Positions 1 through 64,000 of a stretch of DNA of 64,000 nucleotides are shown piece after piece. Under the pieces are notes generated by a model. That model was not told the DNA's origin, did no database searches, and saw nothing but the letters and a program-made list of their open reading frames with translations. The translations under genes were made by a program, and so were the position numbers. The stretch covers positions 7,540 through 71,539 of the forward strand of contig JAQBFN010000020.1 of NCBI GenBank assembly GCA_032123335.1. The letters are read 5' to 3'. Origin of the DNA: Candidatus Micrarchaeota archaeon (GTDB lineage Archaea > Micrarchaeota > Micrarchaeia > Anstonellales > Bilamarchaeaceae). Every line of letters begins with the position of its first letter. Position 1 is the stretch's first letter.

Positions 1-551
1 AAAAGCCGCTAAAGGACCTCAGGAAGCTCACAGTGAAAATCAAGAAGACCCTTGTGAAGGGAGTATCCGGAATCAAGAGGTCTGTGGTGATCAAGGACAA
101 GGGAGAATACTTTATTCGCGCATCCGGATTCAACATAAAGGACATTATGAAGCTCAAGAAAGTTGACCCTTCCAGGATTTACACAAATTCAGTAATGGAG
201 ATTGAAAAGACCTTCGGTATTGAGGCAGCAAGGAACGCAACCATAAGGGAAATGCAGAGCGTTATGGACCTCCAGGGCATCTCCGTTGACATCAGGCACA
301 TCATGCTCCTTGCAGATGCAATGACTTCGGATGGGAAGGTGAAATCCATCGGAAGGCACGGGCTTTCCGGAGAAAAAGCAGGAGTGATGGGCCGTGCAGC
401 GTTCGAGGAAACAATCAAGCACCTTGTAAATGCTTCAATTGTAGGGGAAGATGACGACCTTGTAGGAGTAACCGAGAACATAATCGTGGGCCAGACCATT
501 CCGATTGGAACAGGGAGAATCAAGCTCGGGATGAAGGCAACAAAGAAATAA
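1..551 (+). CDS. rpoA2: DNA-directed RNA polymerase subunit A'' (C-terminal part; 5' end lies outside the window)
   Basis: Frame is open to position 1. The C-terminal sequence (…GISVDIRHIMLLADAMT…GRHGLSG…) matches the archaeal RpoA''/Rpb1 C-terminal region. It sits immediately upstream of L30e-NusA-S12-S7-EF-2, the canonical archaeal order. Confidence 0.8.
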   Translation, partial: KPLKDLRKLTVKIKKTLVKGVSGIKRSVVIKDKGEYFIRASGFNIKDIMKLKKVDPSRIYTNSVMEIEKTFGIEAARNATIREMQSVMDLQGISVDIRHIMLLADAMTSDGKVKSIGRHGLSGEKAGVMGRAAFEETIKHLVNASIVGEDDDLVGVTENIIVGQTIPIGTGRIKLGMKATKK

Positions 552-581
552 TGTTAATTGATTAGATTAGAGGTAATACAA

Positions 582-692
582 ATGGAAGAAGAAAAGGTTG
601 AGATTGAGTGGTCTCCGACCACAGCCCTCGTTGGCAAAAAGCCAACTCGGTTGAGCGGACTCCGTCCACAACTCTCAACCTTTCCTGAGTAA
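582..692 (+). CDS. 36-codon upstream ORF that duplicates the L30e start (MEEEKVE…); possible leader peptide or duplication remnant
   Basis: The 35-bp segment agaggtaaNNNNNatggaagaagaaaaggttgaga occurs at 569-603 and again at 708-742 (the L30e start), differing only in the 5-nt spacer. The first copy opens a 36-aa ORF ending in TAA at 690-692. Confidence 0.25.
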   Translation: MEEEKVEIEWSPTTALVGKKPTRLSGLRPQLSTFPE

Positions 693-720
693 TGCTAACA
701 AGAATAAAGAGGTAACATAC

Positions 721-1146
721 ATGGAAGAAGAAAAGGTTGAGAAAGCCCCAACGGCTGGAGGAACCCCGGAGACCAAAAGGAGAGTTCAGATAAAATCCAA
801 GAACAAGGTAATCCGGAAGAGGAAATCCAAGAAGGAAAAGGAGAACCCGCTTTCAAGTGCAATCCGCCTTGCGGTGGAGAGCGGAAAGGTGGGCTTTGGC
901 TCAAAGAAGGGAGTAAGAGAACTCCTGCTTGGAAGCGTTAAGCTGGTTGTGGTTGCAGGAAATGTGCCCCCCGCGCTCGCGGAAGATGTGAATAGATACG
1001 GGCAGATTTCCGAAATTCCCCTTGTGGACTTCCCGGGAACGAGCCTTGAATTGGGCTCAATCTGCGGAAAGCCGTTCCCGGTTTCCGTGCTCGCGGTTTA
1101 CGATGAAGGTGTTTCCAACATAATGGAATTTGGCAAGAAGAAGTGA
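721..1146 (+). CDS. rpl30e: 50S ribosomal protein L30e with a ~40-aa Lys-rich N-terminal extension
   Basis: Core sequence AIRLAVESGKVGFGSKKG…VVAGNVP…EIPLVDF…ELGSICGKPF is the L30e fold signature. Position between rpoA'' and nusA is canonical. Confidence 0.85.
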   Translation: MEEEKVEKAPTAGGTPETKRRVQIKSKNKVIRKRKSKKEKENPLSSAIRLAVESGKVGFGSKKGVRELLLGSVKLVVVAGNVPPALAEDVNRYGQISEIPLVDFPGTSLELGSICGKPFPVSVLAVYDEGVSNIMEFGKKK

Positions 1147-1580
1147 GATGCGTGGAAATAACCGGGGAAGACCTTAAGCTGATAAACCTATTCGAATCCG
1201 TTACAGGAGTTATCCCTTCAGACATGGAAATCGTGGGGGAGGGGATAGTTTTCCTTGTGGATGATGCCAACCTTGGCAAGGCAATAGGGAAAAAGGGCGC
1301 AAATATCCAGAAGCTGAGGGCGAAGCTTAACAAGAACGTGCTTGTTTCAAAGGATGACAATGAGCCGGAGGCGTTCCTCCGCGGCTTCTTCAACAACATA
1401 GAAATTCTCTCTTTCGAGATAAGGGAGGCGCCCGGGCAGAAGGTTGCATTCATCACAGTGCCCGACTCCCAGCGAGGAATCGCGATAGGGAGGGGTGGAA
1501 TAAGAGTGAAGGCAGCAAAGGCTTTCCTTAAAAAGAAGTTCGGAACTGACCTGATGCTCAAGACGCGGAGAGTGGGATAA
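1143..1580 (+). CDS. nusA: Transcription termination/antitermination factor NusA (archaeal, two KH domains)
   Basis: KH-domain GxxG motifs (IGKKGANI, IGRGGIRV). Canonical position after L30e, with a 4-bp overlap with L30e. Confidence 0.8.
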   Translation: MRCVEITGEDLKLINLFESVTGVIPSDMEIVGEGIVFLVDDANLGKAIGKKGANIQKLRAKLNKNVLVSKDDNEPEAFLRGFFNNIEILSFEIREAPGQKVAFITVPDSQRGIAIGRGGIRVKAAKAFLKKKFGTDLMLKTRRVG

Positions 1581-1640
1581 TGTTTATAAACAAATCGATG
1601 CTAAGATGTAGACTACCGTCATATTTTCTTTGGTGATCAT

Positions 1641-2069
1641 ATGGGAAATGGTGAATTTGCAGGAAGAAACATAGAAAGGAAGAGGAAAAGGGAGCGCTGG
1701 CTTCGGAAGAAGTGGAAGAGGACTGCCCTTAAGCTTAAGAATAAGTTCGACCCTCTCGAGGGGGCGCCGCAGGCAAGCGGAATCGTCCTGGAGAAGGTGG
1801 TGCTTGAGCAGAAGCAGCCGCACTCAGGTCTTATCAAGTGCGTGAAGGTGCAGCTAATCAAGAACGGAAAGGTTGTAACCGCATTCCCCCCGAGAGATAA
1901 GGCAATCACATTCATTGATGAGCACGATACAGTGGTCATCGCAGGGCTGGGGGGTTCCCAGCGCGGCCAGATGGGCTCCATTCCCGGAGTTAGGTATAAG
2001 GTGGTCAGCATAAACGGAATTGACCTCCAGGCAATGAGGCACGGGAAGAAGGAGAAGGCCAAGAGGTAG
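1641..2069 (+). CDS. rps12: 30S ribosomal protein S12
   Basis: KKPHSGL…[12 protein letters not shown]…TAFPP…VVIAGLGG…[11 protein letters not shown] is a clear uS12 signature. Confidence 0.9.
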
Positions 2070-2075
2070 ATTTGA

Positions 2076-2681
2076 ATGAAGCTCTTTGGAAAATACGAAC
2101 TAAGTGAGGTTGAAGTCAGGGACGTCAGCCTCAGGAGTGCACTCTCATTTGAGGGCGTTAATTACAGGGCACATACATTTGGAAGGCATGCAAAGAAGCA
2201 GCACGCAAAGACAAAGGTAAACGTGGTCGAGAGGCTCACAAATAAACTCATGAGAGGAGGAACAGGTGAGAAGACTTCCGGAAAGGTTATCCGCACAAAA
2301 GGGAGGCTGCAGGGAAAGAAGCAGCAGGTTCTCGGGGTTGTGGAAAAAGCTTTCGATATTGTTGCAGAGAAGACCAGCAAGAACCCTGTGCAGGTTCTCG
2401 TGGATGCGCTTGAGAACTCAGCGCCACGTGAAGAAGTCACAAGGGTATCCCACGGTGGAGTGAGCTACCAGATTGCGGTTGATGTCTCTTCTTCAAGAAG
2501 GTTGGATCTCGCACTCAGGAACATTACTCTTGCAGCGCTCATGCGTTCATTCAAGAAACCGGTTTCGCTTTCTGAATCACTTGCGAACGAGATCATTTAC
2601 TCAGCGAACAATGATGTGCAGAGCAGCTTTGCCATCAAGAAGCGTGATGAGGCAGAGAGGATGGCGAGGAGCGCAAGATAG
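2076..2681 (+). CDS. rps7: 30S ribosomal protein S7
   Basis: uS7 family sequence. Position between S12 and EF-2 is canonical. Confidence 0.9.
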   Translation: MKLFGKYELSEVEVRDVSLRSALSFEGVNYRAHTFGRHAKKQHAKTKVNVVERLTNKLMRGGTGEKTSGKVIRTKGRLQGKKQQVLGVVEKAFDIVAEKTSKNPVQVLVDALENSAPREEVTRVSHGGVSYQIAVDVSSSRRLDLALRNITLAALMRSFKKPVSLSESLANEIIYSANNDVQSSFAIKKRDEAERMARSAR

Positions 2682-2707
2682 AGCTCCTTTATTTTTATTA
2701 TTTTTCT

Positions 2708-4912
2708 TTGGTGAAACTTATGGTCAGGAAAGAAGTTGTAGTGGAAGAAGTACAGAAGATTATGGAAAACACGGCTAACGTGAGGAACATCGCAATTATC
2801 GCGCACGTTGACCATGGGAAGACTACCCTTACGGACTCTCTTGTTGCCAGGGCAGGCCTCATCTCAAAGGAGCTCGCAGGCGAGCAGAGAATGATGGACT
2901 TTGATGAGCAGGAGCAGGCACGTGGAATTACAATCAAGTCCGCGAACATCTCGCTCGGGTTCAAATATGAGGGCCAGGACCACCTCATTAACCTGATTGA
3001 TACCCCCGGTCACGTAGACTTCGGAGGGCACGTTACCCGTGCACTTCGTGCAGTAGACGGAGTATGCCTCGTTGTGGATGCAGTTGAGGGAGTTATGCCC
3101 CAGACCGAAACCGTGCTGAGGCAGGCGCTCAAAGAGCGCGCAAAACCCATAGTTTTCATCAATAAGGTGGACAGGCTCATCAATGAGATGAAGCTTGACC
3201 AGGCAGCAATGCAGGAGAAGCTTGTAAAGGTTATTACAGGAATCAACAAAATTCTCCTTGCAAACTGCCCCGCAGAATTCAAGAAGGAATGGGAAATCAA
3301 GATTGAGAATGCGAACATCTCATTCGGTTCCGCATTCCACAAGTGGGCAGTGAGCGCAGCTTCAATGCAGCGCTTCAACATCACATTCAAGGACATTTAC
3401 GAAAAGTGCAGGGACGGGGACCACCAGTTCCTGGTGGAGAAATCCCCCCTGGACGATGTGCTCCTGGAGATGGTAATCAAGAATCTCCCCAGCCCGCTGG
3501 TGTCCCAGAAATACAGGATGCCTGCAATCTGGAAAGGGGACCCGGAATCAGAGATGGGAAAGCAGATGATTCTCTGCGACAAGAGCGGCACGGCAATGGG
3601 TGTATGCTTTGGAGTAGTTTATGATGAGCATGCAGGGGAAGTCGGAGTCGTGAGGCTCTTCGCAGGAAGGCTTGCAAAGGGGGACCCGGTTTACGTATTC
3701 TCCAAGAAGAAGTTCTTCAAAGTGCAGCAGGTGGGAATTTACATGGGCCCGGACCGTGTGCCCGCAGAATTCCTCTGCGCAGGAAACATTGGCTCAATCG
3801 TAGGGCTCAAGGACATCTACATCGGCGAAACTTTATCCGGATCTGATGATGTGGAGCCATTTGAGGATATTAAGCACGTTTCCGAGCCCGTTGTTACAAA
3901 ATCCATTGAGGCAAAGGAGTCCAAGGATCTTGCGAAGCTCATTGAGGCCCTCAGGGGGCTTTCAAAGGAAGACCCAACCCTCAGGGTTACAATCAACCAG
4001 GAAACAGGGGAACACCTCATCTCAGGAATGGGTGAGCTCCATCTGGAAATCATTGAGTACAAGATTTCCAAGGAGAAGGGAATCAACATCATTACTTCGC
4101 CCCCGATTGTAGTTTACAGGGAAACAATTACCAATAAATCCGGTGTCGTGGAGGGCAAATCCCCGAACAAGCACAACAAGTTCAAGATGTACGTGGAGCC
4201 CCTTGACCCGAAAATCATGGAAGCAATTGACCTCGGAACGATTCCGCAGGGCAAGCCCAAGGGCAAGGAGCACATCCAGGCACTTGTTGACCTTGATATG
4301 CCTCGTGATGAAGCCAAAGGAATCTGGGACATCAAGGGCAGCAACATGTTCGTTGATGTTACCAAGGGTGTCCAATATCTGAACGAAGTGCAGGAACTCG
4401 TGATTGAGGCATTTGAGGAGGCCATGACCAAGGGCCCGCTTGCACAAGAAACTGTAACTGGAGTGAAGGTAACGCTTGTGGATGTGGCCCTGCACGAAGA
4501 TAATGTGCACAGGGGGCCTGCACAGGTAATCCCTGCAGTGAAGAGGCCGATTTACGCATGCATGATTAATGCTGGAGTTTCTTTGATGGAGCCGAAGCAG
4601 AAGGTCCTGATTACCACCCCACAGGAATACGGAGGGGATGTAATCAACATGACCAACGGAAGGCGTGGGGTTCTGCTTAACATGGAACAGGAGGGTGAGA
4701 CCTCAGTAGTGCATAGTATTCTGCCTGTTGCTGAGCTCTTCGGGTTCTCCAACGCAATCCGAGGCTCCACACAAGGCCGCGCAACCTGGTACCAGGAATA
4801 CTATGGGTATGAAAATGTGCCCAAGGACCTGGTTCCTAAGATTGTGAGGCACATCCGTGAGAGGAAAGGCCTCCAGCCCGAGCCGCCTACAGTCCAGACC
4901 TTCCTGGAATAG
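2708..4912 (+). CDS. fusA: Translation elongation factor 2 (aEF-2)
   Basis: G-domain AHVDHGKTTL and DTPGHVDF. Diphthamide-loop region VALHEDNVHRGPAQVIP. 734 aa. Confidence 0.95.
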   Translation: MVKLMVRKEVVVEEVQKIMENTANVRNIAIIAHVDHGKTTLTDSLVARAGLISKELAGEQRMMDFDEQEQARGITIKSANISLGFKYEGQDHLINLIDTPGHVDFGGHVTRALRAVDGVCLVVDAVEGVMPQTETVLRQALKERAKPIVFINKVDRLINEMKLDQAAMQEKLVKVITGINKILLANCPAEFKKEWEIKIENANISFGSAFHKWAVSAASMQRFNITFKDIYEKCRDGDHQFLVEKSPLDDVLLEMVIKNLPSPLVSQKYRMPAIWKGDPESEMGKQMILCDKSGTAMGVCFGVVYDEHAGEVGVVRLFAGRLAKGDPVYVFSKKKFFKVQQVGIYMGPDRVPAEFLCAGNIGSIVGLKDIYIGETLSGSDDVEPFEDIKHVSEPVVTKSIEAKESKDLAKLIEALRGLSKEDPTLRVTINQETGEHLISGMGELHLEIIEYKISKEKGINIITSPPIVVYRETITNKSGVVEGKSPNKHNKFKMYVEPLDPKIMEAIDLGTIPQGKPKGKEHIQALVDLDMPRDEAKGIWDIKGSNMFVDVTKGVQYLNEVQELVIEAFEEAMTKGPLAQETVTGVKVTLVDVALHEDNVHRGPAQVIPAVKRPIYACMINAGVSLMEPKQKVLITTPQEYGGDVINMTNGRRGVLLNMEQEGETSVVHSILPVAELFGFSNAIRGSTQGRATWYQEYYGYENVPKDLVPKIVRHIRERKGLQPEPPTVQTFLE

Positions 4913-4980
4913 TTCTTTTCTTTTTTCCTTTTTCTTATCTTATTTCTGTTTTTACTAGGGTGTATGTAACCATGGTTACA
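4913..4980. terminator. T-rich tract followed by a perfect 18-bp palindrome (atgtaaccatggttacat, 4963-4980) between convergent fusA and the methyltransferase gene
   Basis: An oligo-T run (4913-4956) is the typical archaeal termination signal. The palindrome was read directly from the sequence. Confidence 0.35.
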
Positions 4981-4987
4981 TAGCACT

Positions 4988-5770
4988 TCAAACAGCCCTA
5001 GCAAGTATACCTTGCAGGCGGGCTTTCTTCTTCAGAACTTTCCACCCACACTCCTCCAGCCTATTAGCAACTTCCCCCATAATATCCCGCTTCTTTTTCC
5101 CCATGCTCCCCACATAATGGAAAAGCAAAGCATCCTTTTTGCAAATCCTCCTAAGCTCCCTATAGAGTTCCCGCGAATACAATTCCCCAGCTTTACTAAA
5201 CCTGGGAGGATCATGAATTACTTTTGTAAATTTCTCATCCTCCGCCCCCCTAATATAATCAAAACAGCTCTTCTCCCCAACAACCTCAATCCTTTTTCTC
5301 TCGAAAAGCTCCCTGCTCCACGGATTCCACTTCGCCATTGCAATCACCGCAGGCGAAAGCTCAACCGTAACAACCTTATCCGCTTTTTTGCTTGCAGCAA
5401 TTGCAGTGTACCCCAACCCCATGCAGGTATCCAGCACAACATCGCTCTGCACAAGCCTCAGTTCTCTCACAACCAATTTAGAATAATCAAATATATCTTC
5501 AAACTCTTTCACCAGATGCATCCTGAGCCCATCAATTTCCAGTATCGGCTTTCCTTTCATCATCCGCAGCCTATACAATCCATTATCAAAAACAGCAACC
5601 TTCCAAAGCTCCTTCCCATTCCATGCATAAACAAAATCCCCCTTTACTTCCTCCAGCGGAGCCCCCTCAAGCTCATCAGTAACCTCAATCGTGCTCCTCC
5701 CCAAATCCAGGGAAAGCTTCCGCTTCCCATCCAGATATTTCTCAACAAGCTCCTTCGTTAAATAAATCAT
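4988..5770 (-). CDS. Class I SAM-dependent methyltransferase (predicted archaeal N-methyltransferase, COG2521-like)
   Basis: Motif I VLDTCMGLGYTAIAA and a downstream HDPPRF (DPP[YFR]-type N-methyltransferase motif IV). Confidence 0.6.
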   Translation of the reverse strand: MIYLTKELVEKYLDGKRKLSLDLGRSTIEVTDELEGAPLEEVKGDFVYAWNGKELWKVAVFDNGLYRLRMMKGKPILEIDGLRMHLVKEFEDIFDYSKLVVRELRLVQSDVVLDTCMGLGYTAIAASKKADKVVTVELSPAVIAMAKWNPWSRELFERKRIEVVGEKSCFDYIRGAEDEKFTKVIHDPPRFSKAGELYSRELYRELRRICKKDALLFHYVGSMGKKKRDIMGEVANRLEECGWKVLKKKARLQGILARAV

Positions 5771-5822
5771 TTAATCTCAATCCTCCCGAACCGCGGAGGG
5801 GGACACCCCCTCCCCAGATTTT

Positions 5823-7106
5823 TCATTTTATATCAATCCAGTCTGTTTCCATGTAGCCCTGGAGCGCCTTTGGCACCCTAATTCCCTTATCTTCCTGGTG
5901 ATTTTCCACCAGAGAAATAAAGCACCTCCCCACAGCCACACCGCTTCCATTCAAGGTATGCACAAACTCATTCTTTCCCTCCCTCCTGAACTTGATATTT
6001 GCCCTTCTCGCCTGGAACCCCTCGCAATTCGAGCAGGAGCTAATCTCCCTGTACTTGTCCTGGCTCGGAATCCACACCTCCAAATCATATGTTTTAGTGG
6101 CCCCAAAGCCCAAATCCCCGGTGCACAGCTCAATAACCCTATAAGGCAACTCAAGCCCCTGCAGAACCTTTTCCGCATCTACAGTAAGCGATTCAAGCTC
6201 CTTGTAGCTCTCCTCCGGTTTTGCAAACTTAACCAGTTCCACTTTCCCAAACTGGTGCTGCCTCATCAGCCCTTTAATATCCCTTCCATATTCTCCCGCT
6301 TCCCTCCTGAAACACTGCGTAAATGCACAATACTTAAGCGGAAGCTTCTCCTCCCCCAAAACCTCATCCCTGTGCACGTTCACAAGCGGAACCTCCGCAG
6401 TCGGAATCATCCACAGCTGGTTCTGGATTTCCGCTTCCTCGGTCTGGTACAAATCCGTCCTGAATTTCGGGAGCTGCCCCGTTCCCACAAGGCACTCCTC
6501 CTTAACCATGTACGGAAGCCCAAACTCCGTATACCCGGCGCTCTCCGCCATCTTAAGCATATACTGCGCAAGCGTCCTCTCCAGCTTTGCAGCCCATCCC
6601 TTCATTATCGTAAACCTGTGCCCCCCAAGCTTGGCCCCCCTCTCAAAATCAATCGCCCCCGTACGCGCCCCAAGCTCATAGTGCGGTTCCACATCCCCAC
6701 TCTTCTTTGAAGGCTTTCCCCACTTCCTCAGTTCCACATTCCCACTCTCATCCTTCCCCTCCGGAACACTATCATGCGGGATATTCGGAATAGTAAGCAT
6801 CAACGCATTTCTTTTCTCCTCAAATTTTTTCTCCGCCTCCCCGATTTTCTCAAGCTTTTTCGCAATCTTCTCCCCCTTCTCCAGCAGTTCTGAAGCATCA
6901 TCCCCCTTCTTTTTCGCTTCCGCTATCTGTGGCCCCAGTTTGTTCCGCTCAGCCCGAAGCTCGTCCGCCTCCCCCTTCTCATTTCTCCACTCCTCATCCA
7001 GCTTTACCATCTTCTCCAAAATCCCCCCATCTTCCCCCCTGAGTGCAAGAGCCTTCTCCACTTTTTCCGGCTCCTTCCTGAGCAATTCTGTGTCAATCAT
7101 GAACAT
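5823..7106 (-). CDS. serS: Seryl-tRNA synthetase
   Basis: N-terminal coiled-coil arm plus a class II catalytic core (…FRREAGEYGRDIKGLMRQHQF…GSGVAVGR…). Confidence 0.9.
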   Translation of the reverse strand: MFMIDTELLRKEPEKVEKALALRGEDGGILEKMVKLDEEWRNEKGEADELRAERNKLGPQIAEAKKKGDDASELLEKGEKIAKKLEKIGEAEKKFEEKRNALMLTIPNIPHDSVPEGKDESGNVELRKWGKPSKKSGDVEPHYELGARTGAIDFERGAKLGGHRFTIMKGWAAKLERTLAQYMLKMAESAGYTEFGLPYMVKEECLVGTGQLPKFRTDLYQTEEAEIQNQLWMIPTAEVPLVNVHRDEVLGEEKLPLKYCAFTQCFRREAGEYGRDIKGLMRQHQFGKVELVKFAKPEESYKELESLTVDAEKVLQGLELPYRVIELCTGDLGFGATKTYDLEVWIPSQDKYREISSCSNCEGFQARRANIKFRREGKNEFVHTLNGSGVAVGRCFISLVENHQEDKGIRVPKALQGYMETDWIDIK

Positions 7107-7223
7107 TACCTCTCAATATCTCTATTCAGAAATCTTTAAATCCCCAGTGGCGTATTGGAGCACTTCCATAACCCCACTGCAGCACGTACTCCAAAACGCC
7201 AACATCACGCTTTTAATATATTT

Positions 7224-7232
7224 CCATAAATA
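7224..7232 (+). promoter_or_regulatory. Putative TATA box (cataaatag) about 26 bp upstream of tRNA-Glu
   Basis: A/T-rich octamer at the archaeal TATA distance from the mature tRNA 5' end. Confidence 0.3.
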
Positions 7233-7250
7233 GAATTTCCTGCTTAATCA

Positions 7251-7325
7251 GCTCCTGTAGTCTAGCCCGGTCAAGGACTCCGGACTCTCACTCCGGTAGC
7301 CCGGGTTCGAATCCCGGCGGGAGCA
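7251..7325 (+). tRNA. tRNA-Glu (anticodon CUC)
   Basis: Manual cloverleaf fold. Acceptor GCTCCTG/CGGGAGC, anticodon stem CCGGA/TCCGG with loop CTCTCAC, T-arm CCGGG-TTCGAAT-CCCGG, discriminator A. CCA is not encoded. Confidence 0.85.
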
Positions 7326-7360
7326 CTTCAATTTTTATAATCATTATTCGTTTCTAAGCT

Positions 7361-8056
7361 ATGCCTTCTGCAAAAGAAATCCTTTCCAAACTCAAAAAAC
7401 TCGAAAACAAAAAGAACAAAGAAGGAATGGCCCGCTACGGAATAAACACAGAAAATGCATATGGAATTTCCCTCCCAATTCTCAGGAAAATAGCCAAAGA
7501 CCTCAAGACAGACCACAAACTCTCAATTGAACTCTGGAAAACCAAGAACCATGAAGCAAGGATGCTCGCCTGCTTTATAGGCGACCCAAAGCAAGTTACT
7601 GAATCCCAGATGGAATCATGGGTTAAGGATTTCAACTCATGGGATATCTGCGACCAGTGCTGCAGCAACCTTTTCGACCGTACTCCATATGCCTACAAAA
7701 AAGCAGCAGAATGGGCAAAAAGAAAAGAGGAATTTGTAAAGCGTGCAGGGTTTGTTTTAATGGCCGCCCTCTCAGTTCACGACAAGAAAGCTCTGGATTC
7801 CAAATTCACCAAATTCTTTCCCCTGATAAAAAAACATTCCACCGACGAAAGAAACTACGTAAAAAAAGCAGTGAACTGGACCCTCCGCCAAATCGGAAAG
7901 CGCAATCTCCCCCTAAACAAAAAAGCAATCCAACTGGTAAAAGAAATAAAGAAAATCGATTCAAAATCCGCAAGATGGATCGCTTCCGATGCGCTAAGGG
8001 AGCTCGAAAGCCCCAAAGTACAGCAAAGGCTAAAAAAGGCAAAACCCAAAAAGTGA
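7361..8056 (+). CDS. DNA alkylation repair enzyme (AlkD-like HEAT-repeat DNA glycosylase family)
   Basis: MARYGINTENAYGISLPILRKIAKDL…WDICDQCCSNLF pattern that I recall for the DNA_alkylation family. Assigned from memory of the family, not from a search. Confidence 0.55.
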   Translation: MPSAKEILSKLKKLENKKNKEGMARYGINTENAYGISLPILRKIAKDLKTDHKLSIELWKTKNHEARMLACFIGDPKQVTESQMESWVKDFNSWDICDQCCSNLFDRTPYAYKKAAEWAKRKEEFVKRAGFVLMAALSVHDKKALDSKFTKFFPLIKKHSTDERNYVKKAVNWTLRQIGKRNLPLNKKAIQLVKEIKKIDSKSARWIASDALRELESPKVQQRLKKAKPKK

Positions 8057-8060
8057 AACC

Positions 8061-8378
8061 ATGCTCAAATATGCATTCTTCGCCCTATTGCTCTTTTCCC
8101 TCTCTTTCAGCGTAGTAGGCGCTCAGTGCCACGACTTCGAGCAGTACTGCAAAAAGGAATCCTGCACCAGGGCCGGCGGGCAAATAAATGAATACAACAC
8201 CTGCTCAAAACCAGAAGGATTCAATGAAGAAATATACAAGGAAGAACTGGACAACTGCGCGTTCAATTACGATTACTGCGTAGAAAACGATGGAGTAGTA
8301 CGGAACATGTCCTGCTGTGGCCCAGTATTCATTTTCCTGTTTGCGCTACTGGTCCTCTATGCGGATGGTACTCGATAA
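8061..8378 (+). CDS. Small secreted Cys-rich protein with a PGF-like C-terminal anchor (…SCCGPVF-TM)
   Basis: N-terminal signal peptide, 10 Cys, and a C-terminal CCGPVFIFLFALLVLY hydrophobic tail. Its 3' end overlaps the convergent MFS gene by 50 bp. Confidence 0.4.
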   Translation: MLKYAFFALLLFSLSFSVVGAQCHDFEQYCKKESCTRAGGQINEYNTCSKPEGFNEEIYKEELDNCAFNYDYCVENDGVVRNMSCCGPVFIFLFALLVLYADGTR

Positions 8379-9510
8379 TAGTCTTCTTTTTCCCATCAAA
8401 ATCATCCATTATCTTTTTTCCCAGCACCACAAATCCTGAGAGAAGCACTGCAGAAAACACAAACATTGCTTCCGTCCCAAACGCTTCAAGTGCAAAACCC
8501 GCACCTGCAAATACCACGAAAGCCCCAAGATTAGTAGGTGCAATAAGCGTTGCAATCCTCGCTGAAACCCCCCGTTTCCCAGCTTCCACAAGGTACCCAA
8601 TCATACCCTCATTCAGCCCAAAGCAAACCCCGAACCCAAACCCTGCCAGCATAAGCACCGCGCTGAAGTACTGCCCTGCAAAAGGAAGCATAACAATCAT
8701 TGGAATCGCCATAAGCTGGAAGAACAGCAGCCTGCCCTCATCCATTTTCATCCTTACGCTCAGTAAACTCCCCATCCCCATGGACAGGTAGAATGCAGTA
8801 AGCATAATCGCAATCTCAAGGTAGCTCATTCCCATGTCAATGTCCATCATTACCGGAAGCAGGAAAGTGAACAGCAGCATAAACGAAACATTCACAAGCA
8901 CAACTGCAGCAGACACATGCCAGAAATCCAGGTGCCTCTTTTGTATATTGAACAGGCTCCTCCAATCCGGCTTTTCCATATTCGCTCCCCTATTCACAAG
9001 AGTAAGCGAAATCACTATCCCCACAAGCCCAATCGCAATAAGGACCGCAAAAACCATCTCGAACGAAAAATAAGCTATAATCAGCCCTGCCCCAATCAGC
9101 CCCATCGCAGCCCCAAAAGATCTCAAAACCCCCATCAATGTCAGGTACTTTTTCTCATGCGCCCTCGCCATTATCGCAGTACGGTCCACTGCCCAGAAAA
9201 ATGCATCCGTAGCACCCTCACTTATTTTCCCAAGCCCAAACATCAAAGGTGTTTTCGCAAACAGCAGAATCACATTAGTTATCGTATGGAAAACAGTATT
9301 TGCAATAAAGAATGGCTTCACCCCCTTCACATCCGCAAACACAGAAGAAATAGTCCTCACAATCAGGAACGCAAGCGGAAGCAAAGAAAGAATCAGCCCA
9401 ATCTCCCCAACATCTATCCCCCGGCTGATAAGGTAAAGCGGAAGCGTAACCGTAAGCGCCCCATACTTAAATTGCTGGATGAAGTTGAGAGTGCCTATCT
9501 TCCTGAGCAT
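8329..9510 (-). CDS. MFS-type transporter
   Basis: About 12 predicted TM helices with a two-halves organisation. Hydrophobic throughout. Confidence 0.75.
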   Translation of the reverse strand: MLRKIGTLNFIQQFKYGALTVTLPLYLISRGIDVGEIGLILSLLPLAFLIVRTISSVFADVKGVKPFFIANTVFHTITNVILLFAKTPLMFGLGKISEGATDAFFWAVDRTAIMARAHEKKYLTLMGVLRSFGAAMGLIGAGLIIAYFSFEMVFAVLIAIGLVGIVISLTLVNRGANMEKPDWRSLFNIQKRHLDFWHVSAAVVLVNVSFMLLFTFLLPVMMDIDMGMSYLEIAIMLTAFYLSMGMGSLLSVRMKMDEGRLLFFQLMAIPMIVMLPFAGQYFSAVLMLAGFGFGVCFGLNEGMIGYLVEAGKRGVSARIATLIAPTNLGAFVVFAGAGFALEAFGTEAMFVFSAVLLSGFVVLGKKIMDDFDGKKKTIIEYHPHRGPVAQTGK

Positions 9511-9579
9511 GTTCTTTCTTCCCCTTCTCCTTTCACTATTCCCTTAACCTTTTAATTTAATTCCCCCACTTCTCTCCCT

Positions 9580-10221
9580 ATGCTCGATGAACAGCTCAGG
9601 GAACAGGTAAGGAAAAAACTCTCTTCCGAAATGAAGGGAAACGTAAAGCTTATACTTTTTGGTGAAGGCAACGACTGCACTTACTGCCTTGAATACAAAG
9701 AACTCGTAGAAGAACTCGCATCCCTAAGCGAAAAACTCTCATCAGAAGTCCATCCCTTTTCTTCCCCGGAGCGCGAAAAATACGGCGTAGACATCGCCCC
9801 CTCTTTAGTAGTTTATTCCGAAGAGCACGATACAAGCGCAATCTTTTGCGGACCCCCCGGCTCCCATTTTTTCATAATCCTGCTCGAAGACATACTCGAT
9901 GCCTCCCGCGGTTCCCCCGATATCTCCAAAGAAGTAATTGAAAAAGCAAAAGCCATAGATTTCCCCGTAAAAATCCGGGTGTTCGCTTCCCAGACCTGCC
10001 CCCACTGCCCCCCCGCAGTAAAAGCGGCGCACGATTTTTCCCTCATCAACCCAAAAATAAAAGCCCAGATGGTCAACAGCTCCTTTTTCCCTGCACTCTG
10101 CCAAAAATACCGCGTAATGGGAGTCCCCAAAACAGTAATCAATGATAGGATCGAATTCACGGGTGCGCAGCCCCCAAGCGAGCTCCTGAAACACATCCTC
10201 AGGCTTAAGGAAAATCCCTGA
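9580..10221 (+). CDS. Protein disulfide oxidoreductase (two thioredoxin-fold units; archaeal glutaredoxin-like PDO)
   Basis: Two CxxC active sites (CTYC and CPHC) in a ~210-aa protein, as in Pyrococcus PDO. Confidence 0.75.
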   Translation: MLDEQLREQVRKKLSSEMKGNVKLILFGEGNDCTYCLEYKELVEELASLSEKLSSEVHPFSSPEREKYGVDIAPSLVVYSEEHDTSAIFCGPPGSHFFIILLEDILDASRGSPDISKEVIEKAKAIDFPVKIRVFASQTCPHCPPAVKAAHDFSLINPKIKAQMVNSSFFPALCQKYRVMGVPKTVINDRIEFTGAQPPSELLKHILRLKENP

Positions 10222-10264
10222 CATGGGAAACCCTTAAATACCTATTATCACCGAATAAACACGT

Positions 10265-11680
10265 ATGAATTTTGAGAGTACTGCAGAAGTGCCAATTCCC
10301 CAAGACCCCTTAGAAAGGGTGATAGGCCAGGAAGAAGCAGTAAAAATCTCTCGCATAGTCTCAACTCAGAAGCGCCATCTCCTGATGGTAGGCGCCCCCG
10401 GTACAGGGAAAAGCATGATTGCGCGCACTATCGCCAACCTTTTTCATTCCCCACAGCAGGAACTCTCAGTTTTGCACAATATGGAACGCCCCGAGCGCCC
10501 GATACTTGCGGTGCGCACAAGGGAAATGCTCGAAAGGGAAAAAGGCGAAAAGGAAAAGGAATGGGGCGAGGTTCTCCATCCTGCAGAAGTTCCCTCATTT
10601 GTTTCTGAAAGGCTGGGGTTCCGCTGCAGGAGGTGCGGAGACCTTTCCATCTCCCGTGCCCTCTATTGCCAGTCCTGCGGAGCTGACAAGCATCCCAACA
10701 AGGACTCCCCCTTTGGAGACCTACTCCCAAACTCTGAACAGCGCGATGGCCGCGTCCACGCAGTCCGCATAGATGAAGAGGGGGAAGAGGAGCCGGTAAT
10801 CTACGAAAAAACCGAAGATGACCGCATCCGCAAGCTTACCTATACTGAGCTCAAGAAGCGCAGCGTTTCAAGCGCAAAGAAGCTCCGCAAGGTAATCGTT
10901 CCGCTCAACCGCCCCACATTTGTCCAGGTGGTTGGAAACAACGAAACCGAACTCCTCGGTGATGTTCGCCATGACCCATATGGGAGCCACCCTGAAATCG
11001 GGACTCCCCCTTACCTCCGCGTAACCGCGGGCGCAATCCACGAAGCCCACGAAGGCGTCCTTTACGTGGATGAGATGACCACGCTTGGGGAAGCCCAGAA
11101 ATATCTCCTCACCGCAATGCAGGAAAAAAAATTCCTGATCACCGGACGAAATCCCTCCAGCGCAGGCTCCACGGTTCGCGTTGAATCCGTTCCCTGCGAC
11201 TTCATACTCGTAGGCGCAATGAACATCAATGACCTTCCTTCCCTTTCACCCGCACTCCGCTCAAGAATCCGCGGAAGCGGCTACGAAATTGTCCTCAACA
11301 CAAACATGGAAGACACTAACTACAACCAGGAAAAAATGTCCCAGTTTGTTGCCCAGGAAATCCAGATGGATGGCCGCATCCCCCACGCCACCGCAGAAGC
11401 AGTGGAAAAAGTACTGGAGGAATCCCGCAAGATTTGCAGGATCACGGACAACAAATCCGGCCTCACGCTCCGCCTCCGCATCCTTAGCGGAATCATAAAG
11501 CTCGCAGGCGACTTCGCCTCCATAGAAAATTCCAAATTCATAGAGTCGGCCCACATGACCCAGGCAATAAAGCAGGCCAAATCCGCAGAGGAGCAACTTG
11601 AAGAAAAATACGGAAACATCTGGAGCGCAGGCATGGCTGATTACGGTGCCCGCCTCAAAAAAGGCTCAGAAATCGCCTAA
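10265..11680 (+). CDS. LonB-type AAA+ ATPase lacking the S16 protease domain, with a C4 zinc-ribbon insert
   Basis: VIGQEEAV…LLMVGAPGTGKSM (Walker A), VLYVDEM (Walker B), LLTAMQEKKFLITG…PCDFILVGAMN…ALRSRIRGSGYEIVL and FVAQEIQMDGRIPH…LTLRLR. All are LonB AAA+ hallmarks. CRRCG…CQSCG lies between Walker A and B where LonB normally has TM helices. The protein ends where the protease domain would begin. Confidence 0.75.
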   Translation: MNFESTAEVPIPQDPLERVIGQEEAVKISRIVSTQKRHLLMVGAPGTGKSMIARTIANLFHSPQQELSVLHNMERPERPILAVRTREMLEREKGEKEKEWGEVLHPAEVPSFVSERLGFRCRRCGDLSISRALYCQSCGADKHPNKDSPFGDLLPNSEQRDGRVHAVRIDEEGEEEPVIYEKTEDDRIRKLTYTELKKRSVSSAKKLRKVIVPLNRPTFVQVVGNNETELLGDVRHDPYGSHPEIGTPPYLRVTAGAIHEAHEGVLYVDEMTTLGEAQKYLLTAMQEKKFLITGRNPSSAGSTVRVESVPCDFILVGAMNINDLPSLSPALRSRIRGSGYEIVLNTNMEDTNYNQEKMSQFVAQEIQMDGRIPHATAEAVEKVLEESRKICRITDNKSGLTLRLRILSGIIKLAGDFASIENSKFIESAHMTQAIKQAKSAEEQLEEKYGNIWSAGMADYGARLKKGSEIA

Positions 11681-11746
11681 TTGTTGCTCTTCGTGTAAAT
11701 ACGAGTATATTTATATCTTTTTATCCCTAAATATATCCTGGTAATC

Positions 11747-12295
11747 ATGGGAAATGAAAAAGATGATGAAACGCCCAGCAGCCTTGATGATGCATTCGCA
11801 GCAATTGCAGGAATGCAATCAGTTTCCCCAGGCCCCTCAATTTTCGAGCAGCCCACAATAATGCCTCTCCCTGCAGGGGAGGAAGCAGAAAAACAGCCCG
11901 TTGTGTACCTTTCCCTTACCGAGAGGATAAACCTTGAGGAGTCCCTCCTGAAAAACTGCAGCAGCGAGACAAAGAACTGCGCTGCTGATTCGCTCGTTGA
12001 ATTTGCAGACTCCGATGAATGCACAATCGTTCATTCAAGAAGGATTTTGGATATCCTTACATTCTACAACAAAGAGAATGAAAGCCAGTTTTCTTCGCAG
12101 CTCCGCAAAGTAAAGAAATGCTTCGATAATCTGCTTGGCATATCTCATATGGAAACAATAGAATTCGAAAAAAGGGACACCTGGCCATATGAACCTGAAA
12201 GGCGAATCATGCCCCCGCGCGAAGGGAGGCAGGGCCCGAAAAAATCCCCTATGGATACAACCCTGAAGATAGGCAAATCTACTTCTAAAAAATAG
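11747..12295 (+). CDS. Hypothetical protein (acidic N-terminus, basic C-terminus)
   Basis: ORF only. No motif recognised. Confidence 0.3.
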   Translation: MGNEKDDETPSSLDDAFAAIAGMQSVSPGPSIFEQPTIMPLPAGEEAEKQPVVYLSLTERINLEESLLKNCSSETKNCAADSLVEFADSDECTIVHSRRILDILTFYNKENESQFSSQLRKVKKCFDNLLGISHMETIEFEKRDTWPYEPERRIMPPREGRQGPKKSPMDTTLKIGKSTSKK

Positions 12296-12394
12296 TTAAG
12301 GGCGGAGGGGGAGAGGACAAACAACTGTGTGGGTGGGAGGTGAGCTGCCCTTCTCCGGTCGCCTCGCGCCTAATACTCTCCGCTTTCGCGGAAA

Positions 12395-12826
12395 TTAGCG
12401 CAAGAGGAAGTACATTTTTCTTCCTACTTGTATTTTTTCCAGAACACCCTGCTTCGTTAGCCTATTCAGCCTCGAGCTCGCTGCATTGCTGCCCTTGTAA
12501 CCGAATTCTTTCTGAACATCCCGTGCGGTGGACTTGCCTGCCTTGGCAACAAAGTCTACTATTTTCTGGTCTATTTCGGAGAGGAACGCGTTTTGGGGAG
12601 GTACGCTCGCTTCCTTACCAGCCTCGATCTTATCCAACCGCGCCAGGACATTCTTTAGTACTCGGTTCGTGTTTTCCCTTTCTTCCAGGAGCTTGTAGGC
12701 TATGGTCGCTAGCACTACCGGGTCCTTGAATTTCTCAAGGTTCTCCCTCAACTCTTCCTCTATTTCTTTCTGGAGGTACGGGGACGGCACGCTTTTAAAC
12801 TTTTCCTTCGATTGTCTCTCGGGCAT
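12395..12826 (-). CDS. Winged-helix transcriptional regulator
   Basis: C-terminal wHTH (…IVDFVAKAGKSTARDVQKEFGYKGSNAASSRLNRLTKQGVLEKIQVGRKMYF). Divergent from the downstream nuclease operon. Confidence 0.6.
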   Translation of the reverse strand: MPERQSKEKFKSVPSPYLQKEIEEELRENLEKFKDPVVLATIAYKLLEERENTNRVLKNVLARLDKIEAGKEASVPPQNAFLSEIDQKIVDFVAKAGKSTARDVQKEFGYKGSNAASSRLNRLTKQGVLEKIQVGRKMYFLLR

Positions 12827-12963
12827 TTTTTACTTGCCTCACTTGGGTGTCTGTTGTTGCGACAAACTTGTGCAACTGTCATGACATTATCATGATAAGT
12901 TTATAAGCCTCACATTTTCCCCTCTTCTCTCCGTCGAAACTCTTTTTCAAAATAGCCCCAAAA

Positions 12964-13578
12964 ATGCCCTTTTTTGCCCCAAATAGCTCAATTTTTATAA
13001 GTTACTCCAGATACTCCAACATGCTCGACCTCCCGACTGCCGCCAAATTGGTGCAAGACGCATTCAGGACCAGGAACCAGCGCAAGATGCGCAAGGCTAA
13101 TGACAAGATCATGAGGGAATGGATTCTCTCTCCTTCCAATGAGCTATACCAACTCTCCGTTTACTCATATGTGCTCGCGAAAATACTTTCCAAGCCCCGC
13201 TTCATGGGCAGAACATACTCGGGAAAGCACAAGGAAATAGATTCCCTCCTTTCACGGCTCGTTTCCCTTGCACAAAAAAACAACCAAAAGGAATTCTCCC
13301 AAACCCTCCTCACCCTCAAGGCATCAATCCAGGATGTGGAAAGCTCGGATGCGCGATACATAAAGAACATGATGGAAAAGGGCCGCCTCAAAACCGCGGC
13401 CACCCTTTATGCACAGGGCATATCGCTTTCTGCCGCCTCCGAAATGACCGGAGTGGAGAAACAGGAGATAATGGACTATGCGGGAAAAACCCTGATGTTT
13501 GACCGCATGGGAGAAGGGGAAAACCTTCCCAAGCGCCTGAAAAAAGCAAGGAAAATACTCATGGGTGGTAAAAAATGA
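12964..13578 (+). CDS. Hypothetical protein, first gene of the putative nuclease operon (true start may be Met19, MLDLPT…)
   Basis: ORF only. 4-bp overlap (ATGA) with the next gene. Confidence 0.35.
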   Translation: MPFFAPNSSIFISYSRYSNMLDLPTAAKLVQDAFRTRNQRKMRKANDKIMREWILSPSNELYQLSVYSYVLAKILSKPRFMGRTYSGKHKEIDSLLSRLVSLAQKNNQKEFSQTLLTLKASIQDVESSDARYIKNMMEKGRLKTAATLYAQGISLSAASEMTGVEKQEIMDYAGKTLMFDRMGEGENLPKRLKKARKILMGGKK

Positions 13579-14261
13579 AAACCAACTACGTTCTCTGTGA
13601 TGCGAGCTCCCTCATTTCCCTCACAGTCTCCTGCCTCGATAGCCTTCTCCCGTTTTTCCAGGAGAAGTTCGGGATTCGCTTCCTGATTCCCAAATCAGTT
13701 GAATATGAAGCAGTAACCCGCCCACTTTCTTTCAAGAGCAAGATACACAGCTTTTCCGCCCTCCGCATCAAGGACATGATACATGATGAGGTAATTGAAG
13801 TAGTTTCTGATAACGCAGAAGAGGAAACAAAGGAGCTGATGAGGCTTGGAAACAGCATATTCCATGCACGTGGCCGCACTGTCCGCCTAATGCACATGGG
13901 CGAAACCGAGATGCTCGTTCTTGCAAGCCGCCTCCAGGTACCATCTCTCCTCATGGATGAGCGCACAACCCGCATACTTGTAGAGGATCCAATCTCAATG
14001 AAGAAGCACCTCCAGCATGAATTCCGTGCAAACATAATGGTGAACAAGAAGAATCTCCTGGATTTCTCTTCCAAGGTAAAAGACCTGGACGTAATCCGCA
14101 GCACCGAGCTTCTTTACCTCGCATATGAAAACGGCTTCCTCAAGCACTTCAACGACATAGAAAAAGACGCTGCGGAAGCAGCCCTTTACAATCTCAAATA
14201 CGCGGGCTGCGCAGTAAGCTTCAACGAACTCAAGGAATATGCAAAGTTGATGGTGAAATGA
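13575..14261 (+). CDS. PIN-domain protein (putative nuclease)
   Basis: N-terminal YVLCDASSLISL (PIN acidic motif 1). Downstream conserved acidic residues (…GETEMLVLA…, …LMDERTTRIL…). Overlaps both neighbours by 4 bp. Confidence 0.45.
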   Translation: MKTNYVLCDASSLISLTVSCLDSLLPFFQEKFGIRFLIPKSVEYEAVTRPLSFKSKIHSFSALRIKDMIHDEVIEVVSDNAEEETKELMRLGNSIFHARGRTVRLMHMGETEMLVLASRLQVPSLLMDERTTRILVEDPISMKKHLQHEFRANIMVNKKNLLDFSSKVKDLDVIRSTELLYLAYENGFLKHFNDIEKDAAEAALYNLKYAGCAVSFNELKEYAKLMVK

Positions 14262-14923
14262 ACAAGGCCCTAATCGCAATGGATACCCGCGAAGACTCCT
14301 CCTTCCGGGAACTCCTGGAATCCCACGGTGCAGAAGTCCAGGTTTCTCCTCTCCCAGTGGGAGATTTCATCTGCTCCGACCGCACAGTGATAGAGCGCAA
14401 AACCCGCTCTGATTTTGAATCCTCAGTAATTGATGGCCGCCTCTTTGACCAGCTTTCCCGCCTCTCTTCTTCCTATTCCCGCGTAATCCTCATTATAGAA
14501 GGAACAGAATCTCCCGGCACTCTCCAGAAGCCCTCCCTCCTTGGCGCATACTCCTCCGTTCTCACAGACTACGGGGCAGGAATGTTCTTCACCCGCTCAC
14601 CCGAATCCACCGCAGAACTAATTTATGCAATTGCAAAGCACGAGCAGCTGATGGAGAAGCGCCCCCTCCGCATAAGCGGAAAGCCCAAAGGCAAAACCCT
14701 CCCCCAAAACCAGATTGCAATCGTAGAAATGCTCCCCCTCGTAGGCCCGAAAATGGCCCGCACCCTCCTTGAAAATTTCGGCACCATAGAGAACCTTTTC
14801 AACGCTTCTGAAGAAGACCTCCTCAAGATTGAAGGCCTTGGAAAAAAGAAGGCAAATGTAATCCGCAAGGCCCTCACCACCCCCTACGAACCCGAAGAAG
14901 AAATCCCACCGGAAGAATACTAA
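14258..14923 (+). CDS. xpf: Short archaeal XPF/ERCC4-family structure-specific endonuclease (nuclease + HhH2)
   Basis: ERCC4 signature …LPVGDFI…VIERKTRSDFESSVIDGRLFDQ… plus a C-terminal tandem helix-hairpin-helix (MLPLVGPKMARTLLENFGTIENL…LLKIEGLGKKKANVI). Confidence 0.8.
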   Translation: MNKALIAMDTREDSSFRELLESHGAEVQVSPLPVGDFICSDRTVIERKTRSDFESSVIDGRLFDQLSRLSSSYSRVILIIEGTESPGTLQKPSLLGAYSSVLTDYGAGMFFTRSPESTAELIYAIAKHEQLMEKRPLRISGKPKGKTLPQNQIAIVEMLPLVGPKMARTLLENFGTIENLFNASEEDLLKIEGLGKKKANVIRKALTTPYEPEEEIPPEEY

Positions 14924-14953
14924 GAATACCCTTTTATTACTTATTTCCGATAT

Positions 14954-15877
14954 GTGCACATGATTCTCCCCGTCAGAGGTAAATCCATAGGCCTGGACAA
15001 GGGAAAGTGCGACCTCCCATTCCTTTCGCACGCCCACGGGGACCACACAAGCGGGATGAAATCCAAAGAAGAAATCATTGCAACCGAAGCAACAATCGAG
15101 CTCGCCCGCCTTTCCGCTTCCTCAGTTTCCCACCCTGGAACCGAACTCCTCAACGCCGGCCACATCCTAGGCTCCACCCAGCTTTGGGCCGAATCCGATG
15201 GCTCCACTACCCTTTACACAGGGGATTTCCGCACCCAGGACGGAATCTACACAAAAGGCGCAACCCCCAAGGAAGCTGACCGCCTCATAATTGAATGCAC
15301 CTATGGAGACCCCTCAATCACTTTCCCCCCACTTGAAGAAACATACTCCCAGATTTCCCGCTGGGTAAAATCCAACTCCAACGCCATCCTTGTTTTCGGT
15401 GCTTATAATCTAGGAAAAACCCAGGAACTAATCAAAATCCTCAACGAGTACTGCTCCATAACCCCAGTAGTTACCCAGGAATCCGAGCACTTTAACCAGG
15501 TTTACGAAAAGCACGGAGTCAAACTCGACCGCGTAGTTGTAGGAACAGATGAAGCAGAAGAAGTTATGCGCGGCCCCTTCGTATCCATTGCCCCCCCACG
15601 CATTGCAAAGCGCACCTTCACCTCCAAGCTCTCCGGAGCCTTCAACCTTCCAGCCTACTCCGCACTTGTTTCCGGCTGGGTCCAGAAATACCGCACACGT
15701 GTGGATGCGGGCTTCCCTCTCAGCGACCACTCAGACTTCAACGATATCCTGGAATATATTGACCTCGTAAACCCAAAAGAAGTTGTATTCGTGCACGGGG
15801 ATGGCTCCCATTTAATGCGCGCCCTCAACAAAAGAAAAGGAACCTTATTCGCCTCGCTTGGGGGCAGCAGCCCATAA
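14954..15877 (+). CDS. Metallo-beta-lactamase-fold nuclease (beta-CASP-like, 307 aa)
   Basis: HxHxDH motif (SHAHGDH). Downstream SDHSD and a terminal VFVHGDGSH, which resemble beta-CASP motifs B and C. It lies 30 bp after xpf on the same strand. Confidence 0.6.
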   Translation: MHMILPVRGKSIGLDKGKCDLPFLSHAHGDHTSGMKSKEEIIATEATIELARLSASSVSHPGTELLNAGHILGSTQLWAESDGSTTLYTGDFRTQDGIYTKGATPKEADRLIIECTYGDPSITFPPLEETYSQISRWVKSNSNAILVFGAYNLGKTQELIKILNEYCSITPVVTQESEHFNQVYEKHGVKLDRVVVGTDEAEEVMRGPFVSIAPPRIAKRTFTSKLSGAFNLPAYSALVSGWVQKYRTRVDAGFPLSDHSDFNDILEYIDLVNPKEVVFVHGDGSHLMRALNKRKGTLFASLGGSSP

Positions 15878-15901
15878 TCCTTTTTTAATCTATCCATACT
15901 C

Positions 15902-15910
15902 AATATATCT
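15902..15910 (+). promoter_or_regulatory. Putative TATA box (aatatatct) about 26 bp upstream of tRNA-His
   Basis: Position and composition only. Confidence 0.3.
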
Positions 15911-15927
15911 CTCAACCTTACTACCAT

Positions 15928-16000
15928 GGCCATGGTAGTGTAGCTGGCATCACGGGGGGTTGTGGTCCCCTTAACCCGAGTTCGAATCTCGGTCATGGCC
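15928..16000 (+). tRNA. tRNA-His (anticodon GUG) with a genome-encoded G-1
   Basis: Acceptor GCCATGG/TCATGGC, anticodon stem GGGGG/CCCCT with loop TTGTGGT, T-arm CCGAG-TTCGAAT-CTCGG. An extra 5' G at 15928 pairs with discriminator C73, the archaeal tRNA-His hallmark. Confidence 0.85.
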
Positions 16001-16032
16001 CTTCAATTCCGGCCCATCAGAAAAAGAGTAAT

Positions 16033-16308
16033 TCAAACCTTCACTTTTTTCATTCCGTTCATCATCTTCCTGTAAACAACCAGGATAATAAATCCGATAA
16101 CAGTCGCAATTAAAGCAACGCTAAAATCCACCACTACCACAGAGTGCGATGCAAGCACATCTCCGAGCAGCCCTACCAGCAAGTCCTTCAAAAATTGCGC
16201 CCACAATATTGCGATTGCCACTATAATCCCGAACTTCAGGCTGCGCGGAACCCCGTCCCCAACTCCCATAATCGGTTTCTTGGGTTTATTGTTGGCCATA
16301 AACCCCAA
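16033..16308 (-). CDS. Small membrane protein (2 TM; true start possibly Met14)
   Basis: Two hydrophobic helices and a basic C-terminus. No family recognised. Confidence 0.3.
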   Translation of the reverse strand: MGFMANNKPKKPIMGVGDGVPRSLKFGIIVAIAILWAQFLKDLLVGLLGDVLASHSVVVVDFSVALIATVIGFIILVVYRKMMNGMKKVKV

Positions 16309-16388
16309 TCTCCTGAAAACTTTTTAAATCCGCAATCAATCAAAAGCCTTTAAAATCTCCCAACCAAAATCACTCAGGGTGAGCCTCC

Positions 16389-17354
16389 TTGAAAAAGTTC
16401 CTTACGAACAAATACCAAATCGCGCTCGATGTACTAATTTCCTTAATAATAGTTGCAGCGCTGCTCCACTTCGCAGGCTTCAATGAATTCATAGACGCGC
16501 TCGCCAACATCAACCTTTTCTGGCTCATCATCTCTATCATTCTCCTGCTCGGAATGTACATAATGATGACTTTCCGGATGAAAATCCTCCTGGATGAAAT
16601 GAAATCCCCGCTCCCCTGGCTCTCAATTTTCAAGTGCCACCTCACCGGAATGCTCCTCTCGGATATAACTCCCGCAAGAAGCGGCTACCTCGCAACCGCA
16701 GCAGTACTGCACAAGAACTACAAAGTCCCCTCAGAAAAAGCCATGGTCGCCATACTCGGCCCCCAGGCCTATGATTTCATTTTCAAAATAGTTGTGGGCG
16801 GTCTCGCAATCCTCTTCCTGCTTGAATACGTAGGAATCGAAAACGGCTGGATTATGTACTTAGGAGTCGCAGGCCTCTCCTTCGTCCTGCTCATAATGCT
16901 CCTCCTGATGTATTCCCGCCGCTTCCTCAATGCTTTCAAGTTCTCAGAAAACTGGCCATTCTTAGGAAAGATTTACGCAATGTTTCATCGCGTGCAGGAC
17001 CATTCAGATGTAGTAATCAAGAAAACCCCCATTCTCATAACATTATTGCTAATAACCTGGACCCTGAAAGCATTCTCCTGGTATGCAATCGCCCTCTCCC
17101 TAAACATGACCCTAAACTTCCCTTACCCTGAAGAAGCATTCTATTTCTTTTTCCAGCCCCTTGCAACAATGCTCGAATTCGTTCCCACTCCAACCCTCGC
17201 AGGCCTAGGATTCAGCGAAGCCGGAGGCGTACTCATCCTTTCCCTATTCGGAGTAACCGCAGCCCAGGCAACAGCCTTCATGCTCGTTGCCCGCTTCAAA
17301 ACCACACTAGTAAATCTCCCGGGAATAGAAGAAGCCCTAAAACTAATCAAATAA
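16389..17354 (+). CDS. Flippase-like membrane protein (UPF0104 / lysylphosphatidylglycerol-synthase TM-domain family)
   Basis: About 8 TM helices and a DITPARSGY (P-x-R-x-G) motif characteristic of the family. Confidence 0.5.
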   Translation: MKKFLTNKYQIALDVLISLIIVAALLHFAGFNEFIDALANINLFWLIISIILLLGMYIMMTFRMKILLDEMKSPLPWLSIFKCHLTGMLLSDITPARSGYLATAAVLHKNYKVPSEKAMVAILGPQAYDFIFKIVVGGLAILFLLEYVGIENGWIMYLGVAGLSFVLLIMLLLMYSRRFLNAFKFSENWPFLGKIYAMFHRVQDHSDVVIKKTPILITLLLITWTLKAFSWYAIALSLNMTLNFPYPEEAFYFFFQPLATMLEFVPTPTLAGLGFSEAGGVLILSLFGVTAAQATAFMLVARFKTTLVNLPGIEEALKLIK

Positions 17355-17978
17355 TCACAATCTAATCATAAAAGTAGTCCTGTACACCCTTCTCCCTTCC
17401 TTCTCCCCAGCAAGCGTCTTGCTTATTTTCGCCTTTAATTTAAGCTCTGCAAGCATCTCCACAACCGCTTTGGAGTCCCCAACGTACAAATCCATACCCT
17501 CCTTCTTTTCTTCCTCCTTAGTCAGGAATGTTCTCTTGCCCAGCATTTTCTTGAGGGTCCAGTATGCCTTTTTTATCCTTCCCGAAGGCCCACGAAGCTG
17601 TATGATCGCCTCGAAATACCCCCCACTCTGCCTTGAGCAGGCCTGGCATACCGTCTTCACAACGGTAGCATTAATCTTCTCCTTTACAGGGAACATTGTG
17701 CTCTTGTCCCCCACATAAAAAGTAGCCTCCTGCTGCCTGAAATCATAGCTTCCGCTAATAAATTCCCCTTTGCATTTTGAAATCACTTCCTTTGCAAGCT
17801 TGCTCTCGTCTGCATTCACCCAGTTGCCCTTGAGCCTCACCTTCCCGCATTTGGTACAGCGGATATACTCCAGCCTTTTAGGGCACTTGATATGCACGGG
17901 CTTGCATTTTATGCAAAACGGGCCTGAAAAAGGAACCTCCTTATCTGAGACCCCGCACTTTGCACACCTTAATTCCAT
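17355..17978 (-). CDS. NMD3-family protein (archaeal ribosome biogenesis/export factor homologue)
   Basis: N-terminal double Cys4 zinc cluster: CAKCG…CIKC…CPK…CTKCG. Confidence 0.55.
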   Translation of the reverse strand: MELRCAKCGVSDKEVPFSGPFCIKCKPVHIKCPKRLEYIRCTKCGKVRLKGNWVNADESKLAKEVISKCKGEFISGSYDFRQQEATFYVGDKSTMFPVKEKINATVVKTVCQACSRQSGGYFEAIIQLRGPSGRIKKAYWTLKKMLGKRTFLTKEEEKKEGMDLYVGDSKAVVEMLAELKLKAKISKTLAGEKEGRRVYRTTFMIRL

Positions 17979-18044
17979 ATAGCTAATTTAGCCATCCACC
18001 TTCTTTAAATAGCTTACTAATTATAGACTCCAAAAGGTGAGCAG

Positions 18045-18257
18045 ATGGAATTTGAAGAGGATGGGCCATACACAGCAAATTCTGAATTACGCTACATAAC
18101 CCTGGAGCTCATGCGCCTAGCCGAAAAGAAGAACACCACCTTCGAGCAGATGGCAGAAGATTACGTAAAGAATACCTTCCACCTGAAGAAGCTCATAGAG
18201 GAAAAAGAGTTCCCGGAAAAAACTTTAAAAAGTAAGGAAGGGATCGGTTATCCATGA
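18045..18257 (+). CDS. Hypothetical small protein
   Basis: ORF only. 4-bp overlap with the downstream gene. Confidence 0.2.
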   Translation: MEFEEDGPYTANSELRYITLELMRLAEKKNTTFEQMAEDYVKNTFHLKKLIEEKEFPEKTLKSKEGIGYP

Positions 18258-20014
18258 GCAATATAGAAAAGGCAGTCTCACTCACTAAATATTTTGTAAA
18301 CCTGCCTAAAACACCCTATACTCTCTCTTTCATATTTTTGCTTTCCCTATTCCTGGGTTTGGGCATTTCCATCCTCACAGGGGAGTCTCTCGTGGAAACA
18401 ATCTTCACAGGCATATTCATACTCACCATTCCCAGCTTCCTCTCAATAATTGTAGGCAAAGCCCTGATGTCCAGGGTCCCTGTCCGCAGGATTGCCGCCA
18501 CAGCATTCCTTGGTGCAGTAATCTATGCCATTACTTACCTGATTGCCCTCTCCCTCCAGCTGTTTTCCCCTGAAGGCACAAGCGCAATATTCGTAGGAAG
18601 CGCCCTGGTATTCGTACTATTTTACACAACTGCAAGGATAATTTTCGTGCACAAATGGCGTTCCCTCATTTTCGCGGTGCTCCAGCTCTTCCTCACCGCA
18701 ATCTTCCTGATAACAGATGGTTTCCTCCCTGTATCTGCAGGAGACCCCTTCAATGTGCTAGTCAAGTTTTATCTTTCTGCATTCGTACTCCTTGCCGGCC
18801 TCTACCTCTTCTTCCTGCTCATAAATGCGCCCATGAAGCGCACGTTCGGAGTTACCTCCACCGATGCAGTTTCAATGTTCTTCTCCCAGTGGTTCTATGA
18901 CAAAAAAGACATGGAGAAAACCTTCCGCAAAGTAGGCGAAACCGTAACCACCTACATTTCCCTCCTCCTTTTCCGCCGCAAAGACGGCGATTTCGCATTC
19001 GTAGTCCCCGGAGTCCATTTTGGCCCCTTTGGCAACCTGGGCGGAAGCAACTTCTCCTACCTCATTGCAGAAGAACTCGAAAAGAAGCACAAAACAAAAT
19101 CATTCGTTTTCCACGGTCCCGCAACCCACGACCTCAACCCGGTTTCCACATCCGAGCTCAAGAAAATAACTGATTCCTGCTCAGAAATACTCTCAAGCGC
19201 AAAGCCCATGTCCTCCAAGGTTTCCCTTTCCGCTTCAACCACAGAGCATGCAATTGCAGAATCCCTCAACTTCAAAAACCACTCCTTTATCGGAATGAGC
19301 CGTGCCCCCAAAACCACTGAGGATATGTCCCTGGGCACCGGGATGGCTCTTGCAGCAACCGCAGAAAAGCACGTCTCCTCCGCAACAATTGTAGACCAGC
19401 ACAATGCAGAAACAGGGGAAATGGAGTACATAGAGCCCGGAACCAGGATGTGCTTCCAGTACCTAGAAGCACTGGAAGATGCGCTCTCCAAAAAGCCCAA
19501 GGAAAACAAGCTCAAAGCCGGATTCGCATTCGGCTCAAGCGATTCTTCTCGCATCGGCCCTGCAGGCATCAAGGTTGCAGCCCTCTCCACAGACCCGGAA
19601 TATGTAGTAATCCTTCCCGATGCAAACGGCATCACCCCCACCTTTCGCAGGCGCATCATGACCGCAGTGGATTCCCTCTACCGCACAGAAGGCTGGGGCC
19701 CCGCAGTCCCGGCAGTCTACACAACCGACACCCACAAGGTAAACACTGTCCGCGGTGTAGTAAACCCTCTCAAAGAAAACGACGTAATCCTCAACCAGAT
19801 TCTCTTCCTTGTAAAGCATGCCCATGAAGACATGAAGGATGCCCAATTCTACGCAGAAAAGCGTACAATGGATATCCGTGCACTTGGAGCAAAGCAGGCA
19901 ATCGAAATCATTTCCACAATAAACTCAATCGTTGCAATCTCAAAAGTTGCCGCACCCATTATAATAATTTCAGGCATATTAGCCATACTCTGGATAATTT
20001 CCAACTTAGGATGA
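18254..20014 (+). CDS. Large archaeal membrane protein (DUF2070-like: N-terminal multi-TM region plus soluble domain)
   Basis: About 6 N-terminal TM helices, a ~380-aa soluble region and a C-terminal TM. The architecture resembles DUF2070. Family recalled from memory. Confidence 0.4.
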   Translation: MSNIEKAVSLTKYFVNLPKTPYTLSFIFLLSLFLGLGISILTGESLVETIFTGIFILTIPSFLSIIVGKALMSRVPVRRIAATAFLGAVIYAITYLIALSLQLFSPEGTSAIFVGSALVFVLFYTTARIIFVHKWRSLIFAVLQLFLTAIFLITDGFLPVSAGDPFNVLVKFYLSAFVLLAGLYLFFLLINAPMKRTFGVTSTDAVSMFFSQWFYDKKDMEKTFRKVGETVTTYISLLLFRRKDGDFAFVVPGVHFGPFGNLGGSNFSYLIAEELEKKHKTKSFVFHGPATHDLNPVSTSELKKITDSCSEILSSAKPMSSKVSLSASTTEHAIAESLNFKNHSFIGMSRAPKTTEDMSLGTGMALAATAEKHVSSATIVDQHNAETGEMEYIEPGTRMCFQYLEALEDALSKKPKENKLKAGFAFGSSDSSRIGPAGIKVAALSTDPEYVVILPDANGITPTFRRRIMTAVDSLYRTEGWGPAVPAVYTTDTHKVNTVRGVVNPLKENDVILNQILFLVKHAHEDMKDAQFYAEKRTMDIRALGAKQAIEIISTINSIVAISKVAAPIIIISGILAILWIISNLG

Positions 20015-20018
20015 TCAC

Positions 20019-21083
20019 ATGGATATTGAAAAGAAAATCGAACTCACTATGAAAGCCCCTACCCAGGAGCTCGTAACCAAGGAAGACCTCAAAACCCTTT
20101 TTGAAAATCACGCGCACCCCAAGCACTACATTGGATTTGAAATCTCCGGTTTTGCCCACATCGGAACCGGCCTCGCAACATCCCTCAAAGTAAAGGATTT
20201 GCTCGAAGCCGGCTGCAAGCCCACCATCTTCCTTGCTGATTACCATACCTGGATAAACGGCAAGCTTGGAGGAGACCTGGATAAAATAAGGCAGGTTGCA
20301 GAAGGCTACTTCAAGCACTGCTTTATCGCGCTCGGCCTTCCCGAATCCAAAGTAGATTACGTGCTTGCAAGCAACCTCTACGATTCCGATTACTGGAAAA
20401 CCGTTTTGGACATCAGCAGGAACACAAGCCTTAACCGCATGCTCCGCTGCATTACCATTATGGGACGCAAGGAAACCGACACCACCTCCTCTGCTTCAAT
20501 CCTCTACCCCGCAATGCAGGCCGCAGACATCTTTATGCTCAAAGTGCAAATCGCGCACTCTGGAATGGACCAGCGCAAGGTCCACATGCTTGCAAGGGAA
20601 GTGGCGCCCAAGCTCGGGGCTGAAAAGCCCGTAGCCCTTCATGGCCACCTCCTCCCTAGCCTGCATGGCGTAGAGCGTATGAATCCCACCGAGGACCAGG
20701 TAATTGATGCAAAGATGTCCAAGTCCAAGCCTGATTCCGCAATCTTCGTGCACGAGCCCGAATCCGAAATCCTCCGCAAGGTAAAGAAAGCATACTGCCC
20801 TGAAAAAGTTGCGGATGGAAACCCAATGATTGAATATGCGGAAAACCTTGTTCTCCGCGACCGCCCGCTCAAAATCGAGCGCCCGGAAAAGTTCGGAGGA
20901 AACGTGGAATTCGCAACTTCCTTAGAGCTCCGCGAAGCCTATACAAGCGGTGCACTCCACCCAATGGACCTCAAGAATGCAGTGGGAAAAGAACTGGTAG
21001 AAATGCTTAAGCCCGTTCGGGACTACTTTGAAAAGCATCCCAAATACCTCAAGGAACTCGAGGGAATGCGGATAACCCGCTAG
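20019..21083 (+). CDS. tyrS: Tyrosyl-tRNA synthetase (archaeal type)
   Basis: KMSKSKP. A C-terminal block KAYCPEKVADGNPMIEYAENLV…ERPEKFGGNV…LHPMDLKNAV is nearly identical to M. jannaschii TyrRS. Confidence 0.9.
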   Translation: MDIEKKIELTMKAPTQELVTKEDLKTLFENHAHPKHYIGFEISGFAHIGTGLATSLKVKDLLEAGCKPTIFLADYHTWINGKLGGDLDKIRQVAEGYFKHCFIALGLPESKVDYVLASNLYDSDYWKTVLDISRNTSLNRMLRCITIMGRKETDTTSSASILYPAMQAADIFMLKVQIAHSGMDQRKVHMLAREVAPKLGAEKPVALHGHLLPSLHGVERMNPTEDQVIDAKMSKSKPDSAIFVHEPESEILRKVKKAYCPEKVADGNPMIEYAENLVLRDRPLKIERPEKFGGNVEFATSLELREAYTSGALHPMDLKNAVGKELVEMLKPVRDYFEKHPKYLKELEGMRITR

Positions 21084-21790
21084 CTTCGCGCAAACGCTTC
21101 CACAATTTTCTTTATCTTTTTATTCGCTTCTCCCATATGCTCCAGCACTTCCTTGTGCGTAAGCTCTTTCTTCCCTTTAATTCCCGCAGCATAATTAGTC
21201 CCAACTGCAATCCCACACAAAGGAATCTCCAGCTCCCCCGCAAGCGTTGCTTCATACGCACTGGTCATATTAACCAAATTCGCACCCATCCCCTTCAACG
21301 CCTTAACCTCTGCCCGCGTCTCAAACCTGGGCCCATGCGTAGTAGCTACAATTCCCCCTTTCTTCAGCTTAATTCCCGCACCCTTCGCAGCACCTTCCAC
21401 TTTTTTGGAAATCGCTTTATTGTACGGCTCACTCATGTCCGCATGTGTTATCCCGGATTTAAACGCATCATAATATGTAATCGGTGAATTAAACCCGATA
21501 AAATCCTCCAGCAAAACCAAATCCCCTGGTTTATACCTTCCAATTATCCCTGTTGCATAAAACACAAGAACCGCATCAACTCCCGCATCCTTCATTGCCC
21601 AGATGTTCGCCTTATAATCCACTTTATGCGGAGGCGTCCCATGTTCCTCCCCATGCCTTGGCATAAACAAAACTTCCCTCTTCCCAATCTTCCCACTATA
21701 CACAGTAATTGTCCCGTACGGAGTCCTCTTCCTCCCCCTTTCCATCCGCCCCAATGAGTAGATTCCGGTGCCCCCAATAATCCCAATCAT
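21080..21790 (-). CDS. mtnP: 5'-methylthioadenosine / purine nucleoside phosphorylase
   Basis: MIGIIGGTG…PRHGEEHGTPPHKV…ANLVNMT is the PNP/MTAP family signature. Confidence 0.85.
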   Translation of the reverse strand: MIGIIGGTGIYSLGRMERGRKRTPYGTITVYSGKIGKREVLFMPRHGEEHGTPPHKVDYKANIWAMKDAGVDAVLVFYATGIIGRYKPGDLVLLEDFIGFNSPITYYDAFKSGITHADMSEPYNKAISKKVEGAAKGAGIKLKKGGIVATTHGPRFETRAEVKALKGMGANLVNMTSAYEATLAGELEIPLCGIAVGTNYAAGIKGKKELTHKEVLEHMGEANKKIKKIVEAFARS

Positions 21791-21841
21791 GCTTCCAATA
21801 GAAGGGGGGAGTTTTTTATAAGTTTTGGTCGATATCTCTGC

Positions 21842-22033
21842 GTGATATATATGAAAGCAATGTATCTCGCACTATGCTTAATGCTCGTTCTCGCAGGAAC
21901 AGTAATGGCATACACTGGCTACGATGACGACTACTATTACGACGACTATGCATATGACGATTACGGATGCTGCTGCGGACCCATGTTCGCACTGGTCGCT
22001 GTTGGAGCATTCGCCCTCTCCCGAAGGCACTAG
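21842..22033 (+). CDS. Small secreted Asp/Tyr-rich peptide with a CCCGP-TM-RRH C-terminal anchor
   Basis: Signal peptide, YDDDYYYDDYAYDDY, then GCCCGPMFALVAVGAFALSRRH. Its stop abuts the PLD gene start. Confidence 0.4.
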   Translation: MIYMKAMYLALCLMLVLAGTVMAYTGYDDDYYYDDYAYDDYGCCCGPMFALVAVGAFALSRRH

Positions 22034-22540
22034 ATGAATAAGGATTTCTTTGCCGGTGTTTTTGCCGGCGTAATCCTCTTTTTTGTTCTCTCATTCATGT
22101 TTCTTCCCGCATATTCCGTTTCCGTAATCTCTTCTCCCGGAGCCGAAGACGAAATCCTCTCCCTTATTGATTCCGCCCAGCACTCAATCTACATAGACAT
22201 GTACATACTCACTTCCGAAAAAGTTGTGGATGCACTAATCTCCGCCCACTACCGCGGCGTAGAAGTAAAGGTAATCCTTGAAGAGCGCACAGGTGCAAAC
22301 ACCCTTGCTTTCTCCCGCCTTGAAGGTGCAGGCACCCAGGTCTGCTGGGCCTCTGCAGTCTACAAGCTCTCCCACCCCAAACTCATAATTGTGGACAACC
22401 AGAAAGCCCTGGTAGGCTCCCACAACCTCTCCAACTCCGCCCTTAATTCCAACCGGGAAATCTCCCTCCTTGTCCAGGGAAACGTAGTTTCTACCCTCCT
22501 TTCCCTTTTCAATTCCGATTGGGATGCCTGTTCCATGTAG
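22034..22540 (+). CDS. Secreted phospholipase-D-family (HKD) nuclease/phosphodiesterase
   Basis: N-terminal TM/signal. Single HKD motif HPKLIIVDNQKALVGSHNLSNSA (HxKx4Dx6GSxN), as in Nuc-type PLD nucleases. Confidence 0.75.
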   Translation: MNKDFFAGVFAGVILFFVLSFMFLPAYSVSVISSPGAEDEILSLIDSAQHSIYIDMYILTSEKVVDALISAHYRGVEVKVILEERTGANTLAFSRLEGAGTQVCWASAVYKLSHPKLIIVDNQKALVGSHNLSNSALNSNREISLLVQGNVVSTLLSLFNSDWDACSM

Positions 22541-22591
22541 CCCACTTCTCTCGAAACTCCTCCTAAGCCTTATAAATATATTCTGTCAAAT

Positions 22592-25500
22592 ATGAATATG
22601 GCAGCAGTTGTAGAGCGGAGTAATTGGTGTAAATTACTGCTAGCCGTATTTATGCTCGTTTCCCTCTCTTTTTCCGCCGGATTCACCTCCGAAGACCTTT
22701 CCAATAAAATAACCTTCATTGACATCTCTGCCGTGGATGGAGTGGTAACCGCCAAGCTCACTGTGCTGACGATGGATGCCAGCATTGAGCACAACCAGTC
22801 CGCCCTCATTGAGGCGTTCAGGGAAGCAGAGAAAGGAAACCAGGCAACCGCAGAGCAAATCCTCGAGGAAGCAGGCCTGAACACTTTCTCAGGGTATTTA
22901 GGCAAAATCGAATCTGAAAGGGCCCCCATAGAAGGTGCAGACCTCAATTTCTACTACACAGTAAAAACCTACGATGATGACAACTATCCTGTCTTCACCA
23001 GGGAGCCAGTGCCCTTTTGTGCAGAGCCAGACCCGGTGCTAACTGATGAGGAGGGGATCGCAGAATGCGACCTCACCCCTTATTATGAAGGAATATACGA
23101 GGGTAAATGCACAGAAATTTCCGTGGTTTTCGGGGATTCAGTATTTGGCACCCAGCTAAATGACGAAACTTATCCCTATGTAGAAGAGATAGTTTACGTA
23201 TGTGACCAGGAAACAACCGCACTCGCAGTAATGCGCGAAGAGATAAGGACCATATTCTCAGACCAGGCCCAGAACCCCCTCTGCTTTGCATCAATGCTTT
23301 TGGGAGGAATGCTGCTCGCTTCAATGTTCTTTGCAGGAAGGAGCCCACTTTCCCTCCTTGATATCACAACACCCCTTCTCCCCAAGGCAAAAGCCATCTC
23401 CTACAGCGGCCTTAGGATGGGAGTCGGTTTCGGGCGCATCATGAAAGAGATGGGTGGCATGGGCGGGCCCGGAGGCATGATTGCATCCTCTTCCAAAGCA
23501 ACCACCGAGCGCATGCTCCGCTACCTCCGCTCCAAGGGCAAATACAGCAAGCGCATGGTTGACCTCATAATGAATTCCGGGGCCAATGAAGTCCTCAAGA
23601 TGCTTGCTCTCCGCTCACTTATTGCAGGAAAAAGCGAGCATTATGTAAAGGGCATTCTCGGGTTCAAGGGAAAAGCCCTGACTGAAGCAGATTTCCAGTC
23701 GGCCTATGCAAAGGTTCTTGCAGACCTTGATAAATCTTCAGATGCAAACGACCTGAATGAATACACGGTTAAGGGGTATGGTGCTAATGCACAGAAGCAG
23801 GGCCTCCACGATTCAGTGCTCCTCCTTGCCCAGATGAGCATGCTTAATGCAATGCAGCAGCAAGCCTTTATTGATTCTACCGGGGAAATACCTGCCTGGT
23901 TCAAGACCCCGCTTGGAAAAACCCTGGGAAGGCTCCCCTTCATCGGAACCCACATAATGGGAGGCACAGCATCCCTCTTTTTTGGTGGCAGGCACCTAGG
24001 CCGCTATTACAATAGTTTTGCAAGGGGAGCAGTGCGCGGAATAGGCGATGTGTTAACCCCCAAAGATAAGAAATTCAGCAAGCGCATCCAGATGGCTGTT
24101 GACGATGCGCGTGTAAAAGGCAAGAAGCCAGGATTTTTTGCAAACTGGGTTGCCCTCAAGGACAATGAGCGCCAGCTCGTAAAAATCTTTGACAATTTTG
24201 AATACGGTTCCGCACTCTACAAGCGCATGATGAAGGAAGCCCGCAAGGATGTCCTCAACTGGCTCGTGGGTACGGTAATTGCGAAATACGGAGGAAAGAT
24301 GGACCTCACCCGTGAAGAGGTTATAGAAATTGGGGAAAAGACTCCGGATGAATTGATGTTCCGCACCTTCAACAAGATTGAATTCTCAAAGATTGAAGGA
24401 GAGCTCCGTAGGCTCCTCTCAGATCCAGGCATGAGGGACCTCCAGAAAGCCCGCGCCCTGATGCGCCTTATGGAAGCATACGGAATAGCTTTCGACAAAC
24501 AGGGCGTTACTGATGCAATCCACATGCTCTCCAAAATAGACCGGGAAGACCCCAAATCCCCTGCAGCAGTAGGCATAATCGATCCGACCAACAGGTACGC
24601 AATGGATTGCCACAAGCTCATGCGCCTCCAGAGCTACCTACAACAGCAGTTCAACGTTGACAGGCTAACAGACATCAAGTCAGAGTACAAGGCTTTCCAG
24701 GACGGAGGAAAATTCTTCTTCACAGTAGGAAGGGAAACCCTCTCCCACGGCGCAAGCGATTTCACGTTTGGCACCTTTTTCCGCTCCAAGTACCGCGAGG
24801 CGCTTGAGAACTCCAAAGCAGGGGAAACCCGCCCCATCTCCATAAGGGACATCGCGAACTACTCTTTCCTCCGCATCGCAAACGAGCGCTGGGGACTAAT
24901 TGACCCAAATATGCCCGGCCTGGACAAGAAGCTCGTAGCAGTAATGAAGAACGCAGAAACCTGGCTCCGCTCCCTAGCAGATCCAGAGTTCCTCAGGCGC
25001 AACCCCTCGTACTCCAATCTTCTCAATTCCCTTTATGGCCCAAGTGCCCGTGCTGGTGTGAAAGACGACACCATGGACATAATGGAGCACGGTGCCGAAT
25101 ATGGCACAGCCAAGGGCGCGTGGCGCATGGACATGAAGGCCCACTGGAAAATTTACGGGGGCCCGATGGGCGGAGTAAAATCTTCTGTAGAAAACCAGGC
25201 ATTTGGGGAAGTTAACCGTGCCCACAATGTCCCCATGGCTATCCAGTCGATGATTGACAAGGGACTCAACTACAAGGATGCTTCAGGCAAGTACATGAAC
25301 ACTGTTGTTGAAAGCTACCTCTTCAAGCGCCTGAAGGGAATGATAGAGCAGGACAATCCAAATACCTATTTCACTTCCCAGGGTGAATTCGACCGCTTCA
25401 GGCAGCTCTGGGCCTCTTACAAATCACACATTGCCAGAGACAAAGGCATAGATGAAAGGAGTGTTACCGACAAGCAGGTTGCAGAATTCATAAAGAAGCC

Positions 25501-28219
25501 CCTTGGGATTGAGGAGCTTTCAAAGTCCAGCTGGATAAGGCTGAAGGAAGGCTCAGTTGCTCCGTTTATCCAGGAACACACTTTCAAGCTTGCCCAGGCC
25601 GACCGTGTAATAAACGCCAAATATTACATACGGCGTGGCGGGTACTGGGAGGAATTCGCGCCTGAGAAATTCCAAAAGCAGAAACCATTTATGGATGTTG
25701 TCCTGGGCAAGGACAGCGAAATCAGGAAAATGCTTGGGGACAAGGATTACATTCTTTCTGGAGGTGAGATACGTGGTGTATCCAACAAGCTCCTGAAGGA
25801 ATATGAAACTATTATGAATAACCTGGCGCGAGTACCCCAGGCAGATATTGACAAGCTTTTCGCGAAACTCAAAACAGGCGCTGCGAAAGACCCCAAGAAT
25901 TCTGAAGCCTATGCTGCAATGGCAGGATATGTGCTCAGTGGAAGGGCAGGAAGGGACCCAACTAAACTTGACCTTGCCGATAATTTCGGGACCCGTCTAG
26001 GTGAAAAAGTCCGCATGGAACTCATGCTCAAGGACTACCAGAATGCCAAAACCACGGAGCAGAAAAGGGCTGCCGCCAGGGACCTTATGAACTGGGCAAA
26101 AGCAGGAGGGCCTGGTGAGGAGCGCCACGTAAAAGTCGCCCTCCTCCTGTACACCCACGCAGACAGAACCGGGGACTGGAAAGATTTCAACAATTTTGAT
26201 GCAGTGAAGCTCATGCCCGGTGCAACTGCAGATCTAAAGCCTGGCAATGTCCAGGAGTACGAAAAGCTCACCGGGCTCAAAGGCTGGATCAAGAATGCAG
26301 TTAACCTCACCCAACACATCACAGACCCGATAAGCAAGAAGTTCAACCTTGGGCTTGAGCAGTTCATGCTTTCCACTTTCGGCAAGCAAATGAAGAGCGA
26401 ATATGAAGGAAGCCTTGTTTCAGAATACTTCAGGCAAACAGGAGGAAAATTCGCTGCTAAGCTTGCGGCAGGGGAATTCGGCAACCCGGATATGCGAGCC
26501 AACGCGGACCCAAGAATAAAGGAATTCAACCGCCTCATGGATTCATTTACCCGCTACCATGCAGTCTGGGACGAGACAATCACCCGTGACCCCAGGGGCA
26601 ACTCTTCAGCCATTGGGGGCGCATTCATTTACTCAGGTTTCTTCCACCACGGTCCTGCCATGGGATTCGGCCCCGGCATGTACAGGAGATGGTCGTCTGC
26701 AGGCCACCAGCAGCCCTGGACTACCTGGGGAGGATTCAAGGCAAATGTGCGTGAGCGCGCATGGGGCCTCCAGTTTGTCCCCCAGATGTTCAACTGGGCA
26801 GTGGGAACTCCTTTTGGTGTTGCCTACAGGACATACATAACCTCCAGATGGGGCTTCATGTCCAAGTATGACAGGAAATACAGCAGTGACGCCCCCCTAG
26901 TCACAGAAACCCCTGAAAAATACCGTGCAGGCGCAATTCAGAAATATGATGATCAACTGGCAGCCTATCAGGCTAAAATGATTGAGCAGATTGCTAAACT
27001 CCAGCAAAACAAGGGCTATTCAAACGAAGATGCATTTACCCAGGCCAACCAGGAGCTCAGGGGTGAAAGGCCAACTCCTCCTTCATTTGAGCTGGAGCGT
27101 GACACCCTCAGGCCCTATTCCGAAACCCACCCCAGGACTTCAGAAGGCCGCGCTGCAATGTTCAACTGGTTTTATGCTTCATTTGACCCCACATCAACGA
27201 ACCTCAAGCGTTTTGCATCAATCGCGGCCGCTGCACCCGGTTCACTTATGACTCCCCTGCACCTAATCAGAGGAGTGCAGAGCAATATCCTGAAGGGGGG
27301 CACTCCCGGGATAAACCGCTCTGACAGCAACCCATACTATGTAACTCCCGGAGGAATGAGGGGCCAGATGATAAAGGCTACTGGCCCCATGGTCAAGAGG
27401 CAGTATGGAGGAACTGAAATTGTTACCGGTGTAGTACGGTCCCATGAAGATATGTGGGCTTACCAGGCAGGGGTTAATGCTGTTTGGGGCAATGCAAACC
27501 CCGGCGCATCCTACATTGATTTCAGCCAGAGCCTACACCTGGACCCCCGCGCAGCCAACTATCTCCGCTATGAATCACGTTTCCGCCCATATATGCAGTA
27601 TGATGAATATGTGGACAAGCAATCCAAGCTCGGCCTTGTGAAGAGGGACATCGACCCATTCAAGCTCATGATGGCAAGGAATGCAGAAATCAGGCATTAT
27701 AAGTTCCCTGAGAACACTCTCTTCAGGTTCCTAAACCCAGCAGCATTCGCTATCTACAAAGCACAAGCATTTGTTACCAAGCGCGGGCAAACCCTTGTCA
27801 ATGCAAGGAACATGTATAGGGATGCAACAACCAATGTTTCAACCACCACCGGCGGGGCTATGCTTACAGGAGTAGGCAACTTTGCATCCAAGATAGGTGG
27901 CAAGGTAGGGACTATGATGCACCAGAATCTAGAGCTTGGATTCAGGAAGAGCATCCGCTACTGCCAGTCCTGCGGAGGGCCGAGGGTTGAAGGCGGCGTA
28001 TGCAATGCCTGCGCAAGAAAAACAAGATGTTCTTACGAAGGATGCGACCATATCGGGGACCCATCCCACAACCACTCCTGCGTACATGGAATACAGCGCA
28101 ACCTCCTGAATGAAGAATTTTCTCAAAAAGGCGGCTTCAAAGTTGCAGGAGAGAGGGCCTCCGGTTGGTATGGCCTAAGAAAAAGCCATTGGGGAACACT
28201 ATGGGGTAGAGAACCATGA
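22592..28219 (+). CDS. Giant (1875 aa) single-pass membrane/surface protein of unknown function
   Basis: Uninterrupted 5.6-kb ORF. N-terminal signal peptide, a ~220-aa N-terminal domain, then one TM (…CFASMLLGGMLLASMFFAG…). No P-loop or known catalytic motif. Trp/Gly-rich segment (aa ~1330-1420). C-terminal Cys/His cluster CQSCGG…CNAC…CSYEGCDH…HNHSCVH. Confidence 0.7.
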   Translation: MNMAAVVERSNWCKLLLAVFMLVSLSFSAGFTSEDLSNKITFIDISAVDGVVTAKLTVLTMDASIEHNQSALIEAFREAEKGNQATAEQILEEAGLNTFSGYLGKIESERAPIEGADLNFYYTVKTYDDDNYPVFTREPVPFCAEPDPVLTDEEGIAECDLTPYYEGIYEGKCTEISVVFGDSVFGTQLNDETYPYVEEIVYVCDQETTALAVMREEIRTIFSDQAQNPLCFASMLLGGMLLASMFFAGRSPLSLLDITTPLLPKAKAISYSGLRMGVGFGRIMKEMGGMGGPGGMIASSSKATTERMLRYLRSKGKYSKRMVDLIMNSGANEVLKMLALRSLIAGKSEHYVKGILGFKGKALTEADFQSAYAKVLADLDKSSDANDLNEYTVKGYGANAQKQGLHDSVLLLAQMSMLNAMQQQAFIDSTGEIPAWFKTPLGKTLGRLPFIGTHIMGGTASLFFGGRHLGRYYNSFARGAVRGIGDVLTPKDKKFSKRIQMAVDDARVKGKKPGFFANWVALKDNERQLVKIFDNFEYGSALYKRMMKEARKDVLNWLVGTVIAKYGGKMDLTREEVIEIGEKTPDELMFRTFNKIEFSKIEGELRRLLSDPGMRDLQKARALMRLMEAYGIAFDKQGVTDAIHMLSKIDREDPKSPAAVGIIDPTNRYAMDCHKLMRLQSYLQQQFNVDRLTDIKSEYKAFQDGGKFFFTVGRETLSHGASDFTFGTFFRSKYREALENSKAGETRPISIRDIANYSFLRIANERWGLIDPNMPGLDKKLVAVMKNAETWLRSLADPEFLRRNPSYSNLLNSLYGPSARAGVKDDTMDIMEHGAEYGTAKGAWRMDMKAHWKIYGGPMGGVKSSVENQAFGEVNRAHNVPMAIQSMIDKGLNYKDASGKYMNTVVESYLFKRLKGMIEQDNPNTYFTSQGEFDRFRQLWASYKSHIARDKGIDERSVTDKQVAEFIKKPLGIEELSKSSWIRLKEGSVAPFIQEHTFKLAQADRVINAKYYIRRGGYWEEFAPEKFQKQKPFMDVVLGKDSEIRKMLGDKDYILSGGEIRGVSNKLLKEYETIMNNLARVPQADIDKLFAKLKTGAAKDPKNSEAYAAMAGYVLSGRAGRDPTKLDLADNFGTRLGEKVRMELMLKDYQNAKTTEQKRAAARDLMNWAKAGGPGEERHVKVALLLYTHADRTGDWKDFNNFDAVKLMPGATADLKPGNVQEYEKLTGLKGWIKNAVNLTQHITDPISKKFNLGLEQFMLSTFGKQMKSEYEGSLVSEYFRQTGGKFAAKLAAGEFGNPDMRANADPRIKEFNRLMDSFTRYHAVWDETITRDPRGNSSAIGGAFIYSGFFHHGPAMGFGPGMYRRWSSAGHQQPWTTWGGFKANVRERAWGLQFVPQMFNWAVGTPFGVAYRTYITSRWGFMSKYDRKYSSDAPLVTETPEKYRAGAIQKYDDQLAAYQAKMIEQIAKLQQNKGYSNEDAFTQANQELRGERPTPPSFELERDTLRPYSETHPRTSEGRAAMFNWFYASFDPTSTNLKRFASIAAAAPGSLMTPLHLIRGVQSNILKGGTPGINRSDSNPYYVTPGGMRGQMIKATGPMVKRQYGGTEIVTGVVRSHEDMWAYQAGVNAVWGNANPGASYIDFSQSLHLDPRAANYLRYESRFRPYMQYDEYVDKQSKLGLVKRDIDPFKLMMARNAEIRHYKFPENTLFRFLNPAAFAIYKAQAFVTKRGQTLVNARNMYRDATTNVSTTTGGAMLTGVGNFASKIGGKVGTMMHQNLELGFRKSIRYCQSCGGPRVEGGVCNACARKTRCSYEGCDHIGDPSHNHSCVHGIQRNLLNEEFSQKGGFKVAGERASGWYGLRKSHWGTLWGREP

Positions 28220-30588
28220 ACAAACTGCACATATTCATACTGATTGCAATTCTGCTATTCGGATGCACAGAAATGGAAAACTATTATGAGGGGGAAGGGA
28301 AAGAAATAAACCGCACAGAACCCCTGGATATGGACAACCTGATTTCCTGTGACACCACAGACCATGATTGCATCTGCATGGTCTGCGAAAACAGTGATTC
28401 ATTTGAATTCACCAATCCCTTCAACCGTTTTTACAGCATAGACCTCAGGGAAGGAGAATGCAGATTCGAAACAGATTGCACAGAGGAAAAATTCCTGGAA
28501 ATCTCCACCCCGGATTTTGAGAATTTCCTTTTTGGCCAGGAGCAGGTGCGCTTCTTCATGCTTGGCCAGGGCTCGAATTTTGCAGAGTTCGCAGACGCAA
28601 ACCGCTACTGCAATAACTCCCTTAGGCTCGCAGTCCGCTGGCTCTATTCCACTGATGGATTTGAGTATCCTGCCCCCCAGCCCGAGCGCGCAGAATGCTT
28701 CCTTGAAAAGGACACGCTTCCCGTTTACCTCCTTTACAGCGAAGGAGAAGCAATGAGCGTCCCCCGTGCTGCTTACATCGCATCGCAATTCCAGGAATCC
28801 GGCCCCGTAATCCTTACTTCTGAATTCGATTTCGACCCCTCCAACTTCCAACAGCTTAACGATGCAATAGACCAGGCTATCGCAATGAAATCCGCTTGCC
28901 CTGATTGCCTGATTGCAATCGCACCCAAATTCAAATACAACTACAGCGAAGTTGATGGCGAATATTACGGCTATAACCACACCTACGATGCAATCGATTA
29001 CATTTTCGAGACCCAGGAGGCCCGTGACAGCATAGCCCTTGTTGCCATAGGCCTCAATTCCCATTACACCCAAAACTGTGCAGGCGCTTCCCTCCTTTGG
29101 GATGGGATGGCTTACTCCAAATACATAATGCAGCAGCATGGAAAGCCCACGCTCTGGGCATATGTTCTTCTTGATGATAGGCAGCCCAGTGCAGCCCCCT
29201 ATGGTTCCCTTGAATACTGCGAATGGAATTCAGATGAGATCACACGAACATACGGTGACCTCTACAAATACATCCCCTCTTTCGTAAACAATGGGGTAAT
29301 CGGAATCGCCCCATATTCCCTTTACGGTCTGGGTACGGGTCCGCTTGAATGCGCAGATTGCGGAATGATGGCAGTGGATGGAACAACTTATCCACAGCAC
29401 GCAGAATGGTTTTCCCTCTGCCAGGTTTACTATACCGGGAGGGGAGTAATCCCAGTGGTTTTCTCCCCCAGCCCATGCGCTGACTGCTCATTTGCAAACA
29501 ACTTCAACATGTTCCAGCTTTCCGACTCTTACTACGGCTCCGGCCCAACCATTGAGCAATACCAGGACAAGGCAGTTGCTCCCTTCTCCACATTCTATAG
29601 GTGCAACGGACAGCTCATGAGTGAGGTACCCGAAGAGATAACCCTCCCTTCTTACTCTGCGGGCGATAATGAATGCAACTGGTACCCCGAGCTGGATATT
29701 TTCTCAGACCTCCGAGACTCCGACCCTGTGCTTGCCCGTGCAATAACCTGGGGTGAAACCGGCTTAAATGATGATACTGAAGGCCCAGATGGCGACATGT
29801 GTGAAGCTTCTGATGTTGATTTTGGCCTGGCCAGCTTTCCTGAATGCGTAACCGACCCAGAGGGAAGATGTGGAACACAGTGCGCCCCGACAAACTGGCG
29901 CAAGCATTCCCTGGGCCTCATGCAAATCCATGTATATCCCCAGCAAATCTGGGCCGATTATCCCCCTGGCTCTGGAACAGAGCAGGAGGCTCTCTGGTGC
30001 GCTGGAAATGCCGTAGATGGATTCAACCCATTCAACAAAGCCCACAACGCATGCGTAGGGACCGCAATCATCCTGGAATATCTCCAGGTGGGAAAATCCA
30101 AGGTTTCAAGCAATGAGCAGCAGCTCGGGCTCGCCTACCTAAAAACCACATATGGGGAAGACAGCGATGAATACCTCAACATGAAGAACGCATTCATTGT
30201 TTTCATTTCTTCTTATTACTACAACGGGTTCTCAGCCTTCCAGAACGGAATAGATTCCTGGATATATGAATACTCCAAGCAGAGCGGGATAACCGATGAA
30301 TACTGCGAAGTTGCAGCCGGCTCAGACCCCTGCTGCAACAGCGATGGCACAGCCAAGAGCAACAACTGCTGTGGAGTAGAGAACTTCATAAACTACTACC
30401 AGTCCTGCAAGCTCCCCACACTTTCCAACCAGCAGGCAGGGGCATACGGGCTTAGGCTCCTCGGCCACTACAAAGCCCTTCTAAAATGCGAAAAATACGA
30501 TGAGGCCCAGCACGAGCAGAACCTCATAGACTACCTTGAATCCTATGGTGAATCATTAGAAGAACCAGAGGAAGCGGAAGAAAGCTAG
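28216..30588 (+). CDS. Cys-rich lipoprotein with lytic-transglycosylase (SLT/lysozyme-like) motifs
   Basis: Lipobox LFGC. About 50 Cys. ITWGETGLN…SLGLMQIHVY…KAHNACVG…AIILEYLQ corresponds to SLT motifs I-III (E-S/T, GLMQ, AYNxG). 4-bp overlap with the giant gene. Confidence 0.55.
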   Translation: MNKLHIFILIAILLFGCTEMENYYEGEGKEINRTEPLDMDNLISCDTTDHDCICMVCENSDSFEFTNPFNRFYSIDLREGECRFETDCTEEKFLEISTPDFENFLFGQEQVRFFMLGQGSNFAEFADANRYCNNSLRLAVRWLYSTDGFEYPAPQPERAECFLEKDTLPVYLLYSEGEAMSVPRAAYIASQFQESGPVILTSEFDFDPSNFQQLNDAIDQAIAMKSACPDCLIAIAPKFKYNYSEVDGEYYGYNHTYDAIDYIFETQEARDSIALVAIGLNSHYTQNCAGASLLWDGMAYSKYIMQQHGKPTLWAYVLLDDRQPSAAPYGSLEYCEWNSDEITRTYGDLYKYIPSFVNNGVIGIAPYSLYGLGTGPLECADCGMMAVDGTTYPQHAEWFSLCQVYYTGRGVIPVVFSPSPCADCSFANNFNMFQLSDSYYGSGPTIEQYQDKAVAPFSTFYRCNGQLMSEVPEEITLPSYSAGDNECNWYPELDIFSDLRDSDPVLARAITWGETGLNDDTEGPDGDMCEASDVDFGLASFPECVTDPEGRCGTQCAPTNWRKHSLGLMQIHVYPQQIWADYPPGSGTEQEALWCAGNAVDGFNPFNKAHNACVGTAIILEYLQVGKSKVSSNEQQLGLAYLKTTYGEDSDEYLNMKNAFIVFISSYYYNGFSAFQNGIDSWIYEYSKQSGITDEYCEVAAGSDPCCNSDGTAKSNNCCGVENFINYYQSCKLPTLSNQQAGAYGLRLLGHYKALLKCEKYDEAQHEQNLIDYLESYGESLEEPEEAEES

Positions 30589-30992
30589 TTCTTCCTTCCA
30601 AACCCTAATTTCCTTTTCCAGTAGAAGAATGTTCTCCTGGGCATCATGAGCTCCTTCATTTTCTCATCATTGCTCGTTTTCTTGGAAATAACCGCCCTAA
30701 TCTTCTTCTCATCATATTTCTGCGGCCTTCCCCTCTTGCACTTCCTTACAATGACCTCTACGCTCTTCCCCAGGCTCCCCATCACTTTCCTTGGGATAGT
30801 CCTGGAAATGCCTTCGCTTATGTATAATTTCTTTATTCTTGTCTCATTAAGCAGGATCACAAACATCATCACATTAGGCTTGGTTTTCAAAAAGAATGAT
30901 TCTGCATCCTTGTTATCAGTTATCTGCCTATAGATGTTATCCCTGGTTCCTTTGAGCTCGATTGCGCTAAGTTCTTTTGAACAATCCGGCAT
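30585..30992 (-). CDS. Small HTH-domain protein (possible transposase-N-terminus-like or regulator)
   Basis: …EGISRTIPRKVMGS…KRGRPQKY… resembles homeodomain-like HTH modules. No catalytic domain. Confidence 0.3.
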   Translation of the reverse strand: MPDCSKELSAIELKGTRDNIYRQITDNKDAESFFLKTKPNVMMFVILLNETRIKKLYISEGISRTIPRKVMGSLGKSVEVIVRKCKRGRPQKYDEKKIRAVISKKTSNDEKMKELMMPRRTFFYWKRKLGFGRKN

Positions 30993-31029
30993 AATTTCTC
31001 ACCTGCGACTAAGATTCAATTAATCCTCA

Positions 31030-32328
31030 CTATTCCTTTTTAACCCTTTTGAGGAATTCTCCTCCCTTCCCCTCTTTCTCTATGGATTTCAGCAGCATTC
31101 TTGAACCCTTTACTTCTTCCAAACCCATTCCCAGGAACTCTGAAACCCACTTCTCATCCTTCCCCCCTTCTTCCAGGAGCAACGCCGCCCCCAATTTCTT
31201 ATTGTCTATCCTTACTCCCATCTCCTCAATCTCCATCTTCTTCCTGAGGATTGTTGTTGCGGGCAGCCCATCAGCCTCATACAGGAATGTAAATATCCTC
31301 ATCTGGCTGTTGCTCGGGACCACCGCCATTCCGGGATAAAGATTGCTCTTCTTTCTCTGCTCCCTGGGCGTAGTAAGGTAAAACTTGAACATGGGGGCAA
31401 GCAGCAGCATAGTGCTCCTTTCCAATATTTTATTCCTCCTCTCACTCTTTCTTTTTCCTATCTCAGCTGCAAGGTTCTTCCCCATTGTGTATTCCCCGTC
31501 ATTCTTGGAAAGCAATCCCTTCTCTGCAAGCTCCTTCTTGAGTTCCTCATACCCCTCCACCTGGTCCACCCTCACATCTGGCCTAAGCCCCTTTCCCCGC
31601 ATATAATCATTATATTTCTTGATTTCCCCCTTCTCCTCTTCTTCCAGCTCCCACACAACCGTTTTTGCAATATAGTTAACAATTGCAGCCACAAGCGAGA
31701 TCCTTGTTCCCTTTGATGCAATAATTAGCTTCCTCTTCAGGCTCGGCTTTACTTCTTTCACAACTGCCTCAAGCCCAAACATCCTCGCCACTTTATAATC
31801 AATCCTCTCCTTGTCCTCAACCTGCACAGTATGAATCTCTCCCCCGCTATCTACCTTTACCTGGAAGCACCTGCTCACATCCGCCATCAGGTCCATCCTG
31901 TCCATAATGGTTCTGTATGCAAGAATCCCCTCTCCCCCTGATTCCATCAGCACCCCGATATGGTTCCCATCCAGAGGAGTATGCTCCACAATGTCTGCAT
32001 ACCCCATTTCCAGGAAGTGCTGGGAAAGCTTGTGCGCGGAAAGCGCTATGCTCGCCCGCGCCAAACTATATTTCTTTAAATTAGCAATCTGCTTAAAGTA
32101 TGAAACCTGCTTCTTCAGGTCTGCCCACTCAGCCTCATCCATGTCCTTTGCTTCTTCCATTGTCCTCTGCAGAATCCCCTTAAAGGGTGCATTGAATCCT
32201 GCAAAAAGCATCCCTTCCCTTACCTCTCCTATTCTCTGGATATTCTCGCTCTTGAAGGGTCTCGCATCTTTCAATATATCCTCAAGCTGCTGTACAAGCG
32301 ACATCGATGGAAGGTTCATGGCAACCAC
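31030..32328 (-). CDS. Hypothetical protein co-oriented with, and overlapping, the topo VI A gene
   Basis: ORF only. 13-bp overlap with the top6A start. Confidence 0.4.
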   Translation of the reverse strand: MVAMNLPSMSLVQQLEDILKDARPFKSENIQRIGEVREGMLFAGFNAPFKGILQRTMEEAKDMDEAEWADLKKQVSYFKQIANLKKYSLARASIALSAHKLSQHFLEMGYADIVEHTPLDGNHIGVLMESGGEGILAYRTIMDRMDLMADVSRCFQVKVDSGGEIHTVQVEDKERIDYKVARMFGLEAVVKEVKPSLKRKLIIASKGTRISLVAAIVNYIAKTVVWELEEEEKGEIKKYNDYMRGKGLRPDVRVDQVEGYEELKKELAEKGLLSKNDGEYTMGKNLAAEIGKRKSERRNKILERSTMLLLAPMFKFYLTTPREQRKKSNLYPGMAVVPSNSQMRIFTFLYEADGLPATTILRKKMEIEEMGVRIDNKKLGAALLLEEGGKDEKWVSEFLGMGLEEVKGSRMLLKSIEKEGKGGEFLKRVKKE

Positions 32329-33434
32329 TCTTTACCGTTTATTTTCTTTCTTATGTACTCGCCTACGAATGTAAGCCTCTCACCCTGGAGTGCATCCTGC
32401 TCAATCTTTCTCTTGTCCTTCAACACTCTTTTGAGCTCCTCAACCCACTCTGGATGCACGTTAATCCACGGGTAACTCAACATCTCTTCCGCTCTTTTAA
32501 TATCTATCGGCTTCGCCTTAATAGTTAGTTTTTTCAGGAACTCAAACTCATCAATATCCGCCATTGTTACCCCGAGAAACCTTGCCTCCGGGATCGAGAA
32601 ATCCCGCCCCAGGTATGCAAGGTTCATGCTTCCTGTTTTAATCGTCCAGTAGATGTACCACCCCCACGCATCACAATCCGTAAATACATAGACCGGCAAT
32701 CCCTTGTCCGCCAGCCTCCGAAGCAATCTCCTGGTTCCCCGAGATGCCTGCCCCTTAGGAGTAATAAGTATACAGTTCTCTTTCTTCCAGAACCTGTCCT
32801 CATTCAGCCTCTGCCAGAGCGCATCCTTTTCCACTACAAGAACATAATCCGCTTTCACATCAACAAATTCCATCCCGTTGTCCACATCACTCGGAATCAT
32901 CCACCCGCTCCTTCCCTGCTTTGCACAATCAATAGTGGTTTCCTCCCCAGCAAAGGTATCCTTCACAATCATATCCCCTGCAACAACCCCCTTCCTATCC
33001 GTAGTCAGGTGCAAATCTTCCCTCTTTATCCCCATCGACACCTCCAGATCCTCAATAAGCGAATTCGATTCAGTCTGCTCCTCAAACAGGCTCTCGTCCA
33101 TATTCTCCCCAAGGCTAAACTTCAACTGATAATACAAACCCCTGATGCTCGTATGCAAACCCTCAATCAAAAACTTCTTGGTTTTATTCGCAACCGCAAC
33201 GGTCTGCATAAACGTCCTGGCCTGCGCCACATTCAAAAATTTCCTCTCCTCCTTCTTCTCCCCCAGGCGCAAAAAACCAACCGACTTATCATACTCTATA
33301 TTCCCCCTGCTCCTCAAAGGCGTTTCAAAAGTGGGAGATTCCTTCTTCCTTACCTGCTTAATCATGCTCTTCCCAAGGCCCTCCAGCTTCTCAATGGTCT
33401 CTTTCTCTCCCATGCTAATCAAACCTCTCTTCAA
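32316..33434 (-). CDS. top6A: DNA topoisomerase VI subunit A (Spo11-like)
   Basis: Catalytic-Tyr region RGLYYQ. Toprim VLVVEKDA and FTDCDAWGWYIY. Confidence 0.9.
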   Translation of the reverse strand: MKRGLISMGEKETIEKLEGLGKSMIKQVRKKESPTFETPLRSRGNIEYDKSVGFLRLGEKKEERKFLNVAQARTFMQTVAVANKTKKFLIEGLHTSIRGLYYQLKFSLGENMDESLFEEQTESNSLIEDLEVSMGIKREDLHLTTDRKGVVAGDMIVKDTFAGEETTIDCAKQGRSGWMIPSDVDNGMEFVDVKADYVLVVEKDALWQRLNEDRFWKKENCILITPKGQASRGTRRLLRRLADKGLPVYVFTDCDAWGWYIYWTIKTGSMNLAYLGRDFSIPEARFLGVTMADIDEFEFLKKLTIKAKPIDIKRAEEMLSYPWINVHPEWVEELKRVLKDKRKIEQDALQGERLTFVGEYIRKKINGKEWLP

Positions 33435-34953
33435 TCATTTTCTGCAGCCCGGCCTTAATCTCCCCTTCATCCGCCTTATTCCCCGCAAGGTCTGCCATGT
33501 CCCCGCTAATCTGCCCCACATACTTCATAATTGCTTTTTTCTTGGTGCTCTTCTCCTTCTCCCTTCTTCTCCCTGAAAGGTGCTTCTGCACCTGCCTTCC
33601 CGCCTCCATGAGCGCATTCCTTATCTCCTCAACCACATCATCTTCCCCGGAAATAGATTGCTTTCCCGCAGAAGTATACGGCACATGCACACTGGCCAAA
33701 TTCACAAGTATCGCAATAGGCTCCTCATCAAACTTCTTGATTTCGTACCTCTTCCACTCTACGTTCTTTGCAGTCTGTGTTATCGCACATCCCCCCGCAT
33801 CAAACAGAAGCGGCGCACGGTTCGCAAACCTCATCACAACTCCCCCCTTCCCTTCCTTATTTATGTCTCCCCCATATGCAATCCCCACCTCCACCACAAA
33901 TGGAATCCCCCCTCTATAAATCTTAGGCGGCCTGCTTGTAACATAAACCAATTCCGGATTCAGGATATTGTTCAATGATTTCTCAATCTGCTCTTTTCCA
34001 ATCGGAATAACCGAATCAGTAGCAGGCGCAATCCATTTCACCTTCCTGAACCCGACCACCAGCTTTTCCGCATCATCCCAGGTAAGCTTCGAGGGTTTCA
34101 TGTCCAAATTCACTTCAGGAACAAGCTCCTTCAGCTCCTTCACCTTATTCAAACTAATGCGCGTAAACTCATTCTGCAGCATCGCAGACAACCGGTTATA
34201 CTGCTTCGCTGCCTTCGCAATATCCAGCAAATCGTTTGCCCCAATGCCCAAAGGATGCGGCTTCACCTCCTGCGCCTTCTCCGGAAGGCCTTCCACGGAT
34301 TGGGGGTATACAAACCTGTCCCCCTCCGGGCTGTTGAATACAATCCTTGCATGCGGATTCACAATCGCAGTCCGCTTCAGGTACTCCCCAACCCCATATG
34401 CACTCTTCTCATATTTTGTATCAGCAAAAACCCCTTCCACTTCCAGCCCATGCTCCTCAGGAGGGCAATCCTCCCGCACAACCTCCGTAAGCACCGGCCT
34501 GTTCCCCTTAAAATCAATCCCCAGCTTGCAGCTCACTTTCTTTCCGAGGTGCTTTGAAACCACGCTCACCGGCTGCCCGGTAGTAATCAATGAATACATT
34601 GTGCATCCTGCAGCCCCAATTCCCTGCTGCCCCCTCTGCTGCACATACCTGTGGAACTTGGTTCCCGCAAGCATCATCCCCAACGCTTTCCCCAGGATGT
34701 TCTCAGGAATCCCGGGCCCATTATCCCTAACCTTTACCCTATACCTATCATTTTTCTCAATCTCTTCCACCCAAACTTCTATGTCCGGGTGTATCCCCGC
34801 TTCCCCGCAAGCATCCAGCGAATTAGTAATATACTCATGCACAATTGTAGTAAGCGAGCGGATTTTCCCTGAAAACCCCAGCATCTGCCTGTTTTTCTTG
34901 AAGAACTCCGCAACGGAATATTCCTTGAACCCGCTAAATATGTTCTCAGCCAT
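33415..34953 (-). CDS. top6B: DNA topoisomerase VI subunit B (GHKL ATPase)
   Basis: Bergerat-fold motifs EYITNSLDA, DNGPGIP and GQQGIGAAG. Confidence 0.9.
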   Translation of the reverse strand: MAENIFSGFKEYSVAEFFKKNRQMLGFSGKIRSLTTIVHEYITNSLDACGEAGIHPDIEVWVEEIEKNDRYRVKVRDNGPGIPENILGKALGMMLAGTKFHRYVQQRGQQGIGAAGCTMYSLITTGQPVSVVSKHLGKKVSCKLGIDFKGNRPVLTEVVREDCPPEEHGLEVEGVFADTKYEKSAYGVGEYLKRTAIVNPHARIVFNSPEGDRFVYPQSVEGLPEKAQEVKPHPLGIGANDLLDIAKAAKQYNRLSAMLQNEFTRISLNKVKELKELVPEVNLDMKPSKLTWDDAEKLVVGFRKVKWIAPATDSVIPIGKEQIEKSLNNILNPELVYVTSRPPKIYRGGIPFVVEVGIAYGGDINKEGKGGVVMRFANRAPLLFDAGGCAITQTAKNVEWKRYEIKKFDEEPIAILVNLASVHVPYTSAGKQSISGEDDVVEEIRNALMEAGRQVQKHLSGRRREKEKSTKKKAIMKYVGQISGDMADLAGNKADEGEIKAGLQKMIEERFD

Positions 34954-34956
34954 GCC

Positions 34957-35481
34957 CTACCCCTTGAGTTTAATGGCCAGCTTCATCGCCCGCACCGTCT
35001 TAAGGTAATTGAGCACCGTTGTGTGTGGCGCCCCATCAAGAATCTTGAATATCGCTTCTTTTGTAAATTCCATCAGTTCCGCAGGCGCAATTATCGCAAT
35101 TGTGTGCCCGTACATGCAGAGGTATGAATCCGTGGAATCCTCTATATCCTTCTTGATTTTTCCTTTCTCACCAATTACCCTTCCCGTCATTCTCTTGCGG
35201 GCATTCTCTGTACTAAACTGGTCCCTTAAATCTATCACATGGAATAGATAATCATCTTTAAAAAGCTTAACCGCTTCCGCAATTTTGAACCCCCTCCCAA
35301 TCGCATGCACAACATCTTTTGCAAAAAATGCATCCGCACCGTCCCCCTCAATCGTCACTTCCCCCTCATCCTTCACGCTAATCTTCACATTATAATTATC
35401 TTCAATCATTTTTTTGTTCTTCATCTTTCCGCCCATAAGCTCCCCAACTCGCTCCTCAGGAATTCGTATAATCTCCATCAT
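34957..35481 (-). CDS. KH-domain RNA-binding protein (aDim2/Pno1-like)
   Basis: Two KH modules with GxxG-like loops (IGRGFK, IGEKGKI). About 175 aa. Confidence 0.5.
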   Translation of the reverse strand: MMEIIRIPEERVGELMGGKMKNKKMIEDNYNVKISVKDEGEVTIEGDGADAFFAKDVVHAIGRGFKIAEAVKLFKDDYLFHVIDLRDQFSTENARKRMTGRVIGEKGKIKKDIEDSTDSYLCMYGHTIAIIAPAELMEFTKEAIFKILDGAPHTTVLNYLKTVRAMKLAIKLKG

Positions 35482-35485
35482 TGTT

Positions 35486-36436
35486 TCACCCCAGGCTCTT
35501 TTCTGCTTCTTTTTTTACTTCCGGAGGCAACCCCTCAGGAATCAGCTCCTTCGCCTTCGTCTTCCCATAAATTTTCTTTGCAAGCGCCCCCAGCTCATCC
35601 ATTTCCTTCCCCCTCAATCTCGAAAACATCTTAGTAAACTCCCCCCCAGCCCCATCCTTTGAATTCCCAATAATGTGCTCCAGCGCCATCCTGAATATCT
35701 CATCCGGCTCATACACATACAGCCCCACCGCCTTTTTCGCAGCCGCCTCCACTTTGTGCATCTTCAGTGTTTCCAGCGCCACCCTCTTCGTCTCTAAATC
35801 CCAGTCATCCATCATGTCCACAAACAATTTTGCAACATCCGCATCCCCGGGAAGCAGTATCGCAAGCGCTTCCATCGCATAAACCTGCGGCTCATTAATC
35901 TCAGTTCTCGCAATATTCAGCAACTCTCCCCTCACATGCCCCACAAGCTCATCATCCCCCAAATGCGTAATATAAGATAATGCTGCCTCAGAAGGCCTAT
36001 CCTCACCGAGTATCGCCTTTATCCATCCCCCCACCAGCTCCTTATTATGCGTAAATCCATCCCCGAACGCCATCATCATATTGAGGTCCGGCCCTTTCTT
36101 CCTCTCATACAAATTGTTCAGCGCTCTCTCGAGCACATCCCCCCACTGCCCCATCACAATCATCGTAAACAGGCACTTCGCAAGCGTAGCCTTCGGCACC
36201 TTCATCCTGTGCGCTTTTGGGGACTCCTGGAGCACGCTGCACCCTATGTTCACCAGCGCCTCCCGTATCCCCGCGTACTTCTCCACCAGCGCATCAAACC
36301 CTTCCCCTTCCCTATATGCCTCTATCATTGCCCAGAATATCTCCCGCGGATTCGCGTCCGAGGAAAGCTTGTGCTTGGACATCTTCACGATGTCTTCCGG
36401 CAGCGTAGGGGGAGGCTGCTCTTTGTTGTCCTGCAT
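35486..36436 (-). CDS. Hypothetical alpha-helical (HEAT/ARM-like) protein
   Basis: ORF only. Confidence 0.3.
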   Translation of the reverse strand: MQDNKEQPPPTLPEDIVKMSKHKLSSDANPREIFWAMIEAYREGEGFDALVEKYAGIREALVNIGCSVLQESPKAHRMKVPKATLAKCLFTMIVMGQWGDVLERALNNLYERKKGPDLNMMMAFGDGFTHNKELVGGWIKAILGEDRPSEAALSYITHLGDDELVGHVRGELLNIARTEINEPQVYAMEALAILLPGDADVAKLFVDMMDDWDLETKRVALETLKMHKVEAAAKKAVGLYVYEPDEIFRMALEHIIGNSKDGAGGEFTKMFSRLRGKEMDELGALAKKIYGKTKAKELIPEGLPPEVKKEAEKSLG

Positions 36437-36569
36437 CGCAATCCATCTTCTATTTAATAGAGAACCTTTTTAAATTCACGTCAGAGAATTTCCCACATCG
36501 ACGTATTTCTCCTCCCCCAATTAAACACTAACCAACACATTTAAATACAACCTCCCACCCAATATATAC

Positions 36570-37109
36570 ATGGGAAAAGCACTCAAAATCCAGCCCCAGA
36601 GGCCAATCCCGCTCCAGAGGGTTCCCAGCCGCAGGCAAATGCCCTTCAATCCCACTTCCAAACAACTCATGTTCGAAAACACTGAACGCACCTCCCTCAA
36701 GAATTCCCTTGGGGAACGCTTCACTCTCACTGTTGAAAGATTGTACCCTGGTGGATACGATATAGAGCTCAAAAGCAAGGACAGGGAAGCAGGGCAACTC
36801 ATAATCGACATAAGCCTCAGAACCTACAAAGAAAAGAACAAAGTTTGCATTTCCAGCATCACCTGCTGGACTCCGAAGCTGCCGGACCAGGCTTACTCCA
36901 AGCCCCCCAAGGAAAACAGGGGCTTCGGAATTATCCGCCTTGCAATCCAGTTCGCAAAAAAAATCGCAAAAGAACAGGGCATCTCCCGCATTACAATCAT
37001 GCCTTACTGCTTTGCGCTCAGGGACCATTATGTAAATTCCGGATTCAGGGAGGAGCCCGTTTCGGACACAATCAAGAAGCACGAACTTGTTATGCACCTG
37101 AAACAGTAG
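36570..37109 (+). CDS. Hypothetical protein, possibly a GNAT-fold acetyltransferase
   Basis: Weak GNAT motif-A-like RGFGIIRLAIQFA…. Confidence 0.3.
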   Translation: MGKALKIQPQRPIPLQRVPSRRQMPFNPTSKQLMFENTERTSLKNSLGERFTLTVERLYPGGYDIELKSKDREAGQLIIDISLRTYKEKNKVCISSITCWTPKLPDQAYSKPPKENRGFGIIRLAIQFAKKIAKEQGISRITIMPYCFALRDHYVNSGFREEPVSDTIKKHELVMHLKQ

Positions 37110-37227
37110 GGGCCGAAGCCTCAAGCCATTTTATGCCTTAAAGCCTCTCATTATTTGAACAGTTAGAAGCCGTGACATCACGCCTCGAAGCTCCTCATTA
37201 ATTTAATTAGTAAATAGCGGGACTTCA

Positions 37228-37300
37228 AGCCGTGAACGAGAGTCGAACTCGTGACCTCGTGCTTACCAAGCACGCGCTCTACCAACTGAGCTACCACGGC
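37228..37300 (-). tRNA. tRNA-Thr (anticodon GGU)
   Basis: Reverse complement folds as GCCGTGG-TA-GCTC-AGTTGGTA-GAGC-G-CGTGC-TTGGTAA-GCACG-AGGTC-ACGAG-TTCGACT-CTCGT-TCACGGC-T. Confidence 0.85.
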
Positions 37301-37467
37301 AAGTTTTTATAACCGCGTTACGCTTACGCAAAAACTTGCGTCAAAAAACACCGCATTACGCTACCTTTTTGGTTTACTCTGCACTGCTCCGGTGCATAAA
37401 CCTGCACATGGGAGTATTGTTTTTGTTTTATTGGAAGGAAAAGATAAAAAGGGTAACTCTCCCGGAT

Positions 37468-37776
37468 CTAAACCAGGGAGATTTTAACGAAGACGCTGTC
37501 AGGCACTTTAACTCTGAGAATCTGCCTAATCATCTTCTCATCGCCCTCTACAATAACGAGCCTCTTGGAGATTCTCTTCTCCCAGTGCTCATAGGTGTCC
37601 GAACCATCCCCGCAGGGAGTTCTCCTCGGGTCAACCATGAGCCTTTTCCTGGGCATAGGCACAGGCCCAGTAACGGTCATGTTCAGAGTACGGGATAGGT
37701 CCTTAATCTGGTCAATGACCTTGTCAAGGTCTCCAGGGGATTCCCCCTTGAGGATTATTTTCGCCTTCGTCATCAA
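37468..37776 (-). CDS. rps10: 30S ribosomal protein S10
   Basis: …TVTGPVPMPRKRL…RTPCGDG… is the uS10 signature. Directly downstream of tuf. Confidence 0.9.
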   Translation of the reverse strand: MMTKAKIILKGESPGDLDKVIDQIKDLSRTLNMTVTGPVPMPRKRLMVDPRRTPCGDGSDTYEHWEKRISKRLVIVEGDEKMIRQILRVKVPDSVFVKISLV

Positions 37777-37810
37777 ATCACGTTTCCAAAATAAAAGGAA
37801 GGGGGAGAAG

Positions 37811-39064
37811 CTACTGCTTCTTCGGGACTACATCCAGCACGACACCAGCCGCAACTGTCTGCCCCATGTCCCTGATTGCGAACCTTCCGAGCGGAGGGAA
37901 TTCTGCATACTTCTCAATCACGATGGGCTTGAGTGGCTTGAACTTAACCACTGCAACATCACCGGTCTTGATGAAGTCTACTTTTCCTTCCTGGCCCTTC
38001 TTTTCCACAATCTCAATAATCTTAGCTGCAAACTGTGCAGTGTGGATGTGAAGCACGGGTGTGTATCCCACAGAGATTGCAGTCGGGTGGTTCAGCACAA
38101 CTACCTGTGCAGTGAACTCGTCTGCAACTGTTGGCGGGTTTGCAGAGGAACCAAGAACGTCTCCCCTCCTGATGTCCTTCTTGTCTACACCCTTTACGTT
38201 GAATCCAACGTTGTCTCCGCACTTTGCCTCAGCCATTTCCTGGTGGTGCATCTCAATTTTCTTCACTTCACCAGTTGCTCCGGAGGGCATGAACACAACC
38301 TTCTCGTTAACCTTCATGGTTCCAGTTTCAATACGCCCAACAGGCACGGTTCCGTGCCCGGTGATTGTAAATACATCCTGGATCGGGAGCCTGAGCGGCT
38401 TGTCCATAAGCTTTGCAGGCACAGTAAAGCTGTCCAGTACAGTGAGAAGTGCCGGTCCCTTGTAATAAGGGGTGTTCTCAGAGTTCTTTGAAATGTTGTC
38501 TCCCTTGTACCCGGATGTCGGGATAAAGACGAGCTTGCTTACATCATAGCCCATTCCTTTGAGGAGCTTCTCGAGTTCTGCCTTGACCTCATTGTACCTT
38601 GCCTCATCATAGTTGATTGCGTCCATCTTGTTGATGAGGACCATAAACTGGCCGATTCCGAGCACCTTTGCAAGGAACGCGTGCTCCTTGGTCTGGGACT
38701 GCACACCATCTTTTGCAGAAACCACGAGGGCTGCTGCATCTGCCTGGCTTGCACCTGTAATCATGTTCTTGACGAAGTCTCTGTGGCCGGGTGCATCGAT
38801 AATCGTGTACTCATATTTGTCCGTAGTGAACTTCTTGTGAGACACATCGATGGTAACTCCCCTTTCACGCTCTTCCTTGAGAGTGTCCATCTCATAGGCG
38901 AATTCGAAGGTCGCTTTACCGAGCCTCTCCGCCTCCTCCCTGTACTTCCTGAGGGTCTGTTCAGAGAGCGCCCCAGTCTCGTAAAGGAGCCTACCCACAC
39001 AAGTGGATTTACCTGCATCTACGTGGCCAATAAACACTATGTTCATATGTTCTTTTGCTGCCAT
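37811..39064 (-). CDS. tuf: Translation elongation factor 1-alpha
   Basis: [21 protein letters not shown]. Confidence 0.95.
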
Positions 39065-39229
39065 TTATATTCACCTATATATAATTTATTCTATAACATT
39101 TGCTTTCTACGTGCAGATGCACGAAAAGTAAGCATAGTGGTTATTAATAGACAGTCTTTTAAATGTTCCCCAGAGCCTCTCTCCTGCATTCCCCACCACC
39201 CTTATAATTCTATTTTCCTTATTCTCCAT

Positions 39230-40345
39230 ATGGTGGATGATATTTACCTTAATAAGCCAGAGGAATTGTTCGAAGCCCTGGAGCGCGAGCTTGAAGACCC
39301 GGAAAAGGTCGTCGCAGTCCAGATGGCTCCCGCAGTCCGCGTTGCAATCGGAGAGGAGTTTGGCTACGCCCCCGGAGAGGACCTCACCAAAAAAACGGTG
39401 GGTCTCCTGAAGCAATTGGGTTTTGACCATGTTGTAGATACCCCCCTCGGCGCAGACGTCAACATTTATGAGGAAGCCTACGAAATACTCCACGCCCTGG
39501 AGCGCAACGACGAAGATTACTTCCCGGTATTTAACTCCTGCTGCATCGGCTGGAGGCTCTACTGCTCCCGCACCCACGAAGATATCTGCAAGCACATCTC
39601 CCCCATTGCCTCCCCCCACATGATTACGGGCAGCATCATAAACCACTACCTCCAGAAGAAGCTGGGCAAGCCCCGCAAGGAAATCATTTCCGTAAGCGTA
39701 ATGCCCTGCACTCTCAAGAAATATGAAACTCTGGAGCGCTTCCCGGATGGAGATCCTTATGTGGACTATGTCCTCACCACCCGCGAGCTCGCTGATTTCG
39801 CAAGAAAGAAGGGCCTGGACCTGAAAACCGCCCCAGAATCTGAATTTTCCGAGCTCCTTCCCGACTCTTCCAAGGATGGAGTGGTGTTTGGAGTGACCGG
39901 AGGCCTGGTTGAAGCCCTCCTCACGACCCTTGCACACATCCTGGAAGTTGAAAAGGAAAACGAGCATTTCTTCCGCAATGATGATGAAATCAAGGAGCGC
40001 GAAGTAAAGCTCGGAGAATACACCCTCCGCGTAATCTCTGTCCACGGTTTCGCAAACCTGGAAAAAGTCCTAAAGGAAATCGAAGGCGGAAAGAAATTCC
40101 ACTTTGTAGAGGTAATGAACTGCCCATATGGGTGCGTTGGCGGCCCTGGCCAGCCCCTCCCCGTAACTGAGGAAAAGCTCAAGGCCCGCGCCGCAGGCCT
40201 TCGCAAGGCCGCGGACAACAAGGACACAGTTGCCACAGTTCCCCAGGAAAACCCCACGGTCCAGAAGCTCTACCGCGAGCTTTTAGACCGCCCGGGCTCT
40301 GAAACCGCACGCAAACTCTTATATTTCCATAAGGTCAAACTATAG
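39230..40345 (+). CDS. [FeFe]-hydrogenase-like protein, H-cluster domain only (HydA/Nar1 family)
   Basis: All three H-cluster signatures are present. L1 FNSCCIGW (cf. TSCCPxW). L2 VMPCTLKKYE (MPCxxKxxE). L3 EVMNCPYGCVGGPGQP (ExMxCxxGCxxGxGQP). No N-terminal ferredoxin-like domain. Start taken at the first in-frame ATG after the EF-1alpha divergent region. Confidence 0.7.
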   Translation: MVDDIYLNKPEELFEALERELEDPEKVVAVQMAPAVRVAIGEEFGYAPGEDLTKKTVGLLKQLGFDHVVDTPLGADVNIYEEAYEILHALERNDEDYFPVFNSCCIGWRLYCSRTHEDICKHISPIASPHMITGSIINHYLQKKLGKPRKEIISVSVMPCTLKKYETLERFPDGDPYVDYVLTTRELADFARKKGLDLKTAPESEFSELLPDSSKDGVVFGVTGGLVEALLTTLAHILEVEKENEHFFRNDDEIKEREVKLGEYTLRVISVHGFANLEKVLKEIEGGKKFHFVEVMNCPYGCVGGPGQPLPVTEEKLKARAAGLRKAADNKDTVATVPQENPTVQKLYRELLDRPGSETARKLLYFHKVKL

Positions 40346-40360
40346 AGTAGGTGCTGTTTA

Positions 40361-40594
40361 GTGTTCAAACTCAAGGTTCAAGACAAACGGGATGATAGCA
40401 AAGGTTCCGGAAGCAAACCTCCCCTTCCAACGAGGAGTGCAGAACAAATTCTCAGGGAGTCAAAAGAAAACCCCGGAATGCAGCGCATATGGGCATTCAT
40501 GAAGGGCGTCAAGCCTGAGCCCGAAGACATTTTTAACGGTGATTACCTCATGGGCGATAAGCCTCCCAAGGGTACCGGGTTCAAGCTAAAGTAA
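40361..40594 (+). CDS. Hypothetical small protein (GTG start)
   Basis: ORF only. Confidence 0.2.
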   Translation: MFKLKVQDKRDDSKGSGSKPPLPTRSAEQILRESKENPGMQRIWAFMKGVKPEPEDIFNGDYLMGDKPPKGTGFKLK

Positions 40595-40656
40595 TATTCT
40601 CCACCTTTCCCCACCCATCCCAACCTTTATAACTATTCCTGCACAAATATTCCTGT

Positions 40657-40971
40657 ATGACCACTACAAGAAGCAGCGTTCCGCCTGTTCCTACAGCTAC
40701 GGTCCCAGGACCGATCAAAGCAGGAACAATGCGCAGGCCGCTCGGAAAGAAACCCGATTCAGATCGGAATGAGCCTACTCTTACTGAATTGAAGGCAAGG
40801 CAGCCTCTCCCAGGAAGCTTCTCCGACACTTACCCTAAAGCAACCGATGATGATTGTGAAGGAAGGTGCGATTGCTGGGGCGATAATAACCCAAGGCTTA
40901 CAAAAGAAGAAAGGGAAGATTTGGAAGATCGCTTAAGTTCCCACAAGGCGCCTTATGACCTGGGGAACTAG
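40657..40971 (+). CDS. Hypothetical small protein with a CEGRCDCWGD motif
   Basis: ORF only. Confidence 0.2.
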   Translation: MTTTRSSVPPVPTATVPGPIKAGTMRRPLGKKPDSDRNEPTLTELKARQPLPGSFSDTYPKATDDDCEGRCDCWGDNNPRLTKEEREDLEDRLSSHKAPYDLGN

Positions 40972-41510
40972 CTTCCCATTATTCTTTTTCCCATTCCAAT
41001 TAACACAATTCCACCAAGAGCGGTAGCTACCTGCAGTGCGCCCATCGGAATCAACAATGCTTCCGGCAGCACTCCCGCAGCAAAAAGAAAATATGCCGGA
41101 AGGAATATCGCCCCCGCTTTCAGGAACGCAGAAACCGCACCAGCTTTCCAGAATCCCATTCCTGCAAAATGCTTTATCCCGTACACAAACAGGAAATTCC
41201 CAATCCAGATAAACGGAACCAAATACACAAGGAAAATTGTAAGGGGCCCAAACAACAATCCATTCGCAATCGCCCCAATGCTCGGAAGCAATATAACCGG
41301 AAGCACACTATTTCCTCTCATTCCAAGCGCAGCAAAAACAAGCAGCGCATTCACCACGACCCCCGTAAGGATTTGTGGATGAGGAAACAGGAAAGGAATC
41401 GCGAATGCAATAAACGAAATCACAATCAATTGCACAAAATCCTTTCCAGCTGAAAATGAGTATTCCCTTTTTTCCAGAGTAGTGCAAATCTCCATGCCCC
41501 CACTACTCAA
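40968..41510 (-). CDS. Small polytopic membrane protein (possibly a BioY/ECF S-component-like transporter unit)
   Basis: About 6 TM helices in 180 aa. Family assignment is tentative. Confidence 0.3.
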   Translation of the reverse strand: MSSGGMEICTTLEKREYSFSAGKDFVQLIVISFIAFAIPFLFPHPQILTGVVVNALLVFAALGMRGNSVLPVILLPSIGAIANGLLFGPLTIFLVYLVPFIWIGNFLFVYGIKHFAGMGFWKAGAVSAFLKAGAIFLPAYFLFAAGVLPEALLIPMGALQVATALGGIVLIGMGKRIMGS

Positions 41511-41772
41511 GCTGATTTTATAAATGTTGATTCTTCCTGCAAATAAGTTGATTCTTTGGAGCTAGAGCTGTCCGCTAACGCGGGCTAAGCTCCAAAAAAT
41601 CAGTAGAAAGAGAAGGAGATGGTAAACCCGCGAAGGCTCCATCTCACCTCCCACACGACCTGCAAAGCAGGCAACCTAGTATTCCACACTTCATTTATAT
41701 ACCCACCGTTTCTATTCGGAGAAAGTTCCCCGCGTTTCCCCACGAAAATTCCAAAATGTTTATATTCCTTGC

Positions 41773-42927
41773 TTGCTAGTTTCTCTCATGAACAGGGCCC
41801 TGTTATTTACAGCTATCATGATTTCACTTTTCCTTATTGCCGGATGCCCCGGCGAAGAGAAAACACCAATCCCTTCAGAAGAAGAACCCACAATCTCCGT
41901 TGGAGGGTGGGTGGCCGAAGTCGAGCCCTCCTACGAGGAGGAAAAAGCCCAGCTATCCGAAACCGCCCTGCAAGAACAGGATACCTCCTATTGCTTCAAG
42001 CTCCCCGCAAATGAGCGCGACGACTGTATCCTGCCTCTTTCCAACGATTCCCTTTCCAACTGCATCCAGCTGATAAAATACGATAACAAAAGAGAATGCC
42101 TTTTCTACCATGCATACAAGGATGAAGACATGTCCATCTGCGATCTTATGAGCGAAGCAGACAAGGCAGAGTGCATCGAATACCTCTCCCCCCCATGCAC
42201 ATTCGTGCTGGACCCTGAAGAAAAGGGAAGGTGCCTTGCTTTTGAATACATGAATTATACTTATTGCAAAGATGAGGAATGCTACCTGGATTATGCATTT
42301 GAGAACAGGGATGCAGGCGCATGTGAAATGCTTGAATATGCAAAAAGGGAAGGCTGCCTCAGCTCCCTGGACTATGAAGACAGGTGCAAGGGCCTGGATG
42401 AAAAGTCTTACAAATATCAATGCTACTACATCTTTGCATTGGGGGAAGGCAACCCCACCCATTGCTATTTCATAAACGGGGTATATGAAACAGAAATCGC
42501 TTACCAGTGCTTCACCCACTTTGCGGTGACGGATGGCAACCCTGCACTGTGCGAAGCAGTTGCTGTGCTGAATAGGTGGGACTGCTACACTGACTATGCA
42601 TTGGAAACCGGAAACAAGGAAGGCTGCTATGCAATAGATACCCGCGCCCCTGTTTCCAGGGAAAATTGCTTCAAGGAATATGCCTATGCATATGACGATC
42701 TTGCTTCCTGCAATGAAATAGACACTGAATTAGTGCGCCAAATATGCTATTCCGCGCTCATATTCAGCGCAGAGGAACTCACAATGACTGAGTGCAATTC
42801 AATCTGGCTCCCGGACTGGAAAGACAAATGCTACCAGGAACTGGCAAAGCTGGAAGATACGAAAACCTACTGCAACTATATAGAAGGCAATGGAGTCAAG
42901 GAGAACTGCCTTTTAATGTTCAATTAA
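41773..42927 (+). CDS. Cys-rich repeat lipoprotein
   Basis: Lipobox LIAGC. About 40 Cys arranged in ~25-aa repeats of the form C-x(4-6)-Y/F-x(3)-A/Y-x(4-6)-D/N-x(3)-C. Confidence 0.5.
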   Translation: MLVSLMNRALLFTAIMISLFLIAGCPGEEKTPIPSEEEPTISVGGWVAEVEPSYEEEKAQLSETALQEQDTSYCFKLPANERDDCILPLSNDSLSNCIQLIKYDNKRECLFYHAYKDEDMSICDLMSEADKAECIEYLSPPCTFVLDPEEKGRCLAFEYMNYTYCKDEECYLDYAFENRDAGACEMLEYAKREGCLSSLDYEDRCKGLDEKSYKYQCYYIFALGEGNPTHCYFINGVYETEIAYQCFTHFAVTDGNPALCEAVAVLNRWDCYTDYALETGNKEGCYAIDTRAPVSRENCFKEYAYAYDDLASCNEIDTELVRQICYSALIFSAEELTMTECNSIWLPDWKDKCYQELAKLEDTKTYCNYIEGNGVKENCLLMFN

Positions 42928-42950
42928 AATTAGAATATTAAAAAATAAAA

Positions 42951-43826
42951 TTATTCGGAAGATTTCTCTTCCGCTTTCTCTTCTTTAGGCTTAGCAGTTT
43001 CTTTCTTTTTTTCCGGAGTCTTTTTCTCTTCCTTTGCCTTTTCAATTGCTTTCTTTGCCCTCTCTTCCTCTCCGCCTTCCTTCTTCTTTTCCTCTCCTTT
43101 CTCTTCTGCCTTTTCCTCAGCTGCCTCTTCCTTTGGAGCTTCTTCTACAGGTTTCTTCTTTTCGGTTTCTTCCTCAAACTTTTCAAAGTAGTCCATCCTG
43201 TACTCAAACTCATTGTAGGACTTGATTTTCCCCTGGCTCATCATGAGCTCCCTTGTAAGAAGGTAGAACAAAATCGCGAGGCTTCTCCTTCCTTTGTTGT
43301 TTGCAGGCACAATCCAGTCCACAAATGCAGTGTTATTGTCAGTATCACAGAGCGCAACCACAGGAACTCCGGTCATCGCAGCTTCCCTGATTGCTTCCCA
43401 TTCACCCTTCGGGTCACATACAATAAGCAGCTTCGGCTCCCTGAAGTTCGGAAGGTTCACATTGGTCATTGTCCCGGGCACAAACCTGCCCCTAAGGATT
43501 CCAACGCCCGTAAGCTTGGAGAACTTTTCCGCAGCATTCCCGGAGTAAAGCCTTGAAGCAACCACAAGCACTTCTTCCGGCTTGTACTTTCCGATGAGTT
43601 TTGCCGCTTCCCTTAGCCTTTCATCAATCTTCCTCAAGTCCAGGATGTACAATCCATCATCCCTCATCTTGAAGACGAACTTCTTCATATCCGAAGTCTT
43701 GAACCTCGTCCCGATATGTATTCCCGTTTCCAGGTATTTTTCCTGTGGAATGAGGTATGATGATTTTTCTTCTTCAACTTTTTCAGTTTTTTCTTCAACT
43801 TTTTCTTCGTCTGCCATTTTTCTCAC
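42951..43826 (-). CDS. rps2: 30S ribosomal protein S2 with Lys/Glu-rich N- and C-terminal extensions
   Basis: uS2 core (…YLETGIHIGTRF…VVASR…PNFREPKLLIVCDP…VPVVALCDTDN…). About 80 aa of KE-rich tail. Confidence 0.9.
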   Translation of the reverse strand: MRKMADEEKVEEKTEKVEEEKSSYLIPQEKYLETGIHIGTRFKTSDMKKFVFKMRDDGLYILDLRKIDERLREAAKLIGKYKPEEVLVVASRLYSGNAAEKFSKLTGVGILRGRFVPGTMTNVNLPNFREPKLLIVCDPKGEWEAIREAAMTGVPVVALCDTDNNTAFVDWIVPANNKGRRSLAILFYLLTRELMMSQGKIKSYNEFEYRMDYFEKFEEETEKKKPVEEAPKEEAAEEKAEEKGEEKKKEGGEEERAKKAIEKAKEEKKTPEKKKETAKPKEEKAEEKSSE

Positions 43827-43840
43827 CGTTTGAAAGATTT

Positions 43841-43913
43841 TGGGGCCGCCGAGATTTGAACTCAGATAACATGCACCCCAAGCATGCAGGATACCAGGTT
43901 ACCTTACGGCCCC
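43841..43913 (-). tRNA. tRNA-Pro (anticodon GGG)
   Basis: Reverse complement: GGGGCCG-TA-AGGT…-CATGC-TTGGGGT-GCATG-TTAT-CTGAG-TTCAAAT-CTCGG-CGGCCCC-A. Confidence 0.8.
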
Positions 43914-43925
43914 AATTTAACTTCC

Positions 43926-44123
43926 TCACATTTTTCTGTACTTTTTGATTGCCTCCATGCCGTCTACGTGCCCCAGGAACATTCTCCTGCAACAGTATCT
44001 GTCTACTCCCAGTTCATCGAGTATCTCGACAGCGGGTTTGTTTGCTTCAAGCCCGGCCGTATACTTCTCGTACAGGTCGCCAATCACGGCGCCGCACGTA
44101 AAACACCTTACTGGAAATTCCAT
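43926..44123 (-). CDS. rpoN: DNA-directed RNA polymerase subunit N (Rpb10)
   Basis: MEFPVRCFTCGAVIG…LDELGVDRYCCRRMFLGHVD. Start placed at the internal Met that gives a 65-aa product abutting the rps9 stop. Confidence 0.8.
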   Translation of the reverse strand: MEFPVRCFTCGAVIGDLYEKYTAGLEANKPAVEILDELGVDRYCCRRMFLGHVDGMEAIKKYRKM

Positions 44124-44127
44124 AGTT

Positions 44128-44781
44128 TCACCTGTATGATTTCTGGTTTCTCGCCCTAGCCTTGGGCCCCATGTACTTCTTGGGCTCAACCCTCCTCGGG
44201 TCTTCCCTCAGGAGGTAAGTGTCATCTTCCTTGTACTTTGCAATAACACTTTCTCCGAAGTACTGCGCGAGAGCTTTCGCAATAGCGGTCCTGCAGGCCT
44301 GTGCCTGCCCCATTTCTCCGCCTCCGTGCACCTTCACGCTCACATCAACACTGAGCCCGTCCGGACCAATGAGCGCGAGCGGCTCAGCAACAATGCTCTT
44401 GAAATATTTATTCCCGAATGAAGAAACGAGCTTGCTGTTTACCCTGATTCTCCCGGAGCCTTCCCTTACGGTCGCCCTTGCAATCGATCTCTTCCTCTTT
44501 CCCCTTGAGTGCTCAACACGAACACTTTTCTTTTTCTTCTTGGATTTCCTTGCCTTCTTTGGCTTGGGGGCTTCCTTTTTGGGCTCCTCTTTTTTCACTT
44601 CAGGCTTAGGTGCCTCCGGCTTCTTTGCTTCAACTTCCCTGGGCGCATCAACCTTCCTCTCTTCCTTTTTGGGCTCCTCCTTTCTAGGAGCATCTTCCAT
44701 CTTAGGTGCAGCCTTCTTCTTTGTTTTATTCCTGGCCGGAGCCTTCTTTTTTGTTTCTTTCTTTTCTGCCATAATCATCAC
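44128..44781 (-). CDS. rps9: 30S ribosomal protein S9 with an ~85-aa Lys/Pro/Glu-rich N-terminal extension
   Basis: uS9 core (…GKRKRSIARA…VHGGGEMGQAQA…PKKYMGPKARA…). Confidence 0.85.
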   Translation of the reverse strand: MMIMAEKKETKKKAPARNKTKKKAAPKMEDAPRKEEPKKEERKVDAPREVEAKKPEAPKPEVKKEEPKKEAPKPKKARKSKKKKKSVRVEHSRGKRKRSIARATVREGSGRIRVNSKLVSSFGNKYFKSIVAEPLALIGPDGLSVDVSVKVHGGGEMGQAQACRTAIAKALAQYFGESVIAKYKEDDTYLLREDPRRVEPKKYMGPKARARNQKSYR

Positions 44782-45209
44782 CTGGACTCGTATCCGAGCA
44801 GCTTGCAGAGGTCTTTCACCTTTATGTACTTGGTGAGCGTTCCTACATCAGCACCGTCAATCCTTATGGGCTCTCCCTTTACATCCGCAGGCTTGCCCAT
44901 GTAAACCCTGAGCTTCTTGTACGCATTCCTGCCGGTTGCTTTCTTCCTTGGAAGCATTCCCCTGATTAATCTCTTCACGAACCTGTCCGGCACCTTTGGC
45001 CAGTACGGGCTCTTCTCGGGGTTTCCCTTGAACTGGAGCTGCCTCCTGTGAATGTACTTATCCACAATCTTCTGCGGCTGCCCCGAAATAACCGATTCCT
45101 CCGCATTGATTACCTGGATTTCCTCACCTTCAATAAGCTTTTTCGCCACAAAGGTTCCAACCCTTCCGATTCTTGCGTTTCCAGCGTCTATTACTATCAT
45201 GATAATCAC
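44778..45209 (-). CDS. rpl13: 50S ribosomal protein L13
   Basis: IDAGNARIGRVGT…RAIRGMLP… is the uL13 pattern. Confidence 0.9.
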   Translation of the reverse strand: MIIMIVIDAGNARIGRVGTFVAKKLIEGEEIQVINAEESVISGQPQKIVDKYIHRRQLQFKGNPEKSPYWPKVPDRFVKRLIRGMLPRKKATGRNAYKKLRVYMGKPADVKGEPIRIDGADVGTLTKYIKVKDLCKLLGYESR

Positions 45210-45557
45210 CTACACAAGTATCCTCACATTTTTCCCTTCCGGGTTCGCCTTCATGAGCTCTTCAATGCTCAACAGCTTTCCGCCATTCTTCTCAATGAGC
45301 GCCTTTGCACTTCCGCTGAAAGAGAACGCTGCAACATCAACCTTCTTTGTAAGGTATCCAGCACCCAGCAATTTCCCGGGCACAAGGACGGTTTCCCCAT
45401 CGTTCACATATTCTTCCAGCTTGCTAACGTTGACTGCGGGCCTCCTTCTTGTAGGCTTGGACAGCTCTCGCGCTACCTTTTTCCAGATTTCCTTGTCAGC
45501 TTTCTTGAGCTCATATATGAGACCCAGTAGCTTCTTGTTTTCTATTCCGCTTTTCAT
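45210..45557 (-). CDS. rpl18e: 50S ribosomal protein L18e
   Basis: eL18 family pattern. Canonical position upstream of L13-S9-RpoN. Confidence 0.8.
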   Translation of the reverse strand: MKSGIENKKLLGLIYELKKADKEIWKKVARELSKPTRRRPAVNVSKLEEYVNDGETVLVPGKLLGAGYLTKKVDVAAFSFSGSAKALIEKNGGKLLSIEELMKANPEGKNVRILV

Positions 45558-45633
45558 CTAAAACACCTTCGCCTTTCGGCTCGCCCCATCCGGGACTGAA
45601 ATGAGTGTTGCTCTATATTACTATAAGAAAAGT

Positions 45634-45978
45634 TTATAAGTTCTTCTGAAGCTTCCCTCGAGCCCTAGCCTTCCTGATTTCCGGCCTCTTCACCTTTGGC
45701 TTCGGCATCCTTTTAGGGTCCATCATTGACCTTTTCTCAGGAAACATCTTCTTTGCTCCAACTTCCACCAATTCAAATTCACTCCCAGGCTTTGCCTTAA
45801 CCTCTTCATCTTCCCACTCCTCACTCGGCACGGGAGACCCCCTATACTCTGGCTCCTCCTTTTTCGGAGGCTTAAGATCCAAAGGCGCAAAAAGCACCTT
45901 GAGCTTCTCATCAATCCCCCTAAGAATAGCATTTAGCGTGAACCTCCCTCCCGGTAGCTCCATCTTTGGCAGTGCCAT
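45634..45978 (-). CDS. Hypothetical basic protein at the position normally held by rpoD
   Basis: ORF only. C-terminal KPKVKRPEIRKARARGK. Confidence 0.3.
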   Translation of the reverse strand: MALPKMELPGGRFTLNAILRGIDEKLKVLFAPLDLKPPKKEEPEYRGSPVPSEEWEDEEVKAKPGSEFELVEVGAKKMFPEKRSMMDPKRMPKPKVKRPEIRKARARGKLQKNL

Positions 45979-46094
45979 TACTCCTGAGTTATGCAGAAGA
46001 AAATTTAAACTAAACCCCTGTTTCCCCTTCCCCCTCGGGCTCCCCCATCCCCTCAGTTATATTTTTAAACCTTTTTGGTTTAAATTATGTCCAC

Positions 46095-46511
46095 ATGCTT
46101 GATACAACGGATATGCGCATATTGCACATGCTCCTGAAGAATGCCAAGGTTTCCCTTGCAGAGGTAGGCAAGGAGATAGGGATCTCCCAGCCCGCAGCCC
46201 GCAAGCGCTTAGAAAAACTCAAGAAAAAAGGCATAGTACTAGGAAGCACAGTAACCCTGAACGAGCGCAGGATTGGATGGGAGCGCGCCCTCCTCGCGCT
46301 GGCTATCTCCAAATTCAACTACCTCAAAACCCTGGACGCAATCCAATCCACCCCCATGGTAACTGCAGTCTACACAACCACTGGTCCCTACACCCTCGCA
46401 GTAGAGGTGCTCGGCCCAGTCGGCATCATAAAGGAAGTTACAAAGCACATTTCCAAAATAAAAGGGGTAAACGAGCTCTGCCCTATCACGTTCGTAGAAA
46501 AAATCAAATAG
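46095..46511 (+). CDS. Lrp/AsnC-family transcriptional regulator
   Basis: N-terminal HTH (DMRILHMLLKNAKVSLAEVGKEIGISQPAARKRLEKL) plus a RAM/ACT-like C-terminal domain. Confidence 0.85.
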   Translation: MLDTTDMRILHMLLKNAKVSLAEVGKEIGISQPAARKRLEKLKKKGIVLGSTVTLNERRIGWERALLALAISKFNYLKTLDAIQSTPMVTAVYTTTGPYTLAVEVLGPVGIIKEVTKHISKIKGVNELCPITFVEKIK

Positions 46512-46521
46512 GTGAAAGCAA

Positions 46522-47016
46522 ATGAAGGAGATCTCAATAGAAAACCTGGTGGAGTTGGCAAAAAAGCTTAATCAAGAAGGAAAGAAGTGGCATTTCCATA
46601 TGCTCACTCCGGATTGCGTTTTCAACAAGAGAAAAGACAAGTATGCAGTTGTCCTGGAAAACGACACCGACCGGGAGACCTATACTGTCTATTCGTACAA
46701 GCGCCACATGGGCACGTGCGAAGAGCTTGCCAAGCTCCTCTATGGAAAAGCAATCCTGGAAAAGGAAGCCCACCCCACCCCTCCGGGCAAAGGCATGAAG
46801 TCCATCCTGGAAAAAGCAGCCCGGATGACCAAGGACGGCCTTCCATGGCACCACCATATACTTTTCCCGAACTGCATCTTCAACAAGCACAAGGGCAAAT
46901 GGACCATTATCTTTGAAGACAGCGAAGAAGGGAAGGCCATGGAATCGGTTACCGTGCATGAACCGCTGGATGATGTAAAGAAGATAGAAATACTCTATTA
47001 CTCGCAGAAAAGATGA
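46522..47016 (+). CDS. Tandem-repeat protein (2 x ~75 aa) with a conserved W-H-x-H-x-L-x-P-x-C-x-F-N motif in each half
   Basis: Repeat 1 is KKWHFHMLTPDCVFNKRKDKYAVVLEND. Repeat 2 is LPWHHHILFPNCIFNKHKGKWTIIFEDS. No known family recalled. Sits between lrp and sufS. Confidence 0.45.
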   Translation: MKEISIENLVELAKKLNQEGKKWHFHMLTPDCVFNKRKDKYAVVLENDTDRETYTVYSYKRHMGTCEELAKLLYGKAILEKEAHPTPPGKGMKSILEKAARMTKDGLPWHHHILFPNCIFNKHKGKWTIIFEDSEEGKAMESVTVHEPLDDVKKIEILYYSQKR

Positions 47017-47026
47017 GGGGAAATAT

Positions 47027-48241
47027 ATGCTTAACACAGAAGAAATCCGCAAAGATTTTCCTATTCTTGAGCGCAAAATAAACGGCCACCCGCTCGTTTA
47101 CCTGGACAATGGCGCAACCTCCCAGAAGCCCATCCAGGTAATCAATTCAATTGTGGATTACTACGAAAACCACAACGCAAATGTGCACCGCGGAGTGCAC
47201 ACCCTGAGCGCAGAAGCCACAGAAATGTACGAAGAAGCCCGCAAAAAGGTTGCCAAGTTCATAAACGCGGAACCCGAGGAAATAATCTTCACAAAGAATG
47301 CTTCCGAAGCCATCAATATGGTAATGTATACATATGGGGAGCAGAACATTTCTGCGGGGGACACCATTACAACAAGCATAATGGAGCACCACTCAGGTTT
47401 TATTCCCTGGCAGGCCCTCGCCAAGAAAAAGAGCGCAACGCTTTCCATAATGAACGTAACCAGGGAAGGGGAGATCCCCGAATCCGAATACTCCAAGATC
47501 CAGGGCGCAAAGCTCACCTCCATTGTGCACGCTTCCAATGTTCTTGGTACCATAAACCCAGTAAAGGAATTCGCAAAGCTTGCCCACGAAAACGATGGCA
47601 TAATTTTAGTGGATGGTTCCCAATCCGTTCCACACCTCTCCGTAGATGTGAAGGATTTGGATTGCGATTTTTTTGCATTCACGGGCCACAAGATGCTCGG
47701 CCCCACAGGCATAGGAGTGCTTTACGGAAAGAAGGAGCTGCTTGAGAAAATGCCCCCATTCCTATATGGGGGGGAGATGGTTGTTGATGCAAAAGTCGAA
47801 GGGTGCAAATGGAACGAAATCCCGCACAAATTCGAAGCAGGGACCCCCAACATGGCCGGCACAGTAGGCCTCGGTGCAGCAATCGACTACCTAACTAAAC
47901 TCGGAATGGAGAATGTGCGCGCCCACGAAATCGAGCTCCTGGACTACGCAACAAAGGCCCTCCTTGAAATTGAGGGTTTGGAGCTCTACGGCCCCAAGGA
48001 CCCGCACAAAAGAACCGGAATCCTCACTTTCAATATCCCGGGGCTTTCCTCCATAGACCTCTCCTCTTTCATGGACGAGTATGGTTTCGCAATCCGCTCA
48101 GGATTCCACTGCGCCCAGCCCGTGCACGAAGCCCTCGGGATTCTCCCATCCGCCCGCATTTCTTTCTACATCTATAACACAAAGGAGGAAATCGATGCAT
48201 TAATCCCCAGGATAAATGAAGTAAGAAGGGTGATATCATGA
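47027..48241 (+). CDS. sufS: Cysteine desulfurase (SufS-type)
   Basis: PLP-Lys region (FTGHKMLGPTGIGVLYG). Catalytic Cys loop (RSGFHCAQP). Confidence 0.9.
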   Translation: MLNTEEIRKDFPILERKINGHPLVYLDNGATSQKPIQVINSIVDYYENHNANVHRGVHTLSAEATEMYEEARKKVAKFINAEPEEIIFTKNASEAINMVMYTYGEQNISAGDTITTSIMEHHSGFIPWQALAKKKSATLSIMNVTREGEIPESEYSKIQGAKLTSIVHASNVLGTINPVKEFAKLAHENDGIILVDGSQSVPHLSVDVKDLDCDFFAFTGHKMLGPTGIGVLYGKKELLEKMPPFLYGGEMVVDAKVEGCKWNEIPHKFEAGTPNMAGTVGLGAAIDYLTKLGMENVRAHEIELLDYATKALLEIEGLELYGPKDPHKRTGILTFNIPGLSSIDLSSFMDEYGFAIRSGFHCAQPVHEALGILPSARISFYIYNTKEEIDALIPRINEVRRVIS

Positions 48242-48696
48242 GCGAAAACAGGTACCAGAAGTTCGTAGAGCTGTTCAAAAATCCGTTAAACCGAAGGGAA
48301 ATGGAAAACCCTGACGTAACCCATGAAGGGCGGAACACCTGTGGGGACACCCTTATGGTCTTCCTCAAAATAGATGACGGAAGAATAGAAGATATTTCCT
48401 ACCAGGGAGCCTTCTGCGCATTCAGCAATGCTTCTGCCTCCCAGGTAACCGAGTTCATAAAAGGACTGACCCTGGACGAAGTCCTTGCAATAGACAACCC
48501 CAAGCTTTTCGAGCTGATTGGGGATGATTTAAGCGATAACTCCCACAGGCTGAGTTGCATCCTCTTCCCACTGAACACGGTAAAACAAGCCTGCGAAAAA
48601 TACAAGCAAAATGGTCCGGATAAAACTCCCAAAAAACTAAGCAAGGATATTGATTGCCACTGCGATGAGCACAATGCAGAGCTGGGAATCCAGTAG
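48238..48696 (+). CDS. sufU: SufU/NifU-like Fe-S cluster scaffold
   Basis: Conserved Cys ligands (…NTCGDTLMV…CAFS…LSCILF…). 4-bp overlap with sufS. Confidence 0.8.
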   Translation: MSENRYQKFVELFKNPLNRREMENPDVTHEGRNTCGDTLMVFLKIDDGRIEDISYQGAFCAFSNASASQVTEFIKGLTLDEVLAIDNPKLFELIGDDLSDNSHRLSCILFPLNTVKQACEKYKQNGPDKTPKKLSKDIDCHCDEHNAELGIQ

Positions 48697-48728
48697 CGGA
48701 AATACTTATAAATCATGTCTGAGTTTCA

Positions 48729-50117
48729 GTGAGCATGAAAGTAACTTTTTGCGGTGCAGCCGGGATAGTCACAGGCTCCTGCTATCTAATCGAATCCGGA
48801 AACAAAAAGATCCTGGTGGACTGTGGCATGTTCCAGGGCCCCAAGGATATCACGCGCATGAATTACCTTCCTTTTAAGTTTGACCCAAAAAGCATTTCAT
48901 GCGTGCTCCTTACGCATGCGCATATTGACCATTCCGGGCTCATCCCCAAGCTCTTCAGGAAAGGCTTTAGGGGAAAGGTGCTCTGCACAGCCCCCACCAA
49001 GGATTTGTCCAGGATCATGCTCGAGGATTCAGCATACATAAATGAAAAGGATGTTGAAGATGAAAACCGGAGGAGGAAACGAGAGGGGCTCGCGCTCCGT
49101 GAACCCCTCTTTACCATGGCTGACGCTAAGAAATCCCTTCGTCTCTTTTCTTCGGTAAATTACGGGCGCAGAATAAAAATCGCTGAGGGAATAAGTGCAA
49201 CGTTCAGGGATGCCGGCCACATACTTGGCTCCTCAATCATTGAGCTTTTTGTTGAGGAGAAAGGGAGGAAGACTAAGTTGGTATTTTCTGGAGACCTTGG
49301 GCAGTGGGACGTCCCAATTGTCCGGGACCCAACCATAATACAAGAGGCAGATTACCTCTTTCTTGAATCAACCTATGGAGATAGGAGCAGGGAGAATTTT
49401 GAGGAGAAGGAGAAGGCACTGCATGATGCAATAAAGAAAACTTTCAAGAGAGGAGGCAAACTTATGATTCCTTCTTTTGCTGTTGAGAGGACTCAGGAAC
49501 TTCTTTATTTTATTCACCGGCTCATAAAAAAGGGAAAATTTCCAAAAGAGAGGGTTTTCCTGGACAGCCCCCTAGCAATCAAGGCAACAGAGGTGTTCAG
49601 AAAACATGGTGCATTTTATGATGAAGAAACCAAACGTTCTTTTGCCACTCCATTTACTTTTGCCCGGTTGGAGAATTTAGTTACTGGCAGGGATTCAATG
49701 AAGCTCAACAATTATCCAGGCCCTTGCATCATCATAGCCGGAAGCGGCATGTGCACAGGAGGAAGAATAAGGCATCACTTGAAACATCACCTCTGGGAAC
49801 CTGAAAATACCCTGCTTTTTATCGGGTACCAGGCTGAGGGCACACTTGGAAGGCGTATTCTGGATGGTGCAGAGTATGTCCATATGATGGGAGTAAAAGT
49901 AGCAGTAAAAGCAGAGGTTGAGAGAATAGAGGGTTTTTCCGCCCATGCTGATTCGGAAGAGCTGCTCCGCTGGGCAGATGGTTTTGAGGCAAAGCCCAGG
50001 AAGGTTTTTGTGGTGCATGGGGATATGGATGCTTCAACTGCTTTGGCCAAACGGCTCAACTCCCTGGGCTATAAAACACATATTCCAAAAATCGGGGAAA
50101 CTGTTGAGCTCAAATAG
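48729..50117 (+). CDS. beta-CASP ribonuclease (CPSF-like, aCPSF2/RNase-J-like)
   Basis: MBL motifs LLTHAHIDHSG. CPSF-like N-terminus (VTFCGAAGIVTGSCYLIE…ILVDCG). Terminal VFVVHGD. Confidence 0.7.
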   Translation: MSMKVTFCGAAGIVTGSCYLIESGNKKILVDCGMFQGPKDITRMNYLPFKFDPKSISCVLLTHAHIDHSGLIPKLFRKGFRGKVLCTAPTKDLSRIMLEDSAYINEKDVEDENRRRKREGLALREPLFTMADAKKSLRLFSSVNYGRRIKIAEGISATFRDAGHILGSSIIELFVEEKGRKTKLVFSGDLGQWDVPIVRDPTIIQEADYLFLESTYGDRSRENFEEKEKALHDAIKKTFKRGGKLMIPSFAVERTQELLYFIHRLIKKGKFPKERVFLDSPLAIKATEVFRKHGAFYDEETKRSFATPFTFARLENLVTGRDSMKLNNYPGPCIIIAGSGMCTGGRIRHHLKHHLWEPENTLLFIGYQAEGTLGRRILDGAEYVHMMGVKVAVKAEVERIEGFSAHADSEELLRWADGFEAKPRKVFVVHGDMDASTALAKRLNSLGYKTHIPKIGETVELK

Positions 50118-50229
50118 TGCGGCTTCCCACTCCACACCAATATTGTTTTCTGAATATTTTTTCCTGTTCCGCAATGTTTCTTCACAGCATTCCGTGCTAC
50201 TGTTCAACTGAAAACAAAGAGCTTGGAAT

Positions 50230-50715
50230 CTATCTGGCAACAATTCTATTTCCAATTGATTTGAGGTTTCCAACATTATCTGCCCGTGGCGTTCCTTTTT
50301 TGGGTTTTGGAATCCGAAGATTTCCTTTTTCAGCGGGAGGCCTGCTCTTCCTTGCTTCCAGGGCCTTGAGGGCAATGGGTGCTACATATGGGAGGTCGCT
50401 TTCCGTAATGCTCTTCAACTCGGAATCGATTCCCTTGCCATCCAGCCCCTCAACCGCCTTTATTGCCTCCTTTTGAAGCCCCATCTCTGGGCTGCGCAGC
50501 AGTTTTTTAAGGAGCCTCAGTGCTTTGTTGCTGCCCATGTGTTTCAGGGTGTCGATTGCAAGCGTTTTTTCCCAGTATCCGCCATCTTCCAAAACCTTTG
50601 CAAGCCCGGGAATTGCTTTGTCCTCCATTGCGGCAATCAAATTCACTTCTCCAGATCTAATTAGGTCATACACTTCAATCCGAGCCAGGTATTTAGCCTG
50701 TTCTCCGCCTCCCAT
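50230..50715 (-). CDS. HEAT-repeat (PBS-lyase-like) protein
   Basis: Repeated A-x-x-A-L-x-x-L/I-G helix pairs. Confidence 0.45.
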   Translation of the reverse strand: MGGGEQAKYLARIEVYDLIRSGEVNLIAAMEDKAIPGLAKVLEDGGYWEKTLAIDTLKHMGSNKALRLLKKLLRSPEMGLQKEAIKAVEGLDGKGIDSELKSITESDLPYVAPIALKALEARKSRPPAEKGNLRIPKPKKGTPRADNVGNLKSIGNRIVAR

Positions 50716-50807
50716 GTTACTCTATTATGGAATATTATGTATAAAAATGTGCCATATATCCACTTTCTGTGCAATAATTATATAAACATTAATTCAGTAC
50801 CTGCACC

Positions 50808-51803
50808 ATGAGTTTGATTTCCAGATTCAAGAAAACTGCCTGGAAGAAGTGCAGGATGGTCCTTCCCGAGGGGGAAGACCCCCGTGTCCTTGAAGCCGCC
50901 ATAAAGGCGAAGAAGCTCAAGATTGCCGATCCATTCTTTGTTGGAAACAAAAAGGAAATAGAAAAAACAGCAAAAAGGCTCAAAGTTTCCCTCAAAGGCT
51001 TCGAAATAATCGACACCTCCTCAGGAATCCCCGAAAAATATATTGTTGCCTACCGCAAAGTGCGCAAAGCGCCCCCCGCTCTCGCAAATCGTATCCTCTC
51101 CAACCCACTCTTCCTCGCTTCCCTCATGGTAAAGATGGGTGAAGCAGATGCAATGGTTGCAGGCGCAGTTTCCTCTTCCGCAGATGTAATCACCGCTGCC
51201 ACTGGAATAATCGGACTGCGCAAGGGGGTCTCCGTTCCCTCAAGCTTCTTCATAATGGAAATCCCAAACCCCAAAGTAGGTGAAAACGGCCTCCTCCTTT
51301 TTGCAGATTCTTCTGTAAACATTGAACTAACTCCGGAGCAGATGGCGGATGTTGCAATCACCACTGCCCAAACCGCCAAAGAGCTCATGAATTGGACCCC
51401 CCGCGCTGCAATGCTTTCTTTCTCCACGAAAGGAAGCTCCATTCACCCGCGTGCAGACAAGGTAATCGAAGCCACAAAAATCGCAAACAAAAAAGCCCCC
51501 AAATTATACATCGACGGTGAAATGCAGGGCGATTCCGCCCTTGTTCCCTCCACCGCAAAAAAGAAAATAAAGGGTAAGCTCGGGCCAGTTGCAGGCCGCG
51601 CCAATATCCTCATATTCCCGGACCTTGACTCAGGAAACATCACCTACAAGCTTACTCAGTGTCTCGGTGGCGCAAACGCCTACGGCCCCATTCTCCAGGG
51701 CTTCCAAAAACCTGTTTCCGACCTTTCCAGAGGCGCCAAAACTGAAGACATTCTAGGCTCAATAGCTATCCTGAGTACCTGGGCAAAAAGGGTGAAAAAA
51801 TGA
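50808..51803 (+). CDS. pta: Phosphate acetyltransferase
   Basis: Pta/PtB fold. 331 aa. 4-bp overlap with ackA. Confidence 0.8.
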   Translation: MSLISRFKKTAWKKCRMVLPEGEDPRVLEAAIKAKKLKIADPFFVGNKKEIEKTAKRLKVSLKGFEIIDTSSGIPEKYIVAYRKVRKAPPALANRILSNPLFLASLMVKMGEADAMVAGAVSSSADVITAATGIIGLRKGVSVPSSFFIMEIPNPKVGENGLLLFADSSVNIELTPEQMADVAITTAQTAKELMNWTPRAAMLSFSTKGSSIHPRADKVIEATKIANKKAPKLYIDGEMQGDSALVPSTAKKKIKGKLGPVAGRANILIFPDLDSGNITYKLTQCLGGANAYGPILQGFQKPVSDLSRGAKTEDILGSIAILSTWAKRVKK

Positions 51804-52990
51804 AGAAAATACTCGTATTGAATTGCGGAAGCTCATCCATAAAGTACCGCCTTTTCGACAGCAAATTCAACACCCTCCTTTATGGAATAATCGAGCGCAT
51901 TGGCCCCAATGCCCAGCTCGTGCATCACAAGGGAAAGAAACCACTCACGGAAAAAGCAGATGCGAAAAACCACTCCCAGGGAGTCCAGCTTATGGTGAAG
52001 CTCCTCCACGATCCGGAGTGGGGCGCAATAAAGCGCGTAACTGAAATCTCGGTTGTGGGCCACCGCGTAGTCCACGGAGGGCAGTTCGCAAAGACCTCCC
52101 TCGCTTCCGGAGTCGCGCTGAAATACCTGAAGGATTTTGAGATGCTCGCCCCCCTCCACAATCCCAACAACATAACCGGGATAAATGAGATGAAGAAGGC
52201 GATGCCCACTGTTCCACAGGTGATGGTTTTCGATACTGAATTCCACCAGAGTATGCCCCGCAAAGCCTACATGTACGGTTTCCCCTACAGCTATTTTGAC
52301 AAGTATGCTGTGCGCAAATACGGTTTCCACGGAACCTCCCACAAATATGTTGCGCAGGAAGCCGCAAAATTCCTAAAAAAGAAATCCCCCAATTTGATTA
52401 CTTGCCACTTGGGCGCAGGTTCTTCCCTCGCCGCAGTAAAAGCAGGGAAATCCATCGATACCTCTATGGGAATGACCCCGCTTGAAGGCGTAATGATGGG
52501 AACCCGTACAGGGGACACAGACCCTGCAACTCTCCAGTATCTGGTAAATAAGTACAAATTCAAATATGAGGATTTATTCGATACAATGAACCACAAGAGC
52601 GGACTCTTAGGAGTTTCTGGGGTAAGCAAGGATGTCCGGATAATTGAGGGCCGCGCCAAAAAGGGCAACGAGCGCTGCAAGCTTGCCCTGGAAATGTATG
52701 CCTACCGCGTTGCAAAGTACATAGGAGCATACGCGGTTGCGCTCGGGAAACTCGATGCGATTGTATTCACCGCAGGAATCGGCCAGAACTCCTCTTCCAT
52801 GCGAAAGGAAATCTGCTCTTACCTCCAGATATTGGGTGCAAGGCTCGACCCCAAAAAGAACCGAAAACCAATCACTAAAGCCACGGACATCTCCGCCCGC
52901 GGCTCCAAAGTAAAAATCCTGGTAATCCCCACAAATGAGGAATTGATGATTGCAAGGGAAGCTGCAAAGGCAGTAGGTGCATCAAAATGA
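51800..52990 (+). CDS. ackA: Acetate kinase
   Basis: N-terminal ILVLNCGSSSIKY. VVHGG. FDTEFHQSMP. HLGAGSS. Confidence 0.9.
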   Translation: MKKILVLNCGSSSIKYRLFDSKFNTLLYGIIERIGPNAQLVHHKGKKPLTEKADAKNHSQGVQLMVKLLHDPEWGAIKRVTEISVVGHRVVHGGQFAKTSLASGVALKYLKDFEMLAPLHNPNNITGINEMKKAMPTVPQVMVFDTEFHQSMPRKAYMYGFPYSYFDKYAVRKYGFHGTSHKYVAQEAAKFLKKKSPNLITCHLGAGSSLAAVKAGKSIDTSMGMTPLEGVMMGTRTGDTDPATLQYLVNKYKFKYEDLFDTMNHKSGLLGVSGVSKDVRIIEGRAKKGNERCKLALEMYAYRVAKYIGAYAVALGKLDAIVFTAGIGQNSSSMRKEICSYLQILGARLDPKKNRKPITKATDISARGSKVKILVIPTNEELMIAREAAKAVGASK

Positions 52991-53358
52991 AAATACTTGG
53001 CCTAGGAACTGATCTAGTAGACATGAAAAAGCTAAAGAAAAAGCTCTCAGGGAAATACGGAAAGCACTTCATCAATTCCACGTTTACCCAAAATGAAATC
53101 TGCTGCGCCCAGGAAAAAAACATTGCAAAATTCGCAACCGCATTCGCAGCCAAGGAAGCAGTGTATAAAGCCTTCCGCACAGGCTGGATTGAAGGCAAGG
53201 ATGTAGAATTGCTCAGGGACCCGGAAACCGGGGCCCCCTCAATAACCCTCCATGGAGAAATAAAGAAAATAGCAAAAAAAGGGAAGGTGAAGGAAATCCA
53301 GGTTTCCCTCTCTTTTACGGATTCCCATGCACTCGCAGTAGTCCTTCTTATTTCTTGA
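52987..53358 (+). CDS. acpS: Holo-[acyl-carrier-protein] synthase (4'-phosphopantetheinyl transferase)
   Basis: GLGTDLVDM…, …FTQNE…, …FAAKEAVYKA… are AcpS motifs. 123 aa. Confidence 0.8.
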   Translation: MKILGLGTDLVDMKKLKKKLSGKYGKHFINSTFTQNEICCAQEKNIAKFATAFAAKEAVYKAFRTGWIEGKDVELLRDPETGAPSITLHGEIKKIAKKGKVKEIQVSLSFTDSHALAVVLLIS

Positions 53359-53602
53359 GCGTTTTGCACTTTTTATACATGTAGTCTACTGCCGCTTTGA
53401 TGGTCTTATTCTGCCGCACATCCCGCTGGGGAACCCGGAACCCGAATTCCATTTCTAGTGCCGCAAGCAGTTCCACAATGTCCATGGATTTAGCGTGCAG
53501 GTCGTCAACAAATGATGTGGTGGGCTTTAATTTGCCCGCACTTACCCCGAACACATCCGCAACGACGCTTTTCACTTTCTTCCCGACTTCTTTTTTATCC
53601 AT
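53348..53602 (-). CDS. acpP: Acyl carrier protein
   Basis: …SFVDDLHAKSMDIVELLAALEMEFG…TIKAAVDYM… aligns with the ACP DSL helix II, with the Ser retained. Confidence 0.7.
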   Translation of the reverse strand: MDKKEVGKKVKSVVADVFGVSAGKLKPTTSFVDDLHAKSMDIVELLAALEMEFGFRVPQRDVRQNKTIKAAVDYMYKKCKTLKK

Positions 53603-53603
53603 G

Positions 53604-54011
53604 CTACTTTACCACCTTGAACACCACGATGTTCGTCCCTGCAATCTTCTTTACCTTTGCCTTTACCTTCATGGGCATTTTTTTATTCTGTTTTTCAATT
53701 GCTTCCACACTGGAGACAGGTACCCCTTCAATCATGGTAAAAAACACCGGGCCTTCTTTCAATTCCACTCCGCCGTATGCATATGGGTGGTATTTTGCAA
53801 ATTTCAAGGGAGGTAGATTCCCGCTTGAATAGAAGAGAAGTTCCCCGTCCCCGCTTATCTCCTTCCAATCCATGTTATGCGTACTGCATTTTACACATGC
53901 CGCCTTAGGGGGAAATGTGAAATGCTTGCACTTTTTGCACACCACTCCATAAATCTTTCCTTTCCCGAGGGATTTGTAGAATTTATCAATCATTCTTTCC
54001 ATAATAATCAC
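53604..54011 (-). CDS. DUF35-type OB-fold/zinc-ribbon protein (thiolase partner)
   Basis: CKKCKHFTFPPKAACVKC Zn ribbon plus an OB-fold. 4-bp overlap with the thiolase gene. Confidence 0.7.
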   Translation of the reverse strand: MIIMERMIDKFYKSLGKGKIYGVVCKKCKHFTFPPKAACVKCSTHNMDWKEISGDGELLFYSSGNLPPLKFAKYHPYAYGGVELKEGPVFFTMIEGVPVSSVEAIEKQNKKMPMKVKAKVKKIAGTNIVVFKVVK

Positions 54012-55291
54012 CTCTTCAATACAGTTACTGCAGAATGCATTCCGTATCCGTGGTTATGCACAACTGAAACCTCAGGCTCATCCTTAATTTGCCTTCCCTT
54101 GGCTTCACCCCTCATCTGCTTCACTGCCTCATAAATCTCCGCTCCTGCAGATGCTGCGAATGCATGCCCCTTTGCGTGCCTTCCTCCGGAAGTGTTCATC
54201 GGCTTGTCTCCCTTGTAGGTCGTTCTCCCTTCAAGGACAGCTTCCCATGCTTCCCCTTTCTTGAAGTATCCGCAAATCTCTGATTCAATCAGATGGTAAA
54301 TCTGCATGCAGTCATGCACGTCCAGGTAATCTATGTCTTTGGGCTTGATTTTTGCCATTTTCATTGCAGCCCCAAAGGCTTCCGTGTCCAGTGCCCAATC
54401 CGTTGGGTCGCGCCCATACCAGGGGTAGTTGCCCGAGGCCCAGTGGAACCCCTCAATTGATATCGGCTCTTTCCTGAAGTATTTCTTTGCCTCTTTCTTT
54501 GAGCTGATTAGGTAGGCCGATGCACCATCAACTGTGTTGAGTGCACTCTTTACTCTTGAAGGCCATGCAAGGAACGGATTTTTCCTGCCCGTCCAGAATT
54601 CCCATGAGCTCTTGAATCCTGCTTTCTTTGCCTCCTGCTCCAGGGTAGTCTGCACATATGCCTTTGGATTCTTGGAACCGTGCAGCCTCACTGCTTTGTG
54701 GACTGCCCACATCACTTCATCCATTTTCTCCATAGGTATTCCATATTTTTTTGCATAACCCAGGGTTGGCAGCCCACCATATGCTGTTGCAATATCATAT
54801 GCGTGGTGATATGCATATGCCTGGTCAACACCAAAGTCTGTCCAGTACCAAAGCATGCCCGGGTCAAGCGCTTCCTTTTTCAGCGGGTCATCCGTAGCTG
54901 TTGAAGAAAGTATCTCAGCCCCAACTACAAGAACATTCCTGTATTTTCCTGAGGCTATGTCCATAGCCGCAAGCCCCACACCAGTATTGGTTGTAGCGCA
55001 TGCAGTTGCAAAATGCACCCCTGGCTTTCCCTGCAATCCCAGCCAATCTGCCATCTGCGTGTTGTGTGAATACAAATGTGAACTATGGCTGAGCATACTC
55101 CCAATATAGAACGCATCTATCTCCTTGGGGTCAATCCCTGCTTCATCTATTGCTTCAAAAGCAGCCTCGCACGCAAGTTCCTGGAAAGCCAACCCCTTAA
55201 TTTCAGGGGTTTCAAGAACGCTTCCAAACTTTGTGCACCCTACACCAGTAATTACCGGTTTTTCTCTTAAATTTCCAACATGGGCCATCAA
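54008..55291 (-). CDS. Thiolase-family condensing enzyme (archaeal acetoacetyl-CoA thiolase / SCP-x type)
   Basis: ITGVGCTKFG N-terminal signature and thiolase-fold length. Confidence 0.8.
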   Translation of the reverse strand: MMAHVGNLREKPVITGVGCTKFGSVLETPEIKGLAFQELACEAAFEAIDEAGIDPKEIDAFYIGSMLSHSSHLYSHNTQMADWLGLQGKPGVHFATACATTNTGVGLAAMDIASGKYRNVLVVGAEILSSTATDDPLKKEALDPGMLWYWTDFGVDQAYAYHHAYDIATAYGGLPTLGYAKKYGIPMEKMDEVMWAVHKAVRLHGSKNPKAYVQTTLEQEAKKAGFKSSWEFWTGRKNPFLAWPSRVKSALNTVDGASAYLISSKKEAKKYFRKEPISIEGFHWASGNYPWYGRDPTDWALDTEAFGAAMKMAKIKPKDIDYLDVHDCMQIYHLIESEICGYFKKGEAWEAVLEGRTTYKGDKPMNTSGGRHAKGHAFAASAGAEIYEAVKQMRGEAKGRQIKDEPEVSVVHNHGYGMHSAVTVLKR

Positions 55292-55355
55292 ATCTCCTCC
55301 TGGTGCAGGAACTCAGATAAGTATTATAAATATATTGCACTCCTGAAGGAAATCC

Positions 55356-56408
55356 CTAGATCCACTTCCTCCTTTTGAAATACACAAACATAACGAGCGC
55401 AACCAGCAGCATAATCCCCAGCGCAAACGGGTACCCGTGCACCCACCCCAGTTCAGGCATGTACTGGAAGTTCATCCCATACAATCCCGTAATGAAGGTA
55501 AGCGGAATAAAGATAGTTGCAATAATCGTGAGCACCTTCATCACCTCATTCATCTTGTTGCTGATGCTCGATAGGTACAGATCCACCATTCCCGAAAGGA
55601 TATCCCGGTAAGTTTCAATCGTATCAATTACCTGGATTGTATGGTCGTACACATCCCGCAGGTACCGCATCGTCCCTTTCTTTATCAGCTTTGATTCATT
55701 CCTGGTGAGTGTATTGATTACTTCCCTGAGCGGCCATATCCCCTTCCTCAGGTAAATCATGTCCCTCTTCATGCGGTGGATGTCCTGGAGCGTTTTGTTT
55801 GATGGGTTCAGTGTAAGCGCTTCTTCCAAGTCTTCTACCCTCTCTCCCGCACCCTCCAGGATTACAAAATAATTATCCACAATCGCATCCAATAATGCAT
55901 AAAGAAGGTAATCCGGGCCCATCTTCCTCATGCTTCCTTTCCCATCCCGTATCCTCTTCCTCACCGAGTCAAAGATGTCCCCTTCATTCTCCTGGAAGGA
56001 GATTACAAAATCCTTTCCCAGTATGAAGCTGATTTGCTCGGACTCAACTTCCCCCTCTTTCTGGCCATTGTAGAACATCCTTGCCACAATAAACAGGTAA
56101 TCCTCAAAATCCTCAACCTTCGGCCTTTGCTCAGTGTTCGCAATATCTTCCAGCACAAGCGGGTGCACCCCAAAATGCTTTCCTATTTTCTCAATCACGT
56201 TTACGTCGTGTACCCCATCCACATTTATCCAGGTGGTGCGCTTGTTTCCCTTGAACTCGTAGCAGCCCTCCACCTTCTTTACCGCCTTTTCTCTTACCCC
56301 CTTTTCATCATAATCAATTACAGAAATTGTTGCCTTCCCCCCCCTTCTTTCCCCAGTATGAACAATAGTTCCCGGAGGAAGCCCTTTCTTTTTAGAGCGC
56401 TTGGCCAT
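55356..56408 (-). CDS. corA: Magnesium transporter CorA
   Basis: Two C-terminal TM helices with YGMNF. Confidence 0.9.
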   Translation of the reverse strand: MAKRSKKKGLPPGTIVHTGERRGGKATISVIDYDEKGVREKAVKKVEGCYEFKGNKRTTWINVDGVHDVNVIEKIGKHFGVHPLVLEDIANTEQRPKVEDFEDYLFIVARMFYNGQKEGEVESEQISFILGKDFVISFQENEGDIFDSVRKRIRDGKGSMRKMGPDYLLYALLDAIVDNYFVILEGAGERVEDLEEALTLNPSNKTLQDIHRMKRDMIYLRKGIWPLREVINTLTRNESKLIKKGTMRYLRDVYDHTIQVIDTIETYRDILSGMVDLYLSSISNKMNEVMKVLTIIATIFIPLTFITGLYGMNFQYMPELGWVHGYPFALGIMLLVALVMFVYFKRRKWI

Positions 56409-56443
56409 GGTATCCCTAAGAAGGCAATATTAATAACCCTTAT

Positions 56444-57094
56444 TCAGCCCATTCCCTTCATAATCAGGTACGCGCCGAACACAAAGAATATCGCCATTGC
56501 AAGGTAATTCCCGTACTTCTTCATCAGCACTCCCAGCGGCACAAGCACTTTCTTTGCCTTCTGCGGATACACCAGGTACACTGAAAGCGGCACAAGCACA
56601 GGGAGCAGGAAAAACAAATCACACATCAGCGTAACCGCAATCTCCTGCCCAAATACAATCCCGCTCTGGAACACTTCCTTTACCGCAGTTATGTTCAGCA
56701 GCACCGCATCAAAATTCAATATATTCGTAAGGAATCCAACAATGAACCACTTCACAAGCCCAGGCTTTCCGCCTTCCTTCTCCACTTTCGGACCTTTCTC
56801 CTTTGAAGGAAGCGCACTCATCACCCCAAACACAATAAACAAAACTCCCAGCACCAGGTCCATGGATGCACTTGGATGGATTGCCTTGATTTCCGCATCC
56901 GCTCCCCCTCCCCCCAAGAACGAGCCAATAAGCGCAAGTATAATTACAGTAATTATTGCCCCAAGAAAAAACGCAAGCGTCCTCTTGATTGGATGGTTTT
57001 TCCCAGCAAGCAGCGCAACCGCTATCCCAAACACCACCGGAGACATGGTTGATGCAACCGCAAGCGGAACTACCTTAATCAATAATTCAAACAC
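56444..57094 (-). CDS. Membrane protein (6 TM; LysE/GAP-like small transporter?)
   Basis: Hydrophobicity pattern only. Confidence 0.3.
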   Translation of the reverse strand: MFELLIKVVPLAVASTMSPVVFGIAVALLAGKNHPIKRTLAFFLGAIITVIILALIGSFLGGGGADAEIKAIHPSASMDLVLGVLFIVFGVMSALPSKEKGPKVEKEGGKPGLVKWFIVGFLTNILNFDAVLLNITAVKEVFQSGIVFGQEIAVTLMCDLFFLLPVLVPLSVYLVYPQKAKKVLVPLGVLMKKYGNYLAMAIFFVFGAYLIMKGMG

Positions 57095-57130
57095 GCTAAC
57101 TGCTTCAGGAATTAATTATAAAAATAGAAT

Positions 57131-57290
57131 GCAGGTTAAGCGACCTAACCGGTCGCAGCCCAGCATTTTGAAAACAAAATCAGGTTAAGCAGTCTTGCGA
57201 CTGCAGCCCTTCAAATTTTAAAAATAAAAACTTGCAGGTTAAGTGAACTGTGTTCACAGCCCTGCATTTGAAAATAAATGCAGGGGAAGG
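57131..57290. repeat. Three tandem ~50-bp units, each (g)caggttaag + a 6-bp-stem hairpin of differing sequence + cagccc + A/T-rich spacer
   Basis: Unit 1 is gcgacc-taacc-ggtcgc. Unit 2 is gcagtc-ttgc-gactgc. Unit 3 is gtgaac-tgt-gttcac. Flanks are conserved and the stems carry compensatory changes. They lie between tRNA-Leu and the membrane gene. Confidence 0.5.
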
Positions 57291-57364
57291 GATTTGAACC
57301 CTCGTAGGCACTAAGCCACTAGACCCTCAATCTAGCACGTTTGACCAAACTCCGCCACCCCTGC
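57279..57364 (-). tRNA. tRNA-Leu (anticodon GAG), type II with a long variable arm
   Basis: Reverse complement: GCAGGGG…CTAGA-TTGAGGG-TCTAG-(long variable arm)-GAGGG-TTCAAAT-CCCTT-CCCCTGC-A. 86 nt. Confidence 0.8.
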
Positions 57365-57451
57365 GTATTCTAATATCCCATTAACTGTAGGATAAGTGTC
57401 TATCCTTTATCCTGCATATGTTTTTAAAAGATATTCCCGCGAATTCCACTC

Positions 57452-58309
57452 ATGAAAAGAGAGGATGCGGGCCATGCGGGCATTGTCGCATTCCTGGTGA
57501 ATGTATTCCTATTCCTCATTAAGCTTGCAGCAGGATTGATTTCCGGAAGCCTCGCAATCCTTTCCGATGCATTCAATTCCTTTTTGGATATCCTCTCCTA
57601 CCTGCTTGCATTCTTTTCCATAAAGGTTGCGCAGAAAGGCCCGGATGCAGACCACCCCTTTGGCCACCGCAGAGCAGAGCCCCTCTCCGCTCTCATGATT
57701 GCAATATTCGCAGGTGTGCTTGCATTTGAAATCCTCAAATCAGCCGCAGACAACATCATTTTAGGGGAGCCCATCCTTACCCTCACTCCCCTTGTTTTTG
57801 CAATAGTAATAATCTCGATAATTGTAAAGATCGGGGCCTATTTCTACCTCAAGCAAAAAGCAAAAGCTTCACTAAGCTCAACCCTTGAAGCGCTTTCCAT
57901 AGATTCCAGGAACGACATCTTCGCATCTTCAATCGTCCTCATAGGAGTAGTCGGAGCCTACCTAAGCTCTCCAATCCTTGATGATGCTGCAGCCATTTTT
58001 ATCGCCATCTATATCCTCTATTCCGGATACGAAATCGCAAGGAAGAATATAGATTACCTTATGGGCGCCCGGCCCCCAAAAGAAGTGCTTGGAGAGATAC
58101 GGGCTGCCGCAAAATCAGTAAAAGCCGTAAAGAAATTCAAGGATATCCGTGCCCACTATGTAGGTGACCGTGTCCATGTGGAACTCTCAATAGTTCTCCC
58201 CAAGAACCTTAAAACAAAGAAAGCCCATGATATCGGTGAGCAGGTGCAGAAAGCAGTTGAAAAAGTAGCTCTGGTTTCCTATGCGTTCGTGCACATAGAT
58301 TATGAATAA
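57452..58309 (+). CDS. Cation diffusion facilitator family transporter
   Basis: CDF signature (…SGSLAILSDAFNSFLD…HPFGHRRAE…) and a C-terminal cytoplasmic domain. Confidence 0.85.
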   Translation: MKREDAGHAGIVAFLVNVFLFLIKLAAGLISGSLAILSDAFNSFLDILSYLLAFFSIKVAQKGPDADHPFGHRRAEPLSALMIAIFAGVLAFEILKSAADNIILGEPILTLTPLVFAIVIISIIVKIGAYFYLKQKAKASLSSTLEALSIDSRNDIFASSIVLIGVVGAYLSSPILDDAAAIFIAIYILYSGYEIARKNIDYLMGARPPKEVLGEIRAAAKSVKAVKKFKDIRAHYVGDRVHVELSIVLPKNLKTKKAHDIGEQVQKAVEKVALVSYAFVHIDYE

Positions 58310-58354
58310 TCCTCTGCCACTTTGGAGCGCTTCCTTGGAGGGCACTCCAAAGCG

Positions 58355-58774
58355 TCATTCTCCAATTACTTTTACTAAAACCCTCTTCCTTCTTCCCCCA
58401 TCAAACTCACAATAGAATACCTGCTCCCAGGGCCCAAAGTCCAGCTTCCCATCCGTAATCGGAAGCACAACCTGGTGCGCCATCAACTGCCTCCAGATAT
58501 GCGCAGCCGCATTGCCCTCGCCCACATTATGCTTGTACTCCGCTTCGTATGGAACAAGCCGCTGCAGCGTCGCAATATAATCCTGGATAAGCCCGCCTTC
58601 ATTATCATTCACAATAACCGCAGCAGTTATGTGCATCGGATTAACAAGGGCAAATCCCTCCGTTACCCCTGATTTCTCAACCACTTTCTCCACTTCATCC
58701 GTGATGCGCACAAACTGGATCTTCTCTTCAGTAGTGAACACCAGGTATTCCGTGTGCGACTTCATGGAAATCAA
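58355..58774 (-). CDS. YjbQ/UPF0047-family protein (secondary thiamine-phosphate synthase-like)
   Basis: …ITAAVIVNDNEGGL…RL…HNVGEGNAAAHI… family pattern. Confidence 0.75.
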   Translation of the reverse strand: MISMKSHTEYLVFTTEEKIQFVRITDEVEKVVEKSGVTEGFALVNPMHITAAVIVNDNEGGLIQDYIATLQRLVPYEAEYKHNVGEGNAAAHIWRQLMAHQVVLPITDGKLDFGPWEQVFYCEFDGGRRKRVLVKVIGE

Positions 58775-59302
58775 CTACTCAGTAAGGAGCAGGTGGTCAG
58801 CTTCAACTTTGATAAGTTCCCTGAAGAAGTACTTCACAGGCTCATCGGTGGATTCCGCAGCGGCCATTTTGTAAGCCTCAATTGTGTTCTCCTCCCTCCT
58901 GCGGGTCTCCGCAAGGTTCTCCTCAATTGTTTCCCTTGCCTTGTCTTCTTCCAGCGCCAGCTCTTCTATATTTGGCATGGCCACCCCGAGTATCTTCACA
59001 ATCGCAGATGCATGCTCCCTCTCAGCTTTCATGATTGCCTTGAACATCTTCTGCACCCACACCTCGTCTGAAGCCTTGGAAACGTTATTATAGAAATTAG
59101 TGGCTCCAACCTCAAGCTGGAGTGCCTCTTCCAGGTGCTTCCTTGAAATATCGCTTATGGGCTTTCCCCAAACCGGCCCCCACTCATCCATTGGGACTAC
59201 GTTTTCCTCATGCGCTCCGCAGAACGGGCACCTGCTTGGTGCTCCAGTGCCCAAATAAGGGTCCCCGCAAACCTTGCAAACAAACAATTGATACTTTCCC
59301 AT
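58775..59302 (-). CDS. Rubrerythrin-family protein with an N-terminal rubredoxin-like Cys4 (reverse-rubrerythrin arrangement)
   Basis: CKVCG…CPFCG, then a ferritin-like four-helix region with E-x-x-H (AEREHASA). Confidence 0.7.
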   Translation of the reverse strand: MGKYQLFVCKVCGDPYLGTGAPSRCPFCGAHEENVVPMDEWGPVWGKPISDISRKHLEEALQLEVGATNFYNNVSKASDEVWVQKMFKAIMKAEREHASAIVKILGVAMPNIEELALEEDKARETIEENLAETRRREENTIEAYKMAAAESTDEPVKYFFRELIKVEADHLLLTE

Positions 59303-59361
59303 TTAACTCACCTTAACAAGTAGCACTCTCTTATCCAGTAAATTATAAAAACACTATGAAT

Positions 59362-60495
59362 TCATGCACTCTCAGTAAACCTTCTGAGAACCCTAATCAG
59401 GTCCAGGTAGCTCTGCTTGCTCACCCACTCATCCGCAGAATGGTACTTTCCCCCAACCGGCCCGTAATCAATCACCGGAACTCCCGTTGTAGAAAACGCA
59501 TTCTCATCACACACAGTATACCCATAGGTAAACTGGGGCTCCCCAACCTCTTCCCGCACTGCCTGTGCAAGCTTCCTAACGCACTCCGCATCCTCCGGAG
59601 TAACATATGGAGGCATATATGGAGTTTCCCTTCTTTTTATCTCCACAGTAATCCTCCTTCCATCTATTTCCCGGAACTTCCCTTCCGCATAAAGCCCATC
59701 AACAAGTTTCCGTATCCCTGCAAGCACGCTTTCAGTAGTTTCCGGTGTAACCAGATGCCTGTCCAGCTCAATAACCGCATTTTCCGGAAGCGAAAGCGAG
59801 CTTGTTTCCGCATATATTTTTCGTATAAACTGCGAACCCGAAGGTAATTTCTCATGGGAAGGCATCTCCGCACCCTCAAGCTCCATAACCAACCTTGCCG
59901 CTTCACTAATCGCACTGGTTCCCTTTGCTGATTGCGCCCCATGCATTGCCTGCCCCGGCACATTAATCTCATAAACTGCCCTTCCCCTCCTTCCAAGCAC
60001 AATCGCATCCGCACGCCCAGGAGGCTCGGGGGAATCATTGATCTCAGGCACAATTACGCATTGCACATCTTTCAAAATCCCTTCGTGCACAAGCGCCCAT
60101 CCTCCCGCAGAATTGTTTTCCTCATCCACCCCAAAAGCAACCCTTACCCTTCTTTCACCCTGCCCTTCACATGCCTTGAGGATTGCAGCAATCCCTGCCT
60201 TCATATCATAAGCACCAAGCCCATACAGCTTATCCCCTTCCTCCCTAAGCACAAATGGGTCTGAGCTCCACTCCCCATACCTAGGAACAGTATCCATGTG
60301 CCCATACAGCATAATGGGCTTCCCTTCACTCCCCCTGTCCCCAACCAAGCAGAATCTCCCCTCCGCAACCTCCACTCTCCTCGTAGAAAACCCAAGTTCC
60401 TTAAGCTGCCCTTCCAAAAACTCCCCAAGCTCCCGCTCATCCGGGAACACTGAATTAATTGAAACTAATTTCCCAAGCAGCTCAATCTCGTTCAT
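59362..60495 (-). CDS. M20-family metallopeptidase/deacylase (ArgE/DapE-like)
   Basis: HMDTVP and a dimerisation-domain-length insert. About 377 aa. Confidence 0.8.
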   Translation of the reverse strand: MNEIELLGKLVSINSVFPDERELGEFLEGQLKELGFSTRRVEVAEGRFCLVGDRGSEGKPIMLYGHMDTVPRYGEWSSDPFVLREEGDKLYGLGAYDMKAGIAAILKACEGQGERRVRVAFGVDEENNSAGGWALVHEGILKDVQCVIVPEINDSPEPPGRADAIVLGRRGRAVYEINVPGQAMHGAQSAKGTSAISEAARLVMELEGAEMPSHEKLPSGSQFIRKIYAETSSLSLPENAVIELDRHLVTPETTESVLAGIRKLVDGLYAEGKFREIDGRRITVEIKRRETPYMPPYVTPEDAECVRKLAQAVREEVGEPQFTYGYTVCDENAFSTTGVPVIDYGPVGGKYHSADEWVSKQSYLDLIRVLRRFTESA

Positions 60496-61580
60496 GCGTG
60501 TACGGCCCTCCTCATCCTTCTTGGCTCCACCCTCTGCGCAACCACAGGCCTCTGCATCTTTCCGAACGGAGCCCTATATTGGTATGCTCCTGTTCCGAGC
60601 CCATTCTCGCGCCTCCTGCCCCAGTGCGCATCAAACGATTCCCTGTACTTCCCTAGGAGCTCTGTTGCCTTCCGCCTCGCCAACCTCCTAATCTCATTCC
60701 CGGACCCATTCATTTTCCTTGCTTCCCTCCTCAGCCTCAAAAGCTCCCTTGCATCCGGGTCAGAAATGTAATTCTGCACAGCAGCCCAGAAGTTCCTCCC
60801 CTCCCCCTGGTAATTCACCCTCCTCACATCCTCAACGCTCATGCCCGGAGTAATTTGTGTGCATTCCCTCTGCGCAACCACAGGGCCTGTGTCTATTCCC
60901 CTGTCTATGAAGTGCGCGGTAACCCCTGTCCAGGAGTTCTCCCCGCGGTTTGCGCGTGCATGCGCATCCGCAGTAGGCGTATCCCCGGGCAAATCCGGAA
61001 GTATCGCCGGGTGGCTGTTTATAGTCGCCCCAAGGTACTCATTAAGGTAAGTCTTCCCCATAATAACCATCAATCTGTCCAGCATAACCAGGTCCACTCC
61101 CGCGCCCCCAAGAACATCCAGGAATTCCTGTTCATACCTCATTCTCTCAGCCCCATATTCTGCCCTTAGCCTCGCAAACTCAACTTCATTCCCTGCAGCT
61201 GCATTCCTCGAATCCCTCAGCTCCCTGAGCCTCTCGGAGCATACCCCCACAAACTCCACAGGGATATCCGTAAAGTCCCTGAGCGGAGGCTCCCTATCAT
61301 CATATATAATAACTGCAAGCTCCACACGGGGCAAATTCAGTTCCCCTGCTTCCACCTGCTTATTGTGCTTGAGCATAAGGTTGTACACATGGGGAAGGTT
61401 TCCCCTGTGCGATGCATTGAGTGCACTGTCTGTTGCTGAAAGCGGCTCATCATCGAGTTCCCTCGTGGAAACCGCATATGCGATCCTTATCGTTTCCGTA
61501 TCCATTTTGCTCACCATTCTCAAACCTTCACGAATTTCGTATCGTTTCTCACACTTTCTAACGAATTTCGTATAAACCAT
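60492..61580 (-). CDS. Formyltransferase-domain protein (PurN/PurU-like core with N- and C-terminal extensions; true start may be Met22 at 61517)
   Basis: INSHPAILPDLPGDTP and GVTAHFIDRGIDTGPVVAQ match the formyl-transferase catalytic core. The first 17 codons of the long ORF are built from two copies of the operator-like repeat. Confidence 0.55.
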   Translation of the reverse strand: MVYTKFVRKCEKRYEIREGLRMVSKMDTETIRIAYAVSTRELDDEPLSATDSALNASHRGNLPHVYNLMLKHNKQVEAGELNLPRVELAVIIYDDREPPLRDFTDIPVEFVGVCSERLRELRDSRNAAAGNEVEFARLRAEYGAERMRYEQEFLDVLGGAGVDLVMLDRLMVIMGKTYLNEYLGATINSHPAILPDLPGDTPTADAHARANRGENSWTGVTAHFIDRGIDTGPVVAQRECTQITPGMSVEDVRRVNYQGEGRNFWAAVQNYISDPDARELLRLRREARKMNGSGNEIRRLARRKATELLGKYRESFDAHWGRRRENGLGTGAYQYRAPFGKMQRPVVAQRVEPRRMRRAVHA

Positions 61581-61665
61581 TATTACTTATCGTAGGTTTT
61601 TTAAACCTATCGCAGTTCCGCTACGGATGCAGCAACCCTTATAAAACTATTCTACGAATTTCGTA
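61530..61665. promoter_or_regulatory. Three copies of the near-palindrome ACGAATTTCGTA at 61530, 61561 and 61654 (spacing 31 and 93 bp) in the divergent formyltransferase/lrp control region
   Basis: Exact 12-mer repeated three times. Half-sites ACGAA/TTCGT. The third copy ends 3 bp before the lrp start codon. Confidence 0.45.
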
Positions 61666-61667
61666 GC

Positions 61668-62078
61668 ATGAAGAAAGATGAAAAAGACTCCAAGATTCTC
61701 TCTTTACTGAAGAAGAACTCCCGTGCAAGCAACACTGAAATCGCCAATGCAGTAGGTTTAAGCGAGGGCGCAGTCCGCCAGCGCATCAAGTCCCTGCTCC
61801 AGAACGGCACAATAAAGCGTTTCACAATAGAAACCAGCTCAGAAGCCGGAAACCAGGCCATCGTAATGGTAAAAGCAAAAGGAAATACGAAGAAAATGAT
61901 GGCGGAAATCTCCAAGCTCCCGGGTGTGCGTGCAGGGTTTGAAATCTCAGGCAGTTACGATGCCTGCCTAATCCTTTCTGCAGAAAACATGGAAGAACTG
62001 GATAAAAGGATAGATGAAATCCGTGCCCTCCCCACTGTAGAAGACACGCGCACCTTCATAGTGCTGAAGGAATGGTAG
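61668..62078 (+). CDS. Lrp/AsnC-family transcriptional regulator
   Basis: HTH (DSKILSLLKKNSRASNTEIANAVGLSEGAVRQRIKSL) plus a RAM domain. Confidence 0.85.
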   Translation: MKKDEKDSKILSLLKKNSRASNTEIANAVGLSEGAVRQRIKSLLQNGTIKRFTIETSSEAGNQAIVMVKAKGNTKKMMAEISKLPGVRAGFEISGSYDACLILSAENMEELDKRIDEIRALPTVEDTRTFIVLKEW

Positions 62079-62079
62079 T

Positions 62080-62802
62080 CTATCCTTTTCTTGCAAACAG
62101 AATGGCCCCAAGCGCCAGCAGCACAAATGCTGTTCCGCAATCCTCCTGGGGTGCAGGAACGCAAACCCCGTTTTCACAGGTTTCATCCCACCCGCAGTCC
62201 AAGGTGCCACTGCACTTTTTGGTGCCTGCACTAGGCCCACTGGAACCCGCAGCAGAAGCAATCTCCGAGCTCAAATCCTCAGGTGGCTTCCCATCAAATG
62301 TTGGGTCCGCAGGCTCAAGGGGCGCAGAAACAAGCCCATACTCCTCTCCCGCTAGATAATCTATCGCCATCAGGTCCCTGCTCTGCTCACTCATGTTCAC
62401 GTACTCCTCATATGGCATCACAGAGGAAACCTTCCAGCTTCCCCCCACACTATGCAGCAGCATCACATAATCCAGCTCATAATCGAAATTCTCTGCCCCG
62501 GAAACCGTTGCATTCAAGGAATACCCTGCCATTGCATATTCCCCCGAAGGATCCGTTGCATATTCAAGCCCCCTGATATGGTACTCCTCCGTATCGTAAG
62601 CTTCCCATATCCCAAGCACCATCTGCATCTCATATTCTATTTCAGATGCATCCAGGCCACTCGTATCCACATAATTCATGAATTCCTCAATGTTCTCATT
62701 TTTGTTTGCCGCATAATAGCCCGCAATCGTATCCTCAATCCCCGCAGCAAACACAGCCGCAAACAAAATCACTGCAATCATCAGTTTCTTCATAATGTTC
62801 AC
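62080..62802 (-). CDS. Secreted protein with a C-terminal Cys-rich module and a PGF-like anchor (…CGTAF-TM-RKG)
   Basis: Signal peptide, then …CSGTLDCGWDETCENGVCVPAPQEDCGTAFVLLALGAILFARKG. Confidence 0.45.
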   Translation of the reverse strand: MNIMKKLMIAVILFAAVFAAGIEDTIAGYYAANKNENIEEFMNYVDTSGLDASEIEYEMQMVLGIWEAYDTEEYHIRGLEYATDPSGEYAMAGYSLNATVSGAENFDYELDYVMLLHSVGGSWKVSSVMPYEEYVNMSEQSRDLMAIDYLAGEEYGLVSAPLEPADPTFDGKPPEDLSSEIASAAGSSGPSAGTKKCSGTLDCGWDETCENGVCVPAPQEDCGTAFVLLALGAILFARKG

Positions 62803-63926
62803 CCGGATATCTCATCATCTTTCCCATACTGCTTATCTGATTCAAATCCTTCATACTCAAGGTCAAACTGGAACAGGTGCCAATCCACATATCCATCAGA
62901 ATCCTCCACTATTGCTGCACATGAATATGTTGTAATGCGGGTTTCCGCCGCATTTACCCGCGCCTGGTGTGCAAGCCCCTTCAGCTTTGCCTGCATGTGC
63001 CCTATCGCACCATCCACAAGGTCTCCCGCATCATTTGAAATTTTCCCAAGCGCCCCAGGCGCAGCCTTGAAACCCAGGGTATAAACTCCCACAAAAGTCT
63101 TGAATCCCTCAAGCCCCAAATCCAGCGAGCGGTATGCTCCCTCCCTCCAGTCCTCTGATTTTGTGAGTGCGTGGAACCCGGTTGCAAGGTTCTGCGCATT
63201 TCCATTCAGCCCATTTGCAGCCTTGTAAATCCCCCCAACAACTCCAAACCGGTTTGCCCCCAGGTTTTTTGAAAGCCCTTCCAGGTTCGCCAGCTTCTCC
63301 TTGAATTCCACAGGATCCAGTTCATCCACTCCCTGCGCAGGCCCGGTCCACTCAATGCTTTCGCTTGTTTCTCCGGAGTAAAATACACGTGAATACTCAT
63401 CTGAATTTGCTGCTTCTCCTGAGTGCGTTCCAAGCTTTCCCCCAAAGCACCTGATGGTGTATTTCAGGTTCTTGGGCCCCTCATCCGCATCCTCCACTCC
63501 AATGGACAGCATGTGTATGAAGTATGCCTGTGCAGGGTCGGGACTTATGCTCATTTCCGTAATCTCTGGCACAGGGCTCTCCACCAAAACAGTCCCTGTT
63601 TTTGTTGTTGACCAGTCTTCTCCCCCGGAATGCTTCGCAGCAGTTATCTCCACTTCCAGCTCCAGCGGGAACTCTTCATAATGAATCCTGTCAATGGACT
63701 TCATGCTCGGGAGCCCAAGAGTTGCGCTTGCAATCCCCCCTCCATCCGTGTACTTCTTCACATCCATGAATCCCCAGTTTCCCAGGAGCCCGGTAAATTC
63801 AGGGTCAGAAACCCGGATATATACTTCCGCACCTTCAACTGCTTCCCCAGAGCCCCTTACAAGCTGGACCATGATGTCAACTTCTCCATTCCCGCTAATC
63901 ACAACTGAACTGGGGGTAGTTTCCAA
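62799..63926 (-). CDS. Hypothetical protein (Gly/Ala-rich; 4-bp overlap with the downstream secreted protein gene)
   Basis: ORF only. An in-frame stop at 63942-63944 bounds the 5' end. Confidence 0.35.
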   Translation of the reverse strand: METTPSSVVISGNGEVDIMVQLVRGSGEAVEGAEVYIRVSDPEFTGLLGNWGFMDVKKYTDGGGIASATLGLPSMKSIDRIHYEEFPLELEVEITAAKHSGGEDWSTTKTGTVLVESPVPEITEMSISPDPAQAYFIHMLSIGVEDADEGPKNLKYTIRCFGGKLGTHSGEAANSDEYSRVFYSGETSESIEWTGPAQGVDELDPVEFKEKLANLEGLSKNLGANRFGVVGGIYKAANGLNGNAQNLATGFHALTKSEDWREGAYRSLDLGLEGFKTFVGVYTLGFKAAPGALGKISNDAGDLVDGAIGHMQAKLKGLAHQARVNAAETRITTYSCAAIVEDSDGYVDWHLFQFDLEYEGFESDKQYGKDDEISG

Positions 63927-64000
63927 AAGTATATTTGGGGGCTCAGTATTCCTCTCACATCTCCCGGTTCCGGGATTGCAAGCAAATTCACACTCTTCAG

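Follow-up and report, generated by a model that had tools for sequence, protein, structure and literature searches.

Organization and conservation of the XPF locus

The window, i.e., the entire 64-kb stretch of DNA analyzed here, carries four co-directional genes on the forward strand in the ORF list: ORF1 (maximal frame, 12964-13578), ORF2 encoding a PIN protein (13575-14261), the gene for a short XPF (14258-14923), and an MBL gene of the beta-CASP type (maximal frame, 14954-15877). Upstream of them, the gene for a 143-aa wHTH regulator (12395-12826, reverse strand) is transcribed divergently. ORF1/ORF2 and ORF2/XPF each overlap by 4 bp, and a 30-bp gap separates XPF from the MBL gene. This layout is as described in the initial annotation, apart from the starts of ORF1 and the MBL gene, which we revise below.

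We examined a sample of 76 species-level Micrarchaeota short-XPF loci (38-86% XPF identity; 80 loci surveyed overall), with 67 loci assessable upstream of XPF for ORF1+ORF2 and the wHTH gene, and 48 for an MBL gene within 5.5 kb. ORF1 and ORF2 precede XPF in 43 of the 67 assessable Micrarchaeota loci, and 48 of the 67 have a divergent wHTH gene ahead of ORF1 or XPF. A beta-CASP gene was found at most 5.5 kb from XPF in 30 of the 48 loci. In 38 of the 39 loci where the gene was found at all, it follows XPF in the same orientation. The other neighbors in the window are kept far less, namely a LonB-like gene (14 loci), a flippase gene (4), and NMD3 (3). That the arrangement recurs so often in the 76 species-level loci far exceeds chance expectation; these loci stem from related genomes and are not independent samples. 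The linkage is therefore not unique to this genome but conserved across Micrarchaeota. Our literature search found no description of the wHTH/ORF1/ORF2/beta-CASP neighborhood around XPF, and the XPF-centered nuclease cluster is real, conserved, and apparently undescribed.

The members of the cluster differ in how closely they are tied to XPF. The median gaps across loci are -4 nt from ORF1 to ORF2 and +1 nt from ORF2 to XPF, whereas the beta-CASP gene directly adjoins XPF in only 10 loci, its distance varying from 0 to 5 kb, often with unrelated genes between. Thus, the four-gene operon originally proposed holds for ORF1-ORF2-XPF, a tightly coupled unit, but the beta-CASP gene shows a looser linkage and probably has a promoter of its own (see below). 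On the other hand, 11 assessable loci (13 in all) retain the wHTH gene and XPF without ORF1/ORF2, and ORF1-ORF2 fusions occur in other lineages, there without XPF. ORF1 and ORF2 are therefore not obligatory XPF partners.

A catalytically intact short XPF

The XPF protein (221 aa) matched ERCC4 (PF02732; E=1.7e-27) and carries a C-terminal HhH2 (HHH_5, HHH, and HHH_2 matches at residues 159-208) with no helicase domain. It aligns end to end with the XPF of A. pernix (E=3e-39 for 2bgw; E~1e-39 for 2bgw/2bhn), bearing out its first assignment as a short XPF. The catalytic residues G35-D36, E46-R47-K48, and D52, which constitute the GDxn-ERK-x3-D motif, are invariant in alignment A3, and judged from these residues XPF is catalytically intact. 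Against the crenarchaeal Xpf equivalog NF040956 it scored 131.7 bits, below the 300-bit cut-off, while the Hef model NF010337 gave 203 bits over the C-terminal 210 residues of the model only. The next-best genomic relatives are the Hef genes of Methanothermococcus, at 43-45% identity. Sulfolobus XPF depends on PCNA. No canonical PIP box was recognizable at the XPF C-termini, where an aromatic-acidic patch was seen instead.

The PIN protein and its UPF0175-like partner

ORF2 (228 aa) has a PIN fold of the COG2405/DUF3368 type, followed by a C-terminal helical extension of ~80 aa. With its AF2 model (pLDDT 95.7), the best Foldseek matches in the PDB were VapC/PIN proteins (probability 0.96-1.0, TM [target] 0.55-0.67, E only ~1e-2), the top VapC PIN toxin being 5x3t_B (prob 1.0, TMt 0.67, E=1e-2). 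Four acidic residues are invariant in 26 sequences (alignment A1), namely D9 at the end of beta1, E45 in the helix after beta2, E110 (within GExE) where a helix begins, and D128 at a strand end, and so is the DERTTR motif. The fold, the VapC matches, and the acidic residues together uphold the PIN gene recognized earlier ahead of XPF. No match to PF11848 at the gathering threshold of the current Pfam was obtained for the window ORF2 or the 26 family members, and the precomputed PF11848 matches of ORF2 homologues are 'weak' or 'faint' only. The ORF2 family comprises 585 clusters at 50% identity. As COG2405 PINs sit in the VapC-like (RNase toxin) group (PMC5499597), the ORF2 PIN may act on RNA.

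The start of ORF1 is most likely ATG 13021, giving 185 aa (13021-13578), because its 99 homologues are ~181-185 aa long and cover ~90% of the query. The homologues share a mean column identity of 52%. ORF1 is all-alpha and has a helical bundle at its N-terminus and a UPF0175-like HTH at its C-terminus (...KGRLKTAATLYAQGISLSAASEMTGVEKQEIMDYAGKT...); of 28 family members, 20 gave weak matches to UPF0175 (PF03683), all below the cut-off and the best with E=2e-3. The AF2 model of ORF1 (pLDDT 86) found no fold match in the PDB. Gene 1 had been labeled hypothetical, and this label can be replaced: ORF1 resembles UPF0175 and is probably the partner of the PIN protein. ORF1-ORF2 fusion proteins indeed exist (P0445, P0475, and P0480; hhalign probability 95.9%, E=5e-9).

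UPF0175 has been found exclusively with COG2405 PINs (PMC5499597), and COG2886/COG2405 pairs are predicted toxin-antitoxin (TA) systems (PMC2701414, PMC5499597). ORF1-ORF2 and the UPF0175 (COG2886)/COG2405-DUF3368 pairs are alike in their apparent domain pairing, in the HTH gene preceding the PIN gene, in gene overlap, and in a PIN signature of the GExE...DERxxR type. One may therefore regard ORF1-ORF2 as a plain type II TA system, composed of a UPF0175 antitoxin and a COG2405 PIN RNase toxin, that lies ahead of XPF by coincidence and is functionally unconnected to it, which would leave XPF among unrelated neighbors. The UPF0175-like HTH of ORF1, the VapC-like best match of ORF2, the antitoxin-first gene order with its 4-bp overlap, the wHTH-XPF loci devoid of ORF1/ORF2, and the fused forms away from XPF would all agree with such a system. 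Nevertheless, we consider it unlikely. At 185 and 228 aa, ORF1 and ORF2 are far above the typical family size, ORF1 (compared with the small UPF0175 antitoxins) by an N-terminal helical bundle of ~115 aa and ORF2 by its C-terminal extension, and both miss the Pfam gathering thresholds. Unlike mobile and patchy TA systems, they occupy one syntenic position phylum-wide, down to ~39% XPF identity and with strongly conserved sequences (mean column identities of 50-52%), and are coupled to XPF, whose start codon overlaps the stop of the PIN gene. Instead of an often multicopy distribution with a labile antitoxin and a stable toxin as separate polypeptides, we found a pair fixed upstream of XPF in 43 of 67 loci and occasionally fused, and covalent fusion is hard to square with a separately degraded antitoxin. 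PADLOC gave nothing beyond weak PIN similarity. Altogether, genes 1 and 2 have the appearance of a TA-type pair of the UPF0175/COG2405 kind whose descendants grew larger and became fixed.

A beta-CASP protein related to the ligase-associated exonucleases

The MBL gene encodes 307 aa from GTG 14954 but probably 305 aa from ATG 14960, since the homologue in locus L001 aligns from query residue 3. A TATA-like TTTTATTA is present on the forward strand in the XPF-MBL spacer (14932-14939), 21 nt before ATG 14960, as a candidate promoter from which the beta-CASP gene is probably transcribed separately, possibly without a leader. A tRNA-His gene lies directly downstream of the beta-CASP gene in the window, as it does in seven related loci.

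Each of MBL motifs 1-4 (D15, H26-x-H28-x-D30-H31, H70, and D91) is retained by at least 95% of 111 family members. At position 114, beta-CASP motif A has E in 99 members and D in the other 12, and motif B (D258-H259) is conserved in 100% of them, so that the beta-CASP-type MBL read from HxHxDH and beta-CASP-like motifs in the initial annotation is substantiated family-wide; a glyoxalase or sulfatase type was ruled out by the profile matches and the beta-CASP motifs. The protein matched TIGR04122, the ligase-associated exonuclease, over its full length (residues 25-294) with 1.2e-39 and 136.1 bits, below the cut-off of 325 bits. Among solved structures, CPSF73 was the best match (8e-11), with an alignment spanning motifs A, B, and C, followed by Apollo (1e-9) and SNM1A (1e-8). 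On these profiles and motifs, the MBL protein is a true beta-CASP nuclease whose nearest family is the bacterial ligase-associated 'Exo'; it belongs to a clade related to TIGR04122 rather than to the equivalog itself.

The beta-CASP protein may instead be an RNA-processing enzyme (CPSF/RNase J/RNase Z-like, for RNA 3'-ends or tRNA), in which case its proximity to XPF would merely be an inherited order in small, slowly rearranging genomes. This possibility is prompted by a match to RMMBL, the Pfam 'RNA specificity' domain (3e-7), by CPSF73 as the best solved relative, and by the source annotations of relatives as 'Cft2 family RNA processing exonuclease' or 'mRNA 3-end processing factor'. The TATA-like box of the gene, its varying distance to XPF with unrelated genes between, and the adjacent tRNA-His gene would fit as well; RNA is a conceivable substrate of the beta-CASP domain. 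Several observations make this the improbable reading. The best full-length family is a DNA-damage exonuclease (1.2e-39, against 1.9e-12 for aCPSF1). Motif C is reportedly His in the RNA-acting members and Val in the DNA-acting SNM1/Artemis members, according to the original description of the beta-CASP family. The window protein has H281, but only 46 of the 111 family members have His and 45 have Cys, and Val does not rank among the most frequent residues, a distribution that fits neither pattern; on sequence, the substrate may be DNA or RNA. Furthermore, the linkage to XPF persists without ORF1/ORF2 and at <50% XPF identity, whereas that of other neighbors does not. In three other contigs (L084, L085, and L087; one source-named Aenigmarchaeota), relatives of the beta-CASP gene immediately precede primase-GINS, in the vicinity of PCNA and NucS. 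With the bacterial TIGR04122 setting of DNA ligase/Lhr-Core/MPE (PMC7826289, PMC7470946), the clade is found in a DNA context in three independent settings.

The divergent wHTH gene and a candidate operator

The wHTH protein has a conserved coiled-coil-like helix at its N-terminus (...LLEERENTNRxLKNLL...) and a predicted winged HTH at its C-terminus (...YKGKNAASARLNRL...QVGRKVYF) with a conserved recognition-helix region (family alignment A4). Several wHTH profiles matched residues 82-140, all below their cut-offs, including Penicillinase_R (3e-4, 21.6 bits against a cut-off of 22.6) and LexA_DNA_bind (7e-4, 19.8 bits against 23.7); the match to the LexA DNA-binding domain in the PDB (1lea) was weak (E=0.057). 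The divergent wHTH gene noted earlier is present, with weak profile matches.

Between the wHTH gene and ORF1, we identified a candidate operator that consists of the tandem palindromic boxes TGTCATGACA and TTATCATGATA (12877-12898, no strand assigned) with 11-bp phasing and abuts a TATA-like box TTTATAAG (12900-12907, likewise without strand). The double box is unique in the window, where 0.43 matches would be expected by chance. When the loci were searched with the regular expression TCAYG[A/C]-N5-TCAYG[A/C], the double box, again abutting a TATA box, was found next to the start of the wHTH gene at 51 of the 52 loci with that gene, and only three matches occurred in the remaining ~856 kb. This conservation lends strong comparative support to the suggestion in the initial annotation that the regulator may control the locus. 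In addition, an inverted repeat GTTGCG-N9-(T)GCAAC (12856-12876, no strand assigned) is interposed between the TCATGA boxes and the beginning of the wHTH gene. It is the sole exact match in the window and is also visible in many related loci (e.g., GTTGCGATGAAATCACGCAAC); a second operator and a 5'-UTR hairpin of the wHTH mRNA are the candidates for its role.

The operator-side TATA box reads TTTATAAA in most related loci and, being self-complementary, may work for both of the divergent genes. Where the intergenic region is short (e.g., L022 and L025), it lies ~20-25 nt ahead of the ORF1 start. The window contains a second, proximal TATA-like TTTATAAG on the forward strand (12994-13001; direct repeat D3), 20 nt upstream of ATG 13021, which is shared by the closest relatives (L004-L006 and L009) and would be compatible with a leaderless ORF1 transcript. 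In loci with insertions (L010, L014, and L035), the operator remains with the wHTH gene. Because a second TATA box intervenes between the operator and ORF1 in the window and the operator follows the wHTH gene upon insertion, the regulator may mainly control itself.

A putative nucleic acid-processing module around XPF

We lean modestly towards the view that the locus is a lineage-wide conserved nucleic acid-processing locus of Micrarchaeota (DPANN), built around a catalytically intact short XPF and working as follows. The wHTH protein, as a dimer, would most likely bind the tandem TCATGA boxes abutting the shared TATA box and repress its own gene, as well as the operon where the latter begins directly beside the operator. 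ORF1-ORF2-XPF would form the core operon, with translational coupling through the 4-bp overlaps, in which ORF1 and ORF2 make up one two-subunit unit of TA-type ancestry that is now a fixed chromosomal component. The small beta-CASP protein of the bacterial 'Exo' clade (ligase/Lhr/MPE-associated, SNM1/Apollo-like) would come next, probably from its own promoter. XPF would incise branched DNA, such as 3' flaps and stalled forks, the beta-CASP enzyme would resect 5'->3' from the XPF incision, and the PIN complex would remove a flap or RNA strand at the same intermediates.

The gene identities, the active-site residues, the conserved arrangement, the candidate operator, and the ORF1-ORF2 fusions are direct observations; from gene order we infer a physical or functional cooperation of the encoded proteins, and the substrates and the direction of regulation are proposed with the same reserve. 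A defense island against viruses or mobile elements, with PIN and MBL nucleases under a repressor in place of housekeeping repair, is highly improbable: PIN and beta-CASP nucleases are known from defense systems, the beta-CASP protein weakly matches the type VII CRISPR protein Cas14, itself a beta-CASP (1.9e-13), and ORF2 weakly matches the candidate system PDC-S70 (E~1e-3), but no component has a significant PADLOC match, XPF belongs to the canonical repair nucleases, and the locus contains neither a CRISPR array nor an integrase and is single, vertically conserved, and syntenic across the phylum among housekeeping neighbors. The cluster, read as a nucleic acid-processing locus, suggests an as yet undescribed module with a putative function in repair or at replication forks.

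Comparison with known systems

Like the crenarchaeal short XPF of Aeropyrum pernix (2bgw/2bhn), the window XPF combines an ERCC4 nuclease carrying GDxnERKx3D with a C-terminal HhH2 in ~220 aa and is helicase-free. The two differ in that the window XPF is embedded in the wHTH/ORF1/ORF2/beta-CASP neighborhood and scores better on the nuclease part of Hef than on crenarchaeal Xpf (203 versus 132 bits). Euryarchaeal Hef (1j22-1j25, 1x2i) indeed provides the closest curated profile match through its nuclease and HhH2, but the window XPF lacks the N-terminal helicase domain of Hef, nor does a Hef-type helicase gene adjoin it.

The beta-CASP protein and the TIGR04122 exonuclease are both small (~300-330 aa) and align over their full length, and both are tied to DNA repair through gene context only; the TIGR04122-type exonuclease was biochemically uncharacterized as of 2020 (PMC7470946, PMC7826289). 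ATP-dependent DNA ligase, Lhr-Core, and MPE are absent from the window locus and from the homologue loci inspected gene by gene, and do not figure in the recurrent gene clusters analyzed for the 80 loci of the survey. The partner is XPF here, or primase-GINS in the three contigs mentioned above, instead of the bacterial set.

Finally, no ERCC1-like partner accompanies XPF as in the eukaryotic XPF-ERCC1, because the window XPF is presumably homodimeric. With the crosslink unhooking by eukaryotic XPF-ERCC1 and SNM1A/Apollo, the locus shares the pairing of an ERCC4 nuclease with a member of the beta-CASP 5'-3' exonuclease superfamily, here by gene linkage, and we offer the analogy to crosslink repair by XPF/SNM1 as a functional speculation.

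Gene organization and start sites

The names carried by homologues place the window in Micrarchaeota (DPANN). The four co-directional genes proposed in the initial annotation, of which the first three overlap successively by 4 bp and the last two are 30 bp apart, were all recovered by ORF calling on the plus strand of the window, namely the maximal frame of ORF1 (12964-13578), ORF2 (13575-14261), XPF (14258-14923) and a metallo-beta-lactamase (MBL) gene (14954-15877). As the homologues of ORF1 are approximately 181-185 aa in length and span approximately 90% of the query, translation of ORF1 likely starts at ATG 13021 (13021-13578), 20 nt downstream of the TATA-like box TTTATAAG (12994-13001). 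Likewise, the element TTTTATTA (14932-14939) precedes ATG 14960 by 21 nt, and the alignment of the MBL homologue in locus L001 begins at query residue 3, suggesting that the MBL gene may possess its own leaderless promoter. Across the loci surveyed below, the median junction gaps were -4 nt between ORF1 and ORF2 and +1 nt between ORF2 and XPF.

The TATA box next to the operator and the one proximal to ORF1 flank a 21-nt tandem direct repeat (12955-12996; GCCCCAAAAATGCCCTTTTTT / GCCCCAAATAGCTCAATTTTT), which is recognizable in L004 as well. Two very large overlapping ORFs on the plus strand (22592-28219 and 28216-30588; 1875 aa and 790 aa) matched no Pfam family at E<=1e-4. From approximately 4 kb on, almost all 2-kb bins showed a negative GC skew of the plus strand (down to -0.40) regardless of gene strand, and the cumulative skew fell steadily with no turning point within 1-64000.

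Conservation of the gene cluster

Genome contigs were scanned with XPF as the anchor, yielding 80 loci from GTDB species representatives, in each of which ORFs were called and searched with an HMM of each component. Seventy-six loci carried a micrarchaeal short XPF (38-86% identity), and the other four carried long Hef genes. Among the 67 loci with at least 2 kb of upstream sequence, ORF1 and ORF2 preceded XPF in 43 and the divergent wHTH gene was found in 48; wHTH and XPF occurred without ORF1/ORF2 in 11, and 12 loci, comprising the most divergent XPFs such as those of Norongarragalinales, possessed neither ORF1/ORF2 nor wHTH. The MBL gene was detected in 30 of the 48 loci with at least 5.5 kb of downstream sequence. 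Counting all loci, 38 of its 39 occurrences were downstream of XPF on the same strand, either directly adjacent (10 loci) or at a distance of 0.2-5 kb. As a control for background synteny, we followed other neighbours in the window, which were rarely retained (a LonB-like ATPase in 14 loci, a flippase in 4 and NMD3 in 3). Thus, the linkage claimed initially is not unique to this genome.

Of the 608 profile positions of archaeal LonB, the LonB-related AAA+ ATPase (10265-11680, plus strand, 471 aa) aligned with 170-402, the ATPase and lid part alone; no match to the protease domain was found. In 19 loci, XPF was directly followed by a low-complexity, coiled-coil protein of approximately 170 aa, which precedes the MBL gene where the latter is present (e.g., L036 6883-7395, L049, L059 and L041). 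The loci with this gene include most of those lacking ORF1/ORF2, and the window does not carry it. In L003, a gene of 300 aa lies downstream of XPF; compared as a possible MBL homologue, it proved unrelated.

XPF

The assignment of the third gene as a short XPF was confirmed by a match to ERCC4 (E=1.7e-27), the presence of HhH2 and the GD...ERK...D residues, which are invariant in the family alignment. Aeropyrum pernix XPF (2bgw/2bhn) was aligned with the window protein end to end (E~1e-39). The nuclease portion at the C-terminus of Hef gave a higher score (203 bits) than the crenarchaeal Xpf equivalog (132 bits, against a cut-off of 300), and the nearest relatives outside Micrarchaeota were the Hef genes of Methanothermococcus. 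The C-terminal tail was inspected for a motif binding PCNA or a partner, and only a loose aromatic-acidic patch, showing no correlation with the presence of ORF1/ORF2, was seen. XPF itself is ordinary, and every component of the cluster belongs to a known superfamily. To our knowledge, little is understood of how archaeal XPF acts in lineages other than Crenarchaeota and Euryarchaeota, and the repair pathways of DPANN archaea are essentially unstudied.

The ORF1-ORF2 pair

No Pfam match was found in ORF2 of the window or any of 26 relatives, nor an NCBIfam match in the window protein, and the PIN assignment therefore rests on the fold, the conserved acidic residues and the pairing with ORF1. 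A search of the ORF2 sequence against PDB retrieved nothing even at E<=10. The AlphaFold2 model of ORF2, built with 26 homologues, was very confident (pLDDT 95.7), and the PDB entries that it resembled most were PIN domains of the VapC type (TM 0.67 on the target, probability up to 1.0, E~1e-2). D9, E45, E110 and D128 are invariant and occupy the canonical PIN positions. The gene before XPF can therefore be regarded as encoding a PIN-fold protein, as initially claimed, and its homologues have weak or faint precomputed matches to PF11848 (DUF3368/COG2405). Within the ORF2 family, conservation is complete at C20 and C212, at least 90% at C8 and nearly complete at H145; these four residues might form a metal site that connects the C-terminal extension with the PIN core.

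ORF1 was modeled as an all-alpha protein (pLDDT 86), for which Foldseek retrieved only non-specific helical bundles from PDB and no informative match. Its C-terminus is strongly conserved (KGRLKxAATLYAQGISLGxASEMTGxEKQEILDYAGKT), and among 28 relatives 20 gave a weak UPF0175 match in this region. UPF0175 has been reported to occur exclusively adjacent to COG2405 PINs (Matelska et al., PMC5499597), so that the weak assignments of ORF1 and ORF2 support each other.

A profile search over 1.84 billion representatives demonstrated that the ORF2 family is compact (585 clusters, nearly all of 215-240 aa). Three proteins of 403-430 aa, P0445, P0475 and P0480 (L088 6001-7212, L089 1195-2406 and L090/L091 763-2013), bear an ORF1-like N-terminus fused to an ORF2-like PIN, as confirmed by hhalign (probability 95.9%, E=5e-9) and both HMMs. 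None of XPF, wHTH and the TCATGA operator was found beside the fused genes in these loci. We thus regard the ORF1-ORF2 pair as an autonomous unit, which Micrarchaeota placed between the regulated promoter and XPF. COG2886-PIN pairs have been predicted to be toxin-antitoxin (TA) systems (Makarova et al., PMC2701414), and ORF1-ORF2 may be nothing but such a pair, unrelated to XPF. We consider this improbable, however, as the pair shows vertical synteny, enlarged subunits, coupling to XPF and fusions.

The beta-CASP nuclease

The MBL gene was suspected to be beta-CASP-like in the initial annotation, and the conserved motifs, together with a match to TIGR04122, exclude a glyoxalase or sulfatase type. 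Among 111 relatives, there is almost no variation in MBL motifs 1-4 or in the beta-CASP motifs A (E/D114) and B (D258-H259), and by these sequence signatures the gene is judged to encode a true beta-CASP enzyme. By far the top curated match was TIGR04122, "ligase-associated DNA damage response exonuclease" (E=1.2e-39, full length), albeit with 136 bits, below the cut-off of 325 bits. The aCPSF1 and Cas14 models matched just the central 100 residues, and the solved relatives, CPSF73 (8e-11), Apollo (1e-9) and SNM1A (1e-8), do not discriminate. Motif C is His in RNA-acting beta-CASP enzymes and Val in the DNA-acting SNM1/Artemis members. This rule gives no answer here, as the family is divided nearly evenly between His (46 of 111 members, including the window protein at residue 281, nt 15794-15796) and Cys (45). 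We know of no description of such a His/Cys dichotomy for beta-CASP enzymes.

Beta-CASP relatives of 35-39% identity were found on three further contigs, one named Aenigmarchaeota by its source (L084 6001-8937, L085 6001-9534 and L087 6001-9245), in which the gene shares its orientation with primase (PriS/PriL-type) and GINS genes and lies immediately before them, with PCNA, TFS and NucS (Endo_dU) a few kb away. The neighbourhood of one further relative was uninformative. The primase-GINS neighbourhood suggests a replisome-associated role for this clade of small beta-CASP proteins, and it makes up, with XPF here and DNA ligase/Lhr-Core/MPE in bacteria, three independent DNA-metabolism contexts, which favour a DNA role despite "RNA processing" annotations. 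The enzyme may alternatively process RNA, its linkage to XPF being merely inherited gene order; we find this reading unlikely in light of the affinity to TIGR04122, the variability of motif C and the DNA-related neighbourhoods seen in other lineages. The bacterial Exo family represented by TIGR04122 was uncharacterized as of 2020 and predicted to be SNM1B/Apollo-like (PMC7826289, PMC7470946).

A tRNA-His(GTG) gene (15929-16001, plus strand) lies on the same strand approximately 50 nt after the beta-CASP stop codon, and tRNA-His was also found approximately 60-510 nt downstream of the beta-CASP gene in seven related loci (L004 7704-7776, L006 7724-7796, L007 7867-7938, L008 1847-1919, L019 7674-7740, L020 8344-8415 and L025 8075-8146). 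This could be simple synteny of a subclade, or it may hint at an RNA/tRNA connection of the enzyme.

The probable wHTH regulator and its candidate operator

Comparison of the intergenic DNA proximal to the wHTH gene across loci revealed a strikingly conserved element. In it, a pair of palindromes centred on TCATGA, extended to three or four in some cases, is phased at 11 bp and followed after 3-6 nt by a TATA box, usually the self-complementary TTTATAAA; a GTTGCG-N9-CGCAAC inverted repeat often precedes the palindromes. In the window, the candidate operator and the TATA box are at 12877-12898 and 12900-12907, respectively. A simple regular expression for the double box matched next to the wHTH start codon in 51 of 52 loci and had just three further matches in the other ~856 kb. 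No second copy of the operator or of the GTTGCG-N9-GCAAC palindrome was found in the 64-kb window, and thus no wider regulon is visible within it.

Members of the wHTH family share a conserved helix at the N-terminus and a probable winged helix at the C-terminus, and we infer from sequence that the protein would bind the TCATGA boxes as a dimer. Viewed from the wHTH gene, the TATA box is followed by the TCATGA boxes and then by the start codon, an arrangement that is classical for autorepression; viewed from the ORF1/XPF operon, the TCATGA boxes immediately precede the TATA box. The proposal that this regulator controls the cluster is supported by the conserved operator but weakened on the operon side, as a second TATA-like box lies closer to ORF1 in the window and its closest relatives, and the operator remains with the wHTH gene where insertions split the locus (L010, L014 and L035). 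Control of the operon is therefore likely, albeit less certain than autoregulation.

Discussion

Full-text literature searches that combined XPF with archaeal beta-CASP proteins or with Micrarchaeota turned up no account of this cluster or of its new elements, which are the conserved combination of genes, two families (ORF1 and ORF2) that are candidate partners of XPF, the linkage of archaeal XPF to beta-CASP and the regulator-operator pair. Considering the identities, intact catalytic residues, conservation, fusions and operator observed here, we lean slightly toward a regulated, XPF-centred nuclease cluster, the members of which would cooperate in processing branched nucleic-acid intermediates. 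The wHTH protein would act as a local repressor, ORF1-ORF2, with its origin in a TA-type pair, as a fixed PIN nuclease of two subunits, XPF as the incision enzyme, and the Exo-like beta-CASP protein, expressed from an adjacent and probably separate promoter, as the 5'-3' resection enzyme. That the cluster is instead a defence island is highly improbable, as PADLOC gave no significant match to a defence system.

The locus supplies testable candidates: a small beta-CASP nuclease and the uncharacterized families of ORF1 and ORF2, all genomically tied to XPF, as well as a regulator with a sharply defined candidate operator (TCATGA-N5-TCATGA beside TATA). Even without cooperation of the proteins, it would be useful to have this marker operon and a defined regulator-operator pair for Micrarchaeota. 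If the proteins do cooperate, the XPF plus beta-CASP partnership would be older than eukaryotes, the locus would be a clear case of a TA pair recruited into core DNA metabolism, and it would offer a handle on the uncharacterized bacterial Exo family.

A bolder and rather doubtful reading is that a TA-derived PIN/HTH pair was domesticated as a standing partner of XPF and, together with the Exo/SNM1-like beta-CASP enzyme, constitutes a repressor-controlled multi-nuclease regulon for fork or crosslink repair in Micrarchaeota. A related possibility is that the small beta-CASP clade, found beside primase-GINS on the three further contigs, is a replisome-associated 5'-3' nuclease in genome-reduced archaea. 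The repair regulon, if true, would be the first dedicated DNA-damage regulon with a defined operator to be described in DPANN archaea, and it would parallel in prokaryotes the partnership of XPF and SNM1A in eukaryotes.

Follow-up and report, generated by a model that had tools for sequence, protein, structure and literature searches.

The locus analyzed here belongs to a Candidatus Micrarchaeota archaeon (GCA_032123335.1, JAQBFN010000020.1:7540-71539) and lies within a 64,000-nt stretch, hereafter the window, from whose first letter all positions are counted. A block of four genes at 21842-30588 comprises the following features (residues of the giant protein are numbered according to the ORF of 1,875 aa that begins at ATG 22592):

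TATA-like box (TTTTTATAAG), 21811..21820, plus strand, roughly 30 nt before the ATG of the peptide gene, read from the sequence
Peptide ORF as called, 21842-22033, plus strand; corrected start at 21851
Pre-peptide, 21851..22033, plus strand, 60 aa: predicted Sec-type signal peptide (aa 1-20), then a core of some 19 aa rich in Asp and Tyr, the motif CCCGP, a TM helix and an RRH tail
PLD ORF, 22034..22540, plus strand, 168 aa: N-terminally membrane-anchored, single-HKD, Nuc-like enzyme of the PLD superfamily
PLD TM segment, aa 6-24
PLD HKD motif, H114-P-K-LIIV-D...GSHN, nt 22373-22426, plus strand
TATA-like box (CTTATAAATATA), 22569..22580, plus strand, 18-29 nt upstream of ATG 22598
Giant ORF, 22592-28219, plus strand, 1,875 aa as called; 22598..28219 and 1,873 aa from the conserved start
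Giant signal peptide/TM1, aa 13-31
Giant acidic ectodomain with four conserved Cys, aa 32-229
Giant TM2, aa 230-248
Giant juxtamembrane motif GRSPLSLLDITTPLLPKAK, near-invariant, aa 249-267
Giant basic, Cys-poor, mainly helical region, predicted cytoplasmic, aa ~268-1780
Giant C-terminal CxxC...CxxC zinc ribbon, aa 1791-1835
Lipoprotein ORF, 28216..30588, plus strand, 790 aa, in ATGA overlap with the giant stop
Lipoprotein signal peptide, with an invariant G16-C17
Lipoprotein Cys-rich N-terminal module, aa ~45-100
Lipoprotein (beta/alpha)8 GH-like barrel, aa ~105-420, with predicted strand 4 ending in the invariant E203
Lipoprotein SLT-like domain, aa ~490-700, with invariant E514, GLMQ 567, FNPFN 603 and YYNG 668
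Lipoprotein C-terminal end, a Cys-rich helical module and an acidic tail

The stop codon of the peptide gene is directly followed by the PLD start (TAG and ATG at 22031-22036), while the giant and lipoprotein genes share the ATGA at 28216-28219, and hydropathy analysis revealed an N-terminal hydrophobic segment in each of the four products. The earlier note on this DNA, which had proposed four same-strand genes with abutting or overlapping junctions and a signal peptide or TM segment in every product, was correct on both points. The four ORFs are real genes, neither chance reading frames nor a chimera, because full-length homologues recur across dozens of independent assemblies; the concern that the giant ORF might be an assembly artifact is thereby removed. 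Upstream of the peptide gene, the TTTTTATAAG box is a putative promoter for the peptide-PLD unit. The 51-57-nt gap between the PLD and giant genes contains the second box, which is kept at equal distance in the window and in loci L001, L002, L003, and L006 and is the putative own promoter of the giant-lipoprotein unit. If so, it would imply a leaderless or short-leader mRNA for that unit. Since this conserved promoter-like element separates the PLD gene from the giant one, the block probably consists of two bicistronic units rather than one operon. Translation of the giant protein most likely starts at ATG 22598 (MAAVV...), as this codon is conserved and preceded by the conserved TATA-like box.

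Comparison with relatives divided the block in the same place. The lipoprotein gene lies directly 3' of the giant gene in 25 of 26 assessable distinct loci, all of them in Micrarchaeota MAGs, also where the flanks differ (L005, L006). In the window and in L001, L002, and L005, stop and start overlap by 4 or 8 nt. The PLD gene is present upstream of the giant in 13 of 28 loci, and the small peptide was found in five loci of one clade only, abutting the PLD gene in L001, L002, L009, and L010. The four-gene block put forward previously does recur in relatives, but its constant part is the giant gene with the lipoprotein gene, and this pair, not the four genes, is the conserved unit. It is single-copy and vertically inherited across the sampled clades, within a stable housekeeping block (TopoVI, DUF530, TyrRS), and since that block is so stable, the adjacency could partly be ancient frozen synteny. 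Both proteins are the fastest-evolving in their own neighborhood (identity of 26% for the giant and 35% for the lipoprotein versus 82% for TopoVI-A and 72% for TyrRS), a divergence that would be typical of surface or interaction proteins.

The giant protein is predicted to be mostly cytoplasmic and not secreted, because the approximately 1,625 of its 1,875 residues that follow the second hydrophobic segment are basic, contain one Cys and end in a CxxC...CxxC zinc ribbon; the former description of the locus as a "secreted operon" is therefore misleading. The same layout characterizes its family: about 78 full-length members combine an acidic ectodomain (4-8 Cys) with a basic remainder (0-5 Cys) and bear CxxC pairs at the C-terminus. 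One member carries the NCBI label "zinc ribbon domain-containing protein", and Zn_ribbon_3 matches another, distant one weakly. The ectodomain is among the least conserved parts of the protein. Searches of Pfam, NCBIfam, PADLOC, and PDB yielded no family match, no fold match was found, and neither repeats nor NTPase motifs were seen. An AF2 model of aa 677-1875 was mostly helical with a pLDDT of 53, and the cytoplasmic domain shows no detectable fold or motif besides the zinc ribbon, the one exception to the earlier view that the protein lacks any recognizable domain. An exhaustive scan of 1.84 billion representative proteins gave 84 matches, nearly all full-length ones being 1,500–2,000 aa long. 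None has a known function, so that the scan brought no support for homologues of known function in free-living archaea, and all come from MAGs labeled Micrarchaeota, except two labeled 'Ca. ainarchaeum'. As judged from these searches, the giant is a closed orphan family.

The 790-aa product is predicted to be a lipoprotein through its lipobox Cys, as its lipobox (pattern [LVI][ASTVI][GAS]C) reads L-F-G-C in the window, with G16-C17 invariant in 26 of 26 family members and a hydrophobic residue at -3. Together with its 33 Cys and the SLT-like motifs described below, this upholds the former annotation as a Cys-rich lipoprotein with lytic-transglycosylase motifs. Lipoproteins are reported to be prevalent in DPANN (PMC12462473). 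Like the family-1 lytic transglycosylases (LTs; E. coli Slt70, EmtA/MltE, MltC, MltD) and the specialized LTs VirB1, FlgJ, and EtgA, the protein has the motif I Glu (E-[ST]; here the E-S of E514), the GLMQ of motif II, the NPxxNxxxGxxxL of motif III and then YYxG; within the family, E514 and G567 do not vary, and Q570 shows a conservation of at least 90%. A further likeness to the Mlt lipoproteins is the predicted membrane tether on the outer face. In contrast to those enzymes, it stays below the Pfam gathering score: PF01464 (SLT) does not match the window protein and matches 5 of 26 family members at 14-20.6 bits, all under the threshold of 21.3. The domain is also split between motifs I and II by a 36-aa Cys-rich, presumably disulfide-bonded insert, shares its polypeptide with a GH-type TIM barrel and with Cys-rich modules, and, unlike bacterial LTs, occurs in an organism without known murein. 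When the family was aligned with four E. coli LTs by hhalign, motifs I-III aligned at 57% probability (E 1e-4) with the insert intact and at 93-94% (E 1-2e-7) after its manual excision. The AF2 model is helical and confident over aa 490-770, while barrel matches alone were listed by both fold searches, without a lysozyme-like one among them, because the barrel dominated the rankings.

This large GH-type TIM barrel had escaped the earlier note. Fold searches assigned it the (beta/alpha)8 architecture of clan GH-A (GH1, GH2, GH5, GH10, GH39, GH51, GH53), at 6-13% sequence identity, and it has no Pfam or CAZy-type sequence match. Following predicted strand 7 (strands being numbered by DSSP order, without superposition), the canonical nucleophile Glu is replaced by Asp320, at least 90% conserved; hence, the barrel could differ from a classical retaining GH-A enzyme or even lack catalytic function. 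The barrel and the SLT-like domain each keep an invariant candidate catalytic Glu (E203 and E514, respectively).

Assignment of the second gene to the HKD/PLD family proved sound, as PF13091 (PLDc_2) matches its product with 87.1 bits (cut-off 27, E 1.2e-24) and the catalytic HxK(x)4D(x)6GSxN motif is intact (H114-P-K-LIIV-D-NQKALV-GSHN). The best solved relative is the endonuclease Nuc of pKM101 (PDB 1BYR; E 3.7e-13, aa 36-148), followed by a phospholipase (7e0m) and then by MitoPLD/Zucchini and NucT. The enzyme resembles Nuc, NucT, and Zucchini/MitoPLD in its single HKD motif, in its size class (about 155-200 aa) and in having a signal or anchor at the N-terminus. It differs from these relatives in being archaeal and membrane-anchored, in scoring far below the equivalog cut-offs of NucT (29-51 bits versus 211-351) and DrmC, and in its genetic coupling, in one clade, to a CCCGP-anchored acidic peptide. 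For single-HKD enzymes, sequence alone cannot tell a nuclease from a phospholipase, and the PDB matches include both. The PLD domain is predicted to be extracytoplasmic, and a purine-nucleoside phosphorylase gene adjoins the peptide-PLD unit. The two products would form a separate, facultatively linked surface unit, whose most likely task is salvage through the breakdown of nucleic acid outside the cell (or of phosphodiester lipids).

For the peptide, ATG 21851 (MKAMYLAL...) is the most likely start, since its homologues start likewise; translation and hydropathy agree with the Asp/Tyr-rich, CCCGP-TM-anchored peptide described before, with 60 instead of 63 aa from this start. Its tail, ...GCCCGP-MFALVAVGAFALS-RRH, consists of Cys-Gly-Pro, a TM helix and a basic cluster, a layout that also occurs in four homologues and in a second protein of the window (8061-8378). 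It resembles the Cys-type tripartite C-terminal sorting signal CGP-CTERM, with which it shares a Cys-Gly-Pro abutting the TM helix and basic residues at the extreme C-terminus. In this comparison, based on bioRxiv 10.1101/2023.06.07.544157, CGP-CTERM proteins are reported from Thermococcales alone and average 583 aa, with Thr/Ser-rich linkers, whereas the cargo here is an Asp/Tyr peptide of about 19 aa. TIGR04288 did not match it even at E up to 10, and no CPBP (PF02517, MrtA-type protease) was present among the multi-TM ORFs of the 64-kb window.

Taken together, the locus probably functions in cell-envelope or host-contact biology. The reading that we prefer, at a probability of roughly 0.45, is a lineage-specific envelope module in which a giant transmembrane scaffold would position or control a membrane-tethered double glycanase. 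The lipoprotein gene would be transcribed together with the giant gene, and its translation, in this clade, would be coupled to that of the giant. Its product would be exported, lipid-anchored by the lipobox Cys and heavily disulfide-bonded, with a TIM barrel akin to clan GH-A and an SLT/lysozyme-like domain as its two glycan-cleaving parts. The giant would be a type-I membrane protein with a small disulfide-stabilized ectodomain, one TM helix and a basic, helical cytoplasmic domain of about 1,600 aa. Its ectodomain may bind and position (or gate) the glycanase at defined surface sites, and its cytoplasmic mass may connect these sites to something inside the cell, so that glycan would be cut locally under inside control, in the cell's own envelope or in that of a contacted cell. 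"Scaffold/regulator" is the default reading of the giant, because its cytoplasmic domain shows no detectable fold or motif.

Bacterial wall hydrolases under the control of transmembrane partners, such as the FtsEX-EnvC/PcsB type, offer a parallel in concept only: an extracytoplasmic glycan or peptide hydrolase acts where and when a membrane protein, itself largely cytoplasmic, allows it to. The locus is related to them neither in sequence nor in fold, and the giant has no ATPase. Woesearchaeota and Pacearchaeota encode large extracellular proteins with SLT domains (fam00969; Castelle et al. 2021), which were read as cell-cell interaction factors (PMC8204110). Compared by description only, they too are predicted DPANN surface proteins with murein-transglycosylase-like domains, but they are up to 3,000 aa long, have been reported from no other group and have no described giant single-pass partner (PMC8204110). 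SLT surface proteins are already known in DPANN from these two groups (PMC8204110), but the statement that no described system has this composition stands as far as we searched.

Previously, the locus had been suggested to encode an apparatus for attaching to or breaching another cell. Nothing computed shows another cell to be the target, and with most of its mass predicted inside the cell, the giant cannot on its own serve as a long adhesin or as an arm that breaches cells. What is left of this idea is a sub-case of the envelope module with a non-self target, in which the lipoprotein would cut another cell's glycan wall or glycocalyx (murein in bacteria, surface glycans in an archaeal host), the PLD would attack that cell's nucleic acids or phospholipids, and the giant would anchor the "feeding site" to the symbiont interior. 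We consider it rather unlikely. In bacteria, SLT-type domains act specifically on murein; archaea normally lack them, and the large SLT proteins of Woesearchaeota and Pacearchaeota have been interpreted along such lines (PMC8204110). Bacteria-killing PG hydrolases have been described from archaea (PMC12352652), and Micrarchaeota rely on hosts for lipids and metabolites (PMC8975820). The fast evolution of the pair, the variable ectodomain and the Nuc-like enzyme beside a nucleoside phosphorylase gene would also be in line with it. However, the papers considered report no murein for the cultured hosts that they cover, a single-membrane Thermoplasmatales archaeon and an S-layered Metallosphaera. 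Moreover, the module is single-copy, vertical and embedded in a housekeeping block, while host-range factors are often variable or multi-copy; an enzyme lipid-tethered under the symbiont's own S-layer would have limited reach; and the PLD and peptide are dispensable neighbors.

Self-envelope remodeling is equally compatible with the evidence as action on another cell. In its strict form, the pair would serve housekeeping, trimming the cell's own S-layer or pseudo-periplasm glycans during growth, division or insertion of surface structures, with the giant as a cytoskeleton-like organizer; in this form, we regard it as unlikely. Bacterial hydrolases under the control of transmembrane partners would be the analogue, and specialized bacterial LTs (VirB1, FlgJ, EtgA) open local gaps for envelope-spanning machines. 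In every clade sampled, the pair occupies one and the same locus next to TopoVI, DUF530, and TyrRS; this constancy and the predicted cytoplasmic mass of the giant are consistent with such a role, and the invariant candidate catalytic Glu residues would imply one conserved substrate. On the other hand, no polysaccharide wall is reported for Micrarchaeota, for which a proteinaceous S-layer is described (PMC8975820, PMC11329633), the pair evolves faster than anything else in its neighborhood although core machinery tends to change slowly, and the restriction to Micrarchaeota-labeled and two 'Ca. ainarchaeum' MAGs argues against a general archaeal function.

A bolder version of the envelope module, which appears improbable, would equate the pair with the symbiont-side machine of an intercellular junction. 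In the cultured micrarchaeote ARM-1, a barrel-shaped platform of about 21 nm lies beneath the S-layer at the docking sites of host nanotubes (PMC11329633). Were the pair its molecular basis, the glycanase would open the envelope locally, the giant ectodomain would form or nucleate the platform and the 1,600-aa cytoplasmic domain would organize the exchanged material. The near-invariant G-[RK]-S-P...D-x-T-x-P pattern at the cytoplasmic end of the giant's TM helix could also be a regulated intramembrane cleavage site that frees the cytoplasmic domain on contact.

DNA uptake, the other function proposed earlier, would require the extracellular nuclease, the wall-opening enzyme and the giant basic zinc-ribbon protein to bind and import DNA in a competence-like manner, and seems highly improbable. 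NucT, which has a role in Helicobacter transformation, is among the PLD relatives (NCBIfam and PDB list it only as a nuclease), and a basic cytoplasmic domain ending in a zinc ribbon would suit DNA binding. Nonetheless, the single TM helix after the giant's signal peptide lends no support to a channel, there is neither a channel-like multi-TM domain nor an ATPase motif, about half of the lineages lack the nuclease gene at this locus, and the examined flanks contain no pilin, ComEC-like or Ced/Ted-like genes. Finally, a DISARM or other anti-phage/anti-MGE defence island, with a DrmC-like PLD nuclease (PADLOC best E 5.4e-22, NCBIfam E 6e-17, but 61.9 bits versus an equivalog cut-off of 133) and a large effector, is effectively ruled out by the missing partner genes (no DrmA, DrmB, methylase or other PADLOC match in the block, with housekeeping flanks) and by the predicted extracytoplasmic PLD domain, all products being predicted extracytoplasmic or membrane proteins and the locus being syntenic and vertically inherited, not variable.

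DPANN archaea are abundant, ultrasmall and host-dependent, and hardly any of the molecules with which they make and run their cell-cell interface are known. The locus provides a concrete, Micrarchaeota-specific candidate for that interface, in which a predicted exported enzyme with two glycan-cleaving folds, one of them (SLT) normally absent from archaea (PMC8204110), stands beside an orphan membrane protein of about 1,900 aa. Its single copy, vertical inheritance and near-constant adjacency make the pair a tractable target for localization, proteomics and enzymology, provided that it is present in Micrarchaeota co-cultures. A CGP-CTERM-like tail outside Thermococcales, on a 19-residue Asp/Tyr peptide, would widen the range of Cys-type C-terminal sorting signals, and the substrate of the glycanase would tell whether the module is directed at bacterial murein, at host glycans or at a so far unrecognized glycan of the micrarchaeal envelope itself.

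The four same-strand open reading frames listed in the earlier note were all recovered by ORF calling in the window, and both of its close junctions were confirmed: the stop codon of the peptide gene directly abuts the start codon of the PLD gene (TAG followed by ATG, 22031-22036), and the stop codon of the giant gene overlaps the start codon of the lipoprotein gene (ATGA, 28216-28219). These genes and their nearest neighbors are the following (residue numbers of the giant refer to its 1,875-aa ORF):

21080-21790 (-): MTAP/purine-nucleoside phosphorylase, divergent from the peptide-PLD pair
21851-22033 (+): 60-aa peptide
22034-22540 (+): 168-aa PLD-family protein
22592 or 22598 to 28219 (+): giant protein, 1,875 or 1,873 aa
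28216-30588 (+): 790-aa lipoprotein
30585-30992 (-): 135-aa, very basic protein (34 K/R, ...KRGRPQKY...FFYWKRKLG...), convergent with the lipoprotein gene and overlapping its stop codon by 4 nt

Judged by the starts of its homologues, the peptide begins at ATG 21851 (MKAMYLAL...) and not at GTG 21842, while the giant would most likely start at its second ATG, 22598 (MAAVV...), which is conserved in five loci. In each of the five loci compared, a TATA-like box lies about 18-29 nt upstream of this ATG, and a second one was found upstream of the peptide; a scan for sigma-70 promoters and intrinsic terminators was uninformative on this archaeal DNA. Pfam and NCBIfam scans indicated archaeal housekeeping genes on both sides, namely DUF2070, TyrRS, and the divergently transcribed phosphorylase upstream, and the convergent 135-aa protein, DUF530, and TopoVI-A downstream. 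By its named homologues, the organism belongs to the DPANN phylum Micrarchaeota. The 135-aa protein, which is possibly a small DNA-binding protein, matched no family; together with DUF530 and TopoVI-A it occupies the same position in at least 11 related loci, and we regard these three as a stable genomic backbone and not as partners. Five tRNA genes are present in the window (7251-7326, Glu-CTC; 15929-16001, His-GTG; 37228-37300, Thr-GGT; 43840-43914, Pro-GGG; 57279-57364, Leu-GAG); none of them adjoins the locus, and hence nothing points to an integration site. The GC skew of the + strand is negative nearly throughout, independently of gene orientation (cumulative -5.3 over 1-64000), and approaches zero within the giant gene (24-28 kb), where the AT skew is positive.

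Whether relatives carry the block had been raised in the earlier note as a decisive point, and they do. Full-length homologues of the giant were found at identities from 100% down to about 23%, and those of the lipoprotein down to 28%; a further homology search with a broad profile contributed just one additional named match. A profile of the giant's C-terminal 620 residues, run exhaustively with HMMER against 1.84 billion cluster representatives, matched only 84 proteins; nearly all full-length matches were 1,500-2,000 aa long and aligned at the same C-terminal position, and this uniformity of size and position indicates a closed family, with no short or characterized relative among the representatives scanned. 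When one genome of each GTDB species was scanned with a pattern, 25 loci came up, two of them in MAGs labelled 'Ca. ainarchaeum' and all others in MAGs with the label Micrarchaeota or Micrarchaeia; in the contig scan a single-protein query found nothing and an alignment-based query succeeded. Since many independent assemblies contain homologues of full length, a chimera or misassembly was rejected as unlikely.

The invariant core of the locus is, however, smaller than the four-gene operon initially proposed. HMM searches over the fetched loci, with duplicates collapsed, placed the lipoprotein gene directly after the giant in 25 of the 26 loci with downstream sequence, whereas a PLD gene preceded the giant by no more than about 1.3 kb in 13 of 28 assessable loci; the CCCGP peptide was present only in the window and in four further loci (L001, L002, L009, and L010), always abutting PLD. 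The sole exception to the pairing is L026, from a MAG labelled 'Ca. ainarchaeum', in which another lipobox protein (7700-8629, ...AISGCGKQ...), without a match to the 790-aa family, is encoded after the giant homologue. The pair is retained where the flanks differ (L006, with a CPSase gene upstream), and in L005, whose giant is only remotely similar, the 777-aa partner still matches the lipoprotein family (hhalign, E 4e-62). The flanks of the fetched loci revealed no additional conserved partner. The two TATA-like boxes and the differing conservation thus point to two bicistronic units, peptide-PLD and giant-lipoprotein; the genes and junctions of the proposed operon stand, its single four-gene unit probably does not.

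L005, the most distant locus, carries nine consecutive opposite-strand genes upstream of the giant homologue (72-8936, -); the one furthest from it belongs to the SecD/SecF family (72-1238), and the other eight (83-488 aa) had no Pfam match. Loci L015-L021 and L025 form a clade with giants of about 1,590 aa, mostly without an adjacent PLD (L021 has one), and encode divergently (- strand), immediately upstream of the giant, a Cys-rich protein of about 370-390 aa that by eye appears to resemble a [FeFe]-hydrogenase large subunit or Nar1.

Hydropathy analysis of the giant revealed exactly two hydrophobic segments, residues 13-31 and 230-248, which divide it as follows:

32-229, between the hydrophobic segments: acidic (40 D/E vs 11 K/R), with four conserved Cys
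about 1,625 residues after the second segment: basic, with one Cys ahead of the C-terminal cluster
1791-1835, C-terminal cluster: CxxC...CxxC plus further Cys and His

This pattern of charge and cysteines is common to about 78 full-length family members and, combined with the hydropathy, leads to a predicted type-I topology: a cleaved signal peptide, a disulfide-bonded ectodomain of about 200 aa, one TM helix, and a cytoplasmic domain of about 1,600 aa. For the giant, the label of a secreted operon is therefore not borne out, the roughly 1,625 residues after the second segment being predicted as cytoplasmic. The best-conserved stretch is the TM helix with the juxtamembrane motif GRSPLSLLDITTPLLPKAK, other conserved blocks lie at residues 1250-1350 and 1600-1700, and the ectodomain and linkers are the least conserved parts. 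Scanned against Pfam, NCBIfam, and PADLOC, the window protein, 23 members of its family, and five distant members gave nothing beyond a weak zinc-ribbon match, and one member is named 'zinc ribbon domain-containing protein' by NCBI. In none of the members examined did the cytoplasmic part match Pfam, NCBIfam, or the PDB. Neither the giant nor the lipoprotein family retrieved anything from the PDB by sequence or profile search, and a motif and repeat scan of the giant found it free of internal repeats and of Walker A, HExxH, and DEAD motifs. The AF2 model of residues 677-1875 was poor (pLDDT 53, pTM 0.42) and mostly helical; its Foldseek matches, all to helical repeats, were non-significant (best E 0.9) and were discarded. 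The claim that the giant lacks a recognizable domain thus holds for Pfam, NCBIfam, PDB, and fold searches, but not for the C-terminal CxxC zinc-ribbon signal.

The lipoprotein yielded a good AF2 model (pLDDT 80.8, pTM 0.78). In the family alignment its G16-C17 lipobox and about 27 Cys are invariant, the window protein having 33 Cys (that of the lipobox and 32 others). A thioredoxin/DsbA-like protein is encoded at 9580-10221 (+; Thioredoxin_3, E 3.8e-20) and could make disulfides in the organism's many Cys-rich exported proteins. In the barrel (residues ~105-420), predicted strand 4 ends in the invariant E203, at the acid/base position, and the strand-7 position is occupied by Asp320 instead of the canonical Glu, so the mechanism may not be the canonical one. 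Because the barrel dominated both fold searches of the model, the second domain (residues ~490-700) was tested by profile-profile alignment. It contains an invariant E514 within W-x-E-[TS]-G-[FL]-N, followed by GLMQ (567), FNPFN...N.C.G (603), and YYNG (668). Compared by hhalign with a profile of E. coli Slt70, EmtA, MltC, and MltD, the intact domain reached 57% probability (E 1e-4), versus 93-94% (E 1-2e-7, motifs I-III aligned) once a Cys-rich insert of 36 aa that separates motifs I and II had been excised. Pfam SLT matched the E514-YYNG region in five of 26 members, never reaching the gathering score (best 20.6 vs 21.3 bits). The lytic-transglycosylase motifs noticed earlier are thus upheld as an SLT-like domain, which we accept with E514 as the candidate catalytic Glu, although the scores fall short of the threshold that PF01464 itself sets. 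Nothing informative came from scanning the family against PHROGs and NCBIfam; the one match was that of phrog_902, of unknown function, to the signal-peptide/lipobox region (residues 1-63, 28216-28404) in five of 26 members (best E 7e-5), probably through generic lipoprotein-leader similarity.

After removal of its signal peptide, the peptide is predicted to have just some 19 residues exposed, rich in Asp and Tyr. Its tail is indeed the CCCGP-TM anchor originally described, ending in RRH, and shares the tripartite layout of CGP-CTERM, which has been reported only in Thermococcales, with proposed Cys lipidation and cleavage by the CPBP protease MrtA (bioRxiv 10.1101/2023.06.07.544157). The TIGR04288 (CGP-CTERM) model did not match the peptide, and no CPBP protease was found within the 64-kb window. 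A 105-aa ORF without a Pfam match (8061-8378, +) ends in ...NMSCCGPVFIFLFALLVLYADGTR, a second Cys-Gly-Pro plus TM tail in the same 64 kb, which favors a sorting signal over coincidence and suggests that such tails may serve proteome-wide in this Micrarchaeote. The HKD/PLD-family assignment was likewise confirmed, the single HKD motif being intact behind an N-terminal anchor. The nearest solved relative of PLD is the endonuclease Nuc (1BYR, E 3.7e-13), followed by a phospholipase (7e0m), MitoPLD/Zucchini, and NucT, and sequence has no power to separate nucleic-acid from phospholipid substrates. The nucleoside-salvage enzyme encoded beside this Nuc-like, predicted surface phosphodiesterase hints at nucleic-acid scavenging or salvage. 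The peptide-PLD unit looks like an accessory surface phosphodiesterase and not an obligate part of the module.

Percent identity between the window proteins and their counterparts in the homologous locus L003 was 82% for TopoVI-A, 72% for TyrRS, 59% for DUF2070, and 51% for PLD, compared with 35% for the lipoprotein and 26% for the giant; the pair stays in place yet evolves much faster than all its surroundings. Such rates, together with the variable ectodomain and linkers of the giant, are what is usually seen in surface or interaction proteins. Our leading reading, to which we assign a probability of about 0.45, is that the pair constitutes a two-protein envelope module. The lipoprotein would act as a lipid-tethered double glycanase, positioned or gated by the giant's ectodomain, and the cytoplasmic mass of the giant would couple the glycanase site to the cell interior; its size, topology, and gene coupling suggest a scaffold or regulator.

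Within this reading, two targets come out almost equal, each at low probability, the envelope of a host or bacterium being slightly ahead of the organism's own. The fast evolution of the pair is weak evidence for non-self, and archaea are documented to have PG hydrolases with which they kill bacteria (PMC12352652). Cryo-ET of a cultured Micrarchaeote revealed an unidentified 21-nm barrel-shaped platform under the S-layer, the docking point of host nanotubes (PMC11329633), and a link between the present locus and that platform would be purely speculative and very improbable. The DNA-uptake machine offered as an option in the earlier note is poorly supported, and an uptake channel was rejected, given that the giant has one TM helix and no ATPase motif was found in it. 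A defence island is also poorly supported: DrmC-model matches of PLD are generic, no DISARM partner genes are present at the locus, and its synteny with housekeeping genes across the phylum led us to reject both a DISARM island and a mobile element. The cell-attaching or breaching apparatus initially envisaged keeps its component parts but not its topology of the giant or its unit of conservation.

SLT-domain surface proteins have been described in Woese- and Pacearchaeota and interpreted as murein-binding or murein-degrading (PMC8204110); a literature search returned no description of this Micrarchaeota lipoprotein family, of the barrel plus SLT architecture, or of the coupled giant. The block as observed is real and conserved, and the locus relates to DPANN surface glycanase systems but, judging from the searches described here, is built around a truly orphan giant.

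Follow-up and report, generated by a model that had tools for sequence, protein, structure and literature searches.

The 790-aa protein encoded in the 64-kb window, that is, the whole stretch of DNA that was analysed, is a lipoprotein-type, two-domain glycanase-like protein. Its host belongs to the Micrarchaeota, in agreement with the archaeal host named in the initial annotation. The C-terminal domain is well supported by sequence comparison as a strongly diverged, apparently intact member of the SLT/GH23 lysozyme-like enzymes. The N-terminal half is modelled, with a confident fold, as a clan GH-A-like (β/α)8 barrel, whose catalytic competence is uncertain. We consider it fairly probable that the protein is an exported two-module glycanase, which would cut extracellular HexNAc glycans and would be made together with a giant membrane protein. 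The ORF (28216..30588, +) begins with MNKLHIFILIAILLFGC, and the features of both genes are listed in Table 1.

Table 1. Features of the two-gene unit in the window.
Feature	Position	Strand	Basis
790-aa lipoprotein-type, two-domain glycanase-like protein	28216..30588	+	ORF; AF2 model pLDDT 82.3, pTM 0.81
Signal peptide and lipobox L-F-G-C (Cys17)	28216..28266	+	Hydrophobic segment aa 4-18
(β/α)8 barrel, clan GH-A-like, aa ~110-420	28543..29475	+	AF2 strand/helix alternation; Foldseek
Diverged SLT/GH23 lysozyme-like domain and Cys-rich helical tail, aa ~487-775	29674..30540	+	hhalign, homolog Pfam match, Foldseek
SLT motif I DPVLARAITWGETGL, putative catalytic Glu514 (codon 29755-29757)	29722..29766	+	Conservation, AF2, hhalign
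Cys-rich insertion of ~45 residues between motifs I and II, small β-strands	29767..29901	+	Alignment, AF2
SLT motif II S-L-G-L-M-Q	29908..29925	+	Conservation; aligned to GLMQ of E. coli enzymes
FNPFNKAHNACVGTAIILE, equivalent of SLT 'DPxxNIxxGxxYL' helix	30022..30078	+	Conservation; aligned to DPETNINIGTSYL of Slt70
SSYYYNG, family-1 'AYNAG' equivalent	30208..30228	+	Aligned to P0163 and Slt70
Giant orphan protein, 1875 aa	22592..28219	+	ORF; hydropathy, Cys distribution
TATA-like element TTATAAATATA, probable archaeal promoter of the two-gene unit	22570..22580	+	Read from sequence
Single conserved TM helix of giant protein, aa 230-248, then conserved GRSPLSLLDITTPLLPKAK	23279..23335	+	Hydropathy, orthologs
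C-terminal Cys/His cluster, CxxC...CxxC zinc ribbon, aa 1791-1830 of giant protein	27962..28081	+	Orthologs

The initial annotation had noted SLT motifs in order in this ORF, and all the quoted strings were found there: ITWGETGLN, which carries E514-T515, SLGLMQI (565-571), and KAHNACVGTAIILEYLQ (608-624). The first two are the E-T and GLMQ motifs of family-1 lytic transglycosylases, as claimed. The third is the 'DPxxNIxxGxxYL' helix, not 'AYNAG'; the true equivalent of the latter is SYYYNG (666-671), which was absent from the earlier list and aligns to LSYNAGP of the homolog P0163 and AAYNAG of Slt70. The conservation of the motifs was counted across 175 family members, with the members aligned at each column as denominators. 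In the family alignment, E514 was present in 157/163 and S/T515 in 154/163 (Thr in the window protein), G567 in 165/166, Q570 in 151/165, N604 in 161/170, P605 and C613 each in 171/171, Y669 in 132/163, and G671 in 149/163. The putative catalytic Glu was kept in 123/124 full-length members. Such conservation is far beyond chance. In the AF2 model, helix 504-515 carries Glu514 at its C-terminal end and a small β-sheet comes next, as in lysozyme-type folds. In alignments this residue coincides with the catalytic Glu of Slt70, MltE, MltC, and MltD, and with that of EtgA. The SLT-like domain actually covers residues ~485-775, a wider region than the ~500-640 proposed earlier.

The 790-aa protein had no direct Pfam, NCBIfam or PDB (phmmer) sequence match and fell under every curated HMM threshold; the Pfam SLT search that had been suggested as a check returned nothing even at E ≤ 1. 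Single-sequence HMM searches fail because the Cys-rich insertion, seen as a ~38-column gap in the alignment to the SLT profile, splits motifs I and II. In PHROGs, the window protein gave just one spurious signal-peptide match. The whole-protein family profile found nothing among PDB sequences, and the profile of the C-terminal domain found a lone PDB match, the lytic transglycosylase EtgA (E~1), aligned at the catalytic ES. Close relatives scored 14-20.6 bits on Pfam SLT (PF01464), under the gathering score of 21.3 bits. SLT matches were obtained in 17/74 family members, sub-threshold at the same position in 5/26 and 12/48. The full-length homolog P0163 (BLASTP E 9e-29) scored 29.9 bits.

When the 162-sequence family profile was compared by hhalign with a profile of E. 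coli Slt70, MltC, MltD, and MltE, the probability was 94.4% (E 9.4e-8, 158 columns), and all four SLT motifs were in register. Against the single Slt70 sequence the match was weak (E 0.035 and 0.003), so that the small E. coli SLT profile was needed. The stand-alone model of the C-terminal domain was moderate (pLDDT 72, <50 around GLMQ). Its Foldseek matches were not individually significant (best E 0.54 in the PDB and 0.054 in BFVD; TM-scores 0.3-0.47), and ~40 of the top 50 PDB matches and most of the named BFVD matches were lytic transglycosylases, goose-type lysozymes or endolysins. The earlier reading had been made to depend on a catalytic Glu in an alignment and on a predicted lysozyme-like fold, and neither check refuted it: Glu514 is conserved, and the top Foldseek matches, mostly GH23 enzymes though none is significant by itself, would be compatible with such a fold. 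The SLT/GH23 homology is supported by the conservation of Glu514, the Pfam match of P0163, hhalign, and the top Foldseek matches together.

The protein shares with the family-1 enzymes (PF01464, GH23; Slt70, MltC, MltD, MltE, and EtgA) a single Glu followed by Ser/Thr at a helix end, then GLMQ, the (D/N)P..N...G helix and a Y-N-x-G-type motif in the same order. The top structural matches of its predicted model have a lysozyme-like fold. Its lipobox resembles the lipoprotein anchoring of MltC, MltD, and MltE. It differs from them in being archaeal, in the Cys-rich insertion and the Cys-rich helical C-terminal extension, in the Thr after Glu, in its scores below curated HMM thresholds, and in the fused GH-A-like barrel.

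This barrel, half of the protein, was overlooked in the initial annotation. Its pLDDT was about 90 over residues 160-370, with alternating strands and helices. Nearly all of the top 50 Foldseek matches in the PDB were GH2, GH5, GH26, GH53, GH113 or GH30 barrels (probability 1.00, best E 7e-6, range 7e-6 to 7e-4, target-normalised TM-score up to 0.57). No sequence-level GH family match was found with Pfam and similar searches, either for the window protein or for the family members. Like clan GH-A (GH2, GH5, GH26, GH53, GH113), the domain is modelled as an eight-stranded β/α barrel. A near-invariant Glu appears to close its β4 strand on the C-terminal side, which is where the clan has its acid/base residue. 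This residue, Glu203 (codon 28822-28824), was conserved in 120/124 and ends the fourth strand by DSSP order, which makes it a putative acid/base residue. The barrel differs from the clan in that Ser/Thr, not Asn, precedes E203 (Ser-Glu in the window protein), in its many disulfide cysteines, and in that no conserved Glu after strand 312-318, the position of the β7 nucleophile, was found among 124 full-length members. Position 320, Asp in the window protein, was acidic in 75% of the 124 (83 Asp and 10 Glu).

The sequence LLFGC (residues 13-17) satisfies the lipobox pattern [LVI][ASTVIF][GAS]-Cys after a hydrophobic signal segment. The LFGC lipobox reported earlier proved to be conserved, with G16 in 114/124 and C17 in 117/124 full-length members, and both residues are invariant in family alignment A1. 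The number of cysteines is 33 (4.2%) instead of about 50; the majority are conserved, and the sequence is very acidic. Because of the conserved lipobox, the mostly conserved cysteines and the acidity, an extracellular location is proposed, and the protein is probably an exported, lipid-anchored, disulfide-rich surface enzyme.

The SLT-like family is Micrarchaeota-specific, as 25/25 species-level loci found were from Micrarchaeota. Its members are ~750-1000 aa long and annotated only as "hypothetical". The SLT-like gene and the giant gene are nearly always paired and lie beside Topo VI genes, in a neighbourhood of Topo VI, EF, aminoacyl-tRNA synthetase, and ribosomal genes. A giant-gene ortholog was directly upstream in 24/29 loci across Micrarchaeota. 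The SLT-like gene is a vertically inherited, syntenic core gene with a fixed core-genome position. A mobile-element or viral origin was rejected in view of the housekeeping synteny and ordinary GC content. The idea that the gene belongs to a local cluster for cell-wall synthesis or secretion was also rejected: the 64-kb window has no such cluster, nor one for pili, and genes for the synthesis of murein or pseudomurein were not seen in it. In the window, the ATG of the 790-aa ORF at 28216 and the TGA (28217-28219) ending the 1875-aa ORF 22592..28219 form an ATGA overlap, the 4-bp overlap with the giant gene described before (28216-28219). The co-transcription claimed earlier is borne out as far as the overlap and the phylum-wide linkage go; a single transcript would be consistent with both.

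In the mechanism that we propose, the C-terminal SLT/GH23 module, which keeps Glu514-Thr515, GLMQ, NP...G, and Y..G, is predicted to cleave glycans, and the GH-A-like barrel with Glu203 would be a second predicted glycan-cleaving module. The protein and the giant single-pass membrane protein would be made from one transcript, and the small ectodomain of the latter may hold the enzyme at a defined cell-surface site. The most likely job would be the cutting of β-1,4-linked N-acetylhexosamine strands outside the cell, and the candidate substrate would be peptidoglycan, from bacteria that live nearby or act as hosts, or an envelope glycan of similar kind. Such cutting would serve cell–cell contact, envelope penetration or scavenging. 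The interpretation in the initial annotation is supported in part, namely in the diverged SLT/GH23 domain, the lipobox, the archaeal host, and the operon linkage.

Peptidoglycan is a plausible substrate because P0163 adds a peptidoglycan endopeptidase domain, Peptidase_M23 (65 bits), although chitin-like, pseudomurein-like or host-envelope glycans would be equally compatible with the data. In PHROGs, the M23 part of P0163 matches endolysins and tape-measure proteins. In the same lineage the gene is preceded by a type IV pilus-like cluster together with a VWA protein, which also favours peptidoglycan. The M23 fusion and the pilus linkage are, however, confined to that one lineage (1/74 members scanned). 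In this fusion and in the adjoining cluster, P0163 resembles the bifunctional SLT + M23/CHAP hydrolases of conjugation/secretion and phage tail lysins. The window protein differs from these in having no M23, no pilus/secretion genes nearby, and a giant orphan partner. Cultured Micrarchaeota have wall-less Thermoplasmatales as their known hosts (PMC5864196), which counts against the proposed mechanism.

Core-gene inheritance and the housekeeping neighbourhood would be explained no less well by a housekeeping role in the envelope than by attack. An autolysin-like enzyme could remodel the Micrarchaeota's own envelope glycan (S-layer glycans, a glycocalyx or an uncharacterised wall polymer) and thereby make room for growth, for division or for the giant protein to be inserted, by analogy with the 'space-making' lytic transglycosylases of bacteria. 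We consider this rather unlikely. The phylum-wide, vertical inheritance in strict synteny with core genes is typical of core functions and not of patchy acquired weapons, and the near-constant pairing with a membrane protein is in line with it. Moreover, a pilus assembly cluster adjoins the gene in locus L005, as with the specialised lytic transglycosylases of bacterial envelope machines (EtgA, VirB1, and FlgJ-type enzymes). However, murein/pseudomurein synthesis genes are missing from the 64-kb window, the M23 fusion in P0163 points to genuine peptidoglycan, and a cultured Micrarchaeon is reported to have a proteinaceous S-layer, not a glycan wall (bioRxiv 10.1101/2021.04.28.441871).

The extreme divergence from canonical SLT, at which Pfam fails, and the barrel without an invariant β7 nucleophile would also suit a catalytically inactive glycan-binding adhesin, in which both domains serve as carbohydrate-recognition scaffolds attaching the archaeon to a partner cell. 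We believe this to be improbable. The Glu (157/163, six substitutions) and the Ser/Thr (154/163) are under strong purifying selection, and the barrel Glu203 is kept in 120/124. GLMQ and Y..G, which line the active site in family-1 lytic transglycosylases, are conserved too. These observations stand against the adhesin, even though an attachment role has been proposed for DPANN SLT proteins (PMC8204110). Chance resemblance, with coincidental motifs in a Cys-rich orphan protein unrelated to SLT, is already largely refuted and highly improbable: the window protein has no direct database match and individual Foldseek E-values are >0.05, but the profile–profile probability, the above-threshold Pfam match in a full-length homolog, the four motifs in canonical order and register, and the top rank of GH23 enzymes in two independent structure libraries all contradict it.

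Large SLT proteins of DPANN archaea have been reported as Woesearchaeota/Pacearchaeota fam00969 and as AR20 (PMC8204110, PMC9723730), and a 'lytic murein transglycosylase' was noted in three Micrarchaeota genomes (PMC5864196). The novelty implied by the initial annotation was therefore overstated, and the protein adds to a theme already known from DPANN archaea without founding a new one. The two groups are alike in being extracellular SLT/GH23 proteins of small-genome, presumably symbiotic archaea, read as acting on bacterial walls. The reported proteins reach 3000 aa, were found by standard annotation, and are patchy and mostly absent outside Woesearchaeota/Pacearchaeota (PMC8204110, PMC9723730, PMC5864196). 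The Micrarchaeota family differs in its length of ~750-1000 aa, hypothetical annotation, fixed core position, TIM barrel, and giant partner; from fam00969 it is set apart, by description only, in size, taxonomy, and detectability.

Little is known of how DPANN archaea attach to and exploit other cells, and for most of their lineage-specific proteins no function has been predicted. A concrete biochemical function is proposed here for a Micrarchaeota-wide family so far "hypothetical". GH23/SLT enzymes in archaea are under-counted by standard annotation and so reach beyond a few Woesearchaeota and Pacearchaeota. Were peptidoglycan the substrate, one would expect interactions with bacteria for many Micrarchaeota, and not just with the wall-less Thermoplasmatales; with any other substrate, the family would extend the range of glycans on which the GH23 fold acts. 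Being genetically linked to an SLT-like enzyme, the giant orphan membrane protein, itself conserved, is a candidate part of the cell–cell interface. Tentatively, and with more doubt than belief, we suggest that the two proteins form a Micrarchaeota-specific, phylum-wide envelope apparatus with no counterpart elsewhere. It could serve contact or penetration: a glycanase on the cell surface, tethered to a cytoplasmic scaffold of ~1600 residues, would open the envelope of a partner cell. Alternatively, Micrarchaeota may build and remodel an unrecognised HexNAc-containing wall polymer with a lytic-transglycosylase-type autolysin.

The giant protein had no Pfam, NCBIfam or PDB relatives, its PDB profile matches being weak generic zinc ribbons only, and a motif scan found no Walker A and no HExxH. 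It begins with a signal/anchor (aa 13-31) and a Cys-containing ectodomain of ~200 aa. After the TM helix comes a basic, Cys-poor region of ~1600 aa, presumably cytoplasmic, and then the zinc ribbon, in which C1791, C1794, and C1807 are invariant among orthologs and C1804 is nearly so. Among 10 orthologs, no conserved block is longer than GLLLASM. Measured from the ATG at 22592, the TATA-like element is 12-22 nt upstream; from the ATG of Met3 (22598), the distance is 18-28 nt. Orthologs almost always keep this methionine, which suggests that the mRNA of the giant gene may be leaderless and start at Met3.

The C-terminal part of the 790-aa protein was assigned to the SLT/GH23 domain. Several independent lines agreed on this (motifs, the Pfam match of a homolog, profile alignment and predicted structure) despite failed direct searches: neither the protein itself, searched in Pfam, NCBIfam and PDB (phmmer), nor a whole-family profile, searched in PDB, gave a match. 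The strings quoted in the initial annotation, ITWGETGLN, SLGLMQI and KAHNACVGTAIILEYLQ, were all found. Conservation was counted in an alignment of 175 relatives, and the catalytic Glu that had been proposed, E514, was kept in 157/163. The other motif positions were S/T515 (154/163), G567 (165/166), Q570 (151/165), N604 (161/170), P605 (171/171), C613 (171/171), Y669 (132/163) and G671 (149/163). Divergent family members show the pattern W(R/Q)ESGF(N/D)xC...GLMQ...FNPxN...C.GT...Y..G, which resembles the canonical SLT pattern much more closely. Weak Pfam SLT matches were obtained on the own sequences of 5/26 close and 12/48 distant members, always covering the region from the catalytic helix to GLMQ. 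A Pfam SLT search had been proposed as a check; the window protein gave no match, but its full-length homolog P0163 (BLASTP E 9e-29, query residues 52-757) exceeded the threshold, with 29.9 bits against a gathering score of 21.3 over profile positions 4-104 of 117. In the alignment, SYYYNG of the window protein pairs with LSYNAGP of P0163. When a 162-sequence family profile was compared by hhalign with a profile of four E. coli MG1655 sequences (Slt70, MltE, MltC and MltD), the probability was 94.4% (E 9.4e-8). All four motifs were in register, and a gap of about 38 columns corresponded to a Cys-rich insertion. The sole PDB match of the domain profile was the lytic transglycosylase EtgA, aligned at the catalytic ES and not significant (E about 1).

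The full-length AF2 model was confident (pLDDT 82.3, pTM 0.81; about 90 over residues 490-770), and the C-terminal domain modelled by itself was weaker (pLDDT 72). In the full-length model, helix 504-515 carries Glu514 at its C-terminal end, and short β-strands follow. In Foldseek searches of this domain no match was individually significant; about 40 of the top 50 among 350,542 PDB chains were MltC, MltF, MltE, Slt70/Slt or goose-type lysozymes. The named top matches in a viral library were LT_GEWL, SLT, endolysin or muramidase proteins.

A second module had been overlooked. Residues 110-420 or so form a confident (β/α)8 barrel in the AF2 model, and its Foldseek matches were clan GH-A glycosidases: a GH2 β-glucuronidase at E 7e-6, GH5 and GH26 mannanases, GH53 galactanases (target-normalised TM-score ≤0.57) and GH113. 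No matching sequence family was found for the barrel when the window protein and family members were searched. Glu203 ends the fourth strand and is retained in 120/124 full-length members, but Asp320 at the β7 position is only partly conserved (83 Asp and 10 Glu of 124). The barrel is therefore glycosidase-like, and the two-Glu signature of the clan is not satisfied. Its mechanism may differ from that of the clan, or it may serve in glycan binding alone.

The lipobox Gly16-Cys17 is conserved in the family, and hydropathy showed no hydrophobic segment besides the N-terminal one. With 119 D+E versus 43 K+R, the protein is very acidic. It contains 33 cysteines (4.2%) rather than the roughly 50 first reported, and about 25 are conserved across the family. 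Outside both domains, the sequence fits a secreted, disulfide-bonded, membrane-tethered ectoprotein.

The overlap with the upstream giant gene was confirmed: in the ATGA at the junction, the ATG of the SLT-like ORF sits on the TGA of the giant gene, leaving zero intergenic space. Because of this and the TATA-like element before Met3 of the giant protein, both genes are likely carried on one transcript, possibly leaderless. Met3 (22598) is nearly invariant among orthologs and may be the true start, on a leaderless mRNA.

Features of the SLT-like locus and other genes of the window
Feature	Position	Strand	Remarks
PLD-like (PLDc_2) gene	22034-22540	+	small protein; directly upstream of giant gene
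TATA-like TTATAAATATA	within 22570-22600		5' of giant gene; 12-22 nt ahead of annotated ATG, 18-28 nt ahead of Met3 codon
Giant gene	22592-28219	+	1875 aa
Zinc ribbon CxxC...CxxC	27962-28081	+	C-terminal in giant protein
SLT-like ORF	28216-30588	+	790 aa; N-terminus MNKLHIFILIAILLFGC
Small basic ORF	30585-30992	-	135 aa; convergent with SLT-like gene, 4-bp overlap at its stop; no Pfam match
[FeFe]-hydrogenase ORF	38681-40345	+	large-subunit C-terminal (Fe_hyd_lg_C, 2e-70) and small-subunit domains
Phosphotransacetylase and acetate kinase	50808-52990	+	side by side (Pta-AckA)

The giant protein begins with a signal or anchor, an ectodomain of about 200 aa (residues ~32-229) in which cysteines are conserved, and a single TM helix that is itself strongly conserved; about 1600 basic, nearly Cys-free residues follow. 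From hydropathy and Cys distribution, we infer that its bulk is cytoplasmic. Profile searches of Pfam, NCBIfam and PDB detected no relatives of known function, and a motif scan found no Walker A or HExxH. A few blocks are sharply conserved (TRDPRGN, NANPGxSYxDF and RTHED; blocks at aa 1331-1336 and 1635-1643). At three related loci the gene is present as two consecutive ORFs (L002:1380-6328, 977+671 aa; L020:2850-7974, 1022+727 aa; L023:2010-7976, 1026+950 aa), which could reflect true splitting of the gene, a frameshift or an error of assembly.

A giant ortholog lies directly upstream of the SLT-like gene, on the same strand, in 24/29 loci, and the pairing holds down to about 25% identity. 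Topo VI A is downstream in 21/29. The remaining five loci comprised two without upstream sequence, two with large unrecognisable upstream ORFs, and L005. The family has 189 representatives at 50% clustering; all named homologs and 25/25 species-representative loci belong to Candidatus Micrarchaeota (Micrarchaeia, Anstonellales, Bilamarchaeaceae). The archaeal source of the window was borne out by its genes for Topo VI A/B, DUF530, DUF2070, NMD3, EF-2, EF-1α and aminoacyl-tRNA synthetases.

The best-supported reading of the window protein is a putative surface-tethered, two-module glycanase. Its SLT domain would act outside the cell by cutting β-1,4 HexNAc glycan strands, and the enzyme is coupled genetically, perhaps also physically, to the giant membrane protein. 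Direct indication of a peptidoglycan substrate comes only from an M23 fusion in a single lineage. L005:703-12916, whose EF-1α is 70% identical to that of the window, encodes P0163, the sole member of the family in which a Peptidase_M23 domain was found at the C-terminus. There, a type IV pilus-like cluster occupies the place of the giant protein, the P0163 gene coming immediately after those for a VWA protein (1193 aa), a T2SSE ATPase and two T2SSF proteins. Genes for cell-wall synthesis, pili or secretion are absent from the rest of the 64-kb window. The core-gene, housekeeping-synteny pattern leaves remodelling of the archaeon's own envelope as a real alternative. Conservation of both candidate catalytic glutamates makes a role in adhesion alone less likely.

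SLT/GH23 domains in DPANN archaea have already been documented. Large SLT proteins were described in Woesearchaeota and Pacearchaeota and stated to be largely missing from other groups (PMC8204110). Woesearchaeota MAGs were reported to carry GH23 (PMC9723730), and SLT/GH23 is documented for three MAGs of DPANN archaea from oxygen-deficient zones (PMC10936187). Three Micrarchaeota genomes have a lytic transglycosylase (PMC5864196), and LFW-156_1, a Micrarchaeota-related MAG, has a GH23 described as extracellular (PMC8561730). What is new here is a family that escapes annotation and spans Micrarchaeota at one fixed core locus, the joining of a GH-A-like barrel to an SLT domain bearing an insertion, and a giant orphan membrane protein as its partner.

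Several other genes were also observed. The position of the PLDc_2 gene is conserved in the related loci L001 and L002, and such a gene is also on the L005 contig. L001 and L002 have a 128-aa gene between the SLT-like gene and DUF530, matching the position of the small basic ORF. The start of the [FeFe]-hydrogenase ORF, found here in an archaeon, is probably further downstream, because the listed GTG start overlaps with EF-1α, which is encoded on the other strand. The window also encodes Pta-AckA, typically a bacterial acetate pathway.
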